In this document: piece by piece, positions 1 through 64,000 of the stretch
How positions within the stretch are numbered: position 1 is the stretch's first letter
Layout of the letters: each line of letters starts with the position of its first letter
Source: Anaerolineales bacterium
Lineage (GTDB): Bacteria; Chloroflexota; Anaerolineae; Anaerolineales; UBA11858
Assembly: GCA_049644685.1 (NCBI GenBank)
Contig: JBARSJ010000071.1
Span: 35,829 to 99,828, forward strand
Direction of reading: 5' to 3'
Length of the DNA: 64,000 bases
Program-made: the position numbers and the translations under genes
The notes under the pieces: generated by a model
Told to the model about the DNA's origin: nothing
The model's database searches: none
Seen by the model: the letters and a program-made list of their open reading frames with translations, nothing else

Positions 1-9
1 AGCTTCCCA

Positions 10-1014
10 ATGATTGAGATTTTAAACGATCGGTATCAGTTAGATAAACAGCTTGGTGAAGGGGGAATGGCAATCGTCTACCAGGCGAGTGATCTCATGT
101 TGGAACGGACAATCGCCGTCAAAATACTCAGAAAAAATTTCTCTGAATCCAAAGCATTTCAAGAACGTTTTAAAGAAGAAGCCCGGGCAGCTGCTAATCT
201 CACCCATCCGAATATTGTCACTGTTCACGATTTTGGATTTGATAATGACCGTTTGTTCATTGTAATGGAGCACGTTCCTGGAACCGACTTAAAACAAATT
301 ATCAAAAAGTCCGGATCCCTGCCGGCTGATCATGCTTCCCGGTTATTTATTCAAGCCTGTGCGGGTATCGGATATGCTCATCGGGCCGGCCTGGTTCACT
401 GCGATATTAAGCCCCACAACATGCTGATAACTCCAGATCACCGGCTGAAAGTGACTGATTTTGGCATTGCCAGAGCACTGGCATCCGTAAAACATGACGA
501 ACAATCCCAAGCTATTTGGGGTTCCCCGGCTTATTTTTCACCTGAACAGGCTGCCGGGAGAGCACCATCCCCAGCCTCTGATGTTTACAGCCTTGGTATT
601 GTATTATTTGAAATGTTAACCGGCGAACTTCCGTTTACCAATCCTTCTCCCCAAGAACTGGCTCTGCTCCACAGATTTGAAACTCCCCCATCTGCCAGGG
701 AAATAAATCCCGAGATTTCTGCCGAATTGGAGGAAATCATTGTTAAGGTCCTTTCCAAAGAACCCAATTCGCGATACAGGACCGCGGACCAGTTGGGGAG
801 GATTGTTATCAGCTTTACCGAAATGCTTGATTCGCAACCGCCGGTGGAAATTCCAGCCCCCCTTCCAGAAGACAATGACCTGCAATCAATCCTAAACCTC
901 GAGAATAAGAAAACCAGTAAACAGTGGTTGACAATCTTGCTGGGTTTACTATCCTTGATAACCGTGGGCGGGTTAATCCCCTTTTGGATTTGGGTATACT
1001 TTCAGTTGAATTAA
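10..1014 (+). CDS. Hanks-type Ser/Thr protein kinase with C-terminal membrane anchor
   Basis: Motifs GEGGMAIVY (G-loop), AVKIL, HCDIKPHN (catalytic loop), TDFGIA (DFG), SPEQ; hydrophobic tail LTILLGLLSLITVGGLIPFWIWVYF. Confidence 0.9.
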   Translation: MIEILNDRYQLDKQLGEGGMAIVYQASDLMLERTIAVKILRKNFSESKAFQERFKEEARAAANLTHPNIVTVHDFGFDNDRLFIVMEHVPGTDLKQIIKKSGSLPADHASRLFIQACAGIGYAHRAGLVHCDIKPHNMLITPDHRLKVTDFGIARALASVKHDEQSQAIWGSPAYFSPEQAAGRAPSPASDVYSLGIVLFEMLTGELPFTNPSPQELALLHRFETPPSAREINPEISAELEEIIVKVLSKEPNSRYRTADQLGRIVISFTEMLDSQPPVEIPAPLPEDNDLQSILNLENKKTSKQWLTILLGLLSLITVGGLIPFWIWVYFQLN

Positions 1015-1096
1015 ACTGTTCCCCCCTAACCTGCCTTTGTTTGGTAAATAATGGGCAGGGATCTAAGACAATATTACAATTATTTTGTGGTTTCAA

Positions 1097-1762
1097 ATGA
1101 AAAAACCTTATTTAATTTCACCATCAATCTTCTCAGCAGACTTCACCCAACTGGGGGATCAAATCAAACAGGCTGAAGAAGCAGGGGCTGATTGGGTCCA
1201 TGTTGATATCATGGACGGACATTTTGTGCCCAACATTTCTATGGGACCAGTCATCGTAGAAGCCTGTAAGAGAGTGACTGATCTCCCCTTGGATGTCCAT
1301 TTAATGATTGAAAAACCTGAGGCATACCTGGAAGATTTCGTGAATGCCGGCGCTGGGGTTCTGACAGTTCATATTGAAACCTGCCCGGAGATGGAATTGA
1401 CTTTGCAAACCATCCACGACCTGGGCTGTAAAGCAGGGATTACATTAAAACCAGCAACGGAGGTAGATAAAATAATCCCTTATCTGAAAAATGTTGATCT
1501 GGTATTGGTGATGACTGTAAATCCGGGGTTTTCAGGACAATCATTTATGCCGGAAGTGGTCCCAAAGATCAGGCAGATCAGGAATATCCTGGATGAGATC
1601 AATCCTGATGCATTAATAGAAGTGGATGGAGGGATCAATTCTAAAACTATCCGGCAGGCTTTTGATCAGGGGGCCGAGGTTTTTGTGGCAGCCAGCGCGA
1701 TTTTTAAACACCCCCTCGGGATTCAAACAGGTATTCAATCACTTCGGGATATGCTTCCCTAA
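1097..1762 (+). CDS. rpe: ribulose-phosphate 3-epimerase
   Basis: HVDIMDGHFVPN, MTVNPGFSGQ, EVDGGI motifs. ATG at 1097 preferred over the in-frame TTG at 1085 used by the ORF track. Confidence 0.92.
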   Translation: MKKPYLISPSIFSADFTQLGDQIKQAEEAGADWVHVDIMDGHFVPNISMGPVIVEACKRVTDLPLDVHLMIEKPEAYLEDFVNAGAGVLTVHIETCPEMELTLQTIHDLGCKAGITLKPATEVDKIIPYLKNVDLVLVMTVNPGFSGQSFMPEVVPKIRQIRNILDEINPDALIEVDGGINSKTIRQAFDQGAEVFVAASAIFKHPLGIQTGIQSLRDMLP

Positions 1763-1788
1763 AGAAGGGACCGGGATTTAAAAAACCG

Positions 1789-1819
1789 GGGTCACGGAGC
1801 TTTTAAAGCTCCGTGACCC
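1789..1819. terminator. hairpin between convergent rpe and rpmB (likely rpmB terminator, possibly bidirectional)
   Basis: GGGTCACGGAGC-ttttaaa-GCTCCGTGACCC 12-bp perfect stem; on the minus strand it is followed by CCGGTTTTTT. Confidence 0.7.
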
Positions 1820-1902
1820 TCTTACAATGAATTGCGGGAGAAGGTAAAAAATCGACCTATCTCCCACAACGAAATCTATACTTAAGTGTTAATGGTATTG
1901 AT

Positions 1903-2082
1903 TCAGACTTTCGTTAGAGTACGGATGCAGCGGGTACACAAAGTTTTCCGGATTTTCTTTCCATCTTCATATACCGTAACTTGCTGTAAATTTGGTTTAA
2001 ACTTGCGTTTGGTTGTTTTTTTCGACCAGGGGCGGCTTCGCCCAAATTTTGTGGTTTTTCCACATTCCTCACATTTCGCCAT
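1903..2082 (-). CDS. rpmB: 50S ribosomal protein L28
   Basis: MAKCEECGKTTKFGRSRPWSKKTTKRKFKPNLQ... typical L28; internal ATG at 2082 preceded by GAGGG, preferred over ORF-track start 2097. Confidence 0.9.
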   Translation of the reverse strand: MAKCEECGKTTKFGRSRPWSKKTTKRKFKPNLQQVTVYEDGKKIRKTLCTRCIRTLTKV

Positions 2083-2310
2083 TGGTAATACCCTCATTCA
2101 TCAGTGATTATTTATGATTTCATTTATGCTTGTAAAATCCAGCTTAGTAACTGGAGCAAAATCCAGAATCGAAGCCAGGACAATTCATTCAGCCAAGCCC
2201 GCCAATCTTACCATACAAGAGGTCAATCAACAAGAGGAGGCCTGCTTTTCCGCTGTTTTTATGTTATCATTTGGCATCTATAAATTATCCTGACTCATAT
2301 TCCCAACAGA

Positions 2311-2685
2311 ATGGTGAATTTAATGAAAAAAGAAAAAGAACCTTTAGGCGACATTCAAATCTCCAAACAAGCAATCGCGACCATCGCATTCCAGGCTGCC
2401 CAGCGCTCTTATGGTGTTGTCGGTCTGGCATCAAAAAACATCGCAGATGAGGTGGCCCATGCAATTGTCAAAGATCCGACGCATGGAATTGATGTGGAAT
2501 ATAAAGATAAGGTAATTAATATCGATATCTACATCATCATCGAATATGGGACCCGAATCAAATCCGTTGCTGCAAGTGTCGCCAACACAGTACGCTACCA
2601 GGTTGAAAAATCCTTGGGAATTCCCGTGAACGAAATTAACGTTCATGTTCAAGGTCTCCGAATCAGCAATGAAGAGGAGCAGTAA
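2311..2685 (+). CDS. Asp23/Gls24-family alkaline-shock-like protein
   Basis: 124 aa, SYGVVGLASK...INIDIYIIIEYGTRI...VANTVRYQVEK pattern typical of Asp23 family; conserved position upstream of yloV. Confidence 0.85.
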   Translation: MVNLMKKEKEPLGDIQISKQAIATIAFQAAQRSYGVVGLASKNIADEVAHAIVKDPTHGIDVEYKDKVINIDIYIIIEYGTRIKSVAASVANTVRYQVEKSLGIPVNEINVHVQGLRISNEEEQ

Positions 2686-2738
2686 ACTCCCTGGCACTGG
2701 TAGTAATGGCAGCATCCTCTCTTTAGGAGTACTAAGGC

Positions 2739-4397
2739 ATGAATGACGAACACCCAGGAAACAAGACACCTACAATTGACGGGGATCAATATAAAAAACT
2801 GATGATGGCCGGCTTAACCTGGCTGCGGACAAATCAAGAATCAGTGAATGCTCTCAACGTTTTCCCTGTACCGGATGGAGATACGGGCACCAATATGGTT
2901 CTCACCCTCCAGGCGGCATATAATGAAATATCCAACTCCTCTGAAAAACATGTAGGTCCTTTAGCCGAAAAACTGGCCCATGGGGCACTGATGGGCGCCC
3001 GGGGAAATTCCGGCGTGATTCTGTCCCAGATCTGGCGGGGATTTTCCAAAGGAATCGGGGAATCCGAAATTCTGGATGGGAAAAGCCTGGTAGAAGGACT
3101 TCTGCAAGCCCGCGATACCGCTTATAAAGGAGTTGTCCGTCCTGTGGAAGGCACAATCCTGACTGTATGCAAAGATATGGCTCTAGCAGGTGAAAAAGCT
3201 ATCCAGGAATCAGAAGATCCCTATTTTCTCCTTAACAAAGTTACCGAAGCAGCCCAGGTTTCCGTTGATTACACACCAGAGCTGCTCGATGTACTTAAAG
3301 AAGCCGGGGTTGTTGATGCAGGAGGGAAAGGACTGCTGCATATCTTTGAAGGCATGCTTCGTTACATCAATGATGAACCTTTGGATATTGAACCGGTCCG
3401 TGTCCAGCCCTTGTCAGTGGTAGGAAAACAAGAAGCAGTCAGCAGCGCTGAACCCGGACAGGATTACGAGGTTATCGTTGATTTCCAACCTCACAAACCA
3501 TTGATACTGGAAGATTATTACCAGGATTTAGAAGAAATTGGCACTTCCATTCAAGTTGGTGAAGGTGACGGCATATATCGGATGCACATTCATGTGCCAA
3601 CTGAAAAGCGGTATGAGCCAATCGACTACACCATGACTATTGGAACGATTACCAAGGTTCATATTGAAAACCTGATGATTCAAATGGATTCCTCCACCGG
3701 GCAGGAAGAAGAACCCATTAAACTGACTAAAGTATCTCAGGGAGATGTCGCTTTGGTAACTATTTCTCCCGGGGTTGGTTTTTCGCGAATCTTCGCCAGT
3801 CTGGGAGCGGCAGCTATCGTAGAGGGCGGACAAACCATGAATCCCAGCACGCAGGAGATCCTGGCAGCCTTCGAGGATTTGCCAACGGACCAGGTAATCA
3901 TTCTGCCAAATAACAAAAATATCCTCATGGCAGCAAAATCTGCTGCTGATCTCTCAGTCAAGTCGGTAGAAGTTATTCCTACAGTCACCGTTCCCCAGGG
4001 ATTAGCCGCTATGCTGCGCCTCATTCCAGGTCAGGAACTGAGTCAGGTATCTGCTGAAATGCAATCCGCTGTGAGTGAAATTGAAAGTGGAGAGATTACC
4101 ACTGCAGTCCGGGAAGTGGAGATTGACGGTATTGATGTCAAAGAAGGAGAAATTATCTCCCTTCATAACGGGAAGCTGATAGGTTCAAACAAAACTCTCA
4201 AAGAGGGTTGTATCACCTTCCTGAAAACGGCAAAAGCAAACGATTTTGAGTTGATTACCATGTTCTATGGTCAGAATATCAATCAGGAAGACGCTGAATC
4301 TATGGCTGAATTCATCCAGGAAGAGTATCCTGACCAGATTATTGAACTCCAATACGGCGGTCAACCCCACTACCAGTTTATTTTATCTGTTGAGTAA
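2739..4397 (+). CDS. yloV: DAK2-domain fusion protein YloV
   Basis: N-terminal Dak2 motif VFPVPDGDTGTNM, GARGNSGVILSQ; ~550 aa; asp23-yloV-recG neighbourhood. Confidence 0.9.
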   Translation: MNDEHPGNKTPTIDGDQYKKLMMAGLTWLRTNQESVNALNVFPVPDGDTGTNMVLTLQAAYNEISNSSEKHVGPLAEKLAHGALMGARGNSGVILSQIWRGFSKGIGESEILDGKSLVEGLLQARDTAYKGVVRPVEGTILTVCKDMALAGEKAIQESEDPYFLLNKVTEAAQVSVDYTPELLDVLKEAGVVDAGGKGLLHIFEGMLRYINDEPLDIEPVRVQPLSVVGKQEAVSSAEPGQDYEVIVDFQPHKPLILEDYYQDLEEIGTSIQVGEGDGIYRMHIHVPTEKRYEPIDYTMTIGTITKVHIENLMIQMDSSTGQEEEPIKLTKVSQGDVALVTISPGVGFSRIFASLGAAAIVEGGQTMNPSTQEILAAFEDLPTDQVIILPNNKNILMAAKSAADLSVKSVEVIPTVTVPQGLAAMLRLIPGQELSQVSAEMQSAVSEIESGEITTAVREVEIDGIDVKEGEIISLHNGKLIGSNKTLKEGCITFLKTAKANDFELITMFYGQNINQEDAESMAEFIQEEYPDQIIELQYGGQPHYQFILSVE

Positions 4398-4456
4398 AAC
4401 TGCTTTGAAGTAATTAATAATCCGATTCAATCCGGGTTCTTCCCGGAAATATAATT

Positions 4457-4489
4457 ACGGCGGACTTATCAATAAGCTCCGCCGTTTTT
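4457..4489 (+). terminator. rho-independent terminator after yloV
   Basis: ACGGCGGACTTA-tcaa-TAAGCTCCGCCGT stem (one bulge) followed by TTTTT. Confidence 0.75.
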
Positions 4490-4508
4490 ACAGCCAGGGG
4501 AGGTTCTA

Positions 4509-5339
4509 TTGTCTACAGCCATCATAACCGACAGCACATCGGATATTCCGCTTGACGTACTGGAAAAATATAACATCTTTCAGATCCCAGTGGATTTGAT
4601 GATTGGCAATGAAATTTATCTGGATGGGTTTGATCTATCCAGGAACGACTTTTATATCCAGCTTCCCAGCCTGAAACAGCTTCCGACAACCGCAGCTCCC
4701 TCAGCTGGCAGATTCCTGGCTTTGTATGAGCAGATCTTTACTCAGGGATTTTCCGAGATTATATCCATCCACGCAGCGAGCGCATTAAGCGGCATCTATA
4801 ATGCTGCGAGATTGGCATCACTGGAATTCTCACAAAAAATCAAGGTAGTGGACAGCCAACAATTATCCCTGGGGTTGGGATTTCAGGTAATCGCGGCAGC
4901 AAAAGCAGCCCAGGAGAACCTCCCTTTCCAAACGATCCTGAAAAGTATTGAGTCGATCAAAAAAAGAGTTCATGTTTATGCCTTATTAGACACTTTTGAA
5001 TATATCCAGCGCAGTGGTCGAATATCTTGGGCGAGAGCCCAAATAGGTTCAATTCTGAATATAAAACCAATCATTGAGCTCAAGGAAGGGGAAGTTATTA
5101 ACCGGGGATTGTCCCGTGCCCGGGAGAAAGGCATTAAATTCCTTGGTGATGTTCTGCAGGGATTGGGTCCTCTAGAAAATCTCGCTGTGCTTCATACCAA
5201 CGCAGCCCGGGATGGAACAAATTTCATTCAGCAATTTGCACCTGACGGGATCCGAAATCCCCTCCTGATGAATGTAACTACAATAATTGGCACCCATGTC
5301 GGACCCAATGGGTTAGGTTTTGCAGCAGTGGTAAAATAA
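4509..5339 (+). CDS. degV: DegV-family fatty-acid-binding protein
   Basis: IITDSTSDIP N-terminus, PTTAAPS motif, ~276 aa; TTG start preceded by GGGGAGG. Confidence 0.9.
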   Translation: MSTAIITDSTSDIPLDVLEKYNIFQIPVDLMIGNEIYLDGFDLSRNDFYIQLPSLKQLPTTAAPSAGRFLALYEQIFTQGFSEIISIHAASALSGIYNAARLASLEFSQKIKVVDSQQLSLGLGFQVIAAAKAAQENLPFQTILKSIESIKKRVHVYALLDTFEYIQRSGRISWARAQIGSILNIKPIIELKEGEVINRGLSRAREKGIKFLGDVLQGLGPLENLAVLHTNAARDGTNFIQQFAPDGIRNPLLMNVTTIIGTHVGPNGLGFAAVVK

Positions 5340-5344
5340 TTCAA

Positions 5345-7831
5345 ATGAAAACATCAATTAAAAAGTTAAGAAAATTCTTCCGCTTGGAGGCTGAACGGGA
5401 GTATGACAATAAGGCGGTCATGGGGGGATTGGCTAATATCCTATCCTCCTGGGAACTCGAAGCCAGAGAAGATCAATTGCCTGAACAGATTATTCAGGCT
5501 GTTATCAGCCGCTTAAGGGATTACCATCGCTTAAGCGAGGAATCCCGAGAAGTCGCATTAAAGGGGATCTGGAAGCGGGTCAATAAGGAATCCTTGGGGA
5601 AGAAAGAACAGGATCAAGTGAATGAGGTAAATCAACCAGCTGATAAACCAACTCCCACACCCCAACAGGTTTCAGAACCTCCTGCTCAGGTTGATGAACC
5701 CAGTCAACCGGAACAGAAAAAACAGCAAACAGAAGAATCAACCCCCCCTCCAGCAGAAAAACTGGATTTTGATGCCCCGGTTAACAGCATAAAGGGTATC
5801 GGCGAAAAGAAAACATCAGCTCTGACCAGGATGGGTATTTCCTCCATCAGAGACTTGCTGTACACCTTCCCAAGGCGGCATGATGACTACTCAAAACTAA
5901 AACCTATCGGCAGTTTGTGGTTTGGTGAAGAAGTCACGGTAATTGGGACGATCGATAGTGTATCCACCCGCAGCGTTCGAAGCGGGAAAATGAAACTGGT
6001 TGAAGCCGTGATTTCTGACAAAAGCGGGGCCCTAAAGGTAACCTGGTTTAACCAGCCCTGGTTAGAGGGACAGCTTTCTCGCGCAAAACATGTTGTCTTA
6101 AGCGGAGAAATCGAACAGTATCTTGGCCGATTGACCATGAATAACCCTGAATGGGAGCCGCTGAGTAAAGAGCAGCTGCACACTAACCGGATCGTCCCGG
6201 TTTATCCTCTCACCAAAGATATCACCCAGAAATGGCTGCGCGGGGTCTTGCATGATACGGTCCAGAAATATGGACCCAGCATAGATGATCCCCTACCGGA
6301 TAAGATCCGTTCAAGCACCTCCCTTCCTGTATTATCTGACGCAATCCGGGAGATTCACTTCCCGGATTCGGATCAATCACTTCAAAAAGCAAAACAACGA
6401 CTGGCATTTGACGAAATATTCCTGCTTCAGATGGGTGTCCTGAAACAGAAAAAACAGTGGGAAAATCGTCCCGGTCAGGTTTTTGACAGCCCCGATGTGT
6501 GGATAAATTCCAGATTGGAACAGCTCCCTTTCCAGCTCACGAAAGCACAAATAAAAGCTCTGACCCAGGTTCGGGAAGATCTGTGCTCAGGTCATCCTAT
6601 GAACCGATTGCTCCAGGGAGATGTAGGTTCTGGCAAAACGGTCATCGCAGCGCTAGCGGCATTAATTATTATCCGCCAAGGAGCCCAGGCTGCATTTATG
6701 GCCCCCACCAGCATTCTGGCTGAACAGCATTTCCAGAGCCTGAAAAAACTATTGGGCAATAATCCAGATGAAGTAAAAGAAAATGAAATCAGTCTTCTGA
6801 TTGGTTCTACGCCGGAAGATCAAAAAGAACAAATTCGCAAAAAACTCTCCCAGGGTGAGATTAAATTGGTGATTGGCACCCATGCTCTGCTCCAAGAACC
6901 GGTTGAATTCCAGAACCTGCAGCTCGCAATCGTCGATGAACAGCACCGCTTTGGCGTTGAACAAAGAGGTACCTTGCGCCAAAAAGGAAACAATCCGCAC
7001 CTGTTGGTGATGACCGCTACCCCAATTCCCCGTTCACTAGCGCTGACAACATTTGGTGACCTGGAACTATCCGTGATCGATGAATTACCACCCGGAAGGT
7101 TGCCGGTTGAAACCCATGTGCTCTATCCCAGGGAAATTGAACGGGCATATAGTCTAGTCCGCCGGCAGGCCGATAACGGCAATCAGGCATTTATCATCTA
7201 TCCGTTAGTAGAAGAGAGTGATAAAAGTGATGAAAAAGCTGCTGTGGAAGAATTCGACCGGCTCCAGAAAGAAATCTTTCCCACTTATACGCTTGGGTTG
7301 CTGCATGGACAGATGCGTCCGGATGAAAAAGAGAGTGTTATGACTCTTTTCCGCGATCAGGAAATCCAGATCCTTGTTTCCACTTCAGTGGTGGAAGTGG
7401 GTGTGGATATCCCGGGAGCAACTGTGATGTTGGTCGAAGGCGCTCATCGTTTTGGGCTTGCTCAACTGCACCAGTTCCGGGGACGTGTGGGACGCAGCGA
7501 TCAAAAATCCTACTGCATCTTGATACCAGGAAGCGCTGAAGAAGTAGAAAATCAAAGACTGGAGGCAATGGTAGAAACTAATGACGGTTTTGTCTTAGCT
7601 GAAAAGGATCTGGAGATCCGCGGACCGGGACAATTCCTGGGAACCCGCCAATCAGGGTACACTGAATTGAAATTAGCCAGCATCACAGATCTGAAATTAG
7701 TCGAGCAGGCTCGCCAGCATGCATCAGATCTTTTCCGTCAGGATCCTGACTTAAGTCAGGAAAAACATCAGAAATTAGCTCTCGCAGTTAACCAATTCTG
7801 GACGCCGAAAAACTCAGGCGATATCAGCTGA
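5345..7831 (+). CDS. recG: ATP-dependent DNA helicase RecG (with long N-terminal extension)
   Basis: Walker A GDVGSGKT, DEQHRFG (DEAH-like), TATPIPR, QLHQFRGRVGR; wedge-domain region; aa ~85-145 are a P/Q/E-rich low-complexity insert. Confidence 0.93.
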   Translation: MKTSIKKLRKFFRLEAEREYDNKAVMGGLANILSSWELEAREDQLPEQIIQAVISRLRDYHRLSEESREVALKGIWKRVNKESLGKKEQDQVNEVNQPADKPTPTPQQVSEPPAQVDEPSQPEQKKQQTEESTPPPAEKLDFDAPVNSIKGIGEKKTSALTRMGISSIRDLLYTFPRRHDDYSKLKPIGSLWFGEEVTVIGTIDSVSTRSVRSGKMKLVEAVISDKSGALKVTWFNQPWLEGQLSRAKHVVLSGEIEQYLGRLTMNNPEWEPLSKEQLHTNRIVPVYPLTKDITQKWLRGVLHDTVQKYGPSIDDPLPDKIRSSTSLPVLSDAIREIHFPDSDQSLQKAKQRLAFDEIFLLQMGVLKQKKQWENRPGQVFDSPDVWINSRLEQLPFQLTKAQIKALTQVREDLCSGHPMNRLLQGDVGSGKTVIAALAALIIIRQGAQAAFMAPTSILAEQHFQSLKKLLGNNPDEVKENEISLLIGSTPEDQKEQIRKKLSQGEIKLVIGTHALLQEPVEFQNLQLAIVDEQHRFGVEQRGTLRQKGNNPHLLVMTATPIPRSLALTTFGDLELSVIDELPPGRLPVETHVLYPREIERAYSLVRRQADNGNQAFIIYPLVEESDKSDEKAAVEEFDRLQKEIFPTYTLGLLHGQMRPDEKESVMTLFRDQEIQILVSTSVVEVGVDIPGATVMLVEGAHRFGLAQLHQFRGRVGRSDQKSYCILIPGSAEEVENQRLEAMVETNDGFVLAEKDLEIRGPGQFLGTRQSGYTELKLASITDLKLVEQARQHASDLFRQDPDLSQEKHQKLALAVNQFWTPKNSGDIS

Positions 7832-7865
7832 TAAATCTGCTGCCAGAAATGTCGAGGAGAATTTT

Positions 7866-8390
7866 ATGATAAGAGCTGTCTTTCCTGGAACGTTTGATCC
7901 CATCCACCACGGGCATATCGATATCGCCCGGCGTGCATCCCGCTTATTTGATGAAGTGATCGTTGCCGTGTACGACCAGCCGATAAAGAAATTGCTTTTT
8001 TCTCCTGAGAAAAGGATAAAGCTGGCTGAGCTAACACTTCAGTCCATCCCTAATGTAAAAACCATGGGCTACAGCGGATTAACAGTTGATTTCTGTCATC
8101 AAATTGATGCCCAAGTCATTGTTCGCGGTCTGCGGGTGTTTTCCGATTTTGAATATGAATTCCGGATGGCTCTTGCCAATCATAGATTATCCCCGGATAT
8201 TGAAGTGGTGGCATTTATTACAGATAAAGACCACACCTTCTTAAGCGGATCAACTGTGCGGGAAATTGCTGCCCTGAACGGAGATGTTAGTTCAATGGTC
8301 CCGAAAGTGGTTGAGGAAGCCTTAATAGCCCGGTTTAAGGAACTCGGAAGCGATCAGAACATCGTCCCCTATACATCACTTAGAGATTGA
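7866..8390 (+). CDS. coaD: phosphopantetheine adenylyltransferase
   Basis: FPGTFDPIHHGHIDI (T/HxGH nucleotidyltransferase motif), ~170 aa, GSTVREI. Confidence 0.93.
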   Translation: MIRAVFPGTFDPIHHGHIDIARRASRLFDEVIVAVYDQPIKKLLFSPEKRIKLAELTLQSIPNVKTMGYSGLTVDFCHQIDAQVIVRGLRVFSDFEYEFRMALANHRLSPDIEVVAFITDKDHTFLSGSTVREIAALNGDVSSMVPKVVEEALIARFKELGSDQNIVPYTSLRD

Positions 8391-8443
8391 ACAAATCCTT
8401 TTCATGATATACTAAAAGGACACTTCTTTTGAAGGGGTAAATC

Positions 8444-8938
8444 ATGGATATCCTACATCTTGTGGATCGATTGGAAGAGTTGATAAATCACAGCCGTTCC
8501 GTTCCATTCACCCATAATGTGATACTTGATGAAGATCGAATGCTTGATATTATCGACCAGATGCGGGTAGCGATCCCGGAAGAAGTAAAGAAGTCCCAAC
8601 AGGTACTATCCCAGAAAGATCGGGTTATCGCCCAGGCAAAAGAAGAAGCAGACCGGACGGTCAACATTGCCAAGGATAAAAGCGACAAGTTGACTGACCG
8701 GGACAGTATTGTCCAGGATGCCAGGAAAAAAGCCTCCCAAATTGAAGCCGAAGCCGAGATGAGGGCCAAGACAGCCCAATCAGAAGCAGATGAGTATGTT
8801 ACGGAAACATTGACAAACCTGGAAATTGCTTTAGAAAGAGTTCTCAACCAGGTGCGCAACGGGATTTATATCTTGGAAGAGGAATCATTACAAAAAGAGA
8901 ATCCAACAGAAGAAAAACCAGAAGAGGAACAGAAATAG
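8444..8938 (+). CDS. coiled-coil protein of unknown function (E/K-rich)
   Basis: 164-aa ORF with good codon continuity, charged heptad-like sequence AQAKEEADRTV...EAEAEMRAKTAQSEADEY; no catalytic motif recognised. Confidence 0.6.
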   Translation: MDILHLVDRLEELINHSRSVPFTHNVILDEDRMLDIIDQMRVAIPEEVKKSQQVLSQKDRVIAQAKEEADRTVNIAKDKSDKLTDRDSIVQDARKKASQIEAEAEMRAKTAQSEADEYVTETLTNLEIALERVLNQVRNGIYILEEESLQKENPTEEKPEEEQK

Positions 8939-8965
8939 CAGGTTTTTCCTTTCCTTCAATAAAAA

Positions 8966-8994
8966 CAGCCCTTTTACAGGGGCTGTTTTTTTTT
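8966..8994. terminator. bidirectional terminator hairpin between convergent genes
   Basis: CAGCCC-ttttacag-GGGCTG followed by T9 on plus strand and by T5 on minus strand. Confidence 0.7.
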
Positions 8995-9811
8995 ATTCTT
9001 CGGCATCCCGCCAGGCAACCGTTTTTCCCTCTTTGCGGTAAAAGAATTTTGCCAACAGCCAGCTGACAGTCTCCGGGAAACTGGCATTTATCCAGACAGC
9101 CAACCGCATGATTCCCGGATTAATGGCGTTATTTTTCTTCTTTTTTATCACTTTTAGGATTTGGTGTGCTACATCGTCTGCGGTGAGTAACAGCCAATTT
9201 GGGGTGACTCTTGTGGTTTTCCAATGTACTCCCGCATGCTGATCAAATTCTGTGTCCACCGCTCCTGGGTATATTCCAGATACAGTTATCCCCGTTCCCC
9301 GCAGCTCCCGCCTTAAACTTTCTAAAAATCCTCTTAATCCGAATTTTGTCGCCGCGTATATGCTGTAGGTTGGCAAACCTACCCAGGAGGCGATTGAAGC
9401 GATGTGGATGATATGTCCTCCATCCTGGGCTATCATTAAAGGCAGGACTTCCCGGGTAATCTGGATTGCTCCCGTCAAGTTTACCTGAAGCTGGTCCTGA
9501 ATATCAGCCTGAGTCTGTTCATCCAGCCAGACCAGTTTACCGTATCCTGCACTGTTCACTAAAACGTCAATCCGGTTGTAGGCTTGCAGGGTGTCCTCTA
9601 CCAGATGTTGAATTTGATCTAATTGCCTTAGATCCGTTGGAATTGCCAGCGCTTCTCCTCCCCCTTCCCTGATTTTAGATGCCAGACTGTTCAAGCGTTC
9701 CTTCCGCCGGGCTGCCAAAACTACCCGGTATCCATTGCCGCTTAAGGCTCTGGCAGCAGCTTCTCCAATACCTGATGAAGCTCCAGTAATAATCGCAACA
9801 GGTTGAGACAT
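8993..9811 (-). CDS. short-chain dehydrogenase/reductase (SDR) family oxidoreductase
   Basis: TGASSGIG cofactor motif, NSAG, catalytic YAATKFGL (YxxxK). Confidence 0.9.
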   Translation of the reverse strand: MSQPVAIITGASSGIGEAAARALSGNGYRVVLAARRKERLNSLASKIREGGGEALAIPTDLRQLDQIQHLVEDTLQAYNRIDVLVNSAGYGKLVWLDEQTQADIQDQLQVNLTGAIQITREVLPLMIAQDGGHIIHIASIASWVGLPTYSIYAATKFGLRGFLESLRRELRGTGITVSGIYPGAVDTEFDQHAGVHWKTTRVTPNWLLLTADDVAHQILKVIKKKKNNAINPGIMRLAVWINASFPETVSWLLAKFFYRKEGKTVAWRDAEE

Positions 9812-10020
9812 ATCTGATCCTTATTGCCTGGTAACCATTTTAATAATACCTTCATTCTACCAGAGGTCTAAATTCGACATACTGAAAATCTGGTCCAAAA
9901 CTCATTATTTATTTGATTCTATAATCAGTTCCGTTTAGAATAAAGACAGAATGATCCCAGCTGATCAATTTGGCAAGGGGAGTCTTCAACCAATACCTCA
10001 TCAACAAAAAGGAGAACAAG

Positions 10021-11184
10021 ATGGATTTCCGTTTATCGGAGGAACAAAGATTGTGGCGAAAAGCTGTCCATGATTTTGTGTCTAAAGAGATCAAACCACT
10101 GGCCCAGGAAATCAATGAAAAGGAAGAGATTCCCCGGACTGTAATTCAAAAAATGGGTCCTATGGGTTTATTGGGGATGAGCGTGCCGGAAACATACGGA
10201 GGTTCTGAGCTGGATTCCATCAGTTCCGCTATCGCAATTGAAGAAATCGCCTGGGGAGATGGAGGCACTGCCCTAACAATTGAAGCTCATAATGAATTAG
10301 GATGCGCATCTGTAGCGCTATTTGGAACAGAGGATCAAAAACAAACCCTGCTTCCTCCAGTAACATCCGGAGAGGGGAAATTGACTTCTCTGGCTTTAAC
10401 CGAACCCCAGGCAGGTTCGGATCTAAGAAATATCCAGACCAAAGCGCATAAAGAGGGAAACCAATGGATTATTCAAGGATCCAAGTCCTGGATAACCAAT
10501 GCTGGTGAAGCAGATTTTATCGTCACTCTGGTAAAAACCAGCCCGGATGAAGGGTCCAGCGGAATGAGCATGATCATAGTTCCCACTGATGCGCCGGGAT
10601 TATCCGTCGCACCTCCTGAGAAAAAAATGGGGGCTGGAGGTACACACAGCCATGAAGTCAGGTATGATGCCGTAAAAGTTCCGGCTGAAAACCTGCTCGG
10701 TAAAAAGGGAGAGGGATTGCAGCAAACCCTGAAAATTCTCGATGGGGGACGGGTGAGTGTTGGCGCCTTGTCGGTAGGGATCGCTCAGGCAGCCCTGGAA
10801 GAGGGATTATCCTATGCTAAAGAAAGGGAAACCTTCGGAAAAACTCTCTCAGAACACCAGGCTATTCAGTGGCTGGTTGCCGATGCAGCAACAGACATTC
10901 ACGCTGCCCGGTTGATGGTATACTACGCGGCCTGGTTAAAAGATCAGGAGAAACCTTACACCAAGGCAGGAGCAGCGGCTAAATTGTTCGCCACAGAAAT
11001 GGCAGAACGAGTAACCTACAGTGCCATCCAGATTCATGGGGCCTATGGATACAGCAGGGAATATCCAGTGGAAGCGATGTATAAGGCGGCCAGACTAATG
11101 ACCATCGGAGAAGGAACCAGCGAAATCCAGCGCCTGGTAATCGCCAGGAAGCTCTTTAAAGAGGGTCCGTTGAGAATTGAGTAA
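10021..11184 (+). CDS. acyl-CoA dehydrogenase
   Basis: MDFRLSEEQ start preceded by AAAGGAG; LALTEPQAGSD, WITNAG, QIHGAYGY, GEGTSEIQR motifs of ACAD family. Confidence 0.9.
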   Translation: MDFRLSEEQRLWRKAVHDFVSKEIKPLAQEINEKEEIPRTVIQKMGPMGLLGMSVPETYGGSELDSISSAIAIEEIAWGDGGTALTIEAHNELGCASVALFGTEDQKQTLLPPVTSGEGKLTSLALTEPQAGSDLRNIQTKAHKEGNQWIIQGSKSWITNAGEADFIVTLVKTSPDEGSSGMSMIIVPTDAPGLSVAPPEKKMGAGGTHSHEVRYDAVKVPAENLLGKKGEGLQQTLKILDGGRVSVGALSVGIAQAALEEGLSYAKERETFGKTLSEHQAIQWLVADAATDIHAARLMVYYAAWLKDQEKPYTKAGAAAKLFATEMAERVTYSAIQIHGAYGYSREYPVEAMYKAARLMTIGEGTSEIQRLVIARKLFKEGPLRIE

Positions 11185-11408
11185 ATATTATTTGAACAAT
11201 TGAAGAATAACGATCAATTAAAAAAACCTGTCGGGCTGTGATGGTATTTCCCCCCCAGAGGTTAATCCAGGGACTTAATCCACCTGGTCTCTGTTACCTT
11301 GGATCTATCAATCACGGTGTCATCGAGATTGTAACCAAGCGATCCTCTACCAGGTTAGGATAAATTGAGTTCTCCTGCAGATTCTGCCTTGTTTCTCAAC
11401 CCGCTGCT

Positions 11409-11921
11409 TTATGCCGCCAGCGGACGCTGATGGCTTTCTTCCGCCCCGCTGTCATTTTCCAGCAATTGAACTGCATGGGGTAAAACCGGAGCGATAATCC
11501 GGAAATTCTCCAACGCTCCTTTGGGACTGCCTGGTAAATTAATGATCAGGGTCTTTTTCCTGATGCCAGCCACAGCGCGGGAAAGCATCGCATGGGGAGT
11601 AATTTTTAAACTCCCCGCCCGCATGGCTTCTGCCAGTCCTGGTGCGTTGCGGTCCAGAACCGCTTTGGTAGCTTCAGGGGTGACGTCCCGGGGGGTAAAT
11701 CCTGTGCCCCCTGTAGTCAGGATCACATTGATTTTTCCAGAATCGGACCACTGACACAATCTTTCTTCAATCGCAGAAATTTCATCAGGGACAATATCAG
11801 CCCGGGCAACTTCCCAGCCATAATCTCCTACTGCGCCCTGCAGCACAGGACCCGACAGGTCTTCTCTCAAGCCGCTGGATGACCTGTCAGATACTGTAAG
11901 GATGGCGAATTTTATCGACAT
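11409..11921 (-). CDS. mogA: molybdopterin adenylyltransferase MogA-like
   Basis: ILTVSDRSS, ILTTGGTGFTPRDVTPEAT, LSRAVAGIR, INLPGSPK match the MogA/MoaB fold. Confidence 0.85.
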   Translation of the reverse strand: MSIKFAILTVSDRSSSGLREDLSGPVLQGAVGDYGWEVARADIVPDEISAIEERLCQWSDSGKINVILTTGGTGFTPRDVTPEATKAVLDRNAPGLAEAMRAGSLKITPHAMLSRAVAGIRKKTLIINLPGSPKGALENFRIIAPVLPHAVQLLENDSGAEESHQRPLAA

Positions 11922-11933
11922 CTCATTTTCCCT

Positions 11934-13682
11934 TTAGATAAGTCCTTCCCAGCTGCCGTGAATGCCGTCATCAGTAACACCATAATAATAGCGGTAACCT
12001 TCCTGGGTCCGCTGGATCAAGTCATAGCTAGTATAATTCCCCCGCTTCTTCCGGGATATCAATCCCAGATCTCCCTGCCAGGTAATTTCCTTATTTTCCT
12101 TAACCTTGGGAAGTTTTGAATATTGGGAAATGGCATAATGCCACAGGCGGCGAGAGGATTGCAGGGTGACATTTTTTACCACACTGCCGTTCCGTAGATC
12201 CCTGACAGTGTAATACGTGTTACCTTCCCGCTTGGTTACGGAGACAATTTCCACACCGGTGCGGGGTGGATCATTAGGCTGTAGTTCGTTTTCAACAGAA
12301 TCCATCTTATCAACATCTTTTGATCCTGGAATTGGGAGCGGTTCAGCCTGCACCCGATCCGGTGGGGCAGCTTTTTTCTTCTCTCCCTGGAGAACCATTT
12401 CAACAATTTCATCCCGGACAGCCATGCCGGTTTCTGTTTCCGTGCGGAGATATATTTTATTGTCATCCACCGCATAAGGCGGGTCTTCTCCCCTGGGAAT
12501 CATAATCTGGATGACCTTCTTCCCTTCAGTTTCTTGGACTTCAAACTTACATTCCAGTTCCGGGCTGATGCGTTTACTGATCTCTGATTTTAACTTTTCT
12601 ACGCCCTGTTTCGGACGCGGCACTCCTTCAAAAGGCTTGCCCTTATCGGCTGATAAACCCAGGTACAAGATCCCTCCATTTGAATTCGCGAAAGCGCATA
12701 CATCGGCGATAATGGAATAGAGATAACCGCCTCGAACAGTGATTTTATCGTGAAAATCCTGAACAAAGGTTGCCCCTTCCTGCCTGGCATCCCGGATAAA
12801 GTCATAGGCTGGTTGAGAACTCAGCTGGTGGGGACGAGTCCGGGAGAAGTTGTTGCTATCAAAGAGCTCCCGCAATGCTTTAAAACTCCTCTCCTGTAAG
12901 CGGACATCAGTTGTTCGATCTCCTACTCCTAACTTGTTTTGAAAAGTGGATTTTTTGGTTATCAAATGAGCGTCAGAACCCTGGATGCAGTGCATTCGGC
13001 GGGGATATTCCGGTTTATTTCCACTGAAGAAAGACGCTGTAGAATGCCTGCCCTTCTTTGCCAAATCTGTCACCTCTATTGCAATCAAATGAGGATCCTG
13101 GGTATAAGCAATTTTGGTTTGCCCTCCGAAAGGAAAGCGGCGCATCGCAACCCCATTATTAGAGTTAGCATGGGCGGCGATTGCCATGCCGCCTGCATCA
13201 TGGATGCTTTTGTAGGCGGTTAACACATCTACACTTGCACCTACGGTAACTGAGCCTACATCCAATTTTTCGGAAGGGATGTTTAGCTCTAGCAGCAGGT
13301 GTTCAATATCCCTGACCGGTTTGCCTTCTGGAAAAATAGCCAGGATATGAAAACCAAACGTAGCGGTAAATTCAAATCCGGGCAGTACCAGTACCCTTTT
13401 TAATAAACGCTGGTATTCCGCCAGGCGGGTTTCTTCCTCCGGGAGCAAGCGATTTAGCTGTTGAAGCAATTTTAATTGCTCAATCTCTTCCTGCATCCGG
13501 CGGTACCCTGCCACAGTGTTATGGTCTGTAAATGCGATAATATCCAGACCTTTATTTGCGGCTTGTTTTAATATATCTAAATATCCAATTTCCGGCTGCA
13601 AATAATCTTCAGAAGCCGGTGTATGTAAATGTAAATCCATGGTGTACCAGGTCAATCCGGTACGGTTATTTTTTGCAGACAC
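11934..13682 (-). CDS. PHP-domain phosphoesterase fused to AlbA_2 (Schlafen-like) putative DNA-binding domain and an unassigned C-terminal domain
   Basis: [25 protein letters not shown] (PHP metal ligands); mid region [19 protein letters not shown]...[11 protein letters not shown] resembles AlbA_2. Confidence 0.75.
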
Positions 13683-14081
13683 AATATCCTCTCAATTTTA
13701 GAAACAAGGAGAACGTATCAGGAGAAAACAATCAAATCAATCGAATCCGTCTCTGGATTCAATTCAATTTTCTCGCTGAAATCCCTGCTATCTATTATCT
13801 AAATTGCATCACAATGGGAACAAAAGAAGGCGTTTGTAACCAGAATATTGTAATAACCACTCTAAAAAAACTACAAATGATTGGTATCGAAGTGGATTTT
13901 TAATATTTTTTTATTCTAGCTGTCTGGTTATCTACCTCAAACGTAATGTGTGTTCCTCATCGTAACATTAATAATAATCAAATTTCACCCGGCAAACAGG
14001 TTATCTTTCTTTACTGCCTAACGAGAACTTCAAATTAGGCCAGATATCACTTTCCGAAAGCCTTTCCACCCAAATTCTTGT

Positions 14082-16646
14082 TTATGCCTTAGGCTTCCTC
14101 TTTTTGGGTGCAGCCTTCTTTCTTGTTAATGCGGCATCCAGGACTTCTTCGATATTTTCAACAAAGATAAAGTTAATCTTCTCTAAAACTTCTGCCGGGA
14201 TATCTTCTTCAAGATCTGCCTGGTTCTTTTTAGGCAGAATCACTGTTGTCGATCCAGCCCGATAAGCCGCTAGAACCTTCTCTTTAATGCCTCCTACCGG
14301 CAGCACCTGCCCCCGTAAAGTGATCTCACCAGTCATACTGACATTGCCTTTTACCGGGCGTCTTGAAATCAAAGATACCAGAGCAGCTGCCATGGTTACA
14401 CCAGCAGATGGACCATCTTTTGGCTGAGCGCCAGCGGGTACATGCAAATGAATATCCTGATCCTGGAAAAAATCCATCTCAATACCCAATTTGTCAGCCT
14501 TGGATCGCACATAGGACAGCGCCGCCTGGGCGGATTCTTTCATCACTTCACCGAGAGATCCGGTGAGCTGGAAGTTGTTTTTACCAGGCATTGAGGTTGC
14601 TTCAACAAACAGCACCTCTCCTCCGGTGGAGGTCCAGGCCAGACCAGTAGCTACTCCAGGCACTGAAGTTCGATTGGCGATTTCTTCATCTCCATAATAT
14701 CTTGGCCGACCCAGGTATTCCGCGACTTCTCTGACCCCGATTTTGACCCTCTCAACTTTTCCTTCTGCGATCTGGGTAACTACTTTCCTGCATAAAGATC
14801 CGATTTCCCGTTCCAGATTCCGGACACCGGATTCCCGGGTATAAGATCGGATGATCTTCTGAAGTGCTGGATCGGTGAAAGTAATTTCCTCAGATCTTAG
14901 TCCATTCTCTTTAATCTGACGCGGTATCAGGTACCCTTTGGCAATCGATTTCTTTTCCCTGTCTGTGTAACCGGATAATTTAATAATTTCCATCCGGTCC
15001 CGCAGCGGGGAAGGGATTGGTTCTAATAAATTTGCCGTGGTAATGAACATCACCTTCGAAAGGTCATAGGCTACCTCCAGATAATGATCTCTAAACTCGC
15101 TGTTTTGTTCCGGATCCAGAACTTCCAGCAAAGCAGATGTTGGATCTCCGCGGTAATCCCGTCCTAATTTGTCAATTTCATCCATCATGAAAACAGGATT
15201 GTTTTTCCCTACCCGGCGGAGAGCCTGCAGAATCCGACCCGGCATGGCACCGATGTAAGTACGCCGGTGTCCGCGAATTTCCGCTTCATCCCGGACTCCG
15301 CCCAGGGAAATGCGGATGAATTTCCTATCCAATGAGCGGGCAATCGACCGTCCTAACGAGGTTTTCCCTACCCCGGGAGGGCCTACAAAACACAAAATTA
15401 CTCCTTCCCGGATTTTACGGATATCATCCTCATGGGTTTCTTCAATCTCGCCTTCCCGTTCCTTGCGGAGTTTTCTGACGGCGAGAAATTCCAGGATCCT
15501 TTCCTTTACATCCTCCAATCCGTAGTGGTCTTCATCCAAAACCGCCCTGGCACGGGAAATATCCAGGTTATCGTCCGTCATCTTCGACCAGGGTAAAGAG
15601 ACCATCCAATCCAAATAAGTCCGGATCACACCGTATTCCGCTGCTGCTGAAGGCAGATGGGATAAGCGGTCTAATTCCCTTTTAGCCTGTTTTTCGCTTT
15701 CCTCCGGCATGGCAGCTTCTTCAATCTGCTGCCGAAATTCTTCAACTTCTGCCGTTTGATCGTCCGCTTCCCCCAATTCAGTCCGGATGGCTTTTATCTG
15801 CTCCCGCAGGAAGTACTCCTTCTGGACTTTTTCAATTTCGGATCTGGCCTGGTTCTGAATGCGCTGTCCAATTTCAAGCATTTCCAATTCCCGGGTCAGA
15901 AAATTCACCAATTTTCGCAGTTTTTCCGAGACGGAGTTAAGTTCCAGCAGCTCCTGAGCTTCGGATAAGTCCAAGCGTTGAAAATTAGCTATTGTGTAAG
16001 CAACCTGCAGGGGGTCATCCAGGGATATTACCGCATCAACTAATTCCCGGGGCACTGAAGGCACCAAATTGGTGATCTCGGCAAATTGATCTCGAGCCTG
16101 GCGGGTAAGGGCATCTACTTCCAGATCATGCTCAACTTTCACCGGGGATAACTTGATTTTAGCTTTAAGATACGGTTCTTCTTCAACAAATTTCTTAATT
16201 TCAAATCGGGTGATACCCTGCACCAGCAAGCGGATGGTGCCGTCCGGTGCTCTGAATAAACGGTGGACTGAAGCAACCGTACCCACCCGGTAGAGGTCTT
16301 CCGGACCGGGATGTTCGTTTTGGGGGTCCTTGGAAGTAACCAAACCGATCAAACGGTCATCTGCAGAGAGCACATCATCAACTAAGCGGATGGATCGGGG
16401 TTGACCGATGGATAAAGGAACTGCTGTTTCCGGATAAACCACTAATCCCCGCAGAGGTAAAATGGGAAGCTGGGAAGGGATTCGCCCAATCAGATCTTCC
16501 TGTTTTAACTCATCACCCTCTTCATCGTCCACATCGGAGATATTAGAGACCACAGATCCCAGGAAAATATCCTCCAGGGAAAGATCCTCTCGATTCACCC
16601 ATTCCAATAATTCTAAAATATCCATACTCCAACGCGATAATGGCAT
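14082..16646 (-). CDS. lon: ATP-dependent Lon protease (LonA)
   Basis: N-terminal LON domain, Walker [18 protein letters not shown], catalytic [11 protein letters not shown] serine and downstream K; 854 aa. Confidence 0.95.
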
Positions 16647-16652
16647 AAACCC

Positions 16653-17069
16653 TTAATCCTTGATCTCTACCCGACGAGATTTTTGTTTTGGAAGGATCAA
16701 TTCCAGAAATCCATCCTTATAAACTGCAGTCACCTGTTCAGCGATCACCGGAGATGGCAATTCTACACCGTTGCGGAATTCCCCAAAACCAATTTCCATT
16801 TGGTGATAATAACAGGTTTCACTCAAGCTGGGACGCCTCCCTTCAATTAATAACAATTGTTTGTCCAGGGTGATAAAAAATTCACCCTTTTTCATTCCAG
16901 CAGCTTCTATCCGGACAGTAAATTGGTCATCAGTTTCATAAACATCAGTTGGAGGACACCAGCTGTGAGATCCCGCGACAACTTGCCACACGGACCTTCC
17001 CGCTCGCAGTTGATGAAATGTAAAGGAATCCGCTTTAAGCGGTTTAATCCTTATGATTACATCCGTCAT
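16653..17069 (-). CDS. Hsp20/alpha-crystallin small heat-shock protein
   Basis: PPTDVYETDDQFTVRIEAAGM...FGEFRNGVELP...YKDGFLELILPK alpha-crystallin domain; 6 nt upstream of lon, same strand. Confidence 0.85.
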   Translation of the reverse strand: MTDVIIRIKPLKADSFTFHQLRAGRSVWQVVAGSHSWCPPTDVYETDDQFTVRIEAAGMKKGEFFITLDKQLLLIEGRRPSLSETCYYHQMEIGFGEFRNGVELPSPVIAEQVTAVYKDGFLELILPKQKSRRVEIKD

Positions 17070-17289
17070 TAATTCCTTCCAAAAACCTGACCAGAGGAAG
17101 CACTCTAAAAGTTAATTTTAACACAGAGTAGGTTTTTCCCTGGGCAAGTGAAGCGATTATATACGAGATTAACACTTGAGAAGACTAAAATCTATTAGAA
17201 TATATATTAGTAAAAAAAAGCCAGGAAATATCCTTGGCAAACAGGATAAATAAAATAATTTATCGGTTGTTATAAATAAGGAGAAAAAC

Positions 17290-17808
17290 ATGTTTTCAAA
17301 AAAAGTGCACCAGGCAATGAATGACCAAATTCATCATGAGATTGAGTCTGCCTATATCTATCTTTCCATGGCTGCCTACTTAGAGGCAGAGACATATCCC
17401 GGATTTTCCCAATGGATGAAAATTCAATTTGAAGAGGAAATGGCTCACGCTTTTCGTTTTTACAACTTCATTCACAGCCGCGGTGAGCGGGTAACGCTGC
17501 AAACCATCGGAGAACCTCAAGCTGATTTTGAGTCAATCCTGGCTGTATTCGAAGGCGCTCTGGCGCATGAGCAGAAAATCACCGCCGATATTCACCGGTT
17601 GTATGGATTGGCAATGGAAGAAAAAGACTATCCCAGTCTGTCATTCTTACAGTGGTTTATCGACGAACAGGTAGAAGAGGAAGAACATGTCGGCGAAGTC
17701 GTGGAAAACATCAAAAGAGCAGGTGACAACAACCATGCTTTGTTGATGTTGGATCGTGAATTGGGCCAGCGCCAGCCTCCGGTAGAAGTCGAGGGGGAAC
17801 AGGCTTAA
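17290..17808 (+). CDS. ftn: non-haem ferritin
   Basis: EIESAYIYLSMAAY, EEEMAHAFRFYNF, ALAHEQKIT ferroxidase-centre pattern; RBS AAGGAG upstream. Confidence 0.9.
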   Translation: MFSKKVHQAMNDQIHHEIESAYIYLSMAAYLEAETYPGFSQWMKIQFEEEMAHAFRFYNFIHSRGERVTLQTIGEPQADFESILAVFEGALAHEQKITADIHRLYGLAMEEKDYPSLSFLQWFIDEQVEEEEHVGEVVENIKRAGDNNHALLMLDRELGQRQPPVEVEGEQA

Positions 17809-18016
17809 GATTGAACCAATTAGAGGAAAATACAGGAAGCGTGATCCTTCGGGAATTACGCTTCCTCCTTCAAATAATATTCCTCCTGAAAGGGGAAATA
17901 ATTTCACTAAAAACAGATGTAATTTGACATTTGTTTTTTTCTTTTCATGATGTGATACTTAACCCATAAGATTAGATTTAACCTTATTCAAGCTGCAACA
18001 AAGGTGGAAAAAATCT

Positions 18017-19303
18017 ATGGACGATAAGTCATACAACCCATTTAAAACAGCCCAGAAGCTATTTGACAATGCCGCAGAACTGCTTGAATTAGATCAGGCA
18101 GCCAGGGACTTTTTACGCTACCCAATGCGGGAATACCAATTCAATATTCCTGTACGGATGGATGACAGCAGCGTAAAGGTCTTTCGGGGATTCCGGATTC
18201 TGCACAATGATGCCCGCGGTCCTGGGAAAGGCGGCATTCGGTTCCATCCCCAGGAAACTGTCGATACAGTGCGGGCTTTATCGATGTGGATGACCTGGAA
18301 GTGCGCAGTCGTTGATATTCCTTTAGGGGGTTCCAAAGGGGGAATTATCTGTGATCCCCATGATTTAAGTCTGCTGGAACAGGAACGTCTCTGCCGGGGA
18401 TGGGTACGTCAAATCGCCAAGAATATTGGTCCTCTCTCTGATATTCCCGCTCCGGATGTAATGACAAACTCCCAGCATATGTTGTGGATGTTAGACGAAT
18501 ATGAAGCTATCCACGGAGCTAAATATCCGGGGTTCATTACCGGGAAACCAGTCGGTATGGGAGGTTCCCTCGGCAGAGTTGAAGCGACAGGATATGGTGT
18601 CATGATCACTGTTCGGGAAGCGATGAAAGAACTGGGGATCAACATCCAAAATACATCTGCCAGCTTCCAGGGGTTTGGCAATGTGTCCCAGTATGCCATT
18701 CAACTTTACCAACAAATGGGCGGAACACCAATCTGCGTTTCTTGCTGGAACCAGGAAGACCAGACAGCATATGCTTTCCAGAAAAAGGACGGTTTTGAAC
18801 TCAATGAATTAATGTCAGTCACAGATCATTTTGGAGAGATCGACAAAAGCAAAGCTCAAGACTTGGGCTTTGAAATGTTACCTGGTGATGCCTGGTTGGA
18901 GCAGGACGTGGATTTATTAGTCCCCTCAGCGTTGGAAAATCAAATCACAGGTGAAAATGCTGACAAAATATCGCAAAAAGTTAAACTCATTGCAGAAGGC
19001 GCGAATGGTCCTACAACTCCGGATGCAGATAATGTCCTCAAAGACCGGGGGATTCATGTAATTCCCGACTTTCTGGCCAACGCAGGAGGAGTGACTTGCA
19101 GTTATTTTGAACAAGTCCAGAGCAATGCCAATTATTATTGGGCAAAAGAAGAGACCCTTGGTAAACTTGACTTGAAGATGACCAATGCTTATGTTGACGT
19201 CAGCAAGTTCGCCAAAGCCAAGAAACTCTACATGCGTGATGCGGCATATATGATATCCGTGGATCGCGTAGCAAAAGCCTGCAGGGCCCGTGGATGGGTA
19301 TAA
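18017..19303 (+). CDS. gdhA: NAD(P)-dependent glutamate dehydrogenase
   Basis: GPGKGGIRFHP, PLGGSKGG, GFGNVS dinucleotide fold, EGANGPTT. Confidence 0.93.
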   Translation: MDDKSYNPFKTAQKLFDNAAELLELDQAARDFLRYPMREYQFNIPVRMDDSSVKVFRGFRILHNDARGPGKGGIRFHPQETVDTVRALSMWMTWKCAVVDIPLGGSKGGIICDPHDLSLLEQERLCRGWVRQIAKNIGPLSDIPAPDVMTNSQHMLWMLDEYEAIHGAKYPGFITGKPVGMGGSLGRVEATGYGVMITVREAMKELGINIQNTSASFQGFGNVSQYAIQLYQQMGGTPICVSCWNQEDQTAYAFQKKDGFELNELMSVTDHFGEIDKSKAQDLGFEMLPGDAWLEQDVDLLVPSALENQITGENADKISQKVKLIAEGANGPTTPDADNVLKDRGIHVIPDFLANAGGVTCSYFEQVQSNANYYWAKEETLGKLDLKMTNAYVDVSKFAKAKKLYMRDAAYMISVDRVAKACRARGWV

Positions 19304-19313
19304 TTCTGGTCTG

Positions 19314-21071
19314 ATGAATATTAAATCGGAGGACTCTTTACCCCAGAACCTGATTCCATTCGATCGCAACAATAAAGATCCGGAAATTTGTATCCGCGTC
19401 ATTGGAACTGGTTCAATTGGAGGCAAAGCACAAGGATTAGTCTTCCTCAACGACCTTCTTTTATCACGTTTTCAGACAACTGATTTTCAACAAATCACGG
19501 TCAGGATCCCAAACCTGACCGTGATTGCTACCGATGTCTTCGATGCTTTTATGGCAGAGAACGACCTCTATGGCATCGCCAATTCAGACATATCTGATGA
19601 CCGGATTGCTCATGCATTTCAAAATGCAGATCTGCCATTCAATATTCTGGGGGATTTAAAATCCCTCATAAACCAAATTTACACACCACTGGCTATCCGC
19701 TCTTCAAGTTTACTTGAAGACGCAACTTACGAGCCGTTCGCTGGTATTTATGCCACTAAAATGATTCCAAATCATCAGCATGATTCCGGTACCCGATTCC
19801 AAAAACTAACCGAAGCCATTAAATTCATTTACGCCTCAACCTTTTTTAATTGCGCAAAAAGCTTCCGGAAAGCGACCAATCACGATCATTCAGATGAAAA
19901 AATGGCGGTGATCATTCAGGACGTCGTTGGCTCACGGCATAGTCTTCGATTCTATCCTGAACTATCGGGAGTGACGCGATCCTACAATTTCTATCCGGTC
20001 GGTCGGGCAGAACAAGAAGATGGTGTAGTAAACCTTGCTTTGGGTTTAGGGAAAACCATAGTTGATGGCGGTGTCTCATGGACTTATTCACCGGCATATC
20101 CGAAAATTGGACCACCTTTCGGCTCAGTGGAAGAACTCCTGAAGGGCAGTCAAAAAGAGTATTGGGCAATTAACATGGGAACCCCTCTGGTCTATGATCC
20201 CATTCAAGAAACCGAGTACTTAATTCAGGAGAATTTAACTACAGCTGAAAAGGACGGCTCGCTGCGTTATTTGTGTTCGACCTACGATTTGCAATCGAAC
20301 CGGTTGACCATCGGGATGGGAAATCCAGGACCTAGAGTGTTAACCTTTGCCCCCCTGCTGGCATTGAAGGAAATCCCCCTGAATAATTTGATTAAATCAT
20401 TCCTGTCTGCCTGCGAGGAAGAATTAAAAAATCCCGTGGAAATTGAATTCGCGATGACATTCAATCCTCCCTATCTGGGATTACTCCAGGTTAGATCCAT
20501 GGTTGTCACTTCTGACATTGTGAAAGTCACTGATGAAGATTTAATTGACGCAAATGCCCTTGTAGCATCTGAGAATGTATTGGGAAACGGATTAATAGAT
20601 GATATCCAGGATATCATCTATGTCATCCCTGATAAATTTGAACTTGAAAACACCCGCCAGATTGCTGATGAACTTGAAGATATTAACGATTCTCTGCTCG
20701 CTAGTGGGAAATCATATTTATTAATCGTTTTTGGTCGGCTGGGAAGTTCCGATCCCTGGTTAGGCATCCCTGCCAACTGGGGGCAAATATCTGGAGCCAG
20801 GGTGATTGTTGAGACTTTTCAAGAAGGATTCAAGGTTGAAATGAGTCAGGGATCTCATTTCTTTCATAACATGACCAGCCTTGGTGTCAGCTATATCTCT
20901 GTCCCCGCATCTGGAAAACATCAGCTGGACTGGGATTGGCTGGCCCTTCAGGAAGAAATTCAAACCACTCAATTTGTACGTCATGTGCGGCTTTCTGCCC
21001 CTTTATACGTTAAAATTGATGGTAGAAGCGGACGTGGAATAATATTAAAATCGCGAGTAGAAAATGACTGA
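19314..21071 (+). CDS. PEP/pyruvate-binding (PPDK N-terminal ATP-grasp-like) domain protein, no phospho-His swivel or PEP-utilising domain recognised
   Basis: GGKAQGL, IRSSSLLEDATYEPFAGIY; C-terminal FGRLGSSDPWLGIP...SQGSHFFHN shared with next gene. ORF-track start 19290 overlaps gdhA; ATG 19314 also possible. Confidence 0.75.
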   Translation: MNIKSEDSLPQNLIPFDRNNKDPEICIRVIGTGSIGGKAQGLVFLNDLLLSRFQTTDFQQITVRIPNLTVIATDVFDAFMAENDLYGIANSDISDDRIAHAFQNADLPFNILGDLKSLINQIYTPLAIRSSSLLEDATYEPFAGIYATKMIPNHQHDSGTRFQKLTEAIKFIYASTFFNCAKSFRKATNHDHSDEKMAVIIQDVVGSRHSLRFYPELSGVTRSYNFYPVGRAEQEDGVVNLALGLGKTIVDGGVSWTYSPAYPKIGPPFGSVEELLKGSQKEYWAINMGTPLVYDPIQETEYLIQENLTTAEKDGSLRYLCSTYDLQSNRLTIGMGNPGPRVLTFAPLLALKEIPLNNLIKSFLSACEEELKNPVEIEFAMTFNPPYLGLLQVRSMVVTSDIVKVTDEDLIDANALVASENVLGNGLIDDIQDIIYVIPDKFELENTRQIADELEDINDSLLASGKSYLLIVFGRLGSSDPWLGIPANWGQISGARVIVETFQEGFKVEMSQGSHFFHNMTSLGVSYISVPASGKHQLDWDWLALQEEIQTTQFVRHVRLSAPLYVKIDGRSGRGIILKSRVEND

Positions 21072-24000
21072 AAACTTTGAAAAACCTGTTAACCGATTAG
21101 TTGAAGAACTCAGGGAAAGAGCAAAAGAGCTTAATTGCTTATATGAAGTTCAAGAAACCCTGGGCAAACCCGGCATCAAAACTGAGGATGCCCTCAATAG
21201 AATCATCACTGTGCTTCCTCCCGGTTGGCAGTATCCTGAAATCTGCCAATCAGAAATCACTTTTGGGGATATGGTTTTCCGGTCATCAGATTTTGTTAAA
21301 ACACCCTGGGGACAGCACTCGGACGTAATTGTCCAGGATCAAGTAGCTGGAACAATCAGTGTCTACTACACAGAAAAAAAACCAGAGTTGGATGAAGGAC
21401 CATTTCTCAGAGAAGAGCGCAGATTGATTAACACCATCGCTGATCAAGTGGGAAACTTTCTTTTAAACCAACGCCTGCAGGATGTGTTTGAAAGAAAAAG
21501 CAAACCCGACATTGAAACCAAAGCCGGTTGGAGGGTGATCCTCAGTCTTCTGGAAAAGACTGATCCTAATTTGCTTATAACCATAGCTAGAAAAATGGTC
21601 CACCATCTCTGCGGGAGCGGGATAAAAGAAGCCGCAGAACTGCTGGGATTATTCAGTTCTGCTTACCAGGAAGACAGAGAACTGCTCGAAGCGAATTTTC
21701 CCTATCAATTCAAATCAGATGAAGATGTCATTAGCGCTATCGATGAAGTATTTAAACTAGCCGGGAAGAACCTGGATGAAGACGTTATATTAACCAATAT
21801 CCAGCAGTGGATCAGGGAAGATCAATCCGGTTTCTTGATAAATACACTCGTCCAGCCGGGCTCTTCGATACCTGAAATTATTAACGCTCTTGACCGCTAC
21901 CAACATCTCTCCACCCAGGGTTTAGAGTTGTCTGCTGCCAGAGAGCGGAGCGTTCGAGTTTCTCTCATCCGCCGACTGCTTAGTGGGCAAAAAAATTTCA
22001 TTGATACCGCAAAACGCCATGTTAATATTGAGGATTTTATCAAGTTATCGTCACATATAATTTTCCAGCCTGGGAGCTACGGAAAATTAGGAGGGAAGAG
22101 CGCTGGAATCTTCCTGGCAATGGAGATAATCAAAAAGTCAGTTTTTGGCCAGGGTTTACTGCAGCAGGTAAAAATGCCCAAAACCTGGTACATCATATCT
22201 GACGCAATGTTTTCATATATCGAGCATAATAACCTTGAAGAGATCATCGAACATAAATACTTGAATATCGGGGAAATCCGCCAGGAATACCCTTATATAA
22301 TCCACGTCTTTAAAACATCACCTCTCCCACCTGAAATTGTCAAAGGTTTATCCATGGCTCTGGATGATTTCGGGGATGTCCCCCTCATTGTTCGCAGTTC
22401 GAGCTTATTAGAAGACCAGGTTGGGATGTCCTTTGCTGGCAAGTATAAAAGTCTGTTTGTTGCCAATCAGGGAACCAAAGAAGAGCGGTTAAAAAGCCTC
22501 ATGGACGCAATTGCTGAAGTTTATGCATCCATGTACGGCCCGGACCCTATAGAATACAGGCACGAACATAAATTAATCGACCATCACGAAGAAATGGGAA
22601 TCCTGATCCAGGAAGTAGTTGGGAGAAAAATCGGTCCCTATTATTTCCCTACCTTTGCCGGAGTCGCTTTCAGTCAAAATGAGTTCCGGTGGTCCAGCCG
22701 GATCAAGAAGGAGGATGGATTGGTCCGGATTGTCCCCGGATTAGGAACCCGCGCGGTGGATCGGCTGAGTGATGATTATCCAATCCTGGCTGCTCCTGGC
22801 CAACCCGGATTGCGTGTAAATACCTCATTGGATGAAATTGTCCGCTATTCTCCCAAGAAGATCGATGTAATCAATTTAGAAAAAAACATTTTTGAGACAG
22901 TAGAAATACAAAAATTACTTAAAGATTGTGGGGACGAGTACCCAAATATCAAGCAGCTGGTTTCCGTCATTACTCAAGACCAGGCCCAAATCCCCACCGG
23001 TCTGGGACCTGATTTTGAAAAAGATAAATTGACATTTACATTTGATGGCTTGTTTTCTAACTCTCCTTTTCTAAATTTATTACAGGGAGTGTTAAATGAA
23101 CTAGAGGATAAACTGAACCATCCCATAGATATTGAATTTGCCTGTGATGGGGACGATTTTTACCTGCTGCAATGCCGTTCCCAGAGTTACGGTGTAGAAA
23201 ATATTCCAGCTGATATCCCGACTGATATACCTGGAGAACGGGTAATATTCACTGCCGACCGCTATATATCCAATGGAATGATCCCCAATATTAACCATAT
23301 CGTCTATGTCGATCCGGAACAATACAGTCAACTTCCGACACGACAGGATATGTTAGATGTAGGCCGTGCGGTTAGCATGTTAAACAAAATCCTCTCAAAA
23401 AGGAAATTCATCTTGATGGGCCCTGGACGTTGGGGAAGCAGGGGTGATATCAAACTTGGCGTCAGTGTTACTTATTCCGATATCAATAATACAGCAGCGT
23501 TAATAGAAGTAGCCCAAAAACGGGGTGATTATACCCCTGATCTCTCATTCGGCACCCATTTTTTCCAGGACCTTGTCGAATCCTCGATTCGTTATATCCC
23601 CATCTATCCTGATGATTATGGCATCATCTTTAATTCTGAATACTTATTGGAATCAAAAAATACAATCAAGGATATATTGCCAGACTTTGCCCATCTGGAG
23701 AAAATTATCAAGGTGATTGATGTGAAAAATACTTCGAATGGGCAGGTACTGCAAGTTCTGATGAACGCTGAGAAAAACAAGGCAATCGCCATACTCACAG
23801 AGGAAGATGAATTAAGTGAAATCCAAAGCGGATTAAAATCCATCCCGCAAATGGATTCCCGGGAAGATCATTGGCGCTGGCGATTAAAAAGCGCAGAAAC
23901 AATTGCCTCGATGATCGATCCGGACAGATTTGGCGTTAAGGGTTTTTACGTATTCGGAAGTACAAAAAATGCCACCTCCGGTCCAAAAAGTGACATCGAT

Positions 24001-24243
24001 TTATTAATCCATTTTGACGGGAATGATACCCAAGAAAAAGAATTGCGAGTTTGGCTGGAAGGATGGAGCCTGAGTCTCAGCCATATTAACCAATTAAGAA
24101 CGGGTTATAAAACAAGCGGTTTGTTGGATATTGTTATCATCACAGATGAGGAAATTAAAAACCGCAGCAGTTATGCAGTGAAAATTGGAGCAATTTCAGA
24201 TCCTGCAATGCCTCTATCTGTTGGCACAGCTTTGAATAAATAA
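21064..24243 (+). CDS. large multidomain protein: unassigned N-terminal domain + PEP/pyruvate-binding domain + C-terminal Pol-beta-type nucleotidyltransferase domain
   Basis: GGKSAGIFL, VRSSSLLEDQVGMSFAGKY, GPGRWGSRGDIKLGV...SFGTHFFQD; C-terminus FGSTKNATSGPKSDIDLLIHF fits the G[GS]x9-13Dh[DE]h signature; ATGA-type overlap with upstream gene. Confidence 0.75.
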   Translation: MTENFEKPVNRLVEELRERAKELNCLYEVQETLGKPGIKTEDALNRIITVLPPGWQYPEICQSEITFGDMVFRSSDFVKTPWGQHSDVIVQDQVAGTISVYYTEKKPELDEGPFLREERRLINTIADQVGNFLLNQRLQDVFERKSKPDIETKAGWRVILSLLEKTDPNLLITIARKMVHHLCGSGIKEAAELLGLFSSAYQEDRELLEANFPYQFKSDEDVISAIDEVFKLAGKNLDEDVILTNIQQWIREDQSGFLINTLVQPGSSIPEIINALDRYQHLSTQGLELSAARERSVRVSLIRRLLSGQKNFIDTAKRHVNIEDFIKLSSHIIFQPGSYGKLGGKSAGIFLAMEIIKKSVFGQGLLQQVKMPKTWYIISDAMFSYIEHNNLEEIIEHKYLNIGEIRQEYPYIIHVFKTSPLPPEIVKGLSMALDDFGDVPLIVRSSSLLEDQVGMSFAGKYKSLFVANQGTKEERLKSLMDAIAEVYASMYGPDPIEYRHEHKLIDHHEEMGILIQEVVGRKIGPYYFPTFAGVAFSQNEFRWSSRIKKEDGLVRIVPGLGTRAVDRLSDDYPILAAPGQPGLRVNTSLDEIVRYSPKKIDVINLEKNIFETVEIQKLLKDCGDEYPNIKQLVSVITQDQAQIPTGLGPDFEKDKLTFTFDGLFSNSPFLNLLQGVLNELEDKLNHPIDIEFACDGDDFYLLQCRSQSYGVENIPADIPTDIPGERVIFTADRYISNGMIPNINHIVYVDPEQYSQLPTRQDMLDVGRAVSMLNKILSKRKFILMGPGRWGSRGDIKLGVSVTYSDINNTAALIEVAQKRGDYTPDLSFGTHFFQDLVESSIRYIPIYPDDYGIIFNSEYLLESKNTIKDILPDFAHLEKIIKVIDVKNTSNGQVLQVLMNAEKNKAIAILTEEDELSEIQSGLKSIPQMDSREDHWRWRLKSAETIASMIDPDRFGVKGFYVFGSTKNATSGPKSDIDLLIHFDGNDTQEKELRVWLEGWSLSLSHINQLRTGYKTSGLLDIVIITDEEIKNRSSYAVKIGAISDPAMPLSVGTALNK

Positions 24244-24284
24244 GGGCTTTTATTAGGGGAGAATTGGGGGAATAATATCAGGGT

Positions 24285-25139
24285 TCAGTATAATTCGCGC
24301 ACAGCATTCTGGGGTTTATCCGGATCAAACCGGACCAATGCCAACTCAGGTCCATCGTGAGCAGCTGAATAGATAAAAGTCTTTCCGATCTGCTCTTTCC
24401 AGGAGCCAGTTATCCTGGTTGACTCATGAACATGACCGTGCAGGGTAAGAAGAGGCTGGTGATCCATTATCAAGTCTTTGACAGCAATACTGCCCACATG
24501 CAGGTCAACGGGCACATGGTCAATCATTTTGCCATCCAATCCAGCTCGGTCCAATTTTGTTTGGTAAGGTGGAGTGTGGAAGAGAAATATCGAATTTGAT
24601 AAATTATTCTCCCTAATAATATCCTCCAGATCCTGTTTAATTGTCGCATACTGGATGATGTTTTCTGCTTGTTCAACTGAATGCCATCCTTCATCAGGGG
24701 GAATACAGCCTGGATCGACATATCTGGACACATCATACCGTTCCCAATCCTTATTCATGAAAGGTGTTGGGGGAACATATGCATAACCGAAAACAGTGTA
24801 GGAACCAAATTGAGCTGATTGATTATGGATGTATTCCCAAACACCCTCTTTCATCATGTAAGAAATTAAATCTTCTTCGCTGCTCCGGCTGTCGTCGTTG
24901 CCAAGAATCAGGAAAACACGGGGATAATCACCCCCCAGTCTGACTTTTAATTTCATAAACTCCGGGAATAAATAATCCTGGATGAAATTACCTTCCCTCA
25001 TATTTCCAAAAGACGGCAGCAGATCTCCTCCAAGAAAAACAGCTGCGGGTTTTTCTTCCAGGATCTTCGAAAAAAGGACTTGATAACGGTTCAGATGACC
25101 ATGCAGGTCTGACACAAAAAAACAAAGAGACATATTCAA
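24285..25139 (-). CDS. metallophosphoesterase
   Basis: FFVSDLHG, FLGGDLL, LGNDD, FHTPP, HGHVH calcineurin-like phosphoesterase motifs. Confidence 0.85.
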   Translation of the reverse strand: MNMSLCFFVSDLHGHLNRYQVLFSKILEEKPAAVFLGGDLLPSFGNMREGNFIQDYLFPEFMKLKVRLGGDYPRVFLILGNDDSRSSEEDLISYMMKEGVWEYIHNQSAQFGSYTVFGYAYVPPTPFMNKDWERYDVSRYVDPGCIPPDEGWHSVEQAENIIQYATIKQDLEDIIRENNLSNSIFLFHTPPYQTKLDRAGLDGKMIDHVPVDLHVGSIAVKDLIMDHQPLLTLHGHVHESTRITGSWKEQIGKTFIYSAAHDGPELALVRFDPDKPQNAVRELY

Positions 25140-25352
25140 TATCGCTTCAAGCTTATTTATCCCTCATGATTAATTAACTTTCGAGAAATAAGAACTTCGC
25201 TCCAAATTCCTCCCAGCGACTGAGAAAAAATGCTTTTTTGACAGATTGGGTGTTCCATCAGAGAAGATGGTGCTCAATCCAGACAAGGGGATGGTGCTCT
25301 CAATAAAAGCAGGTAGTTACAATATCCTTTTCAAATTCGGGGACATCTTTAA

Positions 25353-25508
25353 TTAATCCCCTTCTTCCCTTCCAATAAGTTCAGGGTGAGCTTTCTCCAT
25401 CTCTTCACGGCTGGTGTAACCAGAGTAATAATATTTTGTTCGACCAATATAATAGTAAACCTTGTAGACACCATTTTCGATTATATAACCTGCCATTTTT
25501 GTAGTCAT
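25353..25508 (-). CDS. possible small protein (51 aa), Tyr-rich, unknown function
   Basis: Not in ORF track (<60 aa). My translation: MTTKMAGYIIENGVYKVYYYIGRTKYYYSGYTSREEMEKAHPELIGREEGD; GAGG 6 nt upstream of ATG. Confidence 0.3.
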   Translation of the reverse strand: MTTKMAGYIIENGVYKVYYYIGRTKYYYSGYTSREEMEKAHPELIGREEGD

Positions 25509-25723
25509 AAAACCTCTGCTTGTGATTTGCGGTGGGATAAATTTTCTTGCACAAGAAAATTTAACTCATGCTCAACTATCTTATCTATCTCCTGTTTGGG
25601 GTCGGAGCAAACAGAGATAAAAGATCAACCATAAAAGTGGGATTTCCAACAATTCCGCAGATGATATAGACTAGCATACCATTCCTCCATCCGTTCATCA
25701 ACTATCTGGGTTTGTTTAGTTGG

Positions 25724-26059
25724 TCAGTGCAAAATACCACCTAACAAAAAGATAGCAATTATCCCCCCGAAAATTTGGATTACTAACCAAATTATTGTAG
25801 CCAGACCTAAGCTTTTAATAACTCTTCCCAGGAGCGCGCCGACAAGGAACCAGTATCCAAGATGAATAGCAATAAATAGAAAGATTGACTCTGGCAGGAC
25901 TGGTGATAGTGACATGCTAATAATGCTGGGAGCCACAATCCCAAAAGAGAGGATGGAGAGGGGTTTAATAAGAAATCCAACTAGATACAATATCCCCGCA
26001 GCAACTACAGAGAGAAACCCTAGCTGAAGCCATCGAGGCCAACTTCGAATTTTGTCCAT
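25724..26059 (-). CDS. small integral membrane protein (3-4 TM), unknown function
   Basis: 111 aa, almost entirely hydrophobic helices (LGFLSVVAAGILYLVGFLI..., ATIIWLVIQIFGGIIAIFLLGGIL). Confidence 0.6.
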   Translation of the reverse strand: MDKIRSWPRWLQLGFLSVVAAGILYLVGFLIKPLSILSFGIVAPSIISMSLSPVLPESIFLFIAIHLGYWFLVGALLGRVIKSLGLATIIWLVIQIFGGIIAIFLLGGILH

Positions 26060-26306
26060 CTTACACTCCTTTATTCTGTGAGGATTCTAACCTCATTTGA
26101 TAAGAAGAGGGTTCCCTGCTAATAAGGGGAATACCTTCAATATAGCAAATTAATTGACTTTATTCAATTCAGCAAACAAGATATGTTCCATCTATCAACA
26201 GGACTGACTTTATATTGGCTGATGTTTTGCTCAACCAAAATAAAAAGCCTCCTTTTCCCCACATTCAAGGCAAAGAAAGCTTTAGGACTAATCCTGGCGT
26301 TTCTAG

Positions 26307-26379
26307 CGCCCTCGGCAGGATTCGAACCTGCAGCCGTCGGATTAGAAGTCCGGTGCTCTATCCATTGAGCTACGAGGGC
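26307..26379 (-). tRNA. tRNA-Arg (anticodon TCT)
   Basis: Minus strand reads GCCCTCG-TA-GCTC-AATGGATA-GAGC-A-CCGGA-CTTCTAA-TCCGA-CGGCT-GCAGG-TTCGAAT-CCTGC-CGAGGGC-G; cloverleaf folds by hand; CCA not encoded. Confidence 0.9.
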
Positions 26380-26405
26380 ATTTTGTCCAGCTGTACAACC
26401 GGCCC

Positions 26406-26846
26406 TTAATTTCCAGGGGCGGGCCGGATCCCTTTATAAACCCGCGGACCGGAAATTGTCTGTAAAATTTTCTGAGGTTGACGATCAAGCACTTCTGCCA
26501 GCTCATTTGGAGATAAGGGCTGGTTGCCATTGGAGAGGAAAAGCCGGAATAAGGATTCGGTGAGTGTTGTGTGCTCAGTAATGAACTGATCTTCCCGCGC
26601 GCAATGGGAAATCAAGGTATGCTGCAATCCATCCACAGATTGTACTTCCGCAGTATCAGGATCTATCCAATCTACTTCCTCATCTCCGGAGAGGTCCGCG
26701 TACATCTTCTGGTGTTCTTCACAGAGGCAGCTCCGCAAATGAACCCGCCAGGAACGGTCAGTTTCTTTCCACCAATCGAAGTCTATTTGAAACGGTGTTT
26801 CAACCGTAGGTTTCAACATACTCGATAACTTAGGTTTTGACACCAC
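26406..26846 (-). CDS. hypothetical protein (146 aa)
   Basis: ORF directly downstream of 26876-28459 and upstream of tRNA-Arg on same strand; no motif recognised. Confidence 0.6.
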   Translation of the reverse strand: MVSKPKLSSMLKPTVETPFQIDFDWWKETDRSWRVHLRSCLCEEHQKMYADLSGDEEVDWIDPDTAEVQSVDGLQHTLISHCAREDQFITEHTTLTESLFRLFLSNGNQPLSPNELAEVLDRQPQKILQTISGPRVYKGIRPAPGN

Positions 26847-26875
26847 TTCTCTCCTTCCTCCAGATCTGGTTTAAA

Positions 26876-28459
26876 TTATTTCCTTTCAGAATCATCAAAC
26901 CTGAAATGCAAATCTCCCACATGGACAAACCAGGGTCGGCTTTCCAACAAGGACATCAACGGTCCCGGCGGGCAGCGGCGGACAGTATTGACAGCCGCGT
27001 ACAATTCGGTCACATGGACATGTCCCTGAGGGTTAAGTTTTGTCAATTCACGCACAGAATCCACTACTATTTGCTCAAATGGCGGCGGATCATTCTGGTT
27101 TTTTTCCCAGACCAGATCGACTGGGTCAATATCCGGGACGATTATCGCCATCCTTTCATTATAATCTGAGGAAACAATTTGCTTCAGGGTGGCAAAAACC
27201 AATTCCCCATCAGATCCAACCAGGATCGTCCGCATCCATTCCTTAGTTGACCGGGATCTTTTAGTTTCAACGATCACTTCCCCGGGTTCTTTTCCGGATT
27301 TGATATAGACGATACCTCCCGGAATCAACCCGTTCTTTTCGTACCATCCCTTTAATCCCGAAACATAACGCTCATTTCGAACTACCCAGCCAGGAAATCG
27401 TTCTCCGGTATTTCCATCAATCAGGGTAAAGCGGATCCGGGGAGCTTCATAGGCGGTTGGAAATAACGGCAGTACCCGCTCGGATAAAGGAAGCGTACCC
27501 GCCCGCCAATGGGGAAAAATTAATCGGACTTCAACATTCTTCTCCGCTTTCAAGCGGTGAGCTTTCCAGGGAGTTAACTCATCATCGAGAGATTTCTCCA
27601 AAGAGAGCATTTCCTCAGTTAACGAGTCAGGATCATACTCAATCGGCATATACCGCAGGAACACTGGTGTTTCCTGAACACTCTCTGGTTCCAGTGATTT
27701 CAAATACCAGGCAACAATTCCCGCTGGCCCCACTTCGTCAAACCGGGGGTCTTCCTGCAGTGCATGGTCGAGAGAAAAATCGATTAAATTTGAATTAACA
27801 TCTGCGGGCAAATCTATTTGTTTTACCAGATCAGCAGTAGAAAGAGGACCACCCCGGTTCATATCCAGGACAGCTTCTGCCAGATTCAAATGCCCTGCAT
27901 TCACATCGACCAGCAATGCCTGTAGGAACCAACGTCCCGCGATCTGAACAAAATCCTCAGAGTCTGATAGTCCCAGCTCAATTTGGTCCACAAGCAAGTC
28001 ACTGTATTCAGCAGCCACTGTTTCCGTATTTAACGAATCTGCCTCGGCAGCTTCCGGGGGAATATTCAGGAGATGATCATCAAGGCCCGAAGCGAATTCA
28101 TGCTGTTCTCCCCCATCAAATTCAACCTTAATAACGCTGAATTGACCAACAGCGGGATTTTCGCCGGACCGCAGACCAACTACTTCACCTTTTTGCCACT
28201 CAAATGCGGGGAAAACCAGCTTATTACCCACTTCATATTGATCTTTCGGATAAAAGATATCGTTCCCATCCAGACGTTTCTTTTCCAGGTGGATTTTCTC
28301 CCTGGATATCCTCTGGGCAATCAAAATAGGCATGAGCTGTTCTGAAGTCAATGGTGTTTCATTTTCCAGAAGATACTCATAGAGGTATGTAATATCTTCT
28401 TCTTCCAACTCATATTCCTCCCAGTAATTCTCTCGGAGGGATAATACTGCTGTAACCAT
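26876..28459 (-). CDS. hypothetical protein (527 aa), acidic, no recognised catalytic motif
   Basis: Long uninterrupted ORF; only short shadow ORFs on the opposite strand; N-terminal segment vaguely winged-helix-like (inference only). Confidence 0.7.
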   Translation of the reverse strand: MVTAVLSLRENYWEEYELEEEDITYLYEYLLENETPLTSEQLMPILIAQRISREKIHLEKKRLDGNDIFYPKDQYEVGNKLVFPAFEWQKGEVVGLRSGENPAVGQFSVIKVEFDGGEQHEFASGLDDHLLNIPPEAAEADSLNTETVAAEYSDLLVDQIELGLSDSEDFVQIAGRWFLQALLVDVNAGHLNLAEAVLDMNRGGPLSTADLVKQIDLPADVNSNLIDFSLDHALQEDPRFDEVGPAGIVAWYLKSLEPESVQETPVFLRYMPIEYDPDSLTEEMLSLEKSLDDELTPWKAHRLKAEKNVEVRLIFPHWRAGTLPLSERVLPLFPTAYEAPRIRFTLIDGNTGERFPGWVVRNERYVSGLKGWYEKNGLIPGGIVYIKSGKEPGEVIVETKRSRSTKEWMRTILVGSDGELVFATLKQIVSSDYNERMAIIVPDIDPVDLVWEKNQNDPPPFEQIVVDSVRELTKLNPQGHVHVTELYAAVNTVRRCPPGPLMSLLESRPWFVHVGDLHFRFDDSERK

Positions 28460-28596
28460 AAATCTGCCTCAAACAAATGGAAAAAATAATGACCTGAAAA
28501 CATTTAGATTTCAAGCCTGTATATTATACTCTACTCTCTCTGCCAGACAACCTTTGAAGAGAGCGAATCCCCCCAGAACCTGATGGCAGCCGTTTT

Positions 28597-29994
28597 TCAA
28601 GGATAACTATCAACCAGCCAATCCATCGGATCAACTTGAATACCGCCCACCCAAACTTCCCAATGCAGGTGCGGACCACTGGATCTGCCGGTTGATCCTA
28701 CTCTCCCTACCAGATCCCCGGTTTTCACACGATCCCCCTTCTGAACCAGGAATTCGGATTGATGAGCATAAAGAGTATATACCCCCCACCCATGGTTAAT
28801 CATAGTCGTATTGCCGTGGATCAGCAGGTTGCCAGTGTAGACAACCTTTCCAGGCGCAGGCGCCAGTATATTTCCTCCCATCGCCCCGCAAAAATCCAAC
28901 CCTGAATGGAAATAAAAGAAACCACTGCCGTTGTAGGAGCGGCGGTTGCCAAAAAAGGACACCCAGCATTTGCTCAGTTCCACCGGAACCGGACTCAGGA
29001 AATCTCCTTCCCAGAATTTATTACCAGTCGCCTGGTCGGCGAACTCCTCCAAAAACTCGGTTTCCTCATCGGTGAGATCCACACCAATAGTTTTCGAAGG
29101 CACATTTAAGATTTCCTCGTAGGGATATTCCCCGCTTCTAATCTGCACCATTTGAGTATGGGCAAATGGTGTACCATCCGGCAGTGTCCCAAAAACGGAG
29201 AGCGGTTTTAAACCCAGGTTTTCTTTGGCATGTAAACCCTGCAGTGCCAGGTAGTTCACCCCGGTTTCTGAGAAGAAAGAAAGCGGATATTCACCCAGGT
29301 ATCCCTGGATAATTGTGCCTTCGGGAGCCTTTACTTTAAATACAGAAGTATGCCCCTGAATAAAGCGATTGGGTGTGTAAGTTACACTCTGTATCTCTTC
29401 CGGAAATGCACCTGGTCCAGAGGAGTCTGTACCCTGAACGTAGAGCACCTCTCCGGGGATCAGGTCCCATTCTCCACCCTGATCATTGGTGATTATCAGG
29501 TCCCAGGGATTGAGGTTTTCAATCACAGCCAATTCAAGGGAAGATTGTTCAGGCGCGAGTGAGACCCGCTTTCCTGCCTGGTCAAGGGTTTCAGTTTCTG
29601 CCACCAGCACCGTGGATACTCCAACATAAAGTTCCATCGGGCTGGTTAACCGGTTCAATTTAACCAAAGCATCCAGCGGAACATCATAACGCCGGCTGAT
29701 GCTCTGTAAAGATTCCCCATACTCTACCTTAACTATTGAAAGCACACCAGAAACATCTTCCAGTCCGGGTATTTCCAACACTTTACCGGGGATAATGGAA
29801 CTCTCACCGGTTAACTGATTGGCAGCCAGGAGTTCGTCATAAGAGATATGAAGATTTCTGGCAATAGTCCACAGCGTATCTCCAGCCTGGACAATATAGG
29901 TTGGTCCTCCGGCCTGGTTTTCCCTGGCAAACACAGGATTAAACAGACTGAAGGTCAACACCAAAAGAACACTAATCTTGATAATTTTTTTCAA
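28597..29994 (-). CDS. secreted LysM-domain / M23-family metallopeptidase
   Basis: Signal peptide MKKIIKISVLLVLTFSLFNPVFA; two LysM repeats (YIVQAGDTLWTIA, VEYGESLQSIS); M23 motifs HSGLDF and GPHLHWEV. Confidence 0.9.
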   Translation of the reverse strand: MKKIIKISVLLVLTFSLFNPVFARENQAGGPTYIVQAGDTLWTIARNLHISYDELLAANQLTGESSIIPGKVLEIPGLEDVSGVLSIVKVEYGESLQSISRRYDVPLDALVKLNRLTSPMELYVGVSTVLVAETETLDQAGKRVSLAPEQSSLELAVIENLNPWDLIITNDQGGEWDLIPGEVLYVQGTDSSGPGAFPEEIQSVTYTPNRFIQGHTSVFKVKAPEGTIIQGYLGEYPLSFFSETGVNYLALQGLHAKENLGLKPLSVFGTLPDGTPFAHTQMVQIRSGEYPYEEILNVPSKTIGVDLTDEETEFLEEFADQATGNKFWEGDFLSPVPVELSKCWVSFFGNRRSYNGSGFFYFHSGLDFCGAMGGNILAPAPGKVVYTGNLLIHGNTTMINHGWGVYTLYAHQSEFLVQKGDRVKTGDLVGRVGSTGRSSGPHLHWEVWVGGIQVDPMDWLVDSYP

Positions 29995-30349
29995 AGTCCA
30001 GTTTATCTCCTAGATTAAAATCGGGGATCCTATCCGGGGTGATTTCCAGCACATATCGGGCAGGGTGCTTTGGGGTATACATTGGTTTCCAGCTTTCCGC
30101 CAGTTGAATATCGACAATCTCCCGGTTGTTGTTCAACCAGATAACACCCAGATCCATTCCCACAAAAAACATGTGAATGGCAGCATTGCCCCGGCTTTCA
30201 TTCTTTTGGACAAGCAGTAATCCATCAGCTGAATCCAATTCCTTCCGGAACATTAAACCCCGTAAGCGGCAGAAAAATGTGTCACAATTTTTTACTCGAA
30301 GCGGTTTCTCCAAACTTCGGGTTTTATTAATGACATTTACTTTCATCAT
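29972..30349 (-). CDS. DUF192-family protein
   Basis: ~125 aa, RLRGLMFR...IHMFFVGMDLGVIWL...YVLEI pattern I associate with DUF192 (COG1430). Confidence 0.75.
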   Translation of the reverse strand: MMKVNVINKTRSLEKPLRVKNCDTFFCRLRGLMFRKELDSADGLLLVQKNESRGNAAIHMFFVGMDLGVIWLNNNREIVDIQLAESWKPMYTPKHPARYVLEITPDRIPDFNLGDKLDFEKNYQD

Positions 30350-30377
30350 GATGAATAGTTGCTGGAACCAGGGAAGT

Positions 30378-30770
30378 TTATTCCCCTGTTTGAGAGAGCA
30401 CGTACTTCACTCGTTCAGCCAATTCTTCTGGGCGGAAAGGTTTTGTGATATAGTCATCCACTTTTGCTACCTGCCGCCATAATACAATATCAATGCTCTG
30501 GACTTTTGCCGTAACAACGATGACCGGGATATCCCGTGTTTTTTCGTTTTCTTTTAAGCGTTGAAACACCTGTGTTCCATCCATTTCCGGCATCATTAGA
30601 TCCAGCAGGATCAGATCAGGAGGTTCTTCATTAACCAAAGCCAGACCTTCTTCACCGCCATTTGCTCCCAGGACTTCATACCCCTCTCTGGCCAGAATCA
30701 ACTTCATCAGATTTGTGGTCTCTGGTTCATCCTCAATGCAAATGATCCGTTTTTTGTCCGCCATTGTCAA
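30378..30770 (-). CDS. single-domain response regulator (CheY-like receiver)
   Basis: IEDEP acidic pocket, DLILLDLMMPEMDG phospho-acceptor Asp, VVTAK conserved Lys. Confidence 0.9.
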   Translation of the reverse strand: MTMADKKRIICIEDEPETTNLMKLILAREGYEVLGANGGEEGLALVNEEPPDLILLDLMMPEMDGTQVFQRLKENEKTRDIPVIVVTAKVQSIDIVLWRQVAKVDDYITKPFRPEELAERVKYVLSQTGE

Positions 30771-30995
30771 ATCCCTTTCTAATCAACTGTAAGTTTACCA
30801 TAATTTGGGAGGGATTACACTTACTTACCAGGTTTGCCTCAGAGGGCAGATTCAGAATGATTTCCAGTCGAAATTAGCGAAATCTGAGCTTAATAAAGAA
30901 AAAAACGGGGCACCTTCTCTCCCTTGTCACCAGTTTGACTGTAGAATATAATCACGAGGCAGATTTATGGTCAACTTTGGACAATAAGGGTAATA

Positions 30996-31553
30996 ATGAT
31001 TGATGTTAACGAATTAAGAAAAGGCGTGACATTTGAATTAGATGGACATATTTATAAAGTACTTGAGTATGATCATCATAAACCCGGCCGGGGAAAAGCT
31101 ACTATCCGGGTAGATGTAAGAGATCTTCGTACAGGCACACGTCTGAAGAAAAAATTTAACTCCGGGGATTCAGTTCAGGATATACGTCTCACCTTCAGGA
31201 ATGCGAAGTACATGTACAACGATGGGGAAATGTACTTCTTCATGGATGTTGAAACTTATGAACAGCCAGCTCTCCGGGGTGATATTCTGGGAGACACGAC
31301 CAAATTCCTTACTGACGAAATGGAAGTGAAATTAACCTTTTTTGAGGGCGCCCCCCTGGATATTGATCTGCCAACTACAGTAGATCAGCAGGTTTTGCGG
31401 GCTGATCCCTCCATTCGGGGAAATACTGCCACCAGTGTTACCAAATCTGTGACAACCTCAACCGGTCTGGAAGTAGATGTGCCGAACTTCGTCGAAGAGG
31501 GAGATACCATCCGGATCGATACCAGGAGCGGAGAATACGTCACCCGGGTATGA
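30996..31553 (+). CDS. efp: translation elongation factor P
   Basis: 185 aa, LRKGVTFELDG...HHKPGRGKATIRV loop; note Arg at the loop-tip position 32. Confidence 0.95.
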   Translation: MIDVNELRKGVTFELDGHIYKVLEYDHHKPGRGKATIRVDVRDLRTGTRLKKKFNSGDSVQDIRLTFRNAKYMYNDGEMYFFMDVETYEQPALRGDILGDTTKFLTDEMEVKLTFFEGAPLDIDLPTTVDQQVLRADPSIRGNTATSVTKSVTTSTGLEVDVPNFVEEGDTIRIDTRSGEYVTRV

Positions 31554-31885
31554 AAACTCCTGCTGGAATTGAATGCGGCTATTTTTTTGGGGATTATCAC
31601 CGTGGAAAAAACCATGAAGAATGCCGGCTTCTTGGCTCATCAAATCCTCCCCTGACCTGGCAGGCAAAATTGTGTGTAAACTGTCCTATCCCGGAGATAT
31701 TACGGGCAAATTCCTGTGAACACATGGAGCTGAAACCTGAACTCAAACGGCCTTTACCCTTTCTTCCCCAACAGATTCAAGTTAAAGCCTACTGTACAAA
31801 AACACATCAGGACGTTCAGGAACCACAGCTGGGTTGCGGGGAATGCCACGACCTTCCAGAGATATTTGTCAATAAGTTATCGTAA
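31550..31885 (+). CDS. Cys-rich hypothetical protein translationally coupled to efp
   Basis: ATG overlaps efp TGA (ATGA); 111 aa with clusters CGYFF, CRLL, CVNCP, CEH, CTK, CGEC. Confidence 0.55.
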   Translation: MKTPAGIECGYFFGDYHRGKNHEECRLLGSSNPPLTWQAKLCVNCPIPEILRANSCEHMELKPELKRPLPFLPQQIQVKAYCTKTHQDVQEPQLGCGECHDLPEIFVNKLS

Positions 31886-31910
31886 GTAGAAAAATAATAA
31901 GGGACCTAGA

Positions 31911-31950
31911 GGATCCCGGAGTTTCTAAAACTCCGGGATCCTTTACTTTT
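31911..31950. terminator. strong hairpin terminator (ancestrally shared by convergent efp-operon and mutL)
   Basis: GGATCCCGGAGTT-tctaa-AACTCCGGGATCC 13-bp perfect stem followed by TTTACTTTT. Confidence 0.75.
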
Positions 31951-32231
31951 ATCTCGGACCTGTTCTGCTTTGCTATCATGAAGAAAGTTTCGACTAAAGT
32001 CGTAGAAAGCTTGCCCTGAATCCTGAAGTGTACCGGGTGATAAATCACCCGGCTAAAAGCAGCGCCCTGAAGGGCTTGGATGAGATACTGCAATATAAAA
32101 TAAGCCCCCGTTCGGGGGCGCAGTTCTTAGCCCGGACATGAATGTCCGGGTATTCTTAAAGGGTTTCTTGATTTGATAGGATTGGTTTTTTAACTGTCCC
32201 TTTTCCTTAAATTATCTCGGACCTGTTCTGC
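31949..32231. repeat. 263-bp period: 20-bp direct repeat TTATCTCGGACCTGTTCTGC (31949-31968 and 32212-32231) bracketing an insertion-like 243-bp segment
   Basis: Both copies identical; the right copy is the last 6 codons plus stop of mutL. Confidence 0.85.
32039..32152. repeat. structured ~113-nt repeat, copy A (second copy at 41336-41448)
   Basis: Shares GATAAATC-CCCGGCTAAAA-GCGCCC...GGGC...TTAGCCCGG-hairpin-CCGGGT blocks with copy B; three local hairpins. Confidence 0.75.
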
Positions 32232-33945
32232 CAAATTTCCTTTCCAGCAAATCAACCGACAAATGAATCATTGTTGGACGTCCATGGGGACATGTCCGCG
32301 GAGATATGCAGGCTTCTAAATCCAGCAGCAATTGTTTACTCTCCTCAGGAGATAAGATCTGCCCGGCTTTTACTGAAGCCCTTTTGCAGATCCTGGCAAT
32401 AATTTTCTGTTCGATATTTTTCTCAAGCGGGGTTTCATCTTCCTCAAGATCTTCAACTGCCGCTCTGAGGATTCCTTCAGGGGATGTGCCCTGCAGCAGC
32501 GCTGGTACAGCCCGGATAACAAAAGCGCCTGGTCCAAAGCCTTCCAGGTCAAATCCTAATTCCCCAAACAATTCAAGATGTTCATTCACCAGATCTGCGC
32601 TGCTGGGGGATAACTCAACCACCACAGAATCGAGCAAAATCTGAGAAGGCACGCTTTTATCTTTGATTGAGATAAATTTCTCGAATAAAATTCTTTCGTG
32701 AGCAGCGTGCTGGTCAATCAGGTACAATCCATCGGGACCTTCCGCTATCAGATAGGTTGCGGCTACTTGCCCGATCAGCCGTAGAATTGGTGTTCCCATT
32801 CCTGCGCTGATCTGCCCGGGTTCCACTAAAGCGCCAAAAGAACCATCATCTTTCGCCATCTCCCAGGCCGGGTCTATCTGCCGCTGAACATCCCGATGAT
32901 CCGGCGCTGGACCACTCCATAACCTGACTCCCCCCAGATTACCTGCCCCTGGAACAGGAGTGTTGGCCAACAAAGCCCGTCTGACCGCCCTCCCCACGCC
33001 GCGAAAGATTTCCCCCTTATCCTCAAATCTCACTTCTGCCTTGGTTGGGTGCACATTGACATCCACCTTGTCCGCTGGGAGTTCCAGAAAGAGAACCGAA
33101 ATGGGATATCTGCCCTTCATTAATAAGGTGTGGTAAGCCTGAGTCAGGGCTTTTGTCAGGGCAGGATCCTGGACCGGGCGCTGGTTGACAAAGAAGAGGA
33201 TTTCCCGCCGGTTAGATCGCGTTAATCCCGGAGGGCTGATAAATCCATTCACCGCCAGCAGATCATCCTCGGAAAGAACCTCTATCATCTGCCTGGCTGT
33301 TCCAACGCCGTATACCGCAGTGATCACTTCCCTGAGATCTCCACTGCCGCTGGTTTGAAATACCAGCTCATCATCCTGATAAAGTTTCAGACGGACCCCG
33401 GGGTTTGCAAGCCCATAGCGGCTGACAATATCATTGATATGCCTTTTCTCTGTCCGATCGGTCTTGAGGAATTTTAATCTCGCAGGTACATTGTATAACA
33501 GGTGCTCTACCCGAACGGTTGTCCCGGGCGGTATTCCCAGCTGAGTGGATGGTTTAATTTCTCCTCCCTCTACTTTTATACTGGCACCCAGGTCCTCACG
33601 CTGGACCCGGGATATCAGTGACAGCTGAGAGACAGATCCAATCGAGGCTAAAGCTTCACCGCGGAAACCCAATGTAGAGACCCGGAACAAATCCGCCGCA
33701 TCTCGCAATTTGCTAGTTGCGTGACGGTGCACAGCCAGTGTCAGTTCCTCAGCCGGGATTCCCGCCCCATTGTCCACTACTTCAATCAGGCGTTTTCCTG
33801 CCTCGCGGACCAGAATTGTGATCTGATCTGCCCCGGCATCAAGCGCATTCTCGATTAATTCCTTCACCACTGAGGAGGGACGTTCCACAACCTCTCCGGC
33901 AGCAATTTGTGAGGCAACTTCTTCTGACAATATTTGGATGGACAT
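32212..33945 (-). CDS. mutL: DNA mismatch repair protein MutL
   Basis: MSIQILSEEVASQIAAGEVVERPSSVVKELIENALDAG GHKL ATPase N-terminus, GFRGEAL; ATG at 33945 preferred over 33972. Confidence 0.93.
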   Translation of the reverse strand: MSIQILSEEVASQIAAGEVVERPSSVVKELIENALDAGADQITILVREAGKRLIEVVDNGAGIPAEELTLAVHRHATSKLRDAADLFRVSTLGFRGEALASIGSVSQLSLISRVQREDLGASIKVEGGEIKPSTQLGIPPGTTVRVEHLLYNVPARLKFLKTDRTEKRHINDIVSRYGLANPGVRLKLYQDDELVFQTSGSGDLREVITAVYGVGTARQMIEVLSEDDLLAVNGFISPPGLTRSNRREILFFVNQRPVQDPALTKALTQAYHTLLMKGRYPISVLFLELPADKVDVNVHPTKAEVRFEDKGEIFRGVGRAVRRALLANTPVPGAGNLGGVRLWSGPAPDHRDVQRQIDPAWEMAKDDGSFGALVEPGQISAGMGTPILRLIGQVAATYLIAEGPDGLYLIDQHAAHERILFEKFISIKDKSVPSQILLDSVVVELSPSSADLVNEHLELFGELGFDLEGFGPGAFVIRAVPALLQGTSPEGILRAAVEDLEEDETPLEKNIEQKIIARICKRASVKAGQILSPEESKQLLLDLEACISPRTCPHGRPTMIHLSVDLLERKFGRTGPR

Positions 33946-34068
33946 GAAGATATTATAACGGAGTGGGGACAATGAATGGGGAAAAATCTCCCCGATTTCT
34001 TAGTCAGTTTTGCTTGATATCATTCGCGCGGTTCATCCTGCAGGATCAGGATCAGGTATAATGCGGAT

Positions 34069-34716
34069 ATGCATTTTTCTACCCTTTTTTTTGATCTTGA
34101 CGCGACACTTTATCCTGCCTCGAACGGACTATGGGAACAAATCAGACTCCGGATCTACAAATTCATGCTGGAAAAAATTGGAATCCCTGAGGCTGAGATC
34201 CCTGCCACAAGAGACAAATATTGGACCACTTATGGAACTACACTGGAAGGCCTCCGAATTCACCATCAGGTAGAGCCAGATGACTATCTGAAATATGTTC
34301 ATGATCTCCCCTTGAAGGATTTCCTGGAACCGGACCCGATTCTGCGGGACTTACTGAAGACCCTTCCCCAGGATTTATGGGTCTTTACTAACGCGGATCG
34401 CCGCCATGCAGACAGAGTTCTGAATGAGCTGGGAATTAGCGATCTCTTTTCAGGGATTGTGGACCTTCTTGCGCTGAATTTTATAGTTAAACCTAACCGA
34501 AAAGCCTACCAGATTGCACTGAAGCTAGCAGGTGTGATTGATCCTGAAAGATGTGTGATGTTTGATGACCTGGTTCAAAACCTGATACCTGCCAAAGAAC
34601 TCGGGTTTTATACCTCGCTGGTTGGGGAAAACGGTTCTAACAACCAGGTTGATATTCAGTTACAGTCAATCCATGAGATGAAAGAAAAAATGCCCCAGCT
34701 ATGGTCCCGGGAATGA
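34069..34716 (+). CDS. HAD-superfamily hydrolase (pyrimidine 5'-nucleotidase-like)
   Basis: FFDLDATLY motif I, FTNA motif II, FDDLVQN motif IV-like. Confidence 0.8.
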   Translation: MHFSTLFFDLDATLYPASNGLWEQIRLRIYKFMLEKIGIPEAEIPATRDKYWTTYGTTLEGLRIHHQVEPDDYLKYVHDLPLKDFLEPDPILRDLLKTLPQDLWVFTNADRRHADRVLNELGISDLFSGIVDLLALNFIVKPNRKAYQIALKLAGVIDPERCVMFDDLVQNLIPAKELGFYTSLVGENGSNNQVDIQLQSIHEMKEKMPQLWSRE

Positions 34717-34752
34717 GCCAGGTCAATTCCTGCCAATGATGAGGAAAAACCA

Positions 34753-37700
34753 ATGAGCGAAAAAGAGTATCCTCAGCAAATCCGATACAGCTACAGCATC
34801 AGCCTCTTGCGCGCTATCTCAATGAGCCTGGGTGTGATGCTGGTAATCTCTGTCCTTGTCCTGCTGGGTGATTTAATAACCACAGACGGAGCTTCACTCC
34901 CCGTTATTATCCTGCTGTCCTCATTAGTCATAGTAGGAAATCTGCTCGGGTACGTTGAACTTTCTATGAGCGTTCCTCAACCCGGCGGAGCTTATCGGCT
35001 TATTCAAGACTGCGAGGAAGGAAACTGGCTGGCATTTTTAACCGGCTGGGCGCTGCTTCTGGCAGGAATTACCGCTGGCGGGATCCTTATCCAGGGTTTT
35101 GCCCGGCAAAGCACTGCCCTGGTTGAAACCCTGGCTGGTATCAGTCTACCGCAATTCCCCTTTGCAGTCGGAATTCTCCTGCTCACAGCCGGGATTAAAC
35201 TTCTACCCCTCAGGAAGAACAGGAATGGCTATCTGCTGCTGCTCCTCCTCGCTATAATCCTGGTTTTCTGCCTGGCTGCTTTACCAAAAATAAATTTAAA
35301 TAACCTGGAACCAACAAGTCCTGATTGGAGTGTTTCATTTAATCTGCTGCTGATTTCTTTTCTCGGCCTGGAAATCACGGCTGGTTTGCAAGGTGAAATT
35401 ACCAAACGCACTACGAATGCTCCCAGAGCTTTGTTTATTACCCCCATACTCGCCGGTATAGTCACTGCCTTGATTGCCGGTATTGTCAGTGGAGTATTCC
35501 CTCCCGGATCCACCGCTGCGCTGGGACAGCCGCTGGCTGCGTTGGCTGATCTGGTCGCTGGAAAATGGGCCGGGGTCGGAATATTATTCCTGAGCATTAC
35601 AGCTATCCCCCTGGCATTAAACAGAATCATAACTCTCCTGACCCGCCAGGGGTATGCTATGACAAGTGATGGATTTTGGCCTGAATCCCTTAAACGAACC
35701 AACCAACACTCAAACACACCGATACTCCTAATTGCCGTCTTCACAATTCTGATTGCCCTGACACTTTTTTTCCCCCTGGATTATTTAGCCCAGCTGGGCG
35801 GGCTGCTCTACCTGATCGTGCTAATGGCGGTTAACTTCACCCTCACCAGAAGGAAACAAATCACCGCAGCTCCCTTTCACCTTCCCCTTCACCCCTGGAT
35901 TCCAGCTCTGGTTTTGGTTTTTGATTTACTGCTCATTCTGACCTGGGCAGAATACCTTCCTGCTGCTGGATTGCTGCTTTTGATCGGGTTTGCCATTTTT
36001 ATTGGATACGGACGGCACCACAGCATCAAAGCCAAAGAAGGTGTCACAGTTTTTAAATCACCCTTGGAAGAAGTGAAAACCAAACAGAGCGTTCGTGTTC
36101 TAGTCCCAATCGCTAATCCGGATACCGCGGAAGCTTTACTTCGTTTAGCCGGCACACTTGTCCGCCAGCAAGGAGGAAAAGTCATCGCCCTGCGGGTGAT
36201 TACTGTGCCCGGCCAGGTTCCCCTTTCCGAGGGCAGTTCACAGGCAGAAACCGACTATGCTCTTTTGGACCGGGCGGTAGACCAGGCAACAAAAGAGGAG
36301 TTCCGGGTTCAAACCATGACCCGCGTATCGCGCAGTGTTTCGGAAGGTATCCTGGATACCGCAAGGGAGGAACAGGTCGACCAGATTTTGCTCGGATGGC
36401 TCGGTGACACCCGCTCTATCTCTAATTCGCTGGGACCGGTTATTGACCCGGTCATTAAAAATGCTCCCTGTGATGTTTTAATCGTGAGGGGAGACCATAC
36501 TCAGGAAATAAAGTCCATCCTGGTTCCTACTGCCGGAGGTCCCAACGCTCCAATTGGAGCCCGCTTGGCAGCTACACTTTCTCAGATTTATGGGGCTGCT
36601 GTAACCGGACTGTATGTCCAGGTTGGCCGGGCTACCCCCCGCCGGATGGACGAAAACCGGCAGACTATTGAAGATACCCTAGAGGGGCTGACCTTCAACC
36701 AACCGCCTGAAAAAAAGGTAGTAATGGCCAACAATGTCCTGGATGGCATCCTTAAGGAAGCCGAAGGCTACGACCTAGTCATTGTCGGCGCCACAGAGCA
36801 GGGATCCTTTGACCAATTTGCTTTTGGAAGCATCCCCCTCAGAATTGCTGCCCAGGCGCCGAACACATCCATTATGGTCAAAGGATACAGCGGCGCCCGG
36901 GAATTCCTTTTTCGCAGAACACTGACCGCGATCTTTAACCTCTTTCCTACCTTAACAACGGAAGAACAGCTTGGGGTCCGGGAGGAACTGATTGAAGATG
37001 CGCAGCCCGGCTCAGATTATTTCGTGCTGATTGTTTTATCTTCAATCATCGCTACCCTGGGACTGCTGCTTAATAGCCCTGCAGTTGTCATCGGGGCTAT
37101 GCTTGTAGCCCCGTTGATGTCACCCATACTTGGGTTTTCACTGGGAATAATCCTTGGCGAAGGACGGTTGGTCAGGGCCTCACTGGAATCCGTCTTCAAG
37201 GGCGTAATGGCATCAATAATTGTCGCGATCATAATCGGTTTACTTTCTCCCTTAAAGGAGATGACACCCGAAATCATCTCCCGAACTCAACCGACTCTCT
37301 TGGATTTATTAATCGCCCTGGCTTCCGGTATGGCCGGCGCTTATGCGGTGAGCAGAAAAGATGTCAGCGCAGCTTTACCTGGCGTAGCAATTGCCGCGGC
37401 CCTGGCGCCGCCTCTCGGTGTAGTTGGTTTGGGGTTCGCAAATGGGAACATGCCGGCAGCTGGCGGCGCTCTACTGCTGTTCACCACTAACCTGGTCACC
37501 ATCAGTCTTGGCGGTGTAATCATCTTCACCTTGCTGGGTATTCATCCCCTGAATCTGGAACCAGAGACCAAAAAACGAATCCAGAGAGGTGTGACAGGAA
37601 TTTTATTTCTGGTCTTTATGATCACCATTCCCCTGGCAATTATTATGAACGGGATCATCAAACAAACCCGGGAACAACAGACCATTGAGCGAGTCTTGCT

Positions 37701-37905
37701 GGAATCCCCTCTCACAGAAGATATGTCCATCATCAATATCGAAAGGGCCCAGTCCCGGGACAAACTGTTGATCAGTGCGACAGTTCGATCCACAGAACCG
37801 CTGGACCAGGAGACTGTTAATGACCTGGCTACAACTTTGGAAAATGAACTGAATCGCCCCCTGGATCTGGATATAATATTCCTCCCTATCATACGATCAG
37901 AATAG
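34753..37905 (+). CDS. 1050-aa membrane fusion: APC-type permease-like domain + tandem universal-stress-protein (Usp) domains + DUF389-like membrane domain
   Basis: ~12 N-terminal TM helices; VLVPIANPDTAEALLRLA and ILVPTAGGPNA Usp-like starts; C-terminal LNSPAVVIGAMLVAPLMSPILG typical of DUF389. Confidence 0.75.
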   Translation: MSEKEYPQQIRYSYSISLLRAISMSLGVMLVISVLVLLGDLITTDGASLPVIILLSSLVIVGNLLGYVELSMSVPQPGGAYRLIQDCEEGNWLAFLTGWALLLAGITAGGILIQGFARQSTALVETLAGISLPQFPFAVGILLLTAGIKLLPLRKNRNGYLLLLLLAIILVFCLAALPKINLNNLEPTSPDWSVSFNLLLISFLGLEITAGLQGEITKRTTNAPRALFITPILAGIVTALIAGIVSGVFPPGSTAALGQPLAALADLVAGKWAGVGILFLSITAIPLALNRIITLLTRQGYAMTSDGFWPESLKRTNQHSNTPILLIAVFTILIALTLFFPLDYLAQLGGLLYLIVLMAVNFTLTRRKQITAAPFHLPLHPWIPALVLVFDLLLILTWAEYLPAAGLLLLIGFAIFIGYGRHHSIKAKEGVTVFKSPLEEVKTKQSVRVLVPIANPDTAEALLRLAGTLVRQQGGKVIALRVITVPGQVPLSEGSSQAETDYALLDRAVDQATKEEFRVQTMTRVSRSVSEGILDTAREEQVDQILLGWLGDTRSISNSLGPVIDPVIKNAPCDVLIVRGDHTQEIKSILVPTAGGPNAPIGARLAATLSQIYGAAVTGLYVQVGRATPRRMDENRQTIEDTLEGLTFNQPPEKKVVMANNVLDGILKEAEGYDLVIVGATEQGSFDQFAFGSIPLRIAAQAPNTSIMVKGYSGAREFLFRRTLTAIFNLFPTLTTEEQLGVREELIEDAQPGSDYFVLIVLSSIIATLGLLLNSPAVVIGAMLVAPLMSPILGFSLGIILGEGRLVRASLESVFKGVMASIIVAIIIGLLSPLKEMTPEIISRTQPTLLDLLIALASGMAGAYAVSRKDVSAALPGVAIAAALAPPLGVVGLGFANGNMPAAGGALLLFTTNLVTISLGGVIIFTLLGIHPLNLEPETKKRIQRGVTGILFLVFMITIPLAIIMNGIIKQTREQQTIERVLLESPLTEDMSIINIERAQSRDKLLISATVRSTEPLDQETVNDLATTLENELNRPLDLDIIFLPIIRSE

Positions 37906-38074
37906 AAATAATTGGGGTAAGATCTTATCCTTAACTTGATTCAATAAGATTGGGGCATCTTAATAATTATTTGATATACTTTTGAGAGTGAATTAATCTC
38001 CCGGTGATAACCTTTTTGGTATGACAAAATAAGTTTAGGAGATCTCCCGGGGAACTTTATAGCGAGGAAATTGG

Positions 38075-39340
38075 ATGAAAAAGAGAACCTGGATCATTTT
38101 CGGAATAGTAGGCGGGTTGATCATCATTGCCAGCGCTTTCTCAGCTGGCGCGATTGTCGGCAATATTTTATTACCCAAACCAGACCTGTCCTGGTTTTCC
38201 AAATCAACCCAGATTGTGCCAACACAAGCTGTTGATAACGCCCCAACAGTTGATCCCTCCGTCATTATCTCGACTGAGGAATTGTTTATTCCTTTTTGGG
38301 AGACCTGGGAAATCATTCATGATCAATACGTTGACCAACCGGTTGACAATACAACCTTGATGAGAGGAGCAATTTCAGGCATGCTGGATTCATTGGGAGA
38401 TCAGCATACTTCCTATATGAATCCAGACCAATATATGCAGGCCAATATTCCAATGAATGGAGAATATGAAGGAATTGGTGCCTGGGTTGATACCACGAGC
38501 GAGTACCTCACCATCATCAGTCCGATGCCTAATTCTCCAGCAGAAGAAGCCGGGTTATTACCCGGAGACCAGGTGATTATGATTGACGGGGAAGATATGA
38601 CCGGTATTGATGGTTCTCTGGTGATCAGGAAAGTTCTTGGTCCTACCGGTTCCAAAGTTGTTTTAACCATCCGCCGCGAAGGAACTCCGGAACCTTTTGA
38701 TGTCCCCATTATCCGGGAAAAGATCATCCTCCCCAGCATTGAAAGTAAAATGCTGGAAGAGAATATTGGCTACGTTCAGATCATGACCTTCGGAGCTGAT
38801 ACCCGATCTGAACTCAGAGAAAACTTGGAAGGATTGCTGGAACAGAACCCGCTTGGATTAATTGTGGACTTGCGAAATAACGGGGGCGGATACCTTCAAA
38901 CAGCTGTAGAGGTGGGATCTGAATTCATTGCCGAAGGTGTAATTCTCTATGAAGATTATGGTACTGACGAGGAAATGGAAGAATTCCACGCTCATAAGAG
39001 AGGTCTTGCTACCGAAATTCCTCTTGTTTTACTGGTCAATGAAGGTTCAGCTTCCGCATCAGAGATAGTTGCCGGAGCAATCCAGGACCATCAGCGGGGG
39101 CCTCTAGTTGGCGCAATAACCTTTGGCAAAGGTTCGGTCCAGAATTGGGTTGAGCTGAGAAATAACCAGGGTGCGGTCCGGGTGACTATTGCCCGTTGGC
39201 TGACCCCGGACAAGAGACAGATCCATGAAACAGGTCTCACCCCAGGGTTCCTGGTAGAATTTACCGAGGAAGATTTCGAGGCCGATCTGGATCCCCAGCT
39301 GGATAAAGCAATTGAAGTAATGCTGGATATGATAGATTAA
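38075..39340 (+). CDS. S41-family carboxy-terminal processing peptidase
   Basis: N-terminal TM anchor, PDZ (SPAEEAGLLPGDQVIMIDG), catalytic region LVNEGSASASEIVAGAIQD and K in TFGKGSVQ. Confidence 0.9.
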   Translation: MKKRTWIIFGIVGGLIIIASAFSAGAIVGNILLPKPDLSWFSKSTQIVPTQAVDNAPTVDPSVIISTEELFIPFWETWEIIHDQYVDQPVDNTTLMRGAISGMLDSLGDQHTSYMNPDQYMQANIPMNGEYEGIGAWVDTTSEYLTIISPMPNSPAEEAGLLPGDQVIMIDGEDMTGIDGSLVIRKVLGPTGSKVVLTIRREGTPEPFDVPIIREKIILPSIESKMLEENIGYVQIMTFGADTRSELRENLEGLLEQNPLGLIVDLRNNGGGYLQTAVEVGSEFIAEGVILYEDYGTDEEMEEFHAHKRGLATEIPLVLLVNEGSASASEIVAGAIQDHQRGPLVGAITFGKGSVQNWVELRNNQGAVRVTIARWLTPDKRQIHETGLTPGFLVEFTEEDFEADLDPQLDKAIEVMLDMID

Positions 39341-39359
39341 TTAATCAGGAAACGAAACA

Positions 39360-40058
39360 ATGTTCTACTTTAATCCACAATACCTGTTGTTCATGGCGCC
39401 GGCGATTATCGCCATGCTGGCAGCGCAGTGGTATGTAAAATCCACCTACAATAAATGGGGCAAGATACCTACCAGCTCCCGTCTGACCGGCGAACAAGCG
39501 ACTCAAAGATTAATTTCAATCGGAGGGCTGCATGATGTTGAGATTCAGCAGATTCAGGGTCAGCTGACCGATCATTATGATCCCAGGAAAAAATTGCTCA
39601 GTTTATCCCCTGCTGTCTACCAGGGCAATTCAGTTGCTTCCCTCGCCATTGCTGCCCATGAACTGGGGCATGCTCTGCAGGACAAGGAAAATTATTTTCC
39701 ACTTCGTTTAAGATCAACCCTTGTGCCGGCTGTGAACATCGGTTCCACATTGGGATGGATCTTGATTGTGGTTGGTTTGTTAATTAACGCCATTGGCCTG
39801 GCCTGGCTGGGTGTTATTGCATTCTCTGGCGGCGCAATATTTGCCCTGGCAACCCTCCCGGTAGAATTAAATGCTTCCTCCCGGGCAAAACAATTGCTGA
39901 GAGACAGCGGGGTTATCTCCTCCTCGGAAGAAGAGCGGGGAGTTAATAATGTCCTGAATGCAGCGGCGTTAACCTACGTTGCTTCCCTGTTTACGGCAGT
40001 GATGCAGCTGCTCTACTGGATTTCCATCGTCTCCGGAGGACGGGGAAGACGGCGATAA
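39360..40058 (+). CDS. membrane zinc metallopeptidase (YugP-like, Zn_peptidase_2)
   Basis: AAHELGHALQ HExxH motif, flanking TM helices, ~230 aa. Confidence 0.8.
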   Translation: MFYFNPQYLLFMAPAIIAMLAAQWYVKSTYNKWGKIPTSSRLTGEQATQRLISIGGLHDVEIQQIQGQLTDHYDPRKKLLSLSPAVYQGNSVASLAIAAHELGHALQDKENYFPLRLRSTLVPAVNIGSTLGWILIVVGLLINAIGLAWLGVIAFSGGAIFALATLPVELNASSRAKQLLRDSGVISSSEEERGVNNVLNAAALTYVASLFTAVMQLLYWISIVSGGRGRRR

Positions 40059-40146
40059 TCCAAATAACAAAAATCTCCCCCATCGACTCATCAATAAATA
40101 ATACCAGGCATAATTACCCCCAAATGATTTCTGCTATAATCATCCC

Positions 40147-41178
40147 ATGCGAAATTTCATCATCGCCGTAGGCTTGCTGCTGGGAGTGATCTTCTTAGCA
40201 AGCAATTTTACCGAAATCGAACAGATCACAGCCACCCTCCAGCGGGGAGATTGGCATTTTATTCTGCTATCTGTCTTATTGGTATTGCTCTGGCTTGTCA
40301 ATATGGCAGCATCCTATAAAACAATTTTTCATGTAATCGGAATCGAGGAAACTTTAGGTCAGCTGCTGATTCTGACTGCCGCCGCCACGTTTATCAATGT
40401 GGTTGCACCTTCCGGAGGGGTTGGCGGGGTGTCTGTTTTCATCGCTGATGCCAGGCAAAAGGGAAAAACCGGCGCCAGGGCATTGGTCGCAGGAGCTTTG
40501 TTTGTAATTTTTGATTATCTGGGATTTTTTCTGCTATTAAGTCTGGGTTTAATTGTCCTCTTCCGCAGGAATATCCTTGGCGGAACAGAGATTGCCGCTT
40601 CGGTGATCTTACTTCTTATGTTCACAGGCATGAGCTTGCTGCTCTATCTGGGGTTTAAATCCGAACAAGCGCTCGCTGATGCGCTGGCCTGGTTAGCCAG
40701 AGCTGGAAACCGCCTCTTGAAACCATTACGACGCCGCAAAGAATTCAGCGAAGAAGGAGCAAGGTCCATTGCCCATGACGCGGTAGGTGGACTTAATGAA
40801 CTGCGCAATCGCCCCCTGGAATTAATTTATCCCTTCCTTCTGGCAATCTCCAATAAATTACTCCTGCTGTTAATCTTTTTCCTGATCTTTAAAGCATTTC
40901 AAGTGCCGGCATCCATAGGCACCCTTATCGCGGGCACGAGTCTGTCTTATTTATTCCTGATTGTCTCCCCTACCCCTTATGGTTTGGGTGTCGTGGAGGG
41001 CGTCTTAACCCTTGCCCTTCGTTCAATGTATATTCCGGTCAGCGATGCGCTGGTGATTACCATAGCATACCGGGGAGTGATCTTCTGGATCCCCTTCCTC
41101 CTGGGCGCAGTGTCTGTCCGCTGGGTAGGAAGGCCGACAGAGGAGAAACTCGACAGATCACCAGAAGCAAGCGATTAG
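40147..41178 (+). CDS. flippase-like / LPG-synthase-TM (UPF0104) family membrane protein
   Basis: 343 aa polytopic membrane protein; family call from overall pattern only. Confidence 0.65.
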   Translation: MRNFIIAVGLLLGVIFLASNFTEIEQITATLQRGDWHFILLSVLLVLLWLVNMAASYKTIFHVIGIEETLGQLLILTAAATFINVVAPSGGVGGVSVFIADARQKGKTGARALVAGALFVIFDYLGFFLLLSLGLIVLFRRNILGGTEIAASVILLLMFTGMSLLLYLGFKSEQALADALAWLARAGNRLLKPLRRRKEFSEEGARSIAHDAVGGLNELRNRPLELIYPFLLAISNKLLLLLIFFLIFKAFQVPASIGTLIAGTSLSYLFLIVSPTPYGLGVVEGVLTLALRSMYIPVSDALVITIAYRGVIFWIPFLLGAVSVRWVGRPTEEKLDRSPEASD

Positions 41179-41255
41179 AATCGCAGCTAGCTGTAGAACC
41201 CATCTTCGGGGGAGAACAGCCTTTATCTTCTCAACTGCCCTGATATTCCAAGATT

Positions 41256-41310
41256 AAAGGAAGCGGTATCCTTCTGAGGATACCGTTTCCAGGGTTGTGG
41301 GGCTCCTGCT
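41256..41310. repeat. 55-bp direct repeat, copy 1 (contains 13-bp-stem hairpin)
   Basis: AAAGGAAGCGGTATCCTTCTGAGGATACCGTTTCCAGGGTTGTGGGGCTCCTGCT; 52/55 identical to 41501-41555. Confidence 0.9.
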
Positions 41311-41335
41311 CTAGCGTTGTAAACAAACTCCGTGG

Positions 41336-41448
41336 GATAAATCCCCCGGCTAAAAACTGCGCCCGTTGGGCTTACAATCATAGACTGAGTATTAGTTTAG
41401 CCCAATTTATTGGGCGTTGTTTTTAGCCCGGTCATTCATGACCGGGTG
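41336..41448. repeat. structured ~113-nt repeat, copy B
   Basis: Collinear with 32039-32152; hairpin stems differ by paired substitutions (CCCGGTCAT..ATGACCGGG vs CCCGGACAT..ATGTCCGGG). Confidence 0.75.
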
Positions 41449-41500
41449 AGAGAGGGAATGGTTTCCTTTCTCTACCGATCAAGGGAGGGATCTCAATATC

Positions 41501-41555
41501 AAAGGAAGCGGTATCCTTCTGAGGATACCGCTTCCGGGGTTGTGGGGCTCCCGCT
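41501..41555. repeat. 55-bp direct repeat, copy 2 (perfect hairpin GGAAGCGGTATCC-ttctga-GGATACCGCTTCC)
   Basis: Lies just downstream of the minus-strand gene 41589-42104; on the minus strand the hairpin is followed by TTTGATATT. Confidence 0.9.
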
Positions 41556-41588
41556 TCCAAGTTTGTTCCCAGATCAATCCTGGGTTAG

Positions 41589-42104
41589 CTAAACAAATCT
41601 ATCATCTGATAATTTTCCCCCAACTCTTCTTTTGTTTTTTTCCAACCACCCCACTCTATCTGCTTCCGGCTGATCAAAGTAGGGAATATAAGGTTTGATA
41701 TCCAACAGCGGGGTCCCATCCAGGATATCCACATTGGCAATGGTGAGAATGTTCTGCTTGATTTCCAGCAATTTTACAATTGATAATCCAATGCCATTCG
41801 GCCGCCTGGGTGCCCGCGTCGCAAATACACCATGTTCTATATCTTCCAGAAATGGCTTCAGGAGCAATTCGGGATCACCTGCCTGATGAAAATAATAGAG
41901 CAAAATCAGATGTGAGAATCCTTCCAGATCCTGTAAACCTTCCTGAAGTGCTGGATCAAGAATCACCTTGCCTTCTACGCCTTCAGCCGCGCTGGGCTGA
42001 ATGGGCATGCCGGATAAATCCTGAAACGGAGTGTGGATAATTCCAATTGAACTAAAGGTAATCCTCTTCTCTTCCATTAGATTTCTCTTATATATCCTAG
42101 CCAC
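41589..42104 (-). CDS. trmO: TsaA/TrmO-family tRNA methyltransferase-like protein
   Basis: IGIIHTPF, GFSHLILLYYFH, RAPRRPNGIG, GTPLLDIKPY motifs of the UPF0066/TsaA family. Confidence 0.8.
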   Translation of the reverse strand: MARIYKRNLMEEKRITFSSIGIIHTPFQDLSGMPIQPSAAEGVEGKVILDPALQEGLQDLEGFSHLILLYYFHQAGDPELLLKPFLEDIEHGVFATRAPRRPNGIGLSIVKLLEIKQNILTIANVDILDGTPLLDIKPYIPYFDQPEADRVGWLEKNKRRVGGKLSDDRFV

Positions 42105-42930
42105 TAGATGGGATTTGAGTAATTAAACGAACTCCTGCCTGATGAATCTGCCGGAAGTTACCTCCCTGCCCCAGGGCAGCTAACACTGCAGGAATATTTT
42201 CCACCGTAGAACCTGCCAGCAGGTTTGCTCCGAATTCATAAAGGACAGGGGATAACGGTGTTGAAGGACCGAGAACGATTACATACGCTTCAGGTTTACA
42301 TAGAGATAATAACTCGGGGAGGGTATGGTTGATAAAAGTCATCCCGGTGATGGCAACCAGGTCAGCCCTGGGAAGTATTTCCGGGGCAGCGCTGGCAGGC
42401 AAATCATCTCCAGAAGGACTCTGATCCAGCACGGTAAACTCCCCCAAATCCTCTTTTAATTGATCCACAAAAGGAAAATGCCCGATAAGAACAGCATTCT
42501 TTCCCCTGCCGTGCTCCAAAATTACGCTTTCGGCATTCAGATCCACCCATGATGATGGATCCCGGGGCAGCAAGGCATTAATAGCGGCGCATCCTATGCT
42601 TCGCCGCAAGGGGATTTCCGACTCAATCCATCCTGCCAGTGTTAAAGCTGAGTTAGTTTCCAGATTTCCCGGATCGGGAATTGTCGGCTCCCCGGTATGA
42701 CCGTGATCACCGGAAAGTGTAGAAGCTAACCCGCACTGTTGGTGGTCCCCTTTATCCACCACAACAGATGTCCATTTTAATCCAATCCGAACTTCAACGA
42801 GCTGATGATTCGACAGGGTATTTAGTATTTTGTTATACATAGTCTCTCTGGGATCGATTTTAATCAAGGGTGAAGTAATAAAATTATTATACTTTATGAC
42901 CACCCTTGAGGTCAGTTCCCAGTACTCCAA
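42097..42930 (-). CDS. DUF364/DUF4213-like Rossmann-fold protein (putative metal-chelation domain)
   Basis: LIGHFPFV...ADLVAITGMTFINHTLPELL pattern; family call from memory. Confidence 0.6.
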   Translation of the reverse strand: MEYWELTSRVVIKYNNFITSPLIKIDPRETMYNKILNTLSNHQLVEVRIGLKWTSVVVDKGDHQQCGLASTLSGDHGHTGEPTIPDPGNLETNSALTLAGWIESEIPLRRSIGCAAINALLPRDPSSWVDLNAESVILEHGRGKNAVLIGHFPFVDQLKEDLGEFTVLDQSPSGDDLPASAAPEILPRADLVAITGMTFINHTLPELLSLCKPEAYVIVLGPSTPLSPVLYEFGANLLAGSTVENIPAVLAALGQGGNFRQIHQAGVRLITQIPSSG

Positions 42931-43001
42931 TTGATCCTGGATATACCTCTCAAGGGGTTCAGATTGGGGATTAATATCCCTTAATCATTTCCCAAAGGAG
43001 T

Positions 43002-43030
43002 TTGACCAAACTCTACCCACACGGTATAAT
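43002..43030 (+). promoter_or_regulatory. sigma70-type promoter for rpmH operon
   Basis: TTGACC (43002-43007) - 17 nt - TATAAT (43025-43030), 45 nt upstream of rpmH ATG. Confidence 0.7.
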
Positions 43031-43075
43031 GTTTCGTCGGTAGTTGAGTTTGAACTTTGAAGGAGTTACAAGAAG

Positions 43076-43252
43076 ATGCCAAAACGGACATATCAACCGA
43101 AAATAAGACGTCGGGCCCGGGTCCATGGATTCCGGTCTCGCATGAGCAGCAAAGGCGGACAAAATGTGCTAAAGCGGCGCCGATTAAAGGGCCGTTATGT
43201 ACTTGCGCATACAAAAAACAATCACGTTAAGAAAACAAACTGGAATAGTTAA
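43076..43252 (+). CDS. rpmH: 50S ribosomal protein L34 (with ~12-aa C-terminal extension)
   Basis: Not in ORF track (58 aa). My translation: [58 protein letters not shown]; AGGAG RBS at 43061. Confidence 0.9.
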
Positions 43253-43273
43253 CTCTGATTAAATAAGATTCTT

Positions 43274-43624
43274 GTGGAACGGAGATTTCGCCTAACAAGT
43301 TCAATTGAGATCATGCGGGTGCGGCGATCTGGAAAATCATATCCCCACCCGCTTCTTATTTTGATAATTCAGAAAGTGAACCACCCGCTCTCCCGATTTG
43401 CGGTCACAGCAGGGATTTCAGTAGGAAACGCAGTCAAGCGAAACAGAGCGAAACGGATTATCCGGGCAGCTTTGAGAGAGTTAATCCAGGATATTGAACC
43501 CGGATATAACGTAGTCTTAATTGCCAGGAAACCGCTAACGGAATCCAATTGCAGAGAAACGAAAGAATCGTTAGAATCTCTTTTCAGGAAAGCTGAAATA
43601 TTTCTAACTCAAACCAATGAATAA
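43274..43624 (+). CDS. rnpA: ribonuclease P protein component
   Basis: Follows rpmH; [17 protein letters not shown]...[15 protein letters not shown] (RNR motif region); GTG start. Confidence 0.85.
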
Positions 43625-43922
43625 TGAGATCAGCATAAAACAAGCCGAACAGCACCATTCACCCCAGGATCCTCTCCTAAAAGATCTTGAGCTGACAATC
43701 TGGACGGTATTTAGATTCCCAGTTCTGGCTTTAATTCTTCTCTATCAGAAGACCTTATCCAGAGCTTTGCCCGGTAATACCTGCAAGTATTACCCCAGCT
43801 GCTCACATTATTCATACCAGGCAATCTACAAATACGGAGTACTCCGGGGCGCGCTGATGGGGAGCTGGCGAATTCTTCGCTGCAATCCTTTTTCCCAAGG
43901 AGGAATTGACCCTGTTCCGTAA
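43617..43922 (+). CDS. yidD: membrane protein insertion efficiency factor YidD
   Basis: YQKTLS...[19 protein letters not shown]...RILRCNPF...GGIDPVP. Confidence 0.85.
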
Positions 43923-43937
43923 ATTAACCAGCAGAAA

Positions 43938-45029
43938 GTGAATATGAAAACAATGAAAAAATATTTCCTAATCCTACTCTTAGCCCTGATTGTCATCTCG
44001 TTGAGCGCCTGCACAGGCCGGCGCGTCGCAGCAACTGGATGGTCCGAGATCACCCTCAAAGAGGATATCGTTTATTTCTCTTATGGTCCCCAGGTTTATG
44101 CGCTCAATGTGAAAACCGGGGCACAACAATGGGTATACCCTGTAGAAACGGAAACCGGCGTAGATTTTTATGCGGCGCCTGTGTTTGCTGATAATGAGAC
44201 CCAGTTGATTGTTGCCAGTTATGACAGCAATCTTTACAGTATTGATCCAGCTACAGGCAGAGAAAATTGGTCGTTTACCAATGCTGAAAACCGCTACGTC
44301 GCGGCTCCCCTGGTCACTGAGAGGGGAATATTCGCCCCATCATCTGACAGCAAACTCTACGGTGTAGATTTAAACGGAATCCCGCTCTGGGAGCCATTCG
44401 AAACCGGAGAACCAATTTGGGCTTCTCCTGCCTGGTCTGAAAGCTGTGGATGCATTTATCTGGCATCAATGGATCACATCCTTTATGCCATCAGCCCAGA
44501 AACAGGTTCTCTTCTGTGGAAAACTGAGGATCTAGGCGGACCCATAGTCAGCCAACCTGCAGTATCGGAGGAAAGCGGACTGGTTATCGTCAGCACGTTT
44601 AACAATGAGATCGTTGCCCTGGATGAGAAAAGCCACAGGGTTGTATGGCGATATAATACTTCAGATTGGGCCTGGGCAAGCCCGATGATTGACGGGGAAC
44701 AGGTTTATATCAGTGACCTTTCCGGCACTTTTTACGCCCTGGAATTGGAAACAGGAAATCTGCTCTGGCAGCTGCAGCCCGGCGGAAGTATAGTTTCAGC
44801 TCCGCTGGTACAGGATGGACAAATCTATTTTTCCACCGATGCCAGCAGCCTGGTGGTTGTCAGTACGGATGGTGTTGTGCAGCGCAATCTGCCCATCGAA
44901 GGCAAACTGTACTCCAGCCCTGCATCGAACGGAGATATCATCCTGCTTGCTCCCTCAGAAGCGGAATTCTTCCTGATCGCGCTCAATCAGAATGGAACCC
45001 AAATCTGGGAATATCCCCAGGCTGAATAA
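43938..45029 (+). CDS. PQQ-like beta-propeller repeat lipoprotein
   Basis: Lipobox LSAC; repeated ...LYA(L/I)...TG...LW... blades (8 or so). Confidence 0.8.
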   Translation: MNMKTMKKYFLILLLALIVISLSACTGRRVAATGWSEITLKEDIVYFSYGPQVYALNVKTGAQQWVYPVETETGVDFYAAPVFADNETQLIVASYDSNLYSIDPATGRENWSFTNAENRYVAAPLVTERGIFAPSSDSKLYGVDLNGIPLWEPFETGEPIWASPAWSESCGCIYLASMDHILYAISPETGSLLWKTEDLGGPIVSQPAVSEESGLVIVSTFNNEIVALDEKSHRVVWRYNTSDWAWASPMIDGEQVYISDLSGTFYALELETGNLLWQLQPGGSIVSAPLVQDGQIYFSTDASSLVVVSTDGVVQRNLPIEGKLYSSPASNGDIILLAPSEAEFFLIALNQNGTQIWEYPQAE

Positions 45030-45085
45030 GAAGAGGACCTAAAACAGATCCTGGATTCTTACAACTAACAAACAGGAAAAAATAT

Positions 45086-45847
45086 ATGTGGGATACCTTT
45101 ATTACCTTAATGATTACCGTATTGCTTTTCATCTATGATTTTGTCGGTCAGAATTTCGGCTGGGCAATCATTATTTTCACCGTTTTGGTCCGGGTTGTGA
45201 CCTATCCCCTAACCGCCAAGCAGATGAAAAGCAGCAAAGCCATGCAGGAATTGCAAGGTTCAAAAAAATGGAATGATATCCAGAAGAAATACAAGGGTGA
45301 CAAGGAAGCACTGGCTCAAAAACAAATGGAAATCTACAAGGAGATGGGAATCAGCCCCTTTGGTTCCTGTCTGCCGTTATTGGTCCAATTTCCAGTTATC
45401 ATCGGACTCTACCAGGCAATCATCCGCGCCCTGGCAGTGACGCCAATCCAGCTGGTTAATCTTTCCAAGCATATCAGCAATGGCGCTGACTTGATTCCGA
45501 TCCACAGTCAATTCTGGTGGATGGACCTCAGCGAACCAGAACGGCTGACCATGTTCGGAGTTGCTGTTCCGATACTTGCAATCCTGGTCGTTATCACATC
45601 ATATATTCAGACCAAGATGGTCACTCCGCCCACACAGGGAACCGCTGACGCTGGCGGTCAGGGCGCCCAGATGACCAAGGCAATGAGCCTTTATATGCCC
45701 TTCTTTATGGGATACTTGGCGCTGACTTTTGCCTCCGGGCTGGCTTTATATTTCATCGCAACCAATCTCGCCACCATCGCTCAATACGTTCTGACTGGTC
45801 AGGCGGATTTTAAGAACATTCTGCCAAAACTTCCAGCAAGGTCATAA
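45086..45847 (+). CDS. yidC: YidC/Oxa1-family membrane protein insertase (short form)
   Basis: GWAIIIFTVLVRVVTYPLTAKQMKS, GCLPLLVQFPVIIGLY motifs; rnpA-yidD-yidC context. Confidence 0.9.
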   Translation: MWDTFITLMITVLLFIYDFVGQNFGWAIIIFTVLVRVVTYPLTAKQMKSSKAMQELQGSKKWNDIQKKYKGDKEALAQKQMEIYKEMGISPFGSCLPLLVQFPVIIGLYQAIIRALAVTPIQLVNLSKHISNGADLIPIHSQFWWMDLSEPERLTMFGVAVPILAILVVITSYIQTKMVTPPTQGTADAGGQGAQMTKAMSLYMPFFMGYLALTFASGLALYFIATNLATIAQYVLTGQADFKNILPKLPARS

Positions 45848-45896
45848 CAGTTAAGCCGTTATACCTAAAATGGAATGATGGCACCTATGAGGTATT

Positions 45897-46607
45897 ATGA
45901 AAAACAATCGCGCAACCCTCGAAGTTATTGCTCAGACTGTAGAAGAAGCAATCGAAAAGGGAATAAAAGATTTAGGATTACCACGCGAAGCGGTAGAGAT
46001 AACCGTACTGGACGAAGGCGGACAGGGGATCCTGGGGATAGGGGCCAGGCAGGCCCGGGTCCGGATCTCCATTCTCAACGATGTTGAGGAAGTGCAGGCA
46101 GAAGAAAGCCCTTCCCAGACTCCAGCATCCGAGGAAGATTCAACCTTAAGACTTACAGAAGAAATTGTTTCAGAATTACTTGAGAAAATGAATTTAACGG
46201 CGAAGGTTGTCGCAAAGTATGGTGAAGAAAGCGAAAAATTGCCGTTCCGACCTATCCTGGTTGATGTCTCAGGAAATGATTTGAGCATTCTAATTGGTCA
46301 TCGGGCGAAAACATTAAATGCCTTGCAGTACATCACCCGATTAATCCTGGGTAAGGAACTTGAACATGGAATCCCGCTCAGCATTGACGTGGAAGGATAC
46401 CGGGAAAGGCGAGAGATGCAGGTCCGGCAGTTAGCCAGCCGGGTTGCCGAACAGGTAATGGACACAAACCGTGAACAGGCGCTTGAACCCATGCCGCCCA
46501 ATGAACGCCGATTTGCTCACATAGAACTTCAGGACAATTCCTCAGTTTACACAGAAAGTGTCGGCAAGGAACCTTACCGGAAAGTCGTCATTCATCCCGC
46601 TGAATAA
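45897..46607 (+). CDS. jag: Jag-family RNA-binding protein (KH + R3H domains)
   Basis: N-terminal Jag_N, GHRAKTLNALQY (KH GxxG-like), C-terminal R3H region ERRFAHIEL. Confidence 0.85.
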   Translation: MKNNRATLEVIAQTVEEAIEKGIKDLGLPREAVEITVLDEGGQGILGIGARQARVRISILNDVEEVQAEESPSQTPASEEDSTLRLTEEIVSELLEKMNLTAKVVAKYGEESEKLPFRPILVDVSGNDLSILIGHRAKTLNALQYITRLILGKELEHGIPLSIDVEGYRERREMQVRQLASRVAEQVMDTNREQALEPMPPNERRFAHIELQDNSSVYTESVGKEPYRKVVIHPAE

Positions 46608-46630
46608 ACTTGGCAGGACAATAAAACCAA

Positions 46631-46667
46631 CTGGCAGGGAATAAGTCCCCGTGCCAGTTTTTTTTTC
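46631..46667 (+). terminator. terminator after jag
   Basis: CTGGCAGGG-aataagt-CCCCGTGCCAG (one bulge) followed by T9. Confidence 0.6.
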
Positions 46668-46697
46668 TGAATTTTCGCTTTCAGGTATAATTCCACC

Positions 46698-47546
46698 ATG
46701 AACCTCCAACCGGGGAAGACAGCCGTTGATTATCTAATAGTCGGTCATATTACCCGGGATATCATAGAAAAAGGGTTCAGACTGGGAGGCACAGCCGTAT
46801 ACAGCGGGATACTCGCAAAAAGAATGGGCTTGAATGTGGGGCTGGTCACCTCTTATAATGAGGAAACCCCGGTTGAACCGCTGAACGGGATTCAGATTAT
46901 CAACCAGCGGGCGAAGAGGACAACAACCTTCAAAAACAACTATACTCCCTCCGGCAGGGAGCAATTCATTCTTGAGAGAGCCAAACCTTTAGGTTTGAAC
47001 CAAATCCCGGCAGAATGGCGGGTAGCTAAAATTGTTCACCTGGGCCCGGTTGCCCGCGAAATCAGCCTGGAAATCGGGTTTAATTTTCCAGGTGCAGCCC
47101 TGTGCTTTTCTCTCCAGGGCTGGCTGAGAGAATGGGATCGGAAAGGATTAATTCAACCTTCACCTTTCCCCAAGATGAATAATTCCTTTGCAGAGAACAC
47201 GGCCGCATTTCTGAGCATTGAGGATCTGGGATTCAACCGGTCATTAATCGATCCGCTTCGCTCTCTTTTTCCCCTGCTGGTCCTCACCAAGGGGAATACC
47301 GGGGCAGAGATTTTTTGGCAGGAAAAGACCATTTCCATCCCTGTTAAGCCGAAGGATGAGGTGGATCCAACCGGAGCTGGTGATATATTTGCGGCAGCAT
47401 TTATGATAAATTATGTGCTTAAGGGAAAAAAACTGCTTGAATCTGCGCAAACCGCTTCAGCGCTGGCAGCGATCTCTGTCACCCGACCGGGGATCGAGGG
47501 AATTCCCACAGCGGCAGAGATACAATCCATTCAAGAGGTTCACTGA
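46698..47546 (+). CDS. PfkB-family carbohydrate/nucleoside kinase
   Basis: GGTAVYSG N-terminal motif and DPTGAGDIFAAAF PfkB signature 2. Confidence 0.8.
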   Translation: MNLQPGKTAVDYLIVGHITRDIIEKGFRLGGTAVYSGILAKRMGLNVGLVTSYNEETPVEPLNGIQIINQRAKRTTTFKNNYTPSGREQFILERAKPLGLNQIPAEWRVAKIVHLGPVAREISLEIGFNFPGAALCFSLQGWLREWDRKGLIQPSPFPKMNNSFAENTAAFLSIEDLGFNRSLIDPLRSLFPLLVLTKGNTGAEIFWQEKTISIPVKPKDEVDPTGAGDIFAAAFMINYVLKGKKLLESAQTASALAAISVTRPGIEGIPTAAEIQSIQEVH

Positions 47547-47549
47547 GAT

Positions 47550-48335
47550 ATGGGATTAATTTATACAATTGCCAATCAAAAAGGCGGTGTCGGTAAAACG
47601 ACATCAACGATCAACCTGGGCGCTTTTTTAGCCTATTATGGTAAAAAAGTCCTGCTGGTAGACATTGACCCGCAGGCTAACGCCACCTCCTCGCTGGGAA
47701 TTGACAAGAAAAATACCGCGGGAGGAACCTATGAAGCAATACTGGAAGAAAAAAATATCCGGGATTATATCCTGCACAATCCAAAACTAAGGCTTTCTAT
47801 CCTGCCGGCTTCCCCGGATCTGGCCGGAGCAGAAATTGAGCTGGTGAATGAGGTCGGCCGGGAAACTTTATTAAAGAGAAAACTACTTCCCCTGGCAGAA
47901 GAATACGATTATATCCTGGTGGACTGCCCTCCTTCACTGGGACTGCTCACCCTGAATGGAATAGTAGCCGCTGTGAATGGTATCCTGATTCCTGTGCAGT
48001 GTGAATACCTGGCAATGGAGGGTTTGGGAGACCTGGTCACGACCATCGAGAGGGTTCGCCGGGTGATCTCTCCCGACTTGATTATCCGCGGGGTAATCCT
48101 GACCATGTTTGATGCCCGAACCAACCTGGCCAATGATGTGGTATTGGAAGTGAAAAAACATTTCGAGGAGCAAGTCTTTAACACCATCGTTCCCCGCAGC
48201 ATCCGTCTGGCTGAGGCGCCATCTTATGGCGTCCCGATTTCTCTCTATTCTCCAGGTTCAATCGGGGCCAATGCTTATCAAGAATTGGCAAAGGAAATTC
48301 TGCTGGGAGATGGTCACCAGCTTCCTGAGGTATAA
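47550..48335 (+). CDS. parA: chromosome partitioning ATPase ParA/Soj
   Basis: Deviant Walker A NQKGGVGKTT, DIDPQANAT, VDCPPSLG. Confidence 0.93.
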   Translation: MGLIYTIANQKGGVGKTTSTINLGAFLAYYGKKVLLVDIDPQANATSSLGIDKKNTAGGTYEAILEEKNIRDYILHNPKLRLSILPASPDLAGAEIELVNEVGRETLLKRKLLPLAEEYDYILVDCPPSLGLLTLNGIVAAVNGILIPVQCEYLAMEGLGDLVTTIERVRRVISPDLIIRGVILTMFDARTNLANDVVLEVKKHFEEQVFNTIVPRSIRLAEAPSYGVPISLYSPGSIGANAYQELAKEILLGDGHQLPEV

Positions 48336-48399
48336 TAAGTTCAGATAAAAATAAAGTTCAGATAAATCAATGTAACCAGGGAAAAACCTTCAAAAACAT

Positions 48400-49281
48400 A
48401 TGGCAGCCAAACGACCCGGCCTGGGAAAAGGCCTTGATGCACTCATTCCTATCCATCCTGATGGGGAAATCTTATCCGAATTTGGCGGAGTTCTGGAAGT
48501 TCCGCTGGAGTTGATCGCAGCCAATCCTCATCAACCCCGGAGAGGTTTTGACGAAGACAAATTAAAGGAACTGGCCGCATCCATCAAGGAGCACGGCATC
48601 ATTCAGCCGTTGGTTTTATCAGCCCAAGACCCAGCTGTGAAATCAGATCAAAAATATGCCGTGATTGCCGGTGAACGGCGTTTAAGGGCAGCAAAACTAG
48701 CTGGATTATCGACCGTGCCGGCCATCCTGCGGGAAGCGGACAGCCAGGATCATCTAGTGGTGGCATTAATTGAAAATGTCCAACGAGCAGATCTCAACCC
48801 TCTGGAAGCCGCATCCGCCTACCAAAGCCTCTCGGTTGAGTTTGGCCTCTCCCATGAAGAAATTTCGAAACGGGTGGGCAAAAGCAGAACTGCCGTCACC
48901 AACACTATACGTCTGTTAGATCTGCCCGATGTAGTCCAGCAGGCAGTGCGGAAAAACCAGGTCAGCATGGGTCATGCCCGGGCGCTGCTGGCGCTGCCAA
49001 ATATCAAAGCTCAGAGTTCCGCCCTGCAGACCATCCTGACCCAAGAACTAAATGTGCGGCAGACGGAAGCGCTGGTTAATAAATTCAAGGGTAAAAAGCA
49101 GCCCAAACCTCCCAAAAAGGACACCAAGTCACCTGAGCTTAAATCTCTTGAAGAGGAATTGCAGTCCTCGCTGGGAACAAAAGTCCGCCTGACGCGGAGT
49201 AAAAGCGGCAAGGGAACCATTACCATTCATTATTATTCGGATGAAGAATTCAATACCTTGATCGACCGCTTCCGGAAATAA
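48400..49281 (+). CDS. parB: chromosome partitioning protein ParB/Spo0J
   Basis: NPHQPRR, GIIQPLV, IAGERRLRAAKLAG (ParB box), HTH region, follows parA. Confidence 0.93.
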   Translation: MAAKRPGLGKGLDALIPIHPDGEILSEFGGVLEVPLELIAANPHQPRRGFDEDKLKELAASIKEHGIIQPLVLSAQDPAVKSDQKYAVIAGERRLRAAKLAGLSTVPAILREADSQDHLVVALIENVQRADLNPLEAASAYQSLSVEFGLSHEEISKRVGKSRTAVTNTIRLLDLPDVVQQAVRKNQVSMGHARALLALPNIKAQSSALQTILTQELNVRQTEALVNKFKGKKQPKPPKKDTKSPELKSLEEELQSSLGTKVRLTRSKSGKGTITIHYYSDEEFNTLIDRFRK

Positions 49282-49318
49282 TTAACACCCTGGCTATTCC
49301 CCTCAATTATTAAAACTG

Positions 49319-50896
49319 ATGGAATCTTTCCAGCTGACCAATGCCTGCATCTATACCATGGATCCCCGGCAGCCGCTGGTTTCTTCCCTGGTCTGCCGCA
49401 GCGGAAAGGTGGAACGGGTTCTCGCTGAAGACCCTCTGGATTCCGAAAATTCCCTTGATCTTGGAGGACGGATCGTTCTGCCCGGATTGATCGATGCCCA
49501 TCTGCATCTGAGGCAGTATGCAGAGAGCCTTCAATATATTGATTGTGAGACCAGGACCAAAGAGGAGTGCCTGGAGAAAGTCGCGGAACGGGCTGCCCTT
49601 ACTCAGCCCGGCGAATGGATTCGAGGACACGGCTGGAATCACAATTATTGGTCCGATGGCTATGGCACAGCAGCAGAACTGGATCAAATTTCCCCTCACA
49701 ACCCAGTCTACCTGACCGGTAAATCCCTTCATGTATCCTGGGCTAATTCCGCAGCGCTTAAAATCGCCGGAATCGGGGCCCAGACACTTGATCCGCCTCG
49801 GGGAACCCTGCTAAGGAATGAAAATGGAAGCCCTACAGGAATTCTGTTTGAAGAAGCAGTTAAACTGATTGAAAAAGTCATCCCATCCCCGAGCGTCGAA
49901 GCTGCCGCGGAAGGCATCCGGAAAGCCCAGGAAGAATTATGGAAAATGGGGATCAGTGGAGTTCACGATTTTGACCGCGAGCTTTGTTATCATGCCCTGC
50001 AGTACCTGGCAGACAGAGAGCAGCTTAAACTCAGGGTACAAAAAAGCATCCCCGCAAAATATTTACCAACAGCTATTGAGCTGGGATTAAGAACTGGATT
50101 CGGAACCGATTGGTTGTGGATTGGGGGAGTGAAGGATTTCGCGGATGGCGCTCTGGGTCCGCAAACAGCTGCCATGCTGGAACCTTATCAAGGATCAAGC
50201 ACTAACAGGGGCATGCCGCTGTTAACAGAAGATAAACTGCTTGAATTGGGCATCAGGGCAGCGCTGGGCGGATTTTCCCTGGCAATCCATGCCATCGGTG
50301 ACCAGGCAAACCGGACTGTGCTGAATGCCCTGGAAAAAATTCGGGATTATGAACGGGAACAGGGTATCAATCCCCTACCGCACCGGATTGAACACCTCCA
50401 GCTTCTTGATCCAGAAGATGTTCCCCGCCTGGCTGGACTAAACATCACTGCCTCCATGCAGCCGATCCATGCCACTTCGGATATGGAGATGGCGGATAAA
50501 TACTGGGGGAAAAGGACCTCTTATTCTTATGCTTCCCAGCTGCAGTTTCAGCAGGGCGCACGGGTAGTGTTTGGATCGGATGCCCCGGTAGACAGCCCCA
50601 ATCCATTCTGGAGCATTCACGCCGCAGTGACCCGCCGGAAAGCCGACGGATTCCCGGGTCCGAACGGCTGGCATCCGGAGCTGCGTGTTCCGCTTGGCAA
50701 AGCCCTGGAAGCTTACACAATTGGACCGGCTGCCGCAGGGGGAAAATCCGGTCAACAAGGCAGCCTTGCACCAGGATACTGGGCTGACTTGATTGTGCTG
50801 GAAAAAGACCCCTTCAGCTGTTCTGAGGATGAATTGAGGGAGTTAAGACCCTCGGCGACGATGATCGGCGGCGAGTGGGTCTGGCGGGAATTCTGA
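49319..50896 (+). CDS. amidohydrolase-family (Amidohydro_3 / YtcJ-like) metal-dependent hydrolase
   Basis: PGLIDAHLHL metal-binding HxH, AIHAIGD, IEHLQL, FGSDAPV. Confidence 0.85.
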   Translation: MESFQLTNACIYTMDPRQPLVSSLVCRSGKVERVLAEDPLDSENSLDLGGRIVLPGLIDAHLHLRQYAESLQYIDCETRTKEECLEKVAERAALTQPGEWIRGHGWNHNYWSDGYGTAAELDQISPHNPVYLTGKSLHVSWANSAALKIAGIGAQTLDPPRGTLLRNENGSPTGILFEEAVKLIEKVIPSPSVEAAAEGIRKAQEELWKMGISGVHDFDRELCYHALQYLADREQLKLRVQKSIPAKYLPTAIELGLRTGFGTDWLWIGGVKDFADGALGPQTAAMLEPYQGSSTNRGMPLLTEDKLLELGIRAALGGFSLAIHAIGDQANRTVLNALEKIRDYEREQGINPLPHRIEHLQLLDPEDVPRLAGLNITASMQPIHATSDMEMADKYWGKRTSYSYASQLQFQQGARVVFGSDAPVDSPNPFWSIHAAVTRRKADGFPGPNGWHPELRVPLGKALEAYTIGPAAAGGKSGQQGSLAPGYWADLIVLEKDPFSCSEDELRELRPSATMIGGEWVWREF

Positions 50897-51050
50897 AAAT
50901 CCAACAATCCTCACTATTTATTAATTACTGTCCTTCATCTCCCAGTCCCCCAGTCACCTGTCCTGAGTAGCGCGACAGAGGAGCGCGTATCGAAGGGCTC
51001 AGTCCCAATTTCACACCCTTTCTCCCTCCGGCGTATCCAGCCGGTCCTCA

Positions 51051-51209
51051 CTATTTACTACTTACTGAATACTGATTACGGGGATGGCATTTTTCATGGA
51101 AGAGAATGAATCGTCTGATCCAGCTGGAATAAGCCTGTTCGGTACGGTAGGCGTAATTTTTTCGGCGGATGGTATCCCGTACCTGGTCAAGCAGTTTCTT
51201 TTTGGTCAT
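51051..51209 (-). pseudogene. intI: integron integrase (IntI) remnant: N-terminal ~43 codons only
   Basis: Not in ORF track. My translation: MTKKKLLDQVRDTIRRKNYAYRTEQAYSSWIRRFILFHEKCHP|RNQYSVSSK*. The part before | matches the IntI N-terminal SAM-like domain (IntI1 [38 protein letters not shown]); RBS AAGGGGG. Confidence 0.8.
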
Positions 51210-51223
51210 CAAACCCCCTTAGA

Positions 51224-51251
51224 TTGTGAAAAGTTGCTGTTATGCTATACT
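51224..51251 (+). promoter_or_regulatory. candidate cassette promoter (Pc-like)
   Basis: TTGTGA (51224-51229) - 16 nt - TATACT (51246-51251), pointing into the cassette array just outside the intI start. Confidence 0.35.
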
Positions 51252-51293
51252 TTGATTATATACTACTCAACAAGGAGAAAACACTGTACTGCG

Positions 51294-51379
51294 CGATAAC
51301 ACAATAATATATTACATACCAATAGTAGGATAACAACCTAATGTGTTATCCCGCAGGTGAAACATAATTAACGTTAGGC
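51294..51379 (+). other. candidate attI region ending in core site GTTAGGC
   Basis: GTTAGGC at 51373-51379; core-like GTTATC boxes at 51294-51300 (inverted), 51328-51334 (inverted), 51345-51351 (direct); GGATAACA-n8-TGTTATCC inverted repeat 51328-51351. Confidence 0.55.
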
Positions 51380-51401
51380 AGCCATTCGATCGGGGATAAG
51401 T

Positions 51402-52064
51402 ATGTCACAGATACTACGAATTCTAATCTACGTCATATTTGGGATCCCACTCATCTTAATCGTGCTGCATACGATAGTGCGAATCATCAGGCACTTTTAT
51501 AAGTTTCCAATGCCCGAATTCTTTGCCAATATCATCGACAATCCACTTCGCCGGCGAATCCAGCCCCCAAATAACACCCCTACCAGGCATAAGATTGAAC
51601 CAGGAATGAAAGTTTTGGAAGTAGGTCCAGGAAATGGAAGCTATACAATGGCAACTGCCCGTAGAGTTGGGGAGAATGGAAAAGTCATAACAATAGATAT
51701 CGAACCGAAGATGATTGATCGAGTTATGAAGAGAGCCCAAATTGAGGGTATTAAGAATATAGAGGCTCGCGTTGCGAATGTATTTGACCTTCCTTTCGAA
51801 GATGGTTATTTCGATGCAGTTTATATGATTACTGTGATTGGTGAGATCCCCACTCCAGAGAGAGCGATGAGAGAGTTCTATCGGGTTTTATCGCCGCAAG
51901 GCACATTGTCATTCAGTGAACTATTAATGGATCCTGATTATCCGCTCGCAGGTTCGATCGAAAAAAATGCACATTCGGTCGGCTTCCGACTACAGGAAAA
52001 GGTCGGGAACTTCTTCCATTACACATTAATTTTCGAGAAGGATAATTTATTGAAAGCTGCCTAA
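51402..52064 (+). CDS. cassette 1: class I SAM-dependent methyltransferase with N-terminal TM helix
   Basis: VLEVGPGNGSYT (motif I), ITIDIEP, FDAVYM; stop TAA lies inside the attC R'' box GCCTAAC. Confidence 0.85.
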   Translation: MSQILRILIYVIFGIPLILIVLHTIVRIIRHFYKFPMPEFFANIIDNPLRRRIQPPNNTPTRHKIEPGMKVLEVGPGNGSYTMATARRVGENGKVITIDIEPKMIDRVMKRAQIEGIKNIEARVANVFDLPFEDGYFDAVYMITVIGEIPTPERAMREFYRVLSPQGTLSFSELLMDPDYPLAGSIEKNAHSVGFRLQEKVGNFFHYTLIFEKDNLLKAA

Positions 52065-52153
52065 CCCCCGCTTCACCCGACAGCCGGTTAGGGCGCCCAG
52101 AGTTAGAGAACTGGAAAGGAAGACCCGGCTGCGGGTGAGCTCATCCGTTATGC
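52059..52153 (+). other. attC site 1 (95 bp)
   Basis: R'' GCCTAAC ... R' GTTATGC; arms CACCCGACAGCCGG / CCGGCTGCGGGTG pair leaving an unpaired A. Confidence 0.85.
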
Positions 52154-52162
52154 TAAATCCGA

Positions 52163-52570
52163 GTGCTTGGAATGCAAATCTTTACAATGACTGATATTAC
52201 GATGAAGAAAGAGAAAAAATATTCACCGAGTGGCATTATTACTATTACATTACTGCTTTCTCTCGCAGTGGTCAATGCTTTTTGGTTAATCGCAAGTTGG
52301 CATGGTGGTGCTTTGATAGCCCTGGCATTCTATTTAGTAATATCTTATCTTTGCCTCAGAAGGCAACATTTCCAAGCAGGTGTAATCGCGGGTATCCTCG
52401 GATTTGGAATTCATATATATGAGTTATTTGTACTGGGGACGAGTGAATTGATAGGAATTGATCAAGTTTACTTCTACGTGAATCTGATTCTTCCTATTCC
52501 TCTCACTATCACAAGTTATTTGGCATCTCACAAGGAATCTGCTGGACATGAAGAGAAAACAAATTCTTAA
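52163..52570 (+). CDS. cassette 2: small 4-TM membrane protein, unknown function
   Basis: Hydrophobic helices; start uncertain (GTG 52163, ATG 52172/52187/52202). Confidence 0.6.
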   Translation: MLGMQIFTMTDITMKKEKKYSPSGIITITLLLSLAVVNAFWLIASWHGGALIALAFYLVISYLCLRRQHFQAGVIAGILGFGIHIYELFVLGTSELIGIDQVYFYVNLILPIPLTITSYLASHKESAGHEEKTNS

Positions 52571-52583
52571 ACTGAGAGATTAC

Positions 52584-52669
52584 GCATAACCCACGCTCCA
52601 CCCGAACCTTCGATACGCCCATTCGCTACTCTCAGGGCTTCTCAGGACGGGTGAGCTTTTCCGTTAGCC
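52584..52669 (+). other. attC site 2 (86 bp)
   Basis: R'' GCATAAC (reverse complement of cassette-2 start GTTATGC) ... R' GTTAGCC; loop consists of a CCTTCG...CTCAGGAC element. Confidence 0.8.
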
Positions 52670-52713
52670 AGCATAATAGCTCATATATCTGACCAATATA
52701 GGAGGAGGAATTC

Positions 52714-53394
52714 ATGCTTACAAACAGTCAGCTGATCAGAATAATTTCCCTCTTTTCCTTGCTTGTGTGTTTGCCCTTCATCACCGCTTGTTCAAACGCT
52801 GAGCAGGATCTCCCCCTGGAGCGGGTATCCCTGTCGAAACACGCTTGCATAAGTGGTAGCAGCTTTACCCCACACCTGCCATTAGGCGTCAATGATCAAA
52901 TCAAGGCACCGGCTCTCGCCGGAGGTACTGTCAGGTCCGGTGATTTCCTGATTTCACTCTGGTTAATTTGCGATCCATCCCTTGCCTCAGATGACCCGGA
53001 TTTCCCAGAATACTCATGGCAAGAGTTCAGCGAAGTGCGGTATCTGGGCTTCCTTTCTGGTTGGGAGTATTTAGGGGACCCCCCGGACCAGGAGATCAAG
53101 GAATCTTTGACAATCAATGGGGAGGTCATAAGTGGGCACATAATCGCATCTCACACCGACCCTGAAAGAAGCTTGTCTAGAGGCGAGGGGCATGCAAGTT
53201 ATGGTCCGATCAACACCGAAAACCAAATCGTTGCCCAGGCCCTTGCCGCTGGAGAACCCGTTGATATCGTACTTACTATCTTTGGTTCTAAAACCCTTGC
53301 CGAAGTGCACCTGCGCGCATCGTTTGAGGAAACGCCGGATGGCTACCGCCTTCTCAGTGCCGAGATCCTGACGAACACTGGAAAACTACCATAA
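52714..53394 (+). CDS. cassette 3: lipoprotein of unknown function
   Basis: Signal peptide plus lipobox LPFITAC; RBS GGAGGAGG. Confidence 0.7.
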   Translation: MLTNSQLIRIISLFSLLVCLPFITACSNAEQDLPLERVSLSKHACISGSSFTPHLPLGVNDQIKAPALAGGTVRSGDFLISLWLICDPSLASDDPDFPEYSWQEFSEVRYLGFLSGWEYLGDPPDQEIKESLTINGEVISGHIIASHTDPERSLSRGEGHASYGPINTENQIVAQALAAGEPVDIVLTIFGSKTLAEVHLRASFEETPDGYRLLSAEILTNTGKLP

Positions 53395-53552
53395 TTGATA
53401 ACAGGAGGGCTTTACCGCCATGTTGATTGGGTATACCTACCATCACTTGATCGGGTATCATTCCCCATAATTATTGGTGCCCCGGTGTTTTACAATCTTC
53501 TCTTACCGCTGTTTTCTTTTTCCTTAATGGTCTCCCGTTTTATCTGAATGCG

Positions 53553-53652
53553 GGCTAACCCCCGCTCCACCCGACAGCCAGGGGCGGACCGGGGACCGAA
53601 AACGGAAGACCGGGAAAAACAATCTGGCTGCGGGTGAGCTATTCCGTTGGGC
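53553..53652 (+). other. attC site 3 (100 bp)
   Basis: R'' GGCTAAC (reverse complement of cassette-3 start GTTAGCC) ... R' GTTGGGC; arms CACCCGACAGCCAG / CTGGCTGCGGGTG. Confidence 0.85.
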
Positions 53653-53737
53653 GGCTGCGTTGCATGGTCAAGCTTCGAGAGAGCCAAAATAGTTGAGCAA
53701 TATACAGATGGCAGTCACAGCAGGAGGTCATGATCTG

Positions 53738-54397
53738 ATGAAATCAAATGTTGAGATAATCCAAGATATCGTTGAGCAGGTCGTTAATCAAAAGAAAATC
53801 GATATATATGACCAGTACATCAGCGAGGATTACATCTCGCGAGGATCTCCATATGTCGGTATGGGTTTTTCTGTAGACAGCTCAGGGAATAAGCACATCA
53901 TTGAAATCATTGTCCCTGGCAGCCCTGCCGAGGGGAAGCTCCAGGTGGGAGACGAGCTGCTCTGGGCAGAGGATGAACACCAGCGTTGGGTCACTTATGA
54001 GGATATAAAGCAGCGTATTTTGCAGAGTTATCGGGGCAACAAATACAAGGTGGGAGTACGTCGGGGTAATCAGACTCTCGAGGGTGAATTGACCAAAGAT
54101 TTATTCAAGGGCTTCGATACCCCCAAGGATCAGGCAAAGTCGGATCTGCGGGAGTTTATGACGAAAGAATTTCCAGATTTAAAAGCCACCATAAAGCAAA
54201 TTCTCGCAGATGGGGATATGGTTGTTTGTTTGCTGGAGTATCGCGGTAACCACGCTAACTTCGAGCGAGAGGCAGTTTGGCGAGAGGCCTGGTTTGTACG
54301 CCTGTCTGAAGGGAAAATCGTCGAGGACTGGACTGTTTTTGATGGAACTTCCTACTTTAATCAGCTTGGCTTCCAGATCATTCCGCCTAGCACCTGA
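53738..54397 (+). CDS. cassette 4: SnoaL/ester-cyclase-like protein with PDZ-like insertion
   Basis: ATG 53738 sits 10 nt after AGGAGG (ORF track starts at TTG 53693); NVEIIQDIVEQV... and DMVVCLLEYRGNH...GKIVEDWTVFD flank VPGSPAEGKLQVGDELL. Confidence 0.65.
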   Translation: MKSNVEIIQDIVEQVVNQKKIDIYDQYISEDYISRGSPYVGMGFSVDSSGNKHIIEIIVPGSPAEGKLQVGDELLWAEDEHQRWVTYEDIKQRILQSYRGNKYKVGVRRGNQTLEGELTKDLFKGFDTPKDQAKSDLREFMTKEFPDLKATIKQILADGDMVVCLLEYRGNHANFEREAVWREAWFVRLSEGKIVEDWTVFDGTSYFNQLGFQIIPPST

Positions 54398-54489
54398 TAC
54401 ATCTCGAATTTAAGATCTTTTCCTGCGATCGATTTTGGTATGTTGCAGGAAGAATGGGAAAATAGGATTTGAAAATAGTACTAAACGCC

Positions 54490-54615
54490 GCCCAACCACG
54501 CGTTAACGCTGACCCGGTTGTCGCCACGCTCCAGCCTGCTAGGTCTCGCGTAAAATCTTTTCGTCGTGCGGGGTTTAGAAGTCAAACCGCTGGGTAGGTT
54601 ACGCAAATGTTGGGT
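54490..54615 (+). other. attC site 4 (126 bp), divergent sequence class
   Basis: GCCGCCCAAC is the exact reverse complement of cassette-4 start GTTGGGCGGC; R' GTTGGGT; arms GCGTTAACGCTGACCC / GGGTAGGTTACGC with unpaired T and G. Confidence 0.75.
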
Positions 54616-54666
54616 TGCAGAAAATCAAAGATCACATTTAGAACATCAAAGTCATAAGGAGCATCA

Positions 54667-55578
54667 ATGTGCACATGTGAGAAATCGAAGATTGTATTTG
54701 ATACGACCACGTTAGAGAAGATAGTCAATGATCCCCAATGGGTTCTTGAAAATGAAGAGAAATTTTGGGCTGAGTACCGAGCTCAGATATTGACACGTAA
54801 ATGGGCAGAACATGTCAAATATGAAATTCCATACGAAGAATGGAGAGAGAAGATTGAAGGGTGGAAAAACTTATCGCTAGATGAACGAGAAAACCATGAA
54901 TTAATGAAGGTCGCCCAGCGGATACTATCAGCAAAAGATGAGTTTCTAGAGAAAGCATTGCCGCATGATTGTTCATTTTTGCCGGATGGCGTTGATTTGA
55001 GCGTAACAGTGCAGTTCACAGCATTTGTTCCACCATTTGCGTTTGCGATGGAAGACCTTGTAATCGATGTGGCCTCGAAGTATTGGAAAGGTAATCCAGA
55101 ACATGTATTGAATTTGCTTGTTCATGAAATATTTCATGTGGGTTACAGTTATTATCTAACAATACAAAATGAAAAGGAATTAGTTGAAGAAAGTTTATAT
55201 AAAATTCTGGACAATATTGTGAATGAAGGAATATGCACATATGTAGGGTATTGTGCTTTGCCAATCTTTCCAGTAGAAGATGAGCGGGATTATCGAATGC
55301 TGGAATATAATGATGAAGTTCACAGGTTGTTTGCGGATACGAATACTGTACTTTCGCAATATGGCATATTATCTGATGAAGAATTACAAAAACTATCTTG
55401 GGATAAGGGTGTCATTGGACGGGCATATTACGTAACAGGTGCCCATATGTGCAAAACAATTGATGAGACTAAGGGCAGAGATGCATTGATTGAAGTTTAC
55501 TCAAAAGGACCAATCTCAATTATTGAATATTACAACACAGTTGCAAATGATGATCTGAAAATATTACTTCCTGAATGA
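54667..55578 (+). CDS. cassette 5: putative HExxH zinc-peptidase-like protein (DUF2268-like)
   Basis: LLVHEIFHVGY motif; RBS AAGGAG; family assignment tentative. Confidence 0.6.
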   Translation: MCTCEKSKIVFDTTTLEKIVNDPQWVLENEEKFWAEYRAQILTRKWAEHVKYEIPYEEWREKIEGWKNLSLDERENHELMKVAQRILSAKDEFLEKALPHDCSFLPDGVDLSVTVQFTAFVPPFAFAMEDLVIDVASKYWKGNPEHVLNLLVHEIFHVGYSYYLTIQNEKELVEESLYKILDNIVNEGICTYVGYCALPIFPVEDERDYRMLEYNDEVHRLFADTNTVLSQYGILSDEELQKLSWDKGVIGRAYYVTGAHMCKTIDETKGRDALIEVYSKGPISIIEYYNTVANDDLKILLPE

Positions 55579-55591
55579 TAAGACAAGTGCA

Positions 55592-55722
55592 ACCCAACCC
55601 TCCATGTAGCCGACCCAGCGGGGCTGGGATGGTGAGCGTGGCGAAAATTGCACTCGAAGGTTCTAGATTACAATATTCGGGATTGAAAATCCCCGCTGGA
55701 TCGGCTAATGAAATCGTTATGC
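55592..55722 (+). other. attC site 5 (131 bp), divergent sequence class
   Basis: GCAACCCAAC is the exact reverse complement of cassette-5 start GTTGGGTTGC; R' GTTATGC; arms CATGTAGCCGACCCAGCGGGG / CCCCGCTGGATCGGCTAATG with unpaired G. Confidence 0.75.
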
Positions 55723-55748
55723 GGTAAAAAGTTTTATCTAGGTAAAAA

Positions 55749-57053
55749 ATGGTTAAGAAAAATGTAATTAATATCTTTTGCTTGGTCCTTGTTCTTTCAA
55801 GCTGCTCACCAGTCGACAAACATAACCCCGATCAGCCAAGCACAGAAGAACGTATCGATGATCTTTTCACTCGCTATACCAATGCAGGTGAGTTTTCTGG
55901 CTCCATCCTAGTCGCTAAAGGAGATCAAGTTCTCTTTAGGAATGGCTATGGTTTTACGGATCGGGAAGAACAAATTCCCAATACCCCAGATACACAGTTT
56001 AGTATCCAATCAATTACTAAACTTTTCACCTATGCCTCTGTAATGATGGAAGTTAAAGCAGACCATATTTCACTAAATGACCCAGTTGAGCAATATTTCC
56101 CCGGTTTTCCCAATGGTGACAAGATCACGATTGACCACCTCCTCCACCATCGGTCGGGACTCTTCCATTACCCTCATGAAGTACCCGATCATGAATACGG
56201 ATCACTCTCGACCCCCATCACAATCAATGCTCTGATCAAAGAATTCGAAGGCTATCCGTTGAAGTTTGAGCCTGGAGAACAATACGGATACAGCAACGCA
56301 GGCTACTCTATACTGGCGAGAGTAGTTGAGAATCTGAACGATACACCTTTTGACGAGTACCTTGAGGCAAAACTCTTCGCTCCCACGGGAATGCACCAGA
56401 CTACAGCTGATTGGGAAACAGCCTCTCAGGATATTGCAATAGGGTACGAGAAAGTGGATGGTGAGTTCATTCGCAGCTCAGCCGATCACCCATCCCACTT
56501 CATTGGGTCCGGAACAACCTACACCACGATTGACGATATGTATAGCTGGTACAAAGCCGTTTATATCAACGGCTCGATGTCTGAATTCTCATCTGGGGGA
56601 GGAGATGGTGGCGGGATGGGATACCGAGCTATATTCTGGCCTATACCCTCCTTCGATCTGGTAATCATTATCCTGAGTAACTATCGGGATGCACCTGTTT
56701 ATGAGCTTGTAACTGAGGTGGTTGATATTCTGTTAGAAGAGACCACATTCATTGATCATGATCCAAAAACCTTGGAAGCTTTAATTGGTCACTACATGGC
56801 TGATTCGGGTTATGGAGTATTCAACTACCGGATTTATGGATCAAATGAAAAATTATTTGTGTCAGTCACCGATTTCCTTGGTGTATCACGCGTCTATGAA
56901 CTCCGCCCCATCTCACCAAATCAACTCGCATTCTTGACGGATGGACGGCTCACGGGCCAAACGCTCACATTCAAATGGGGGGAAGATGCCAATTCTCACG
57001 AGTTTCTGTTCGACATGAACTTATTGCAGTTGAAGGCCATACGCGATGATTAA
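55749..57053 (+). CDS. cassette 6: beta-lactamase-fold serine hydrolase (class C/PBP-like) lipoprotein
   Basis: Lipobox VLSSC; SxxK (SITK), YxN (YSN); 434 aa. Confidence 0.8.
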   Translation: MVKKNVINIFCLVLVLSSCSPVDKHNPDQPSTEERIDDLFTRYTNAGEFSGSILVAKGDQVLFRNGYGFTDREEQIPNTPDTQFSIQSITKLFTYASVMMEVKADHISLNDPVEQYFPGFPNGDKITIDHLLHHRSGLFHYPHEVPDHEYGSLSTPITINALIKEFEGYPLKFEPGEQYGYSNAGYSILARVVENLNDTPFDEYLEAKLFAPTGMHQTTADWETASQDIAIGYEKVDGEFIRSSADHPSHFIGSGTTYTTIDDMYSWYKAVYINGSMSEFSSGGGDGGGMGYRAIFWPIPSFDLVIIILSNYRDAPVYELVTEVVDILLEETTFIDHDPKTLEALIGHYMADSGYGVFNYRIYGSNEKLFVSVTDFLGVSRVYELRPISPNQLAFLTDGRLTGQTLTFKWGEDANSHEFLFDMNLLQLKAIRDD

Positions 57054-57118
57054 TATTGGGATAGATTGGTTGCGATTGATCAAGTTTTGATACTGTTATT
57101 AATTGTAAGAATTCGACC

Positions 57119-57244
57119 GCTTAACCCCCGCTCCACCTGACTGCCGGTTTTTTACTGTTATCCCGCTTTTATTCCCCCTTATCGGTTTCAGTTCTATAAT
57201 CAATACCAGAAACACCTGGCAGCAGGTGAGCTCATCCGTTATAA
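57119..57244 (+). other. attC site 6 (126 bp)
   Basis: ACCGCTTAAC vs expected ACCGCATAAC (9/10 to cassette-6 start); R' GTTATAA; arms CACCTGACTGCCGG / CCTGGCAGCAGGTG. Confidence 0.8.
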
Positions 57245-57283
57245 AGCAATTAGGAATACGGCTAACTCCATGGAGGTAAATTC

Positions 57284-58108
57284 GTGGATACAAAGAACGT
57301 TACCCTTCTACTATTCTCCCTCTTCTTCCTTTGCAGTGCCTGTCAAAACACTTTACCTGAACCCAATCCAACCCAAACCATTTCTTTGACACCTATCGAT
57401 TCTCCCATCCCAACACAGGTGAAACCAACAGCTGTCCCGGAATCAGAAGTAATCCCAATCAATGAAGACTGGAATGTATATAAAAATCACCGTTTGGGAT
57501 TTTCAATCAAGATCCCAGCCAACCCGATCTGGAGCAGTGGTGCTCAATGTTCAGAGTTAAATTTACCAGAAGAAGGCTTTTTACCAGTTGCCGTCATTGA
57601 AAGAGAAGATCGGATTTACATCACCACAGAAACAGCTCTTCAGTTCCCATATTCAGAACGGGAGGAGTCCCTCGAGGTTAAGCCCGCCAGGGGAGAGAAT
57701 TGTGAGATTGTTAAAGTTACCCTGGAACTCCTCGAAAACGAAGATTATTTTCCTTTGGATCTCTGGGAAATTGCTATCAAACCAATAATGTCAGAAAATG
57801 ATCTCGAGTTTTTCGTAGACGAATATTACGGTGATTGCTATTATGTAACAGAAAAAACTCCCCTGAGCGACAGGGGATTAATAAAAGTAAAAATCAGTGG
57901 TAATGAAGATCCTAATGTAGATCCTGACGCTACCTGCGTGGTGCGCTGGGGTTATCTCTATTATTATTCAGTGGAGTTCTCAAGAGCTGCCACATGGATG
58001 TTCGGCCAGAGCTTGCATTTTTGCGCCAGCGGAGCCAACCAGGATTGTTATGATAACGATATGCTGCGCAGCTTTGAGTTCATTCCTGTCATATATCCAC
58101 CGGAATAA
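57284..58108 (+). CDS. cassette 7: Cys-containing lipoprotein of unknown function
   Basis: GTG start 7 nt after GGAGGT; lipobox FLCSAC. Confidence 0.7.
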   Translation: MDTKNVTLLLFSLFFLCSACQNTLPEPNPTQTISLTPIDSPIPTQVKPTAVPESEVIPINEDWNVYKNHRLGFSIKIPANPIWSSGAQCSELNLPEEGFLPVAVIEREDRIYITTETALQFPYSEREESLEVKPARGENCEIVKVTLELLENEDYFPLDLWEIAIKPIMSENDLEFFVDEYYGDCYYVTEKTPLSDRGLIKVKISGNEDPNVDPDATCVVRWGYLYYYSVEFSRAATWMFGQSLHFCASGANQDCYDNDMLRSFEFIPVIYPPE

Positions 58109-58112
58109 TGTT

Positions 58113-58277
58113 TTATAACCCCCGCTCCACCCGACAGCCAGGTTGGATGGCAATTATAATGGGATGGGCATTAAATCTTTAATAACAAGACCAGCAGACT
58201 TTTTGTTTTATACTGATTAAGGGCTGCGGGTGCCCTTCGCTGTACTCAGGATGCTTCGCGAAGCTCATCCGTTAGGC
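58113..58277 (+). other. attC site 7 (165 bp) with nested 29-nt insert
   Basis: R'' TTATAAC ... R' GTTAGGC; GGGTG[CCCTTCGCTGTACTCAGGATGCTTCGCGA]AGCTCATCC. Confidence 0.8.
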
Positions 58278-58440
58278 TTTTTTTTTAATAATCATTGTTT
58301 GGCCTTTGGATCATGTGGGTTATGCAGAAACTATAAACGATGTGATTGTCAGTCACAATAAGACAAGTTGAAACAATAAAAGTATAATGCCATCACCATT
58401 CACAAGTTCGATATGAAAAATCTATTTAGGAGAATAATCA

Positions 58441-58779
58441 ATGGAAAGTTCTAATAAAACAAACCATCTGGCAATTGTTAGTTTTGTTAGTGGGATGATA
58501 GCCCTCATATGTATTGTGTTAATATTTGTATTTTACAACTCGGCAGAAACCGCAGAGGGCATCATCAACATCACAGATGGAATAATAATGCCTGTGCGAA
58601 ATCTCTGTGTGATAGTGACGCTATTAACGGGTATTCTTGCGGTTAAAGATATAAAGAAAACGGGCGGAACTAAAAAAGGAAAAATATTTTCCTGGTTCGG
58701 CATAGTTGTTGGAGCTGGCTGGATCCTCTTTGGATTGCTTGTTGGCATAACATTTCTCATAGCTGAAATTCTTCACTGA
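58441..58779 (+). CDS. cassette 8: small 3-TM membrane protein (DUF4190-like)
   Basis: RBS AGGAG; HLAIVSFVSGMIALICIVLIF-type helices. Confidence 0.6.
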   Translation: MESSNKTNHLAIVSFVSGMIALICIVLIFVFYNSAETAEGIINITDGIIMPVRNLCVIVTLLTGILAVKDIKKTGGTKKGKIFSWFGIVVGAGWILFGLLVGITFLIAEILH

Positions 58780-58812
58780 ATCCTTAAGCTGAGAATAGAA
58801 TCGCCAAGAGCC

Positions 58813-58967
58813 ACCTTACTCCCGCTCCACTAGACAGCAAGATGGACGCTGCGCTCACGACAGGGGTAAAGAGACGGAAGACGGGAGACCGGAGGTCGCT
58901 TCGCTTCCGACCGGGTAGACTGATACTGATACTTAGATCCTTCTGCGAGTGAGTTCATCCGGTAGGC
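58813..58967 (+). other. attC site 8 (155 bp), both core boxes mutated
   Basis: ACCTTAC in place of RYYYAAC and GGTAGGC in place of GTTRRRY; internal blocks CCCGCTCCAC...GAGTTCATCC conserved. Confidence 0.65.
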
Positions 58968-58970
58968 ACT

Positions 58971-59567
58971 TTGAAACAAGATATTTTGGTCGAGATAATC
59001 GATATGGGAAAACAAAGCCTTAGCCTCCTTGAACGCTTTTCTTTGAGGGCAGAAGAATTGATAATGACACGATTGGTGCCAAAGGACAATCCAGGCCCCA
59101 TATTCAAGAGACTGTTCAAAACACCGATATTCTTTTACCGTATTGGCCTTCCTCTGTTTAGCAGCTTCGTCCTGTTATTGACTACAACCGGGCGAAAGAG
59201 TGGGAAACAGCGATACACGCCGCTTGAATATCAACGCGAGCAAGGAACGGGTAATCCAATCATCATGGCAGGTTGGGGGGGAAAAACGGATTGGAGGCTC
59301 AATATTAAGGCAAATCCGCATGTTCATGTTCAGATCGGACAAGAATGCTTTGACGCCATCGCTGAACCTCTTAGCGACGAAGAAATCGCAGCAAGGTTGA
59401 CAGAGGCCATGAAGATAAATCCAAGGAGTGCGAAGATATAGTCACGGTGGGTGGGAGAAAGTGTGAGTCTAGCGGATCCTGGCAGTGTAGCCAGAGCTGT
59501 GAAGTATTTTCCATGCTTTCGCTTGAAACCGATCAATGAATATGTTGGAAGTGATCAAAGCACCTAA
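58971..59567 (+). pseudogene. cassette 9: deazaflavin(F420)-dependent nitroreductase-family (DUF385) gene interrupted by in-frame TAG at 59439-59441
   Basis: LLLTTTGRKSGKQRYTPL, WRLNIKANPHVHVQ; the frame continues after TAG to TAA (59565-59567, inside R'') and encodes ...VKYFPCFRLKPI, resembling the family C-terminus. Confidence 0.65.
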
Positions 59568-59802
59568 CCTCCGCTCCACCTGACTGCCGGGATGGTTCGC
59601 TGCGCGAACGACCGGGAGAAAGAGACCGATGACCGGGGGAGGTTTCACCTCCGACCGGTTTTACTGGGAAAGAAATACTGATTACTGACTTTTGTCCCGG
59701 ATGCGGGTGCCCTTCGCTGTACTCAGGATGCTTCGCGACCCTTCGTCTCCCCCTTGGCTACGCTCGGGGCTCGCTCAGGACAAATGAGCTCATCCGTTAG
59801 GA
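59562..59802 (+). other. attC site 9 (241 bp) with two tandem nested inserts
   Basis: R'' ACCTAAC ... R' GTTAGGA; arms CACCTGACTGCCGGG / CCCGGATGCGGGTG; inserts at 59710-59738 and 59739-59781. Confidence 0.8.
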
Positions 59803-59846
59803 TGCAGCTTTGATTAGATCAACCAATAAAAAGGAAGGTCGGAAAG

Positions 59847-60758
59847 ATGACAAATAAAGATGGAGAACCAAAACCTTCAGAAACCGCCTTATTTGCTGCC
59901 TTGCGTAGAACCATTGCAAATATAGACTTCAATAATGAGAATTTTGGACCAGACAATATGGCCGAATATTTTTTACCCCCTCACTTTAGATTTTTTCTAA
60001 AATTCAAAAAAATACGAGCAAATACCAAAGCAAAATTAAATGACTTTTTGCCTGGGTTGAATGAATACATGATTGCTAGAACAGCCTATTTTGATCGGCT
60101 ATTCAATGATGCTTTACACAACGAAACACCTCAAATTGTACTGCTTGGCGCAGGATACGATACACGAGCGTATCGTTTTGCAGAGTTAAATCAAGGGACA
60201 GAAATATTTGAATTGGATATTGGTCCAACCCAAGAGAGAAAAAAGAAATGTTTAAAAAAGGCAAAGATAGCCATCCCCCAACAAGTCACTCTCGTTCCAA
60301 TAAATTTCAATAAAGACTCATTGAAAGATGTTCTAGAAAAAGCGGGATTTCAAGACCATAAAAAAACTCTCTTTGTATGGGAAGGGGTGAGCTATTACCT
60401 CGATGCGGAATCAGTCAATTCAACCTTGGATTTCGTCAGCCATCTTCCAAATCATGAAAGTTCTATAGCATTTGATTACACTATTTCAATTTCAGAAGAA
60501 AAAATAAATGATTATTATGGCGTAAAAGAATTTTCTCAAACGATGAAGGAGCAACATGCAGATGAGAAACTCATGTTTTCCATTGATGAAGATGAAACAG
60601 AATCATTTTTAGAGCTGAGAGGGTTGAATATAGTTGAACATTTGGATAGTGAAGAGATCGAGAGAACATTTTTAATAGAAGAAAATGGATCACTAATAGG
60701 TCAAATTACCGGGCATTTTCGTTTTGTATTGGCTACACAAAAAAAGCTTCAAGAGTAA
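59847..60758 (+). CDS. cassette 10: SAM-dependent O-methyltransferase of the LCMT / TIGR00027-like family
   Basis: QIVLLGAGYDTRAYRF, WEGVSYYL motifs; RBS AGGAAGG. Confidence 0.8.
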   Translation: MTNKDGEPKPSETALFAALRRTIANIDFNNENFGPDNMAEYFLPPHFRFFLKFKKIRANTKAKLNDFLPGLNEYMIARTAYFDRLFNDALHNETPQIVLLGAGYDTRAYRFAELNQGTEIFELDIGPTQERKKKCLKKAKIAIPQQVTLVPINFNKDSLKDVLEKAGFQDHKKTLFVWEGVSYYLDAESVNSTLDFVSHLPNHESSIAFDYTISISEEKINDYYGVKEFSQTMKEQHADEKLMFSIDEDETESFLELRGLNIVEHLDSEEIERTFLIEENGSLIGQITGHFRFVLATQKKLQE

Positions 60759-60764
60759 TGAGAA

Positions 60765-60924
60765 ACCTAACCCCCGCTGCACTTGTCAGCCAGGGGCAGA
60801 CCGAGGACGGATGACGGAAGACCGAAGCCTGGAAACTTACGCCAGGCAGCAGGCGGTCTTCGCAAACCTGTCCTGAGTGAAACGAAGAGTAATCAAAGGG
60901 CATCGCTAAGCTCATCTGTTAGGC
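60765..60924 (+). other. attC site 10 (160 bp) with inverted nested insert
   Basis: R'' ACCTAAC ... R' GTTAGGC; arms CACTTGTCAGCCAGG / CCAGGCAGCAGGCG; insert between GGCG and AGCTCATCT. Confidence 0.8.
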
Positions 60925-60930
60925 ACTAAA

Positions 60931-61383
60931 ATGGCAAAAACTAATCCAATATCAAAAGAATTGATCGCACCGTGCGGAATGAATTGTGCCATCTGCAGCC
61001 GGTATCTTTCCTACCTCAATAATTTGAATCGCAGCCAGTGTATTGGTTGTCGTCCGCGGAATGAGGTTTGTAAATACCTATTTCAAAAATGTACTGGCAT
61101 AAATCATTCTTCAAAAGGAGATGCTGCCTTTTGCTATGATTGCGATCAGTTTCCTTGTAAGCAAATAAATCGGATGGATGACCGCTATAGAAAAAATTAT
61201 GCGATGAGCGTGAAGGATAATTTGATATTTATAGACCAGATGGGAATCAAGAAATTTATTAAAGAACAACAGCAGAAATATCAATGTTCTAAATGTGGTA
61301 ATCAAATATCAATACATAATAGAAAATGTTTCAATTGCGATGAGGTAACACGCTTGGTTGAAAAAAGTAGTAAGAATTATTAA
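60931..61383 (+). CDS. cassette 11: Cys-rich protein (DUF3795-like)
   Basis: CGMNCAICSRY, CIGCRPRNEVC, CYDCDQFPC, CSKCGN, CFNC clusters; ATG only 6 nt after the R' box. Confidence 0.65.
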   Translation: MAKTNPISKELIAPCGMNCAICSRYLSYLNNLNRSQCIGCRPRNEVCKYLFQKCTGINHSSKGDAAFCYDCDQFPCKQINRMDDRYRKNYAMSVKDNLIFIDQMGIKKFIKEQQQKYQCSKCGNQISIHNRKCFNCDEVTRLVEKSSKNY

Positions 61384-61397
61384 TGATTTATCCTAGT

Positions 61398-61600
61398 ACC
61401 TAACCCCCGCTTCACCTGACCCGGCACCTTCGGTGCGGTAAGCAGTAGTTTTGTAAGTAATAAGCAGTTTAAAAATTCAGATTAATGACAGCGTTAGTGC
61501 TGAGATTGGTTCTATTTACTATTTACTACTTACTAATTACTAAGCCGAGCGGGTGCCCTTCGCTGTACTCAGGATGCTTCGAGAAGATCATCCGTTAGGT
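61398..61600 (+). other. attC site 11 (203 bp) with heptamer tract and nested 29-nt insert
   Basis: AGTACCTAAC vs expected AGTGCCTAAC (9/10); R' GTTAGGT; GGGTG[CCCTTCGCTGTACTCAGGATGCTTCGAGA]AGATCATCC. Confidence 0.8.
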
Positions 61601-61613
61601 CGCACAGAATTCT

Positions 61614-62195
61614 ATGATGATTGATGTAATACAAATTCTGTTTCTGTTTTCTGTCATACTTGAAATGATATATTTAGTTTTATTTATTCTGACGAAAAAG
61701 TTACCAGGCTTTCGCTTCTGGCCTCCCCCAAAGCCTCAATCTTGGCAATTCTTTGTGTCTTGGTTAATTGCGGGTTTGGTGGCTGTAAACTTTCTTGTCT
61801 TGGGACTGTTAGATTTCGACAGTTTCATACTCCCCAACTTAAAACAAAGGCTTCCATTTGCCATCAGTCTCTTTTTGATAGGTTCATTGTTAGGTTCTTG
61901 GGCATTCGGGACATTTGGGCTGAAGAATACAATTGGTGTTGATAATAAGCTAATCACAGGTGGTCCATATAAATATTCTCGGAACCCACAATACATTGGG
62001 GACAGTTTGAACATTGTTGGATATATGGTATTAACGAATTCATGGATGATCTGGATTATCGGTTTGTTAGGTGTATTATTGAATCTTCTTGCACCGTCTA
62101 TTGAAGAACCCTGGCTAGAGGAACGGTATGGAGAAAGATACCTTGAATACAAACGCAGGGTTCCGAGGTTCTTTGGTAAAGTTGGGACGGGATAA
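61614..62195 (+). CDS. cassette 12: ICMT/PEMT-family membrane methyltransferase
   Basis: GGPYKYSRNPQYIGD, multiple TM helices, C-terminal EEPWLEERYGERYLEYKRRVPRF. Confidence 0.8.
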   Translation: MMIDVIQILFLFSVILEMIYLVLFILTKKLPGFRFWPPPKPQSWQFFVSWLIAGLVAVNFLVLGLLDFDSFILPNLKQRLPFAISLFLIGSLLGSWAFGTFGLKNTIGVDNKLITGGPYKYSRNPQYIGDSLNIVGYMVLTNSWMIWIIGLLGVLLNLLAPSIEEPWLEERYGERYLEYKRRVPRFFGKVGTG

Positions 62196-62200
62196 GCGCG

Positions 62201-62370
62201 TCCTAACCCCCGCTCCCCTTCGACTGTGCTCAGGATCTGCGACACCTGACCGCCTATAAACTGCCTGAGTGACTTGGAGATTATATGATGGAGTGAAGCG
62301 AGATTCGCCAAATTGGAATATACTGAATACCGATTACTGATTACTGAAAACTAGTGTCAGGGGGCAGGTG
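62201..62370 (+). other. attC site 12, 5' half plus L' arm only; R' box not found
   Basis: GCGTCCTAAC vs expected GCGACCTAAC (9/10); 27-nt insert 62216-62242 in the left arm; GGCAGGTG at 62363-62370 is followed by another element instead of AGCTCATCCGTTAGG. Confidence 0.55.
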
Positions 62371-62453
62371 CCCTTCGATTCTGCTACGCTCCACTCAGGA
62401 CAGGCTTGTCGAGGGGCTTTGCGAATCAGGGGAACAAATTATCACCTGATTGT

Positions 62454-62483
62454 TTACCACTAACCACAATAGCAGTATATAAT
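62454..62483 (+). promoter_or_regulatory. candidate internal promoter upstream of MFS gene
   Basis: TTACCA - 18 nt - TATAAT (62478-62483), 38 nt upstream of ATG 62521. Confidence 0.35.
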
Positions 62484-62520
62484 CAGACAATATTCACGAA
62501 GCCTCGTTGGAGCAAACACA

Positions 62521-63762
62521 ATGGAAACAACTGAAAAACAACCTTTGCTGACACCCCTGATGAGATGGTTCATGTTCGCCATGGTGCTGGCTAATGTAGC
62601 CAGCGCCATGTATCCGATGCTCATGCCCATCTACCTGACGGAGCTGGGCGCCAGCATCACTCAGGTTGGGTTAATATTCACACTCACATCAGTCGTGGTT
62701 TTGATCTTACAGATTTTCGGCGGCTGGGTTTCCGACTCAATTGGACGCCTGCGTTCGATTGCTATCGGCAGTGTGGGCGGGATATTTGGTTTTGTGGCGG
62801 TGCTGCTAGCCCCAACCTGGCAGTGGATGTTAGCCGCCTTATGTGTGCTTCAGTTCCCCTATGCTCTTGTCGGACCAAGTTTTGGGGCTTTTATCGCGGA
62901 GAATTCCACCACAGAGAACCGCGGTAAAGTGTATGGGATCACCGACACAATCTTCCAGATCACCGGCGTAATCGGCCCACCCGTAGGCGGGTTACTGGTC
63001 GGTCGATATGGGTTCAAAATGATGTTCCTGGTTTCTGGGAGTCTTTATGCTTTAGCGGCTATTTTACGGATCTGGATGGCTTCCACAGTCCGCACCACCA
63101 CAGAAGCCAACCCCCGAAAACTCTCGACATCTTCCTTGAAAACCAGCGTAAAAACCATGTTCGGCATGATCCTGGGCGGCGGGGTGCTGACCTGGATTTT
63201 CGTCACCGATGGGGTGCGTGATACCGCTTTCCGGCTCTCGGGCGAGCTACAGCCTCTTTACCTGGAACAGGTCGCTGGGATCTCCGTGGAGCAGATCGGC
63301 ATTTTGGGGTCAATCTTCTCCATCGCGATGATGTTTACCCCCATCCTTTCGGGAAAAATGGTCGATAAATATGGGGAACGCGTTCCGATCTCTTTGGGGT
63401 TCCTGCTGGTGTTCTTCGCTTTCATGATCTTCTTGCAGGTCGGTAACTTCGTTGGATTTGCGATAACCTGGATCGTTTTTGGGATCGGAGTGGGGCTGCT
63501 CAGCCCGGCGTATCAATCCCTGATTTCAAAGGTGGTACCCCAAAAGATGTTAGGTACCTTCAGCGGATTATTCCGCAGCAGCCTGGGATTGATCTCTCTC
63601 CCAGCCCCCTACATCGGCGCCCGGCTGTGGGAAACTTTCTCTCCCAAAGTTCCCTTCGTCATCACTTCGATCGCGGCCCTGATTACCATCATCCCGACCT
63701 GGTTGTTCTTCAAAGTACCGGATGAGCCGCCAGATCTCGATCCTGCACCCGAAACGAACTGA
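62521..63762 (+). CDS. cassette 13 (or fused 12/13): MFS transporter
   Basis: 12 predicted TM helices; motif-A-like GWVSDSIGRLRS; RBS GGAG. Confidence 0.85.
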   Translation: METTEKQPLLTPLMRWFMFAMVLANVASAMYPMLMPIYLTELGASITQVGLIFTLTSVVVLILQIFGGWVSDSIGRLRSIAIGSVGGIFGFVAVLLAPTWQWMLAALCVLQFPYALVGPSFGAFIAENSTTENRGKVYGITDTIFQITGVIGPPVGGLLVGRYGFKMMFLVSGSLYALAAILRIWMASTVRTTTEANPRKLSTSSLKTSVKTMFGMILGGGVLTWIFVTDGVRDTAFRLSGELQPLYLEQVAGISVEQIGILGSIFSIAMMFTPILSGKMVDKYGERVPISLGFLLVFFAFMIFLQVGNFVGFAITWIVFGIGVGLLSPAYQSLISKVVPQKMLGTFSGLFRSSLGLISLPAPYIGARLWETFSPKVPFVITSIAALITIIPTWLFFKVPDEPPDLDPAPETN

Positions 63763-63926
63763 AATAGCCGGGGGTTACAAAAAATGGCAATTTGCCTTCT
63801 TTGCCAAAAAGAAAAGGATGTCTGGTTTTTGGATAGCAAAACGAGAACTAAGCAATGTTTTTGAAAATCTTTATTGGTGGAATTGAACTTAAGTTACTTA
63901 TGCCATTATCATTACCTATAGTTACA

Positions 63927-64000
63927 GGCTAACCCCCGCTGCCCTTTACCCGAAGGGCAGACTTGTCCGCGACCGAAGTTCGTGCCGAAGGGCCTGTCCT
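63927..64000 (+). other. attC site 13 (truncated by window end)
   Basis: GGCTAACCCCCGCTGCC start matches the family; ends with CGAAGGGCCTGTCCT, an inverted CCCTTCG...CAGGACAGG-type element. Confidence 0.65.

Follow-up and report, generated by a model that had tools for sequence, protein, structure and literature searches.

Insertion of a 243-bp repeat mosaic with duplication of the mutL 3' end in a lineage of uncultured Anaerolineales

In one lineage of uncultured Anaerolineales, a 243-bp block has been inserted at the extreme 3' end of mutL, and the last 20 nucleotides of the gene now stand on both sides of it. Within the stretch of DNA that we analysed (64,000 nucleotides, referred to here as the window), the 20-mer TTATCTCGGACCTGTTCTGC occurs in two exact copies, at 31949-31968 and 32212-32231, just as a preliminary description of this DNA had reported, and a pattern search of the 64 kb found no further site with up to three mismatches. 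Two matches to the 20-mer were obtained in none of 100 shuffles; the sole other alignment returned by a repeat scan (40515-40534, 80% identity, 4 mismatches) is taken to be a chance similarity. The repeat begins precisely at the mutL stop codon, and the bases outside its two copies differ (t and a on the left, t and c on the right), so that it is exactly 20 bp long.

The mutL gene lies on the minus strand (32212-33972 as an open reading frame from the first TTG, with a likely ATG start at 33945) and matches the Pfam families DNA_mis_repair, MutL_C and HATPase_c_3. Copy 2 of the repeat, on the same strand, forms its working end, with the codons for RTGPR followed by the stop. MutL proteins of close and distant relatives end in FGR[TRK]G[PAS]x-stop, and since copy 2 (…FGRTGPR-stop) matches this conserved C-terminus, it represents the native gene end; translation and conservation thus agree with the earlier identification of this copy as the GRTGPR-stop of mutL. 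Exact look-ups with the protein from either candidate start gave no match, and a MutL scan of metagenomes retrieved relatives of at most 60% identity only, in which the C-terminus is conserved and efp is not found downstream. The final residue differs between close relatives (R, M, G, S or I) behind a fixed FGRTG (P0001-P0065), a pattern for which recurrent disruption at the end of the gene, or simply a lack of constraint, may be responsible.

Upstream of the spacer lie efp (30996-31553, plus strand) and, overlapping it, a 111-codon open reading frame without a Pfam family (ORF111; 31550-31885, plus strand). The ancestral bidirectional terminator, a hairpin with a perfect 14-bp stem and a 3-nucleotide loop, is located 3' of this operon at 31911-31941 and formerly came directly after mutL. 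The preliminary description gave this hairpin a stem of 13 bp and placed it 8 nucleotides from copy 1; the hairpin is indeed there, with the longer stem and a distance of 7 nucleotides. Copy 1, the last 20 nucleotides of mutL and now non-coding, sits beside the terminator at the same offset from its T-run as the single copy in the empty sites described below.

Empty and filled sites in relatives

The names attached to homologues of this MutL place the organism among uncultured Anaerolineales. We compared the mutL-efp spacer in contigs from relatives graded by their MutL, with identities computed over 2.7 kb. Empty sites were found in L110, L100 and L103, which are respectively 96.4%, 89.7% and 78% identical to the window and do not contain the inserted segment (31969-32211). 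Both L100 and L103 present the order ORF111 stop, terminator hairpin, T-run, one 20-mer and mutL, which bears out the proposal that an insertion cut mutL off from a terminator shared by the two convergent genes. At the L110 junction, GGGATCCTTTACTTTTATCTCGGACCTGTCCTGC is followed immediately by CAAATTTCC, with a single 20-mer and no insert; this contig has the T-run variant of the window (TTTACTTTT) and the same last codon, AGA, as both window copies, and its window-type terminator hairpin is reduced to the right arm and T-run before the single 20-mer. The left arm and loop of the L110 terminator have been replaced by another hairpin with a 13-bp stem and about 33 nucleotides (L110 2790-2885). 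Set against the empty sites, the window has gained 263 bp, that is, 243 inserted and 20 duplicated, and these sites confirm both the insertion at the extreme end of mutL and the preservation of the coding end by the duplication.

The same 263-bp gain is found in L096, L097 and L111, which are 97-99% identical to the window. These three assemblies are independent of that of the window, making four in all (samples ERZ25073473 for L096, ERZ23498689 for L097 and L104, and ERZ25073498 for L111; the empty L110 comes from SRR22936138). Since four independent assemblies have this structure in common, an assembly artefact is ruled out. In L096, copy 2 differs from copy 1 by one synonymous change (1 nucleotide), so the two copies of the 20-mer evolve independently. 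The structure is thus neither common to all relatives nor built on a frequent genomic repeat, two circumstances that had been named as arguing against an insertion.

A further state is seen in L107/L108 (91.7% identical), where the spacer is filled with the core and inner arms known from the window (31987-32165 there against L107 1757-1935, 92% identity) and the junction with the mutL stop is that of the window, but the left 20-mer is not present. After the terminator T-run, L107 has instead 113 nucleotides of different sequence, and the right part of its insert includes one extra small repeat. Ordered by pairwise identity as ((((window, L111, L096, L097), L110), L107), L100), L103, L101, the spacers are filled with the 20-bp repeat in the window, L111, L096 and L097, empty in L110, filled without the left 20-mer in L107, empty in L100 and L103, and occupied by an IS200 element in L101. 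The last sense codon is AGA in both window copies and in L110, and AGG in L107 and L100. On the simplest history, which depends on one synonymous site, the duplication would postdate the divergence from L107, and so possibly the first arrival of the core.

The inserted block and its core repeat

The 243-bp block is a mosaic of non-coding, probably selfish repeat DNA, not autonomous and probably not a miniature integrase element. It begins with TTTGCTATC and ends with CCTTAAA, and it folds far better than shuffled sequences on both strands (z about -5). A search of Rfam with the insert gave nothing at the gathering threshold and noise only at the E-value threshold. Terminal inverted repeats were sought in both inserts, at mutL and at a second locus (locus B), with negative or marginal results; at mutL none is significant, the best end-to-end match being internal and equalled in 30 of 500 shuffles. 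No recognisable gene is present: the one open reading frame of at least 40 amino acids lying mostly within the insert (31869-32093, minus strand, 74 amino acids) belongs to no Pfam family. With 243 bp and no gene, the block is, as initially remarked, far too small for autonomy.

Four segments can be told apart. A left terminal segment of 18 nucleotides (31969-31986), which is not common to L107, is followed by a left arm of 46 nucleotides (31987-32032, plus strand) that is common to L107, looks like the right-hand end of an IS200/IS605 element and contains the small hairpin CGACTAAAGTCG followed by GTAG. Next comes copy A of the core repeat (32033-32151, plus strand), a REPIN-like double palindrome of 118-119 nucleotides with two inverted hairpin units, which have CTAA/TTAG feet, and two inner hairpins; this is the structured repeat announced for the insert, and its second copy, copy B, lies at 41330-41447. 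The right segment has 60 nucleotides (32152-32211), of which only the first 14 are clearly common to L107. No second copy of the outermost 18 nucleotides on the left, or of the 46 on the right, turned up in the window or in a small sample of related loci amounting to about 1 Mb. Within the core, a consensus scan picked out a terminator-like hairpin on the minus strand (32104-32119; GCCCCCGAACGGGGGC followed by TTATTTTATA), the first such site on the mutL strand, 92 nucleotides past the stop, and this hairpin with its T-run may serve mutL as a substitute terminator. In the last hairpin of the core, the two central loop bases (32139-32140) are GA in the window and TC in L096, L107 and copy B; as TC is the reverse complement of GA, a flip of the hairpin loop is suggested.

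The core belongs to a family of dispersed repeats. Copies A and B are 72% identical, and another Anaerolineales MAG contributes three copies, two on the contig L003 and one on L015, with 87-89% identity to copy B. The core was thus observed at five independent loci (two each in the window and L003, one in L015), in addition to weak or distant variants that come from Chloroflexia MAGs and from locus B in the relatives, and all copies are intergenic. A two-anchor core pattern gave 15 matches in a genome collection from which the window's own genome is absent, a number that we estimate to be about equal to the chance expectation; the real family members among them were those of L003 and L015 and weak Chloroflexia matches only. 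A covariance model of the core recognises its members on both strands, with 113-135 bits in one orientation and 48-70 bits for the same position in the other, and it detected no further copy in about 1 Mb of related loci. In the structure drawn from eight sequences, 90% of cells are paired and 6 pairs present compensatory changes; the covariation score was reached in none of 500 shuffles, and shuffled and slid controls collapse. TTAG precedes the right hairpin in 8/8 sequences, and CTAA follows the left hairpin in 7/8, including a Chloroflexia variant, the divergent copy of L106 being the one that differs. Flanking sequences differ from copy to copy, so the core is a discrete unit; no copy has a duplication abutting it, and no flanking repeats were found around the copies of L003 and L015. 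In L003 (1994-2750), the two copies stand 304 nucleotides apart, preceded by a TPP riboswitch (Rfam RF00059, 66 bits) and followed by the start of an ORF, and hence lie inside a regulated leader.

Classical REP families have GTAG/CTAC at the foot of the hairpin, and the REPINs described to date are mainly proteobacterial. The core shares with REPINs its two inverted hairpin units with a 4-nucleotide foot motif and a spacer between them, which can fold into one long hairpin, its extragenic location between convergent genes, its several dispersed copies, the lack of an abutting duplication, and compensatory changes that maintain the hairpins. It departs from them in a foot motif, CTAA/TTAG, that is analogous but not identical, in its two extra inner hairpins and in its host phylum, Chloroflexota, while a 20-bp duplication like the one enclosing the larger block is foreign to REPINs. 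REPINs are doublets of REP sequences mobilised by RAYT tyrosine transposases (PMC3116915, PMC3337134). According to tblastn, no relative of the Y1 transposase of L101, and with this query no RAYT gene, was found in the 64-kb window. Judged from its sequence, the core may be called REPIN-like, full membership being a matter of a RAYT gene and a genome-wide census.

A link to IS200 elements comes from the same spacer in other relatives. L101/L102 (76% identical) contain an IS200-type element between mutL and efp (L101 8312-9107), whose tnpA encodes a Y1 transposase of 138 amino acids (NCBIfam IS200/IS605 transposase, 63.6 bits). The old terminator is partly lost in the L101 spacer. Positions 31985-32012 of the window align with L101 8957-8986, 38-67 nucleotides downstream of tnpA (30 nucleotides, 90% identity, E about 1e-4). 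Solo hairpins resembling the tnpA-upstream (left-end) side of this element occur in L107, L106 and L112; the insert of the window has one right-end-like module, and the left-end-like hairpin is not there but in L107, in the 113 nucleotides that follow the T-run. The insert resembles IS200/IS605 elements and their small derivatives with hairpins (PATEs) in having an end-type hairpin, no terminal inverted repeats and related solo hairpins in neighbouring spacers of relatives, but it differs from them in its single end-like module and its perfect 20-bp duplication, and no transposase gene is present in the 64-kb window. A guide-like or ωRNA reading of the 20-mer, by way of the IS200-like end, was set aside: there is no tnpB, the known system has a different geometry, and the repeat at the second locus measures 62 nucleotides. 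The mutL-efp spacer is a hotspot for hairpin-bearing elements, with a whole IS200 in one relative and a larger core-bearing mosaic in another, and this one spacer has been struck independently by at least three related elements.

At the second locus, core copy B (41330-41447, plus strand) lies between convergent genes for an LPG-synthase-TM-family protein and TrmO, and is bracketed by a direct repeat of 62 nucleotides. The left copy of this repeat (41249-41310) has a terminator-like hairpin and is 92% identical to the right copy (41494-41555; family D6), which has a minus-strand terminator-like hairpin downstream of TrmO. Both copies are present at locus B of L107, where the repeat can be read from the alignment as extending to approximately 170 nucleotides. 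L106 (95% identical) has the right copy only, together with a fragment resembling the end of the L101 IS200 that lies upstream of tnpA. Modules at this locus differ among L106, L107 and L112, and no empty site was found in these three, the spacers of L106 and L107 being larger and different and the contig of L112 ending before the spacer.

Origin of the duplication

Is the 20-bp repeat a product of the insertion itself? We tentatively prefer to read the two 20-mers as a target duplication created at insertion around a pasted-in 243-bp block. This reading is placed first because the copies are perfect, the closest empty site of the same allele contains a single copy and the repeat directly abuts the block; the direct repeat that brackets core B also counts in its favour. 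Breaks set 20 bp apart on the two strands would have opened the target, the block would have been joined into the opening, presumably with the help of a putative trans-acting enzyme, and fill-in of the single-stranded flanks would have produced two identical 20-mers. As the duplicated stretch reaches the stop codon, mutL keeps its full reading frame, and the GC hairpin and T-run of the insert would then have taken over from the lost terminator.

Several observations count against a target duplication. There are no terminal inverted repeats and no second copy of the ends of the block, no enzyme was found, the cores of L003 and L015 have no flanking repeats, and in L107 this junction is occupied by the core and its inner arms without the left 20-mer. 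The AGA/AGG pattern points the same way, and the component elements are of kinds that normally leave no duplication: IS200/IS605-like and REPIN-like elements insert without duplicating their target. At locus B of L107, about 170 nucleotides would be, to our knowledge, longer than almost any transposase stagger.

Known elements with a target duplication offer partial parallels. Like DDE-type MITEs, the block is abutted by a duplication that is single in the empty site, although 20 bp is an atypical length, the terminal inverted repeats are lacking and no other copy of the whole unit exists in the window or in the 1 Mb or so of related loci. The repeats here, 20 bp and 62 bp at the second locus against the usual 2-14 bp, recall IS1549/IS1634 and the IS1202 subgroup; those elements, however, measure 1.5-2 kb and have DDE transposases and terminal inverted repeats, neither of which is seen here. 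Target duplications of 8-514 bp are documented for IS1549/IS1634 (PMC2266710) and of more than 15 bp for the IS1202 subgroup (PMC10132070).

Possible too, if on the unlikely side, is a secondary origin of the duplication, in which the mosaic entered without one by a Y1/HUH-type route, the state represented by L107, and a later recombination added the left 20-mer. This could have been an unequal or illegitimate exchange between filled and empty alleles or with a sister copy, or a tandem duplication of 263 bp from which the first element copy was then precisely lost. Such an origin would account for L107, with its homologous core, inner arms and right junction and no left 20-mer, and for the absence of target duplication in the component elements. 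The distribution of AGA and AGG is also most parsimoniously explained by a substitution followed by a duplication, although the codon argument comes down to one synonymous site. Filled and empty states are patchy along the identity-based order, and the spacers are unstable, as indicated by the replaced left arm of the L110 terminator, the differing modules at locus B and the approximate 170-nucleotide repeat of L107. This origin would, however, require at least two rare events or else a donor allele outside the sample, no intermediate allele was found among the relatives compared, and the clean pattern is the one expected from a single insertion with target duplication.

It is doubtful that the block and its counterpart at 41.3 kb constitute an undescribed non-autonomous element of Chloroflexota, mobilised in trans, that would insert beside the terminators of convergent genes and produce target duplications of 20 to 60+ bp regenerating gene ends and terminators, nearly harmless to its host.

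The preliminary description had likened the 20-mers to the traces of att-site-specific integration. The 20-mer would then be an att core, and the 263 bp either a tiny trans-mobilised element or the deletion remnant of an integrase-type element that targeted the mutL 3' end and carried its own copy of the gene end. Integrase-type elements typically integrate in the 3' end of a gene, regenerate its coding end and leave direct repeats of 15-60+ bp. The present locus resembles such elements and their remnants (for example e14 in icd, or CIME-type cis-mobilisable elements) in that the repeat reproduces the 3' end of its target gene and has the stop codon as its exact starting point, the coding end is intact and empty sites contain a single copy; filled and empty alleles coexist among close relatives, and the presence of related inserts here in two lineages would be a consequence of site specificity. 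The contrast lies in the insert itself, 243 bp of repeat DNA made of a REPIN-like core and an IS200-like hairpin rather than element-end sequence, with no integrase or fragment of one in or next to it; a truncated integron-type N-terminus, at a distance of 19 kb, is the window's sole trace of a tyrosine recombinase. The full element found at this spot in L101 carries an IS200 transposase, not an integrase, and the homologous insert of L107 lacks one repeat copy. Core B is bracketed by an unrelated 62-nucleotide repeat, a poor fit to one integrase with one att site. Nor did a full-length integrase element flanked by the same 20-mer come to light: the 20-mer had 0 matches in viral contigs, and the whole segment matched none of the plasmids and phages compared. 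We consequently regard the att interpretation as improbable. Chance similarity or an assembly artefact as the source of the 20-mer pair is practically out of the question in view of the 100 shuffles, the four assemblies and the empty sites that fit to the base.

The event is real but small, and the finding a modest one of a kind already known, namely small non-autonomous palindromic repeats in intergenic spacers. Its value lies in a base-by-base case, complete with empty sites, of small hairpin repeats colonising a tight spacer between convergent genes with both genes left undamaged, and in the addition of a REPIN-like repeat family to Chloroflexota, a poorly studied phylum. If long duplications were regular in this family, they would point to integration by a chemistry that has yet to be described in elements of this sort; otherwise, the event would fall within the ordinary and well-documented turnover of intergenic repeats.

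Other repeats in the window

The part of the window from 51080 to 64000 looks like a chromosomal integron-like cassette array. Its genes are unrelated and on the same strand (methyltransferase, SnoaL, DUF5700, beta-lactamase fold, LCM methyltransferase and MFS), and its spacers contain imperfect palindromes, nine copies of which are found in the region (families D1, D2, D5 and D8), with ends that can be read as attC-like, for instance GCCTAAC...GTTATGC at 52059-52150. From 51212 down to about 51080, the minus strand encodes the N-terminal 45 or so residues only of an integron-type integrase (Phage_int_SAM_4, E = 1e-12), and GTTAGGC at 51374-51380 is a possible attI point. Because of this array, an attC or integron origin of the core was considered; it was rejected on reading the core sequence, which has no RYYYAAC/GTTRRRY ends.

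A separate family of small repeats, organised around CCTGTCCTGAGY...GAAGGG (families D3 and I1), is often nested beside the core or terminators. Its sites are located at 50938-51004, 58211-58276, 59688-59753 and 61534-61599 in the window, at 2138-2204 in L003, and at about 1990-2040 and 11200-11260 in L107.

Follow-up and report, generated by a model that had tools for sequence, protein, structure and literature searches.

The Two Repeats and Their Hairpins

The window, i.e., the whole stretch of 64,000 nt analyzed here, contains two structured repeats, copies A and B, which raise the question of whether they belong to a small RNA gene family or are a MITE-like DNA element, the two possibilities left by the original prediction. 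The repeats are the gene-less, MITE/PATE-like junction of the left end and the right end of an Anaerolineae IS200-like transposon. More specifically, we put at about 80% the probability that they are non-autonomous miniature derivatives of a 530–564-bp element encoding a single 132–136-aa Y1 (HUH/tyrosine) ssDNA transposase.

The copies (118 nt for A and 117 nt for B, both on the + strand; Table 1) are collinear, as predicted, with 72.5% identity over 120 nt (BLAST, E 1.1e-10), and the 11-mer CCCGGCTAAAA is confined to them within 64 kb. Their predicted positions hold except for the left edge, where each copy reaches 6 nt further, because the predicted start fell inside the loop of the first hairpin. 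Copy A is placed between the efp/111-aa operon (+) and mutL (−), copy B between an LPG_synthase_TM gene (+) and a TrmO-like gene (−).

Each copy contains four local hairpins, H1, H3a, H3b, and H4. The paired substitutions originally quoted as preserving internal hairpins are correct both for H4 (CCCGGACAT/ATGTCCGGG in A vs. CCCGGTCAT/ATGACCGGG in B) and for H3b (GCCCCC/GGGGGC vs. GCCCAA/TTGGGC); H1 shows a paired change as well (CCGGGTGA/TCACCCGG vs. CCG(T)GGGA/TCCCCCGG). The RNA folding energy is −60.3 kcal/mol for copy A and −56.6 kcal/mol for copy B (z −6.65 and −6.82 vs. dinucleotide shuffles); RNA folds of the reverse strand are nearly as good (z −6.4 and −5.9), and ssDNA folds have z of −5.65 and −7.95.

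Covariation analysis of an alignment of 18 related sequences, a check already proposed with the prediction, places the local hairpins above 500/500 shuffles: their covariation score is 0.156 vs. 0.048 in shuffles, is reached in 0/500 of them, and far exceeds all slid controls. In these hairpins 97.1% of cells are paired, and five pairs have both sides changed; H1 and H4, the 20-nt palindromes at both borders, are 96–99% paired, with compensatory changes. The hairpins are kept through compensatory substitution. The outer arms are indeed inverted repeats; however, they do not form a selected helix, since the long-range outer stem is 84.5% paired, no better than shuffles (313/500), and shows no covariation. 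Selection on structure, which the prediction had read from the covariation, thus stands for the four local hairpins and falls for the long-range stem.

Table 1. Coordinates of the repeats, their hairpins, and flanking features in the window.
Feature	Position	Strand	Evidence
Left 20-nt direct repeat TTATCTCGGACCTGTTCTGC, duplicate of mutL 3′ end including stop codon	31949..31968	+	
243-nt insertion vs. empty efp-orf111|mutL site of relatives	31969..32211	+	alignment with L030, L031
Copy A, miniature element (LE + RE, without tnpA)	32033..32150	+	nhmmer, LE E 9e-14, RE E 1e-12
Copy A H1, left-end palindrome CCGGGTGA-taaa-TCACCCGG	32033..32052	+	folding, covariation
Copy A H3a, LE inner hairpin GCCC-tgaa-GGGC	32064..32075	+	folding; also in LE of full-length elements
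Copy A H3b, RE inner hairpin GCCCCC-gttc-GGGGGC	32104..32119	+	folding, covariation
Copy A H4, right-end palindrome CCCGGACAT-ga-ATGTCCGGG, TTCTTAG just before	32131..32150	+	folding, covariation
Right 20-nt direct repeat TTATCTCGGACCTGTTCTGC, functional mutL 3′ end	32212..32231	+	
62-nt repeat D5a, terminator-type hairpin and GGGGCTCCTGCT tail, immediately left of copy B	41249..41310	+	
Copy B, miniature element	41330..41446	+	profile matches, LE E 1e-16, RE E 4e-17
Copy B H1	41330..41349	+	folding, covariation
Copy B H3a, GCCC-gtt-GGGC	41361..41371	+	read directly off sequence
Copy B H3b, GCCCAA-ttta-TTGGGC	41400..41415	+	covariation
Copy B H4, CCCGGTCAT-tc-ATGACCGGG	41427..41446	+	folding, covariation
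62-nt repeat D5b, 92% identical to D5a	41494..41555	+	

Full-Length Elements and Their Transposase

At five independent loci (L011, L015, L022/23, L024–26, and L027–29), the 5′ half of the repeat (LE) and its 3′ half (RE) stand on either side of a Y1 HUH transposase gene, in the order LE, short 5′UTR, tnpA, RE; these full elements span 530–564 bp, with an encoded transposase of 132–136 aa. In profile searches, each tnpA homologue retrieved has LE on its upstream side and RE on its downstream side. In both L011 and L015, an ORF comes after the 5′ half of the repeat, and its stop codon precedes the 3′ half. Copy B aligns to L011 in blocks 1–52 and 70–118, the intervening 463-nt gap covering tnpA. 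Of LE and RE, the window copies retain about 52 nt and about 50 nt, respectively; about 460 nt is lost, all of tnpA included, and the 64-kb window contains no tnpA. Of the two predicted possibilities the MITE-like element is supported, as the halves of the repeat are LE and RE of an IS200-like element with tnpA, and the small RNA family is not; a known IS/MITE terminal structure, named beforehand as an outcome against the prediction, is in substance what these ends are. DNA hairpins like those maintained by the paired substitutions are what such transposases recognize; hence, the repeats are a mobile-element derivative and not an RNA gene.

LE consists of H1, CTAAAAAC, and H3a; RE of H3b, GTTnTTAG, and H4. 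The two ends are inverted repeats of about 35 nt (LE against the reverse complement of RE) with two hairpins each, and the LE profile matches RE on the minus strand (E 3e-4 to 1e-2). TTAG is conserved 5′ of H4, whose foot is preceded by TTAG, TCAG, GCAG, or ACAG; at H1 it is found 3′, reading CTAA, and 5′ of H1 there is no conserved sequence. In L036, a distant member at 43% identity, an inverted doublet of two hairpins lies directly downstream. At the element borders, 12 independent flanks reveal no conserved target motif or cleavage site and no short target duplication directly there; no tnpB is associated with the elements.

The ORFs of L011 and L015 match Pfam Y1_Tnp (PF01797; E 8.5e-23 and 2.8e-24) and score 61.3 and 63.3 bits on NCBIfam transpos_IS200 (NF033573; cut-off 55), and 18.3 and 23.6 bits on REP_Tyr_transpos (NF047646), below the cut-off of 80. 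The other tnpA proteins share 59–81% amino acid identity with the L011 protein, and the nearest solved structures are ISDra2 and IS608 TnpA (2xm3, E 5e-10; 2a6m, E 7e-8). Among 17 homologues, most of 132–140 aa, the HuH / WQ / Y---Q--HH signature is unvarying (H53, H55, W93, Q94, Y113, Q117, H120, and H121); WQ and Y---Q--HH stand in place of the subclass 1.1 motifs W[TS] and Y[IV]ENQ, which are absent. This signature is that of TnpAY1 subclass 1.2, and by its motifs the transposase is a putative member of that subclass.

The tnpA gene is under purifying selection (dN/dS 0.19–0.26), and its amino acid divergence equals that of the neighboring gene dtd in three genome pairs. It occupies the same locus in L015 and L027 (74% nucleotide identity) and in L011 and L022 (88%); between L024 and L027, whose genomes are syntenic, its site differs (three lineages compared). 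The 90% protein clusters of the transposase are each found on 1–8 contigs. In the few genomes seen, tnpA appears to behave like a low-copy, vertically retained gene.

Insertion Sites and Proposed Mechanism

In support of a MITE-like element, copy A lies in an insertion (64 nt unique, copy A, 61 nt unique) that relatives lack at this site. The intergenic region efp-orf111|mutL measures 326 nt in the window, L001, and L002, and 63–80 nt and empty in L030, L031, L032, L034, and L035; the orf111 product of the empty-site relatives is 79–88% identical. The convergent genes share a bidirectional terminator hairpin at 31907–31945, with copy A upstream of it, in the mutL 3′ untranslated region, and close relatives with the empty site retain the same genes and the same terminator. 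The 20-nt direct repeats around the insertion are identical to each other; the full-length element of L024 likewise lies between 20-nt repeats, and these repeats stand 49–75 nt away from copy A and the L024 element.

The repeat copies sit in unrelated contexts, and the family is dispersed over different contexts in several Anaerolineae genomes; related copies come from metagenomes and one Anaerolineales MAG. Copy number appears low, a few per genome: MAG CBDVDO01 has at least three copies, and about 90 kb of related Anaerolineae loci contain none besides those flanking tnpA. A search of 185,579 species genomes gives two true matches, with a pattern that about 60% of the known copies satisfy. 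Around copy B, D5a is part of another dispersed repeat, "X," and D5b contains the terminator-like hairpin that follows the TrmO-like gene on the minus strand.

By homology to IS608 and ISDra2 TnpA, the hairpins would fold on, and be recognized as, single-stranded DNA, e.g., of the lagging-strand template; a TnpA dimer would bind them and then cut and rejoin the ends. TnpA would be supplied in trans by a full-length copy elsewhere in the genome, assuming an active partner in the source organism. Because the ends are inverted, the putative TTAG-plus-hairpin signal would switch strands, from the bottom strand at LE to the top strand at RE. IS200/IS605 "peel-and-paste" transposition leaves no target duplication, yet 20-nt repeats flank the insertion; hence, the insertion mechanism may differ from it.

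Alternative Explanations

A structured-RNA reading, in which the repeats are small RNA genes of one family or cis-regulatory RNAs, would also suit the predicted folds, which are strong (z about −6.7), and the covariation of the stems; this reading is largely refuted, and we consider it very improbable. No known RNA family had been recognized at the outset, and the Rfam scan of both copies agrees: no family comes near threshold, permissive scans yield chance-level matches only (best E at least 0.1; 9–21 bits vs. gathering thresholds of 40–300), and the gathering threshold is passed in the window only by a tRNA at 26307–26379. Neither copy has a suitably placed promoter-like site or a 3′-end terminator, as H1 and H4 lack a T-tract on either strand, and the inner hairpin H3b alone gives weak terminator consensus matches. 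Moreover, the two strands fold equally well, the halves are 460 nt apart in the full-length elements, with the transposase gene between them, the long-range stem expected to hold a single RNA domain together shows no covariation, and copy A is absent from relatives. Somewhat less improbable, but still unlikely, is that the repeats are host-serving REP-like elements, with the transposase only their historical source and the hairpins kept as an mRNA 3′-end stabilizer, a transcription or RNase barrier, or a protein-binding site between convergent genes. Convergent genes do surround both copies, copy A lies in a 3′ untranslated region, hairpin stability is very high on either strand, and proteobacterial REP sequences have such roles (PMC3733652). 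However, close relatives with the same genes and terminator lack copy A at its site, so that the element is dispensable there; H1 and H4 are not followed by a T-tract; and the same hairpins are conserved flanking tnpA, for which recognition by the transposase is the simpler explanation.

A tentative alternative, possible though not favored, is that the repeats are inert relics, i.e., dead, immobile internal-deletion copies, whose compensatory differences are older and come from different autonomous sources, with no selection on the miniature copies themselves. The A and B types differ throughout (73% identity), as expected from different masters. A T·C mismatch in H1 of copy B points to decay, and the orthologous copy in L020 shows two further changes in the same arm; L005a, L010, L013, and F_L022 each have a broken pair or an indel. 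Given the low copy number and the stem mismatches of copy B, the window copies may be inactive; the lack of tnpA in the window points the same way. On the other hand, copy A is intact and has identical 20-nt flanks, and it is absent from relatives at 88% amino acid identity, so its insertion is fairly recent. In addition, a G–C variant of H1 is common to several B-type copies from different genomes and occurs in 0/5 full-length elements, which suggests that the miniature form itself propagates.

Comparison With Known Systems

As miniature transposon derivatives, the repeats resemble PATEs (palindrome-associated transposable elements) and MITEs from IS200/IS605-family insertion sequences, described in Haloquadratum (PMC3119063) and Halanaerobium (PMC7290912): they are short, intergenic, dispersed elements that lack genes, combine both hairpin-bearing ends of an insertion sequence with a Y1 transposase, and have no short target duplication directly at their borders, and their partner protein scores above the NCBIfam IS200 cut-off. 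They differ in their ends, which are inverted repeats of about 35 nt with two hairpins each, whereas PATEs/MITEs have two similar hairpins in direct orientation with a guide sequence before each; in transposase motifs, of subclass 1.2 and not of subclass 1.1 (the true IS200 type); and in tnpA, which here is apparently low-copy, syntenic across species, and without tnpB, while subclass 1.1 tnpA behaves as an IS (mean of 4.8 copies per genome, 99% identical).

IS608 and ISDra2 provide the closest solved transposase homologues and also have subterminal hairpins at both ends, but they carry tnpB and have cleavage sites 19 nt before and 10 nt after the hairpins, with TTAC or TTGAT as defined targets; no equivalent conserved flank or target is found here. 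The ends of IS608 are direct, with both hairpins on one strand and a conserved guide 5′ of each; the ends here are inverted and do not show this arrangement.

With the REP/REPIN–RAYT systems, the repeats share a unit of about 100–120 nt of two inverted hairpin-bearing repeats; a Y1 gene that itself stands between inverted copies of the repeats, the dispersed units being inverted doublets; retention of the gene at the same locus in species with 74%-identical flanking DNA; purifying selection and divergence in step with a neighboring housekeeping gene; and, unlike IS608, a TTAG-hairpin on opposite strands at the two ends. However, the partner is not a RAYT, as it has the Y---Q motif and not Y---NP (class 2 TnpAY1); the hairpin foot is (T/C/G)(T/C)AG and not GT[AG]G (GTAG and GTGG never occur); and REP/REPIN sequences are extragenic, in tens to hundreds of copies per genome, vs. 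apparently a few here.

TnpAY1 subclass 1.2 was defined by Quentin, Siguier, Chandler & Fichant 2018 (PMC6006769), who list for it the motifs DH[IV]H, WQ, and YIKNQKEHH (Y---Q--HH), a length of about 148 aa, and no extra domains (their Table 1), and describe it without associated REP sequences or IS200-type terminal hairpins. The proteins considered here agree in the (D/N)H(V/I)H HuH motif, WQ, Y---Q--HH, length (about 135–148 aa), and low copy number. They differ in coming from Anaerolineae (Chloroflexota) and in having hairpin-bearing inverted ends and miniature derivatives, with LE and RE hairpins in 5/5 independent full-length loci. Unusual here are the subclass 1.2 signature in a transposase with hairpin ends, the REPIN-like inversion of these ends, and the cross-species synteny of tnpA.

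Structure and Genomic Setting of the Two Repeats

Reading and aligning both regions bears out the collinear repeat pair proposed earlier (copies A and B, see the table): the copies share 72.5% identity over 120 nt (BLAST, E 1.1e-10), and the 11-mer CCCGGCTAAAA is restricted to them within the window. The repeat of the original prediction is real, except that its start had been set within the H1 loop, 6 nt after the true start. Neither nhmmer --max searches with profiles of the 5' and 3' halves, referred to as LE and RE after the left and right ends of the full-length element, nor pattern searches reveal further copies in the window. Each copy contains four local hairpins, H1 and H3a in LE, H3b and H4 in RE, and also the inverted repeat GGCTAAAA..GCGCC / GGCGC..TTTTAGCC. 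Both strands are predicted to fold far more stably than shuffles, with z-scores of -6.65 (A) and -6.82 (B) for RNA, -6.37 and -5.85 for the reverse strands, and -5.65 (A) and -7.95 (B) for ssDNA.

Both copies are intergenic, with convergent genes on either side: efp and a 111-aa ORF (orf111) on the plus strand and mutL on the minus strand for copy A; an LPG_synthase_TM gene (+) and a TrmO-like gene (-) for copy B. Exact look-up of the 111-aa protein returns no record.

Repeats, hairpins and associated features (window coordinates unless a locus is named; paired changes refer to 18 aligned sequences)
Feature	Coordinates	Strand	Length	Sequence or remark
Copy A	32033-32150	+	118 nt	
Copy B	41330-41446	+	117 nt	
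H1				CCGGGTGA-taaa-TCACCCGG; paired change U-A / G-C
H3a				GCCC-loop-GGGC
H3b				copy A GCCCCC-gttc-GGGGGC; copy B GCCCAA-ttta-TTGGGC; paired changes A-U / C-G / G-C and A-U / C-G
H4				copy A CCCGGACAT-ga-ATGTCCGGG; copy B CCCGGTCAT-tc-ATGACCGGG; paired changes C-G / A-U and U-A / A-U
Insertion holding copy A	31969-32211		243 nt	from alignment with relatives
Exact direct repeat around the insertion	31949-31968 and 32212-32231		20 nt	TTATCTCGGACCTGTTCTGC
Dispersed intergenic repeat X, window	41249-41310 and 41494-41555			terminator-type hairpin, then GGGCTCCTGCTYKAGYKTTGTRANCAAA tail
Repeat X, elsewhere	L005 2440-2537; L010 850-945; L033 16625-16720; L019 726-820			

Relatives and the Full-Length Element

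A two-ended pattern, satisfied by ~60% of known copies, was scanned against 185,579 species genomes (one genome per species) and yields two true copies (L005 and L009, from the same Anaerolineales MAG), a weaker relative (L006, from a Chloroflexia MAG), and two chance matches. The Chloroflexia relative (L006 3189-3287) keeps CCCGGCTAAAA and the right-end hairpin CCCGGACAT-tcc-ATGTCCGGG, the A-T variant as in copy A, and has no recognisable H1; the family may therefore reach beyond Anaerolineae. Ten related loci come from a metagenome scan with the 5'-end pattern. Three candidates of the genome and metagenome scans (L007, L008, L018) were rejected as chance matches with similarity confined to the search pattern, and viral contigs give one chance match only (L021).

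At two loci (L011, L015), what follows the 5' half is an ORF starting MPYGQLYYHIIWGTKY... instead of the 3' half, which comes directly after the stop codon. The products, of 134 and 132 aa, respectively, match Pfam Y1_Tnp (E 1e-23), pass the NCBIfam cut-off for IS200/IS605 transposases (61-63 bits, cut-off 55), and score far under that for REP-associated tyrosine transposases (18-24 bits, cut-off 80). Profile searches with both halves place LE upstream and RE downstream of every fetched homologue of this Y1 HUH transposase gene (tnpA), and five independent full-length elements of 530-564 bp are seen (L011, L015, L022, L024, L027). Positions 1-52 and 70-118 of copy B align to L011, with a 463-nt gap between them that includes tnpA, and the window repeats are therefore internal-deletion, tnpA-less (LE + RE) derivatives of the full-length element; tblastn detects no tnpA in the window.

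The original prediction had offered a small RNA gene family or a MITE-like DNA element, and the second of these was right: the repeats are miniature, hairpin-ended derivatives of an IS200-like Y1-transposase element, in which LE and RE stand around tnpA. The LE and RE profiles provide a means to recognise this small mobile-element family in Anaerolineae, a group abundant in both digesters and sediments and represented mainly by MAGs.

Solo ends also occur. A solo RE with ~20 nt of its downstream flank lies ~56 nt upstream of LE in L011 (1-34) and L022 (4908-4957), orthologous loci with the order RE-spacer-LE-tnpA-RE, and a lone LE is present in L019. The miniature copy at L013 7946-8075 / L016 5569-5698 has a 13-nt insertion, TTTGCAGCGCTGT, inside the right-end spacer, apparently the GCGTCGTT region duplicated in place.

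Hairpin Conservation and the RNA Reading

The covariation analysis of 18 sequences (12 miniature copies and six concatenated LE+RE pairs from full-length elements) shows 97.1% pairing over the three local hairpins that can be aligned; in five pairs both sides have changed, the changes being spread over different lineages and different hairpins. The covariation score of 0.156, compared to 0.048 in shuffles and reached by none of 500, is not a calibrated probability, as the sequences are related; slid controls all score much lower than the true hairpins. Selection on structure, which the original prediction took covariation to imply, holds for the local hairpins but not for the long-range outer stem. 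The latter, considered as a selected LE-RE helix, is 84.5% paired and indistinguishable from shuffles (313/500); its pairing reflects the ~35-nt inverted repeats that LE forms with the reverse complement of RE. At RE, the minus strand is matched by the LE profile, and each inverted repeat consists of a 20-nt palindrome, CTAAAAAC, nn, and a GCCC..GGGC hairpin.

As the hairpins are palindromes, RNA, ssDNA and dimer-bound dsDNA are inseparable by covariation alone, and the context of a Y1 transposase argues for hairpins acting as ssDNA. The small RNA reading, for its part, is unsupported: neither copy matches a known RNA family, since the one Rfam match above its gathering threshold anywhere in the window is a tRNA (26307-26379) and, when A and B are scanned permissively, the matches stay at chance level, and consensus scans detect no promoter positioned to transcribe copy A or B. 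One candidate "novel structured RNA" is thereby struck off the annotation. Terminator function of H1 and H4 is ruled out by the same kind of scans, as a T-tract is absent after either.

Insertion Sites and Mobility

Syntenic contigs of relatives were reached through homologues of the 111-aa neighbour. The orf111-mutL intergenic region is 63-80 nt long and element-free in L030, L031, L032 (88% amino acid identity), L034, and L035 (79%), and 326 nt long in the window, L001, and L002. The 20-nt direct repeat around the insertion holding copy A is the 3' end of mutL including the stop codon. The insertion point lies between mutL and the hairpin at 31907-31945. This 18-bp perfect hairpin, located between efp-orf111 and mutL, has T-tracts on both strands, is conserved in L030, and is probably a bidirectional terminator common to the convergent genes. 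The L024 element also has 20-nt direct repeats (about 9835-9854 / 10509-10528), the local sequence there being half of a terminator hairpin.

The direct repeats of copy A and of the L024 element are 49-75 nt away from the conserved ends, with unique filler between; the filler around these two and around copy B has no match in any fetched locus. Peel-and-paste transposition of the IS200/IS605 type does not explain such brackets and filler. Loci L024 and L027 are syntenic, with ~70% nucleotide identity, but the sites of the tnpA element differ (FUR-LysM in L024, dtd-acetyltransferase in L027); thus, the family is, or has been, mobile. Inspection of 12 independent flanks reveals no conserved target or cleavage motif and no short border TSD. 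Copy-specific complementarity of the left and right flanks, tested for insertion into a pre-existing palindrome, gives only a weak signal (5.67 vs 4.99 pairs of 12, permutation p 0.027).

For copy B, it is doubtful that the 62-nt direct repeats on its two sides are a target duplication, as their tail also precedes LE in L005 and L019, neither of which is orthologous to locus B. They are probably part of X, another dispersed hairpin repeat, and may mark a preferred neighbourhood, not a duplication. In three unrelated loci (copy B, L005b, and the solo LE of L019) the LE of the miniature element starts 0-9 nt past the X tail, and X may serve as a favoured target or form part of a composite element.

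Direct observation covers the architecture, the conservation of the hairpins, the insertion polymorphism, and the link to a Y1 transposase. Peel-and-paste is the established model for the IS200/IS605 family, and the TnpA proteins of ISDra2 and IS608 are solved homologues of the transposase. By analogy with these, the hairpins would form on ssDNA, and a TnpA dimer would bind them, cleave and rejoin the ends; for the miniature copies, TnpA would be supplied in trans.

Other Features of the Window

In the region 52059-61600, an imperfect inverted repeat of 90-200 nt occurs at least nine times, immediately downstream of a plus-strand ORF in each case and at intervals of 525-3566 nt. The repeats start with GCCTAAC (RYYYAAC), end with CCGTTAGG/GTTATGC (about GTTRRRY), and are predicted to fold as ssDNA into long stems with single-base bulges. 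The region resembles a cassette array of integron attC sites. An integrase is absent beside it, the neighbours being ParB and an amidohydrolase upstream, PEMT and an MFS transporter downstream, and the array could be a CALIN of an Anaerolineae genome. The cumulative GC skew has a minimum at ~42-46 kb, and a parB gene occupies 48400-49281; the window may be close to the replication origin. Copies A and B lie in the same orientation on the same side of this region (about 42000-49300).

Transposase Class and Comparison With Known Systems

The HuH, WQ, and Y---Q--HH motifs are invariant in the protein alignment. The signature of TnpAY1 subclass 1.2 is DH[IV]H, WQ, YIKNQKEHH, that of subclass 1.1 (true IS200 transposases) is W[TS], Y[IV]ENQ, and class 2 RAYTs have Y---NP (Quentin et al., 2018; PMC6006769); judged by these motifs, the partner transposase carries the subclass 1.2 signature. 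This subclass was published as IS200-like yet lacking IS properties, hairpins and REPs (PMC6006769); in Anaerolineae it is now linked to inverted ends with hairpins on both sides of the gene and to miniature derivatives.

A distant tnpA of the subclass 1.2 type, with 43% identity (L036, a metagenomic contig of 3.7 Mb), is directly followed by a 300-nt doublet (10421-10719) with 40-nt inverted arms, 93% complementary. Two hairpins per arm repeat the architecture of the Anaerolineae element, here confined to one side of the gene; the 20 kb fetched contain no other copies of the doublet. This single case hints that the association of subclass 1.2 with hairpins may be wider.

By the criteria for RAYT-like and insertion-sequence features (PMC5581495), several features are RAYT-like. 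The tnpA locus is the same in L015 and L027, with flanking DNA only 74% identical, and in L011 and L022 (88%); dN/dS of tnpA is 0.19-0.26; the amino acid identity of TnpA tracks that of the neighbouring gene dtd in three genome pairs (73/75, 67/67, and 65/64%); and each 90% protein cluster is found on few contigs. Owing to the inverted ends, the "TTAG + hairpin" motif of RE reads on the top strand and that of LE on the bottom strand, an arrangement as in REPIN and unlike IS608. Unlike a REP system, the copy number is low (two true hits in the species genomes, with the pattern satisfied by ~60% of known copies), and the GT[AG]G foot is absent.

Elements of this kind are already known (PATE/MITE, REPIN); the variant is undescribed in its subclass 1.2 partner, inverted double-hairpin ends, Chloroflexota host, and low-copy, syntenically retained tnpA. 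A broader reading, to which we give about one chance in four, is that TnpAY1 subclass 1.2 here gains its first recognised repeat system, in which a low-copy, vertically inherited IS200-like Y1 endonuclease of Chloroflexota maintains a few REPIN-like double-hairpin inverted doublets, independently paralleling RAYT/REPIN domestication on the IS200 side; insertion of the doublets would take place beside terminators by a non-canonical route, leaving target duplications of at least 20 nt and unique filler, as opposed to classical peel-and-paste. That tnpA is retained in synteny and that the duplications at the flanks are long are oddities open to testing. The arrangement is intermediate between IS200/PATE and RAYT/REPIN and therefore bears on the question of whether Y1 transposases underwent a single domestication or more than one.

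Follow-up and report, generated by a model that had tools for sequence, protein, structure and literature searches.

The integron and its attC sites

The window (the whole 64-kb stretch of DNA that was analysed) carries beyond position 50896 a chromosomal integron of an Anaerolineales bacterium, with a truncated intI gene, 11 attC sites of one family and 2 of another type (Table 1). A tblastn search aligned residues 15-53 of IntI1 with 51197-51081 at 56% identity (E 7e-9), the query serving as a probe only, and detected no further intI fragment in the window. The gene stops at about 51080, directly abutting TACTGATTAC heptamer repeats.

The R''/R' ends of the attC sites fit RYYYAAC/GTTRRRY, for example GCCTAAC...GTTATGC in attC1 and ATAAC...GTTAGGC in attC7, and empty sites fold as hairpins. 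Pairing of the two arms (GCTC-C-ACCCG-A-CAGCC against GGCTG-CGGGTG-AGC) leaves two bases extrahelical, the C in GCTC-C-ACCCG and, 6 bp further in, the A in CACCCG-A-CAGCC, corresponding to bottom-strand G and T. This anatomy agrees with the relevant passages of PMC5027507, in which the R''-L'' arm bears the extrahelical bases, one of them inside L'' and the last at a distance of 6 bp towards the interior.

Table 1. Repeat units and related features in the window (a slash marks a junction)
Feature	Positions	Strand	Description
Unit A	50957-50998	-	GCCCTTCGATACGCGCTCCTCTGTCGCGCTACTCAGGACAGG; A/B subfamily; not part of an attC; follows the stop codon of the amidohydrolase gene, on the side of the intI stub
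intI stub	51081-51209	-	N-terminal ~45 codons left (MTKKKLLDQVRD...FHEKCHPR), then frame break
Unit B	52607-52648	+	A/B subfamily, X-Y-Y; whole apical loop of attC2 (52587-52668)
29-mer F1	58233-58261	+	CCCTTCGCTGTACTCAGGATGCTTCGCGA; attC7, between GCGGGTG and AGCTCATCCGTTAG, opposite the extrahelical base
29-mer F2	59710-59738	+	Identical to F1; corresponding GGGTG^AGCTC bond of attC9
Unit C	59739-59786	+	Tandem after F2 in attC9; ends ...CTCAGGACAAATG/AGCTCATCC
attC10 insert	60856-60908	-	53 nt, between GGCG and AGCTCATCT; GGGTG^AGCTC bond; core is unit E
Unit E	60867-60901	-	Core of attC10 insert, inverted
29-mer F3	61556-61584	+	2 mismatches to F1; GGGTG^AGCTC bond of attC11
Unit G	62216-62242	+	CCCTTCGACTGTGCTCAGGATCTGCGA; attC12 5' arm, between GCTC and CACCTGAC, at the extrahelical base itself
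Unit D with inverted X'	62371-62417	+	attC12; D 62371-62404; X' TCGAGGGGC, 62409-62417
attC13	63942-64000		After TAACCCCCGCTG: forward unit, X' fragment, start of inverted C-type unit
attC13 forward unit	63942-63972	+	CCCTTTACCCGAAGGGCAGACTTGTCCGCGA; 5' arm
attC13 X' fragment	63973-63993		Inverted X piece
attC13 inverted C-type unit	63993-64000	-	First 8 nt (CCTGTCCT), then window end

A family of short repeats

The integron contains non-coding, non-autonomous short repeats that represent a widespread family locally. The copies in the window are 27-53 nt long and ORF-free. Members of the family have core X on the left (GCCCTTCGA-Y) and core Y on the right (R-CTCAGGACAGG), separated by a variable stretch that at times holds a small hairpin or CTAC (GTAG on the opposite strand), and an inverted X at times follows core Y. 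The pattern CCTTYG-N(4-34)-CTCAGGR has 9 matches in the window against 0.49 expected, a number reached by none of 100 dinucleotide shuffles, so that the likeness is not, as the first-pass annotation had allowed it might be, what sequence of this composition yields anyway. All nine matches lie within 50961-62400, in an integron part with about 3.6 kb of non-coding DNA, and there is none in the roughly 5.4 kb of non-coding DNA of 1-50896; as far as the 64-kb window shows, no unit lies outside the integron.

The six copies listed in that annotation are all present, the sixth, cut at the window end, being completed in the contig L244, and its view of one family occurring in both orientations is supported. 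Its reading of the 29-mer as a short member also holds, since this sequence has both CCCTTCG and CTCAGGA, followed by the tail TGCTTCGCGA. Its end motifs need qualification: GCCCTTCG(A/T) and CTCAGGACAGG are exact in A and D, whereas in B, C and E they differ at 1-3 positions. GCTACGCTC, which it took to be frequent in the middle, is restricted to C and D. GCTAC is found in A-D, where CTAC precedes Y; E, F and the attC13 copies have GTAA or GTAC instead, and G lacks such a tetranucleotide. Units G and 63942-63972 were absent from the earlier list. A single alignment of the window copies failed with MAFFT, and likeness beyond the end motifs exists only within each of four subfamilies (A/B; C with the attC13 copies; D/E; F/G). 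Nine of the 13 units are in sense orientation relative to the cassettes. E and D form an inverted pair, 80% complementary over 40 nt.

All inserts begin with YCCT at both L-box sites described below, and their ends (YCCT... and ...CGCAA or ...CAGG) do not form inverted repeats. Joined together, GGGTG/ on the left and /AGCTC on the right give the uninterrupted site with nothing doubled, i.e. no target-site duplication is present. Eight window units, each compared with 200 shuffles, fold as DNA no better than shuffled sequence (z -1.0 to +1.3); only D together with its X' forms a stem, a 10 bp hairpin (z = -1.0). Rfam 15 gave nothing relevant at E<5 across 50500-64000, and no transposase, RAYT or recombinase was found among the ORFs of the window that were scanned with Pfam.

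Position at the L-box discontinuity

The new point is the position of the units, 10 of 12 of which lie at the L-box discontinuity of an attC: they occupy the site of the extrahelical base (GCTC^CACC, 5' arm) or the bond that directly faces it (GGGTG^AGCTC, 3' arm). The latter is occupied by the three F copies, C, D and E, and GCTS^CACC by G and an attC13 unit; inverted units (E, attC13) use the GGGTG^AGCTC bond too. F1 and F2 are the same in sequence although the stems of their host attCs differ. The junction of unit C (CTCAGGACAAACG/AGCTC) recurs in the metagenome locus L168, unit E has as neighbours a forward X fragment (GTCTTCGCAAA in the window, CCCTTCGCAAA in L244) and ATCGCTA, and unit G may be compared with empty 5' arms, which read TAACCCCCGCTC/CACCTGAC.

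A second, rarer location is the apical loop: in attC2 the canonical stem is retained and B is the loop. The attC loops hold far more sequence than the L box, yet most units are at the L box. Unit A, with the architecture X-GATAC-(GCGC..GCGC)-TAC-Y, is found also in the independent assembly L242 and is missing in the relative L243.

The units remodel attC sites. As had been noticed earlier, attC12 has lost its R' box at a unit: D comes after GGCAGGTG (the L' box) and neither AGCTCATCCGTTAG nor an R' follows, the junction being identical in four further assemblies (L001, L244, L245 and L252). attC13 is without the CACCYG/CRGGTG stem and is composed nearly entirely of units. In L244, which is 98.8% identical and extends 1.3 kb further, the complete attC13 (4352-4525) has two complete tandem inverted copies and then TCATCCGTTAG.

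Other arrays and relatives in other phyla

Our survey of the attC family of this integron comprised 260 unique attCs, 7 from the window and 253 from L243 and metagenome loci, the latter picked by an intact 24-nt 5' arm among the matches listed (120 loci). Some 40-45 of the 260 (15-17%, among the matches listed) bear 1-3 modules at GGGTG^AGCTC, either CCCT-N(3-5)-AGGRTGCTTCGCAA of 20-30 nt or longer X-Y forms, in one orientation throughout, the sense one; in one attC with a different L-box sequence the equivalent bond, CCGCTG^AGCTC, is used. X-Y units at GCTC^ were seen in 3 of 336 5' arms (among the matches listed), and in several metagenome attCs an X-Y unit is the entire loop. Occupancy of arrays is bimodal (0/12, 0/11 and 0/8 versus 4/5, 4/4 and 3/3), and modules are found on several loop types, with variants specific to the array. 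Arrays beside a full-length intI are module-free (L166 with 12 attCs, L224 with 3). We found no empty/filled pair of one attC, the close relatives (98.6-100% identity) all sharing the same states, so that insertion is deduced from the comparison of different attCs, not observed. Nor did an intact version of attC12 turn up.

In genomes, the strict pattern GCCCTTCGA-N(8-32)-CTCAGGACAGG matches at more than 120 loci, which belong to Chloroflexota, Sphingomonadales, Burkholderiales, Nitrospirota, Cyanobacteria and others. The bases adjoining the cores, which the pattern leaves free, hardly vary (C after X in 102/126, G before Y in 102/126, C after Y in 114/126), which indicates that these matches are homologues and not chance hits. 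A perfect inner hairpin occurs in 22 of the 126, each with a different sequence and with perfect Watson-Crick pairs, no G-U bias being noted; CTAC stands just before Y in 13. In genomes the units often form head-to-head or tandem groups. The exact 29-mer has no match in the searched genome contigs, Rfam at gathering score gave nothing over the units in 18 genome loci, and literature searches with sequence strings found no paper on the repeat family.

Comparison with known systems

The units are a variant of REP/BIME-like repeats, of interest to integron specialists though no new kind of system. Like REP/BIME and GTAG-tagged REPs (Di Nocera et al. 2013, PMC3733652), they are short (20-50 nt), GC-rich and extragenic, occur alone, in inverted pairs or clustered in tandem, and in some copies appear to have a stem-loop by GTAG. 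REPs nested in other palindromes are also known, among other genomes from that of the Chloroflexi species Thermomicrobium roseum (PMC3733652). However, the conserved part of REPs is a lineage-specific palindrome, whereas the units have two non-complementary cores that are near-identical across phyla; their host palindrome is an integron attC, where they occupy the bond at or opposite the extrahelical base, and no RAYT was seen among the scanned ORFs of the window. Since the window units have no significant fold, they are not classical REP hairpins. Nor are they MITEs, having neither terminal inverted repeats nor a target-site duplication.

IS1111-attC ISs and group IIC-attC introns (PMC3001079, PMC11187229) specifically enter folded single-stranded attC as well, but they are autonomous, measure 1.3-2 kb and bring their own transposase or their own ribozyme and reverse transcriptase, unlike these ORF-free, mostly sense units of 20-50 nt at the L box. 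Membership of the IS1111-attC group was rejected for lack of a DEDD transposase gene, of the length of ~1.3-1.5 kb and of subterminal inverted repeats, the IS ends ATGAGAAGGCC being absent from the window; a group IIC-attC intron or a curated RNA family was rejected because no Rfam 15 covariance model matches over the units. A real IS1111-family member was seen only in L249, and it uses AT-rich loop heptamers, not the L box.

As to attC length variation, the passages concerned with it in Bouvier 2009 (PMC2727003) and Nivina 2016 (PMC5027507) ascribe it mostly to the stem and the VTS region between the arms, with the apical loop usually absorbing the change in length, and do not mention an L-box branch. 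The extrahelical bases and their 6-bp spacing in the window agree with both papers. Unit B, as a whole loop, is of that kind, whereas most of the window units make a 20-80-nt branch within the L box, opposite or at the extrahelical G.

Tandem heptamers (TACTGAT, CTATTTA, GAGACGG, CCCAGTC) also occupy attC loops and the intI junction. They may be akin to cyanobacterial STRR-type heptamer repeats, and they are a repeat class distinct from the X-Y units, with which they only co-occur.

Origin and effect of the units

We think that the best explanation, with a probability of about 0.5, is a structure-directed insertion into the folded attC followed by spread between the attCs of an array. The unit, whose 5' end is fixed as YCCT, would insert into the single-stranded folded attC, the nearest precedent being HUH/RAYT-type activity on single-stranded hairpins, and copying among the attCs of one array, by gene conversion or template switching, would then spread it, which would account for none-or-many occupancy and for array-specific variants. 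A branch of 20-80 nt where IntI reads the extrahelical G would be expected to lower or abolish bottom-strand recombination and so to fix the cassettes, and accumulated units may erase an attC stem (attC13) or an R' end (attC12). Against insertion count the lack of an empty/filled pair, of a target-site duplication and of terminal inverted repeats, the lack of a candidate enzyme among the scanned window ORFs, folding no better than that of shuffled sequence, and the occurrence of both orientations relative to the target, which does not fit a strict IS200/IS605-type mechanism. The shared left junction GGGTG/CCCT could also go back to a single ancestral insertion and not to repeated targeting.

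A stronger version, which we consider tempting yet doubtful, is that the extrahelical-base discontinuity is the specific target of an undescribed class of 20-50-nt micro-elements, with X/Y cores common to intergenic repeats of many phyla, that colonise whole arrays and put a brake on cassette excision. If true, such micro-elements would be either a parasite of integrons or a stabiliser favoured by the host.

It may be asked whether any insertion is needed at all. The modules could be an inherited attC variant, an L-box branch of single origin spread by cassette formation or by homogenisation (concerted evolution, template switching at a stalled hairpin), either neutral or tuning excision, with the X-Y forms as later slippage or duplication. 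In its favour, all 3'-arm inserts have the left junction GGGTG/YCCT and most the tail GCTTCGCAA, the modules have a single orientation, tandems of 1-3 units, array-specific variants and bimodal occupancy, and at their tails (AGGRTG-CTWCGCRA) they are similar to an L'-spacer, CAGGT-TACGCAAAT, that belongs to a second type of attC 3' end. Moreover attCs are mosaics, one 155-nt 5' arm with its loop being joined in L250 to a different 3' end and gene, and both insert positions are where the GC-rich stem would confront a polymerase that came into the hairpin from one side or the other. We nevertheless find this rather unlikely: units occur also in the 5' arm, at the mirror position, as well as in loops and, with A, away from any attC; the identical bond is used by inverted units (E, attC13); and the X/Y cores belong to a family found across many phyla outside integrons, which means that the sequence, if nothing more, has an outside source. 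The module-free arrays beside full-length intI, for their part, do not suggest a selected function.

True REP/REPIN elements moved by a RAYT (an IS200/IS605-like HUH tyrosine transposase) encoded elsewhere, for which attC hairpins would be good single-stranded substrates, seem to us improbable, even if CTAC before Y, the perfect inner hairpins in some genome matches and the BIME-like head-to-head or tandem grouping point that way, as do REPs known from Chloroflexi that nest in palindromes. REPs generally differ with each cognate RAYT, whereas X and Y hardly change from phylum to phylum; no significant hairpin is formed by the window copies and no RAYT was found among the scanned window ORFs, both orientations occur at one target, and GTAG is missing in many units. 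An RNA role, the units being processing, stabilising or attenuating signals between cassettes in long array transcripts, would agree with the prevailing sense orientation in the window and in the roughly 40 surveyed attC modules (all sense, among the matches listed), but it is very improbable given the lack of an Rfam match and of folding beyond shuffles, the inverted copies, and inner hairpins elsewhere that pair perfectly with no noted G-U bias. Finally, although single 7-mer cores outside the integron are at chance frequency, accidental likeness of short GC-rich motifs is refuted by the enrichment over shuffles, the identical 29-mers, the near-identical 46-nt copies of L244 and the fixed flanks.

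Loss of intI

The first-pass annotation had further proposed that the units are associated with, or cause, rearrangements that inactivate the integron. This is only partly supported: attC12 and attC13 may have been inactivated in this way, but the integrase gene gives the idea no support. Unit A is not at the intI breakpoint, as had been thought, but some 80-120 nt beyond the end of the gene (~51080), inside a 114-nt segment bounded by 23-nt direct repeats. In L243, which is 91.5% identical over the flanking 9.4 kb, intI is likewise truncated, but the break falls in a different codon and abuts CCCAGTC-type heptamers, and element A is missing, so that A is unnecessary for the loss of intI. In the near-identical contig L249 an IS of the IS1111/IS110 family lies within AT-rich heptamers of just this kind in the attC11 loop, which makes the heptamers or the IS better suspects for rearrangements than A.

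Repeat units of the window

The pattern CCTTYG-N(4-34)-CTCAGGR, which joins a left core (X) to a right core (Y), is matched nine times in the 64 kb of the window, where 0.49 matches would be expected; none of 100 dinucleotide-preserving shuffles of the window reached nine, and all nine are confined to 50961-62400. Taken singly, the 7-nt cores are as frequent in 1-50896 as chance predicts and are enriched in 50897-64000 (11 X and 11 Y); the non-coding DNA outside the integron (~5.4 kb, compared with ~3.6 kb inside) has no composite unit. Chance resemblance between the copies has, in our opinion, a negligible probability. The six copies reported by the first-pass annotation are all where it had placed them, and for the one truncated at the end of the window a near-identical contig, L244 (98.8% identical over 4.4 kb, extending 1.3 kb past the window), provides confirmation, with two complete tandem inverted copies there. 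We add two to these: unit G, and one that lies in attC13, in its 5' arm (Table).

The single alignment or covariance model that had been proposed proved unsuitable, since MAFFT misaligns copies whose middles are unequal in length; anchored patterns and shuffles were used in place of a covariance model of all copies. Similarity does extend beyond the end motifs within four subfamilies, but not across all copies; D and E are 80% complementary over 40 nt. The exact 29-mer (units F1 and F2) has no match in the genome contig collection. We consider an assembly artefact at the repeats unlikely, as the junction at A is also present in L242 and that at attC12 recurs in L001, L244, L245 and L252, none of them from the sample of the window.

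Table. Positions of repeat units and associated features (window coordinates unless a contig is named)
Feature	Position	Strand	Remarks
Unit A	50957-50998		subfamily A/B
Unit B	52607-52648		subfamily A/B
Unit C	59739-59786		subfamily C + attC13 copies
Unit D with its downstream inverted X	62371-62417		subfamily D/E
Unit E	60867-60901		subfamily D/E; insert 60856-60908
Units F1, F2, F3	58233-58261, 59710-59738, 61556-61584		subfamily F/G; attC7, attC9, attC11
Unit G	62216-62242		subfamily F/G
attC13 unit	63942-63972		5' arm
attC4, attC5	54490-54620, 55590-55720		other attC types (R'' CCCAAC; different stems), same array
yidC, jag, pfkB, parA, parB, amidohydrolase gene	43900-50900		directly before integron
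intI stub	51209-51081	minus	~45 codons left
23-nt direct repeats	50908-50930, 51045-51067		TCCTCACTATTTAYTAMTTACTG, 91% identical; next to intI stub
Heptamer runs	58871-58894, 58919-58933, 60798-60827, 61512-61542, 62321-62347, 50940-50958; L243 11620-11730		
IS of L249	L249 1190-2660	antisense	L249 99.7% identical to window 60766-61527
LCM-type methyltransferase cassette	59847-60758; L250 656-1567; L251 442-1353		
Mosaic attC	L250 442-604		compare window 61400-61598

One bond inside the attC sites

The region 50.9-64 kb is a chromosomal integron on a 102,822-bp contig of this Anaerolineales MAG. The genes directly before it, together with rpmH, which lies further upstream in the relative L243, form a set that usually marks the region of the replication origin. 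Eleven of the 13 attC sites in the array belong to one family, with the consensus TAACCCCCGCTC-CACCYGAC ... GCRGGTG-AGCTCATCC-GTTAG. Their top strand has an extra C in GCTC-C-ACCCG and an extra A 6 bp further in, corresponding on the bottom strand to two known features of attC sites, the extrahelical G of L'' and a distal extrahelical T (PMC5027507). Sites without a unit ("empty") fold in line with canonical anatomy, and the host sites are attCs by every criterion tested. The cassettes are ordinary cargo without a transposase, and neither transposase nor recombinase turned up among the other window ORFs scanned with Pfam.

The units are not scattered over these sites. A single bond, GGGTG^AGCTC, exactly opposite the extrahelical base, is common to the three F units, C, D and the E-containing insert, and G and the first attC13 unit occupy its mirror, GCTS^CACC, right at the extrahelical base. 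Altogether this discontinuity of the L box harbours 10 of the 12 units inside attCs, loops being much larger targets; B is the entire apical loop of attC2 and A lies outside any attC. All inserts start with YCCT, and no target duplication is seen at the insertion points. F1 and F2 are identical in sequence, while the stems of the two attCs diverge, the changes compensating one another. In minimum-energy folds of sites with a unit ("filled") the GC-rich stem is kept and the unit forms a side branch, the short GCT/AGC helix being lost in some; in D the unit's own X pairs with a downstream inverted X, and in F CTTCGC pairs with GCGAAG, borrowing two attC bases.

Occupancy of the bond in other arrays

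Searching metagenomes for the 5' arm typical of these attCs gave at least 120 loci. In the attC sample, for which each locus needed one intact 24-nt 5' arm, there are 260 unique paired attCs (253 from the listed metagenome loci and L243, 7 from the window), and 40-45 of them (15-17%, among the matches listed) have an insert at GGGTG^AGCTC; one further insert, at CCGCTG^AGCTC, is in an attC with another L-box sequence. These inserts, all in a single orientation, are either 20-22-nt modules, CCCT-N(3-5)-AGGRTG-CTTCGCAA, one to three in tandem, or longer forms with X and Y cores, such as CCCTTCGTTATCACTCAGGATGTTACGCGA, which is close to the 29-mer of the window. At GCTC^, X-Y units occur in 3 of 336 5' arms (among the matches listed). 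Occupancy is bimodal, with no insert in arrays of 12, 11, 8, 8, 7 and 6 attCs and 4/5, 4/4 and 3/3 elsewhere, and the module variants of filled arrays are array-specific.

A full-length intI, ~45-54% identical to IntI1 over residues 5-330, is present in five metagenome loci with this attC family (L166, L224, L131, L179 and L232). The adjoining arrays of L166 (12 attCs) and L224 (3 attCs) have no L-box module, an absence beside full-length intI which, over only 15 sites, is suggestive only.

Loss of intI and remodelling of the array

The integrase remnant was located with an IntI probe that served solely to find homologous DNA. Unit A had been placed at the intI breakpoint and the units suspected of having inactivated the integron. 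In fact, the last intI codons abut TACTGATTAC heptamers, A being ~80-120 nt off, in a segment of 114 nt with a 23-nt direct repeat on either side, which may represent a duplication or the footprint of an insertion. Furthermore L243, which is 91.5% identical over the adjacent 9.4 kb and lacks A, also has a broken intI; there the break falls in another codon and is joined to heptamers of the CCCAGTC type. A is thus not required for the loss, and a causal role of the units in it is not supported. Tandem heptamers (GAGACGG, ACTGAT, AGACGGA, CTATTTA, TACTGAT, CCCAGTC) fill attC loops and the intI junction; they directly adjoin the intI breakpoint of the window as well as that of L243, and form a second class of repeats, separate from the X-Y units. 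In L249 an IS of the IS1111/IS110 family (353-aa ORF with DEDD_Tnp_IS110 and Transposase_20; subterminal inverted repeats ATGAGAAGGCC / GGCCTTCTCAT) lies antisense to the cassettes in the heptamer run of the attC11 loop, inserted at CTATTTACTATTTACT^TACTTACTG; no remnants of its ends are found in the window. In view of A's distance and of the observations on L243 and L249, the heptamers or an IS are better candidates than A for the loss of intI.

That the units remodel attCs is clear from attC12 and attC13. In attC12, R' is missing directly after the D hairpin in five assemblies, and no attC12 with this end intact came to light. Both R'' and R' are retained in attC13, but the site has lost its original stem and consists of one forward unit and two inverted units able to pair with it. 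An inversion at D was considered for attC12, the right flank resembling the reverse complement of L' plus module, and rejected, as the downstream MFS gene and attC13 are normally oriented.

In each of three assemblies the LCM-type methyltransferase cassette follows a different attC, from which we conclude that this population reshuffles its cassettes, even though only a stub of intI is left in this strain. In L250 a 155-nt stretch comprising the attC11 5' arm and loop (95% identity) follows another gene than in the window and continues into another 3' end, ..CAGGT TACGCAAAT GTTAGG, with the spacer type of window attC4 (54590-54612); the attCs in these arrays are mosaics.

Possible origin of the branch

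We infer, with a probability of about one half, that non-autonomous units enter folded single-stranded attCs at points defined by structure and would then be copied among the attCs of one array. Targeted entry is suggested by the use of one exact bond by several kinds of unit, whether on the 5' or the 3' arm and whether forward or inverted, by the constant 5' end, and by the precedent of REPs nested in palindromes (PMC3733652). Copying within arrays is suggested by the bimodal occupancy and array-specific variants, by modules of single orientation in tandem multiples, and by the mosaic attC of L250. The main rival, which dispenses with insertion, is that an inherited branch was spread, through concerted evolution or through a switch of template at the point where a polymerase runs into the GC-rich stem; we think this unlikely, if still worth serious attention. 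No orthologous pair of empty and filled attCs was found, the states being identical across near-identical cassettes (L244-L253).

REP/BIME repeats nested in a palindrome are the closest in their way of working; the units here, however, fall short of a stable hairpin, their folds as DNA (z -1.0 to +1.3) being no stabler than those of shuffles, so that a classical REP hairpin was rejected, and we find a RAYT-driven REP decidedly improbable. Still further down we would put an RNA role, which has very little probability. A hammerhead-like reading (CCTGAG...CGAA, reverse strand) was discarded because the core misfits CUGANGA and Rfam is silent. The units also differ from MITEs in having neither terminal inverted repeats nor target-site duplication, and IS1111-attC elements and group IIC-attC introns were ruled out.

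The place of the units matters: attC is recognised by shape, extrahelical bases contribute to the integrase's choice of strand, and when these bases are transferred to the opposite arm bottom-strand recombination falls, above all in VCR2 (PMC5027507). By analogy with these mutants, filled attCs should recombine poorly. A recurrent branch at the extrahelical point is a natural experiment on the structural tolerance of attC, and could explain cassette fixation in sedentary chromosomal integrons; covariance-model attC finders may miss or mis-delimit filled sites.

A widespread X-Y repeat

The pattern GCCCTTCGA-N(8-32)-CTCAGGACAGG has at least 120 loci in one-genome-per-species contigs, from Chloroflexota (Anaerolineae, Dehalococcoidia), Sphingomonadales, Burkholderiales, Nitrospirota, Eremiobacterota, Actinomycetota, Bacteroidota, Cyanobacteria, Planctomycetota and others. 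Among the 126 matches listed, the positions beside the cores, left unspecified in the pattern, hardly vary: X is followed by C in 102, and Y is preceded by G in 102 and followed by C in 114. Of these matches, 74 have further cores within 40 nt, as ~24-nt tandem arrays or inverted pairs, and 22 contain an inner hairpin that pairs perfectly and differs in sequence from one match to the next. A and B share the architecture of other Anaerolineae matches, such as GCCCTTCGATAC-GCC-TGC-GGC-TACTCAGGACAGG in L057. The cores thus define a very widespread intergenic repeat without a match in Rfam (window region at E<5; 18 genome loci at gathering score), and literature searches by sequence and peptide strings returned unrelated primer sequences only and no paper on the repeat; it presumably yields spurious ORFs with peptides such as PFDKLR. 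Head-to-tail X-Y arrays with a 22-25-nt period occur in unrelated phyla (L038, L091, L112, L064 and L043), that of L091 consisting of eight copies of GCCCTTCGACAAGGCTCAGGACAG.
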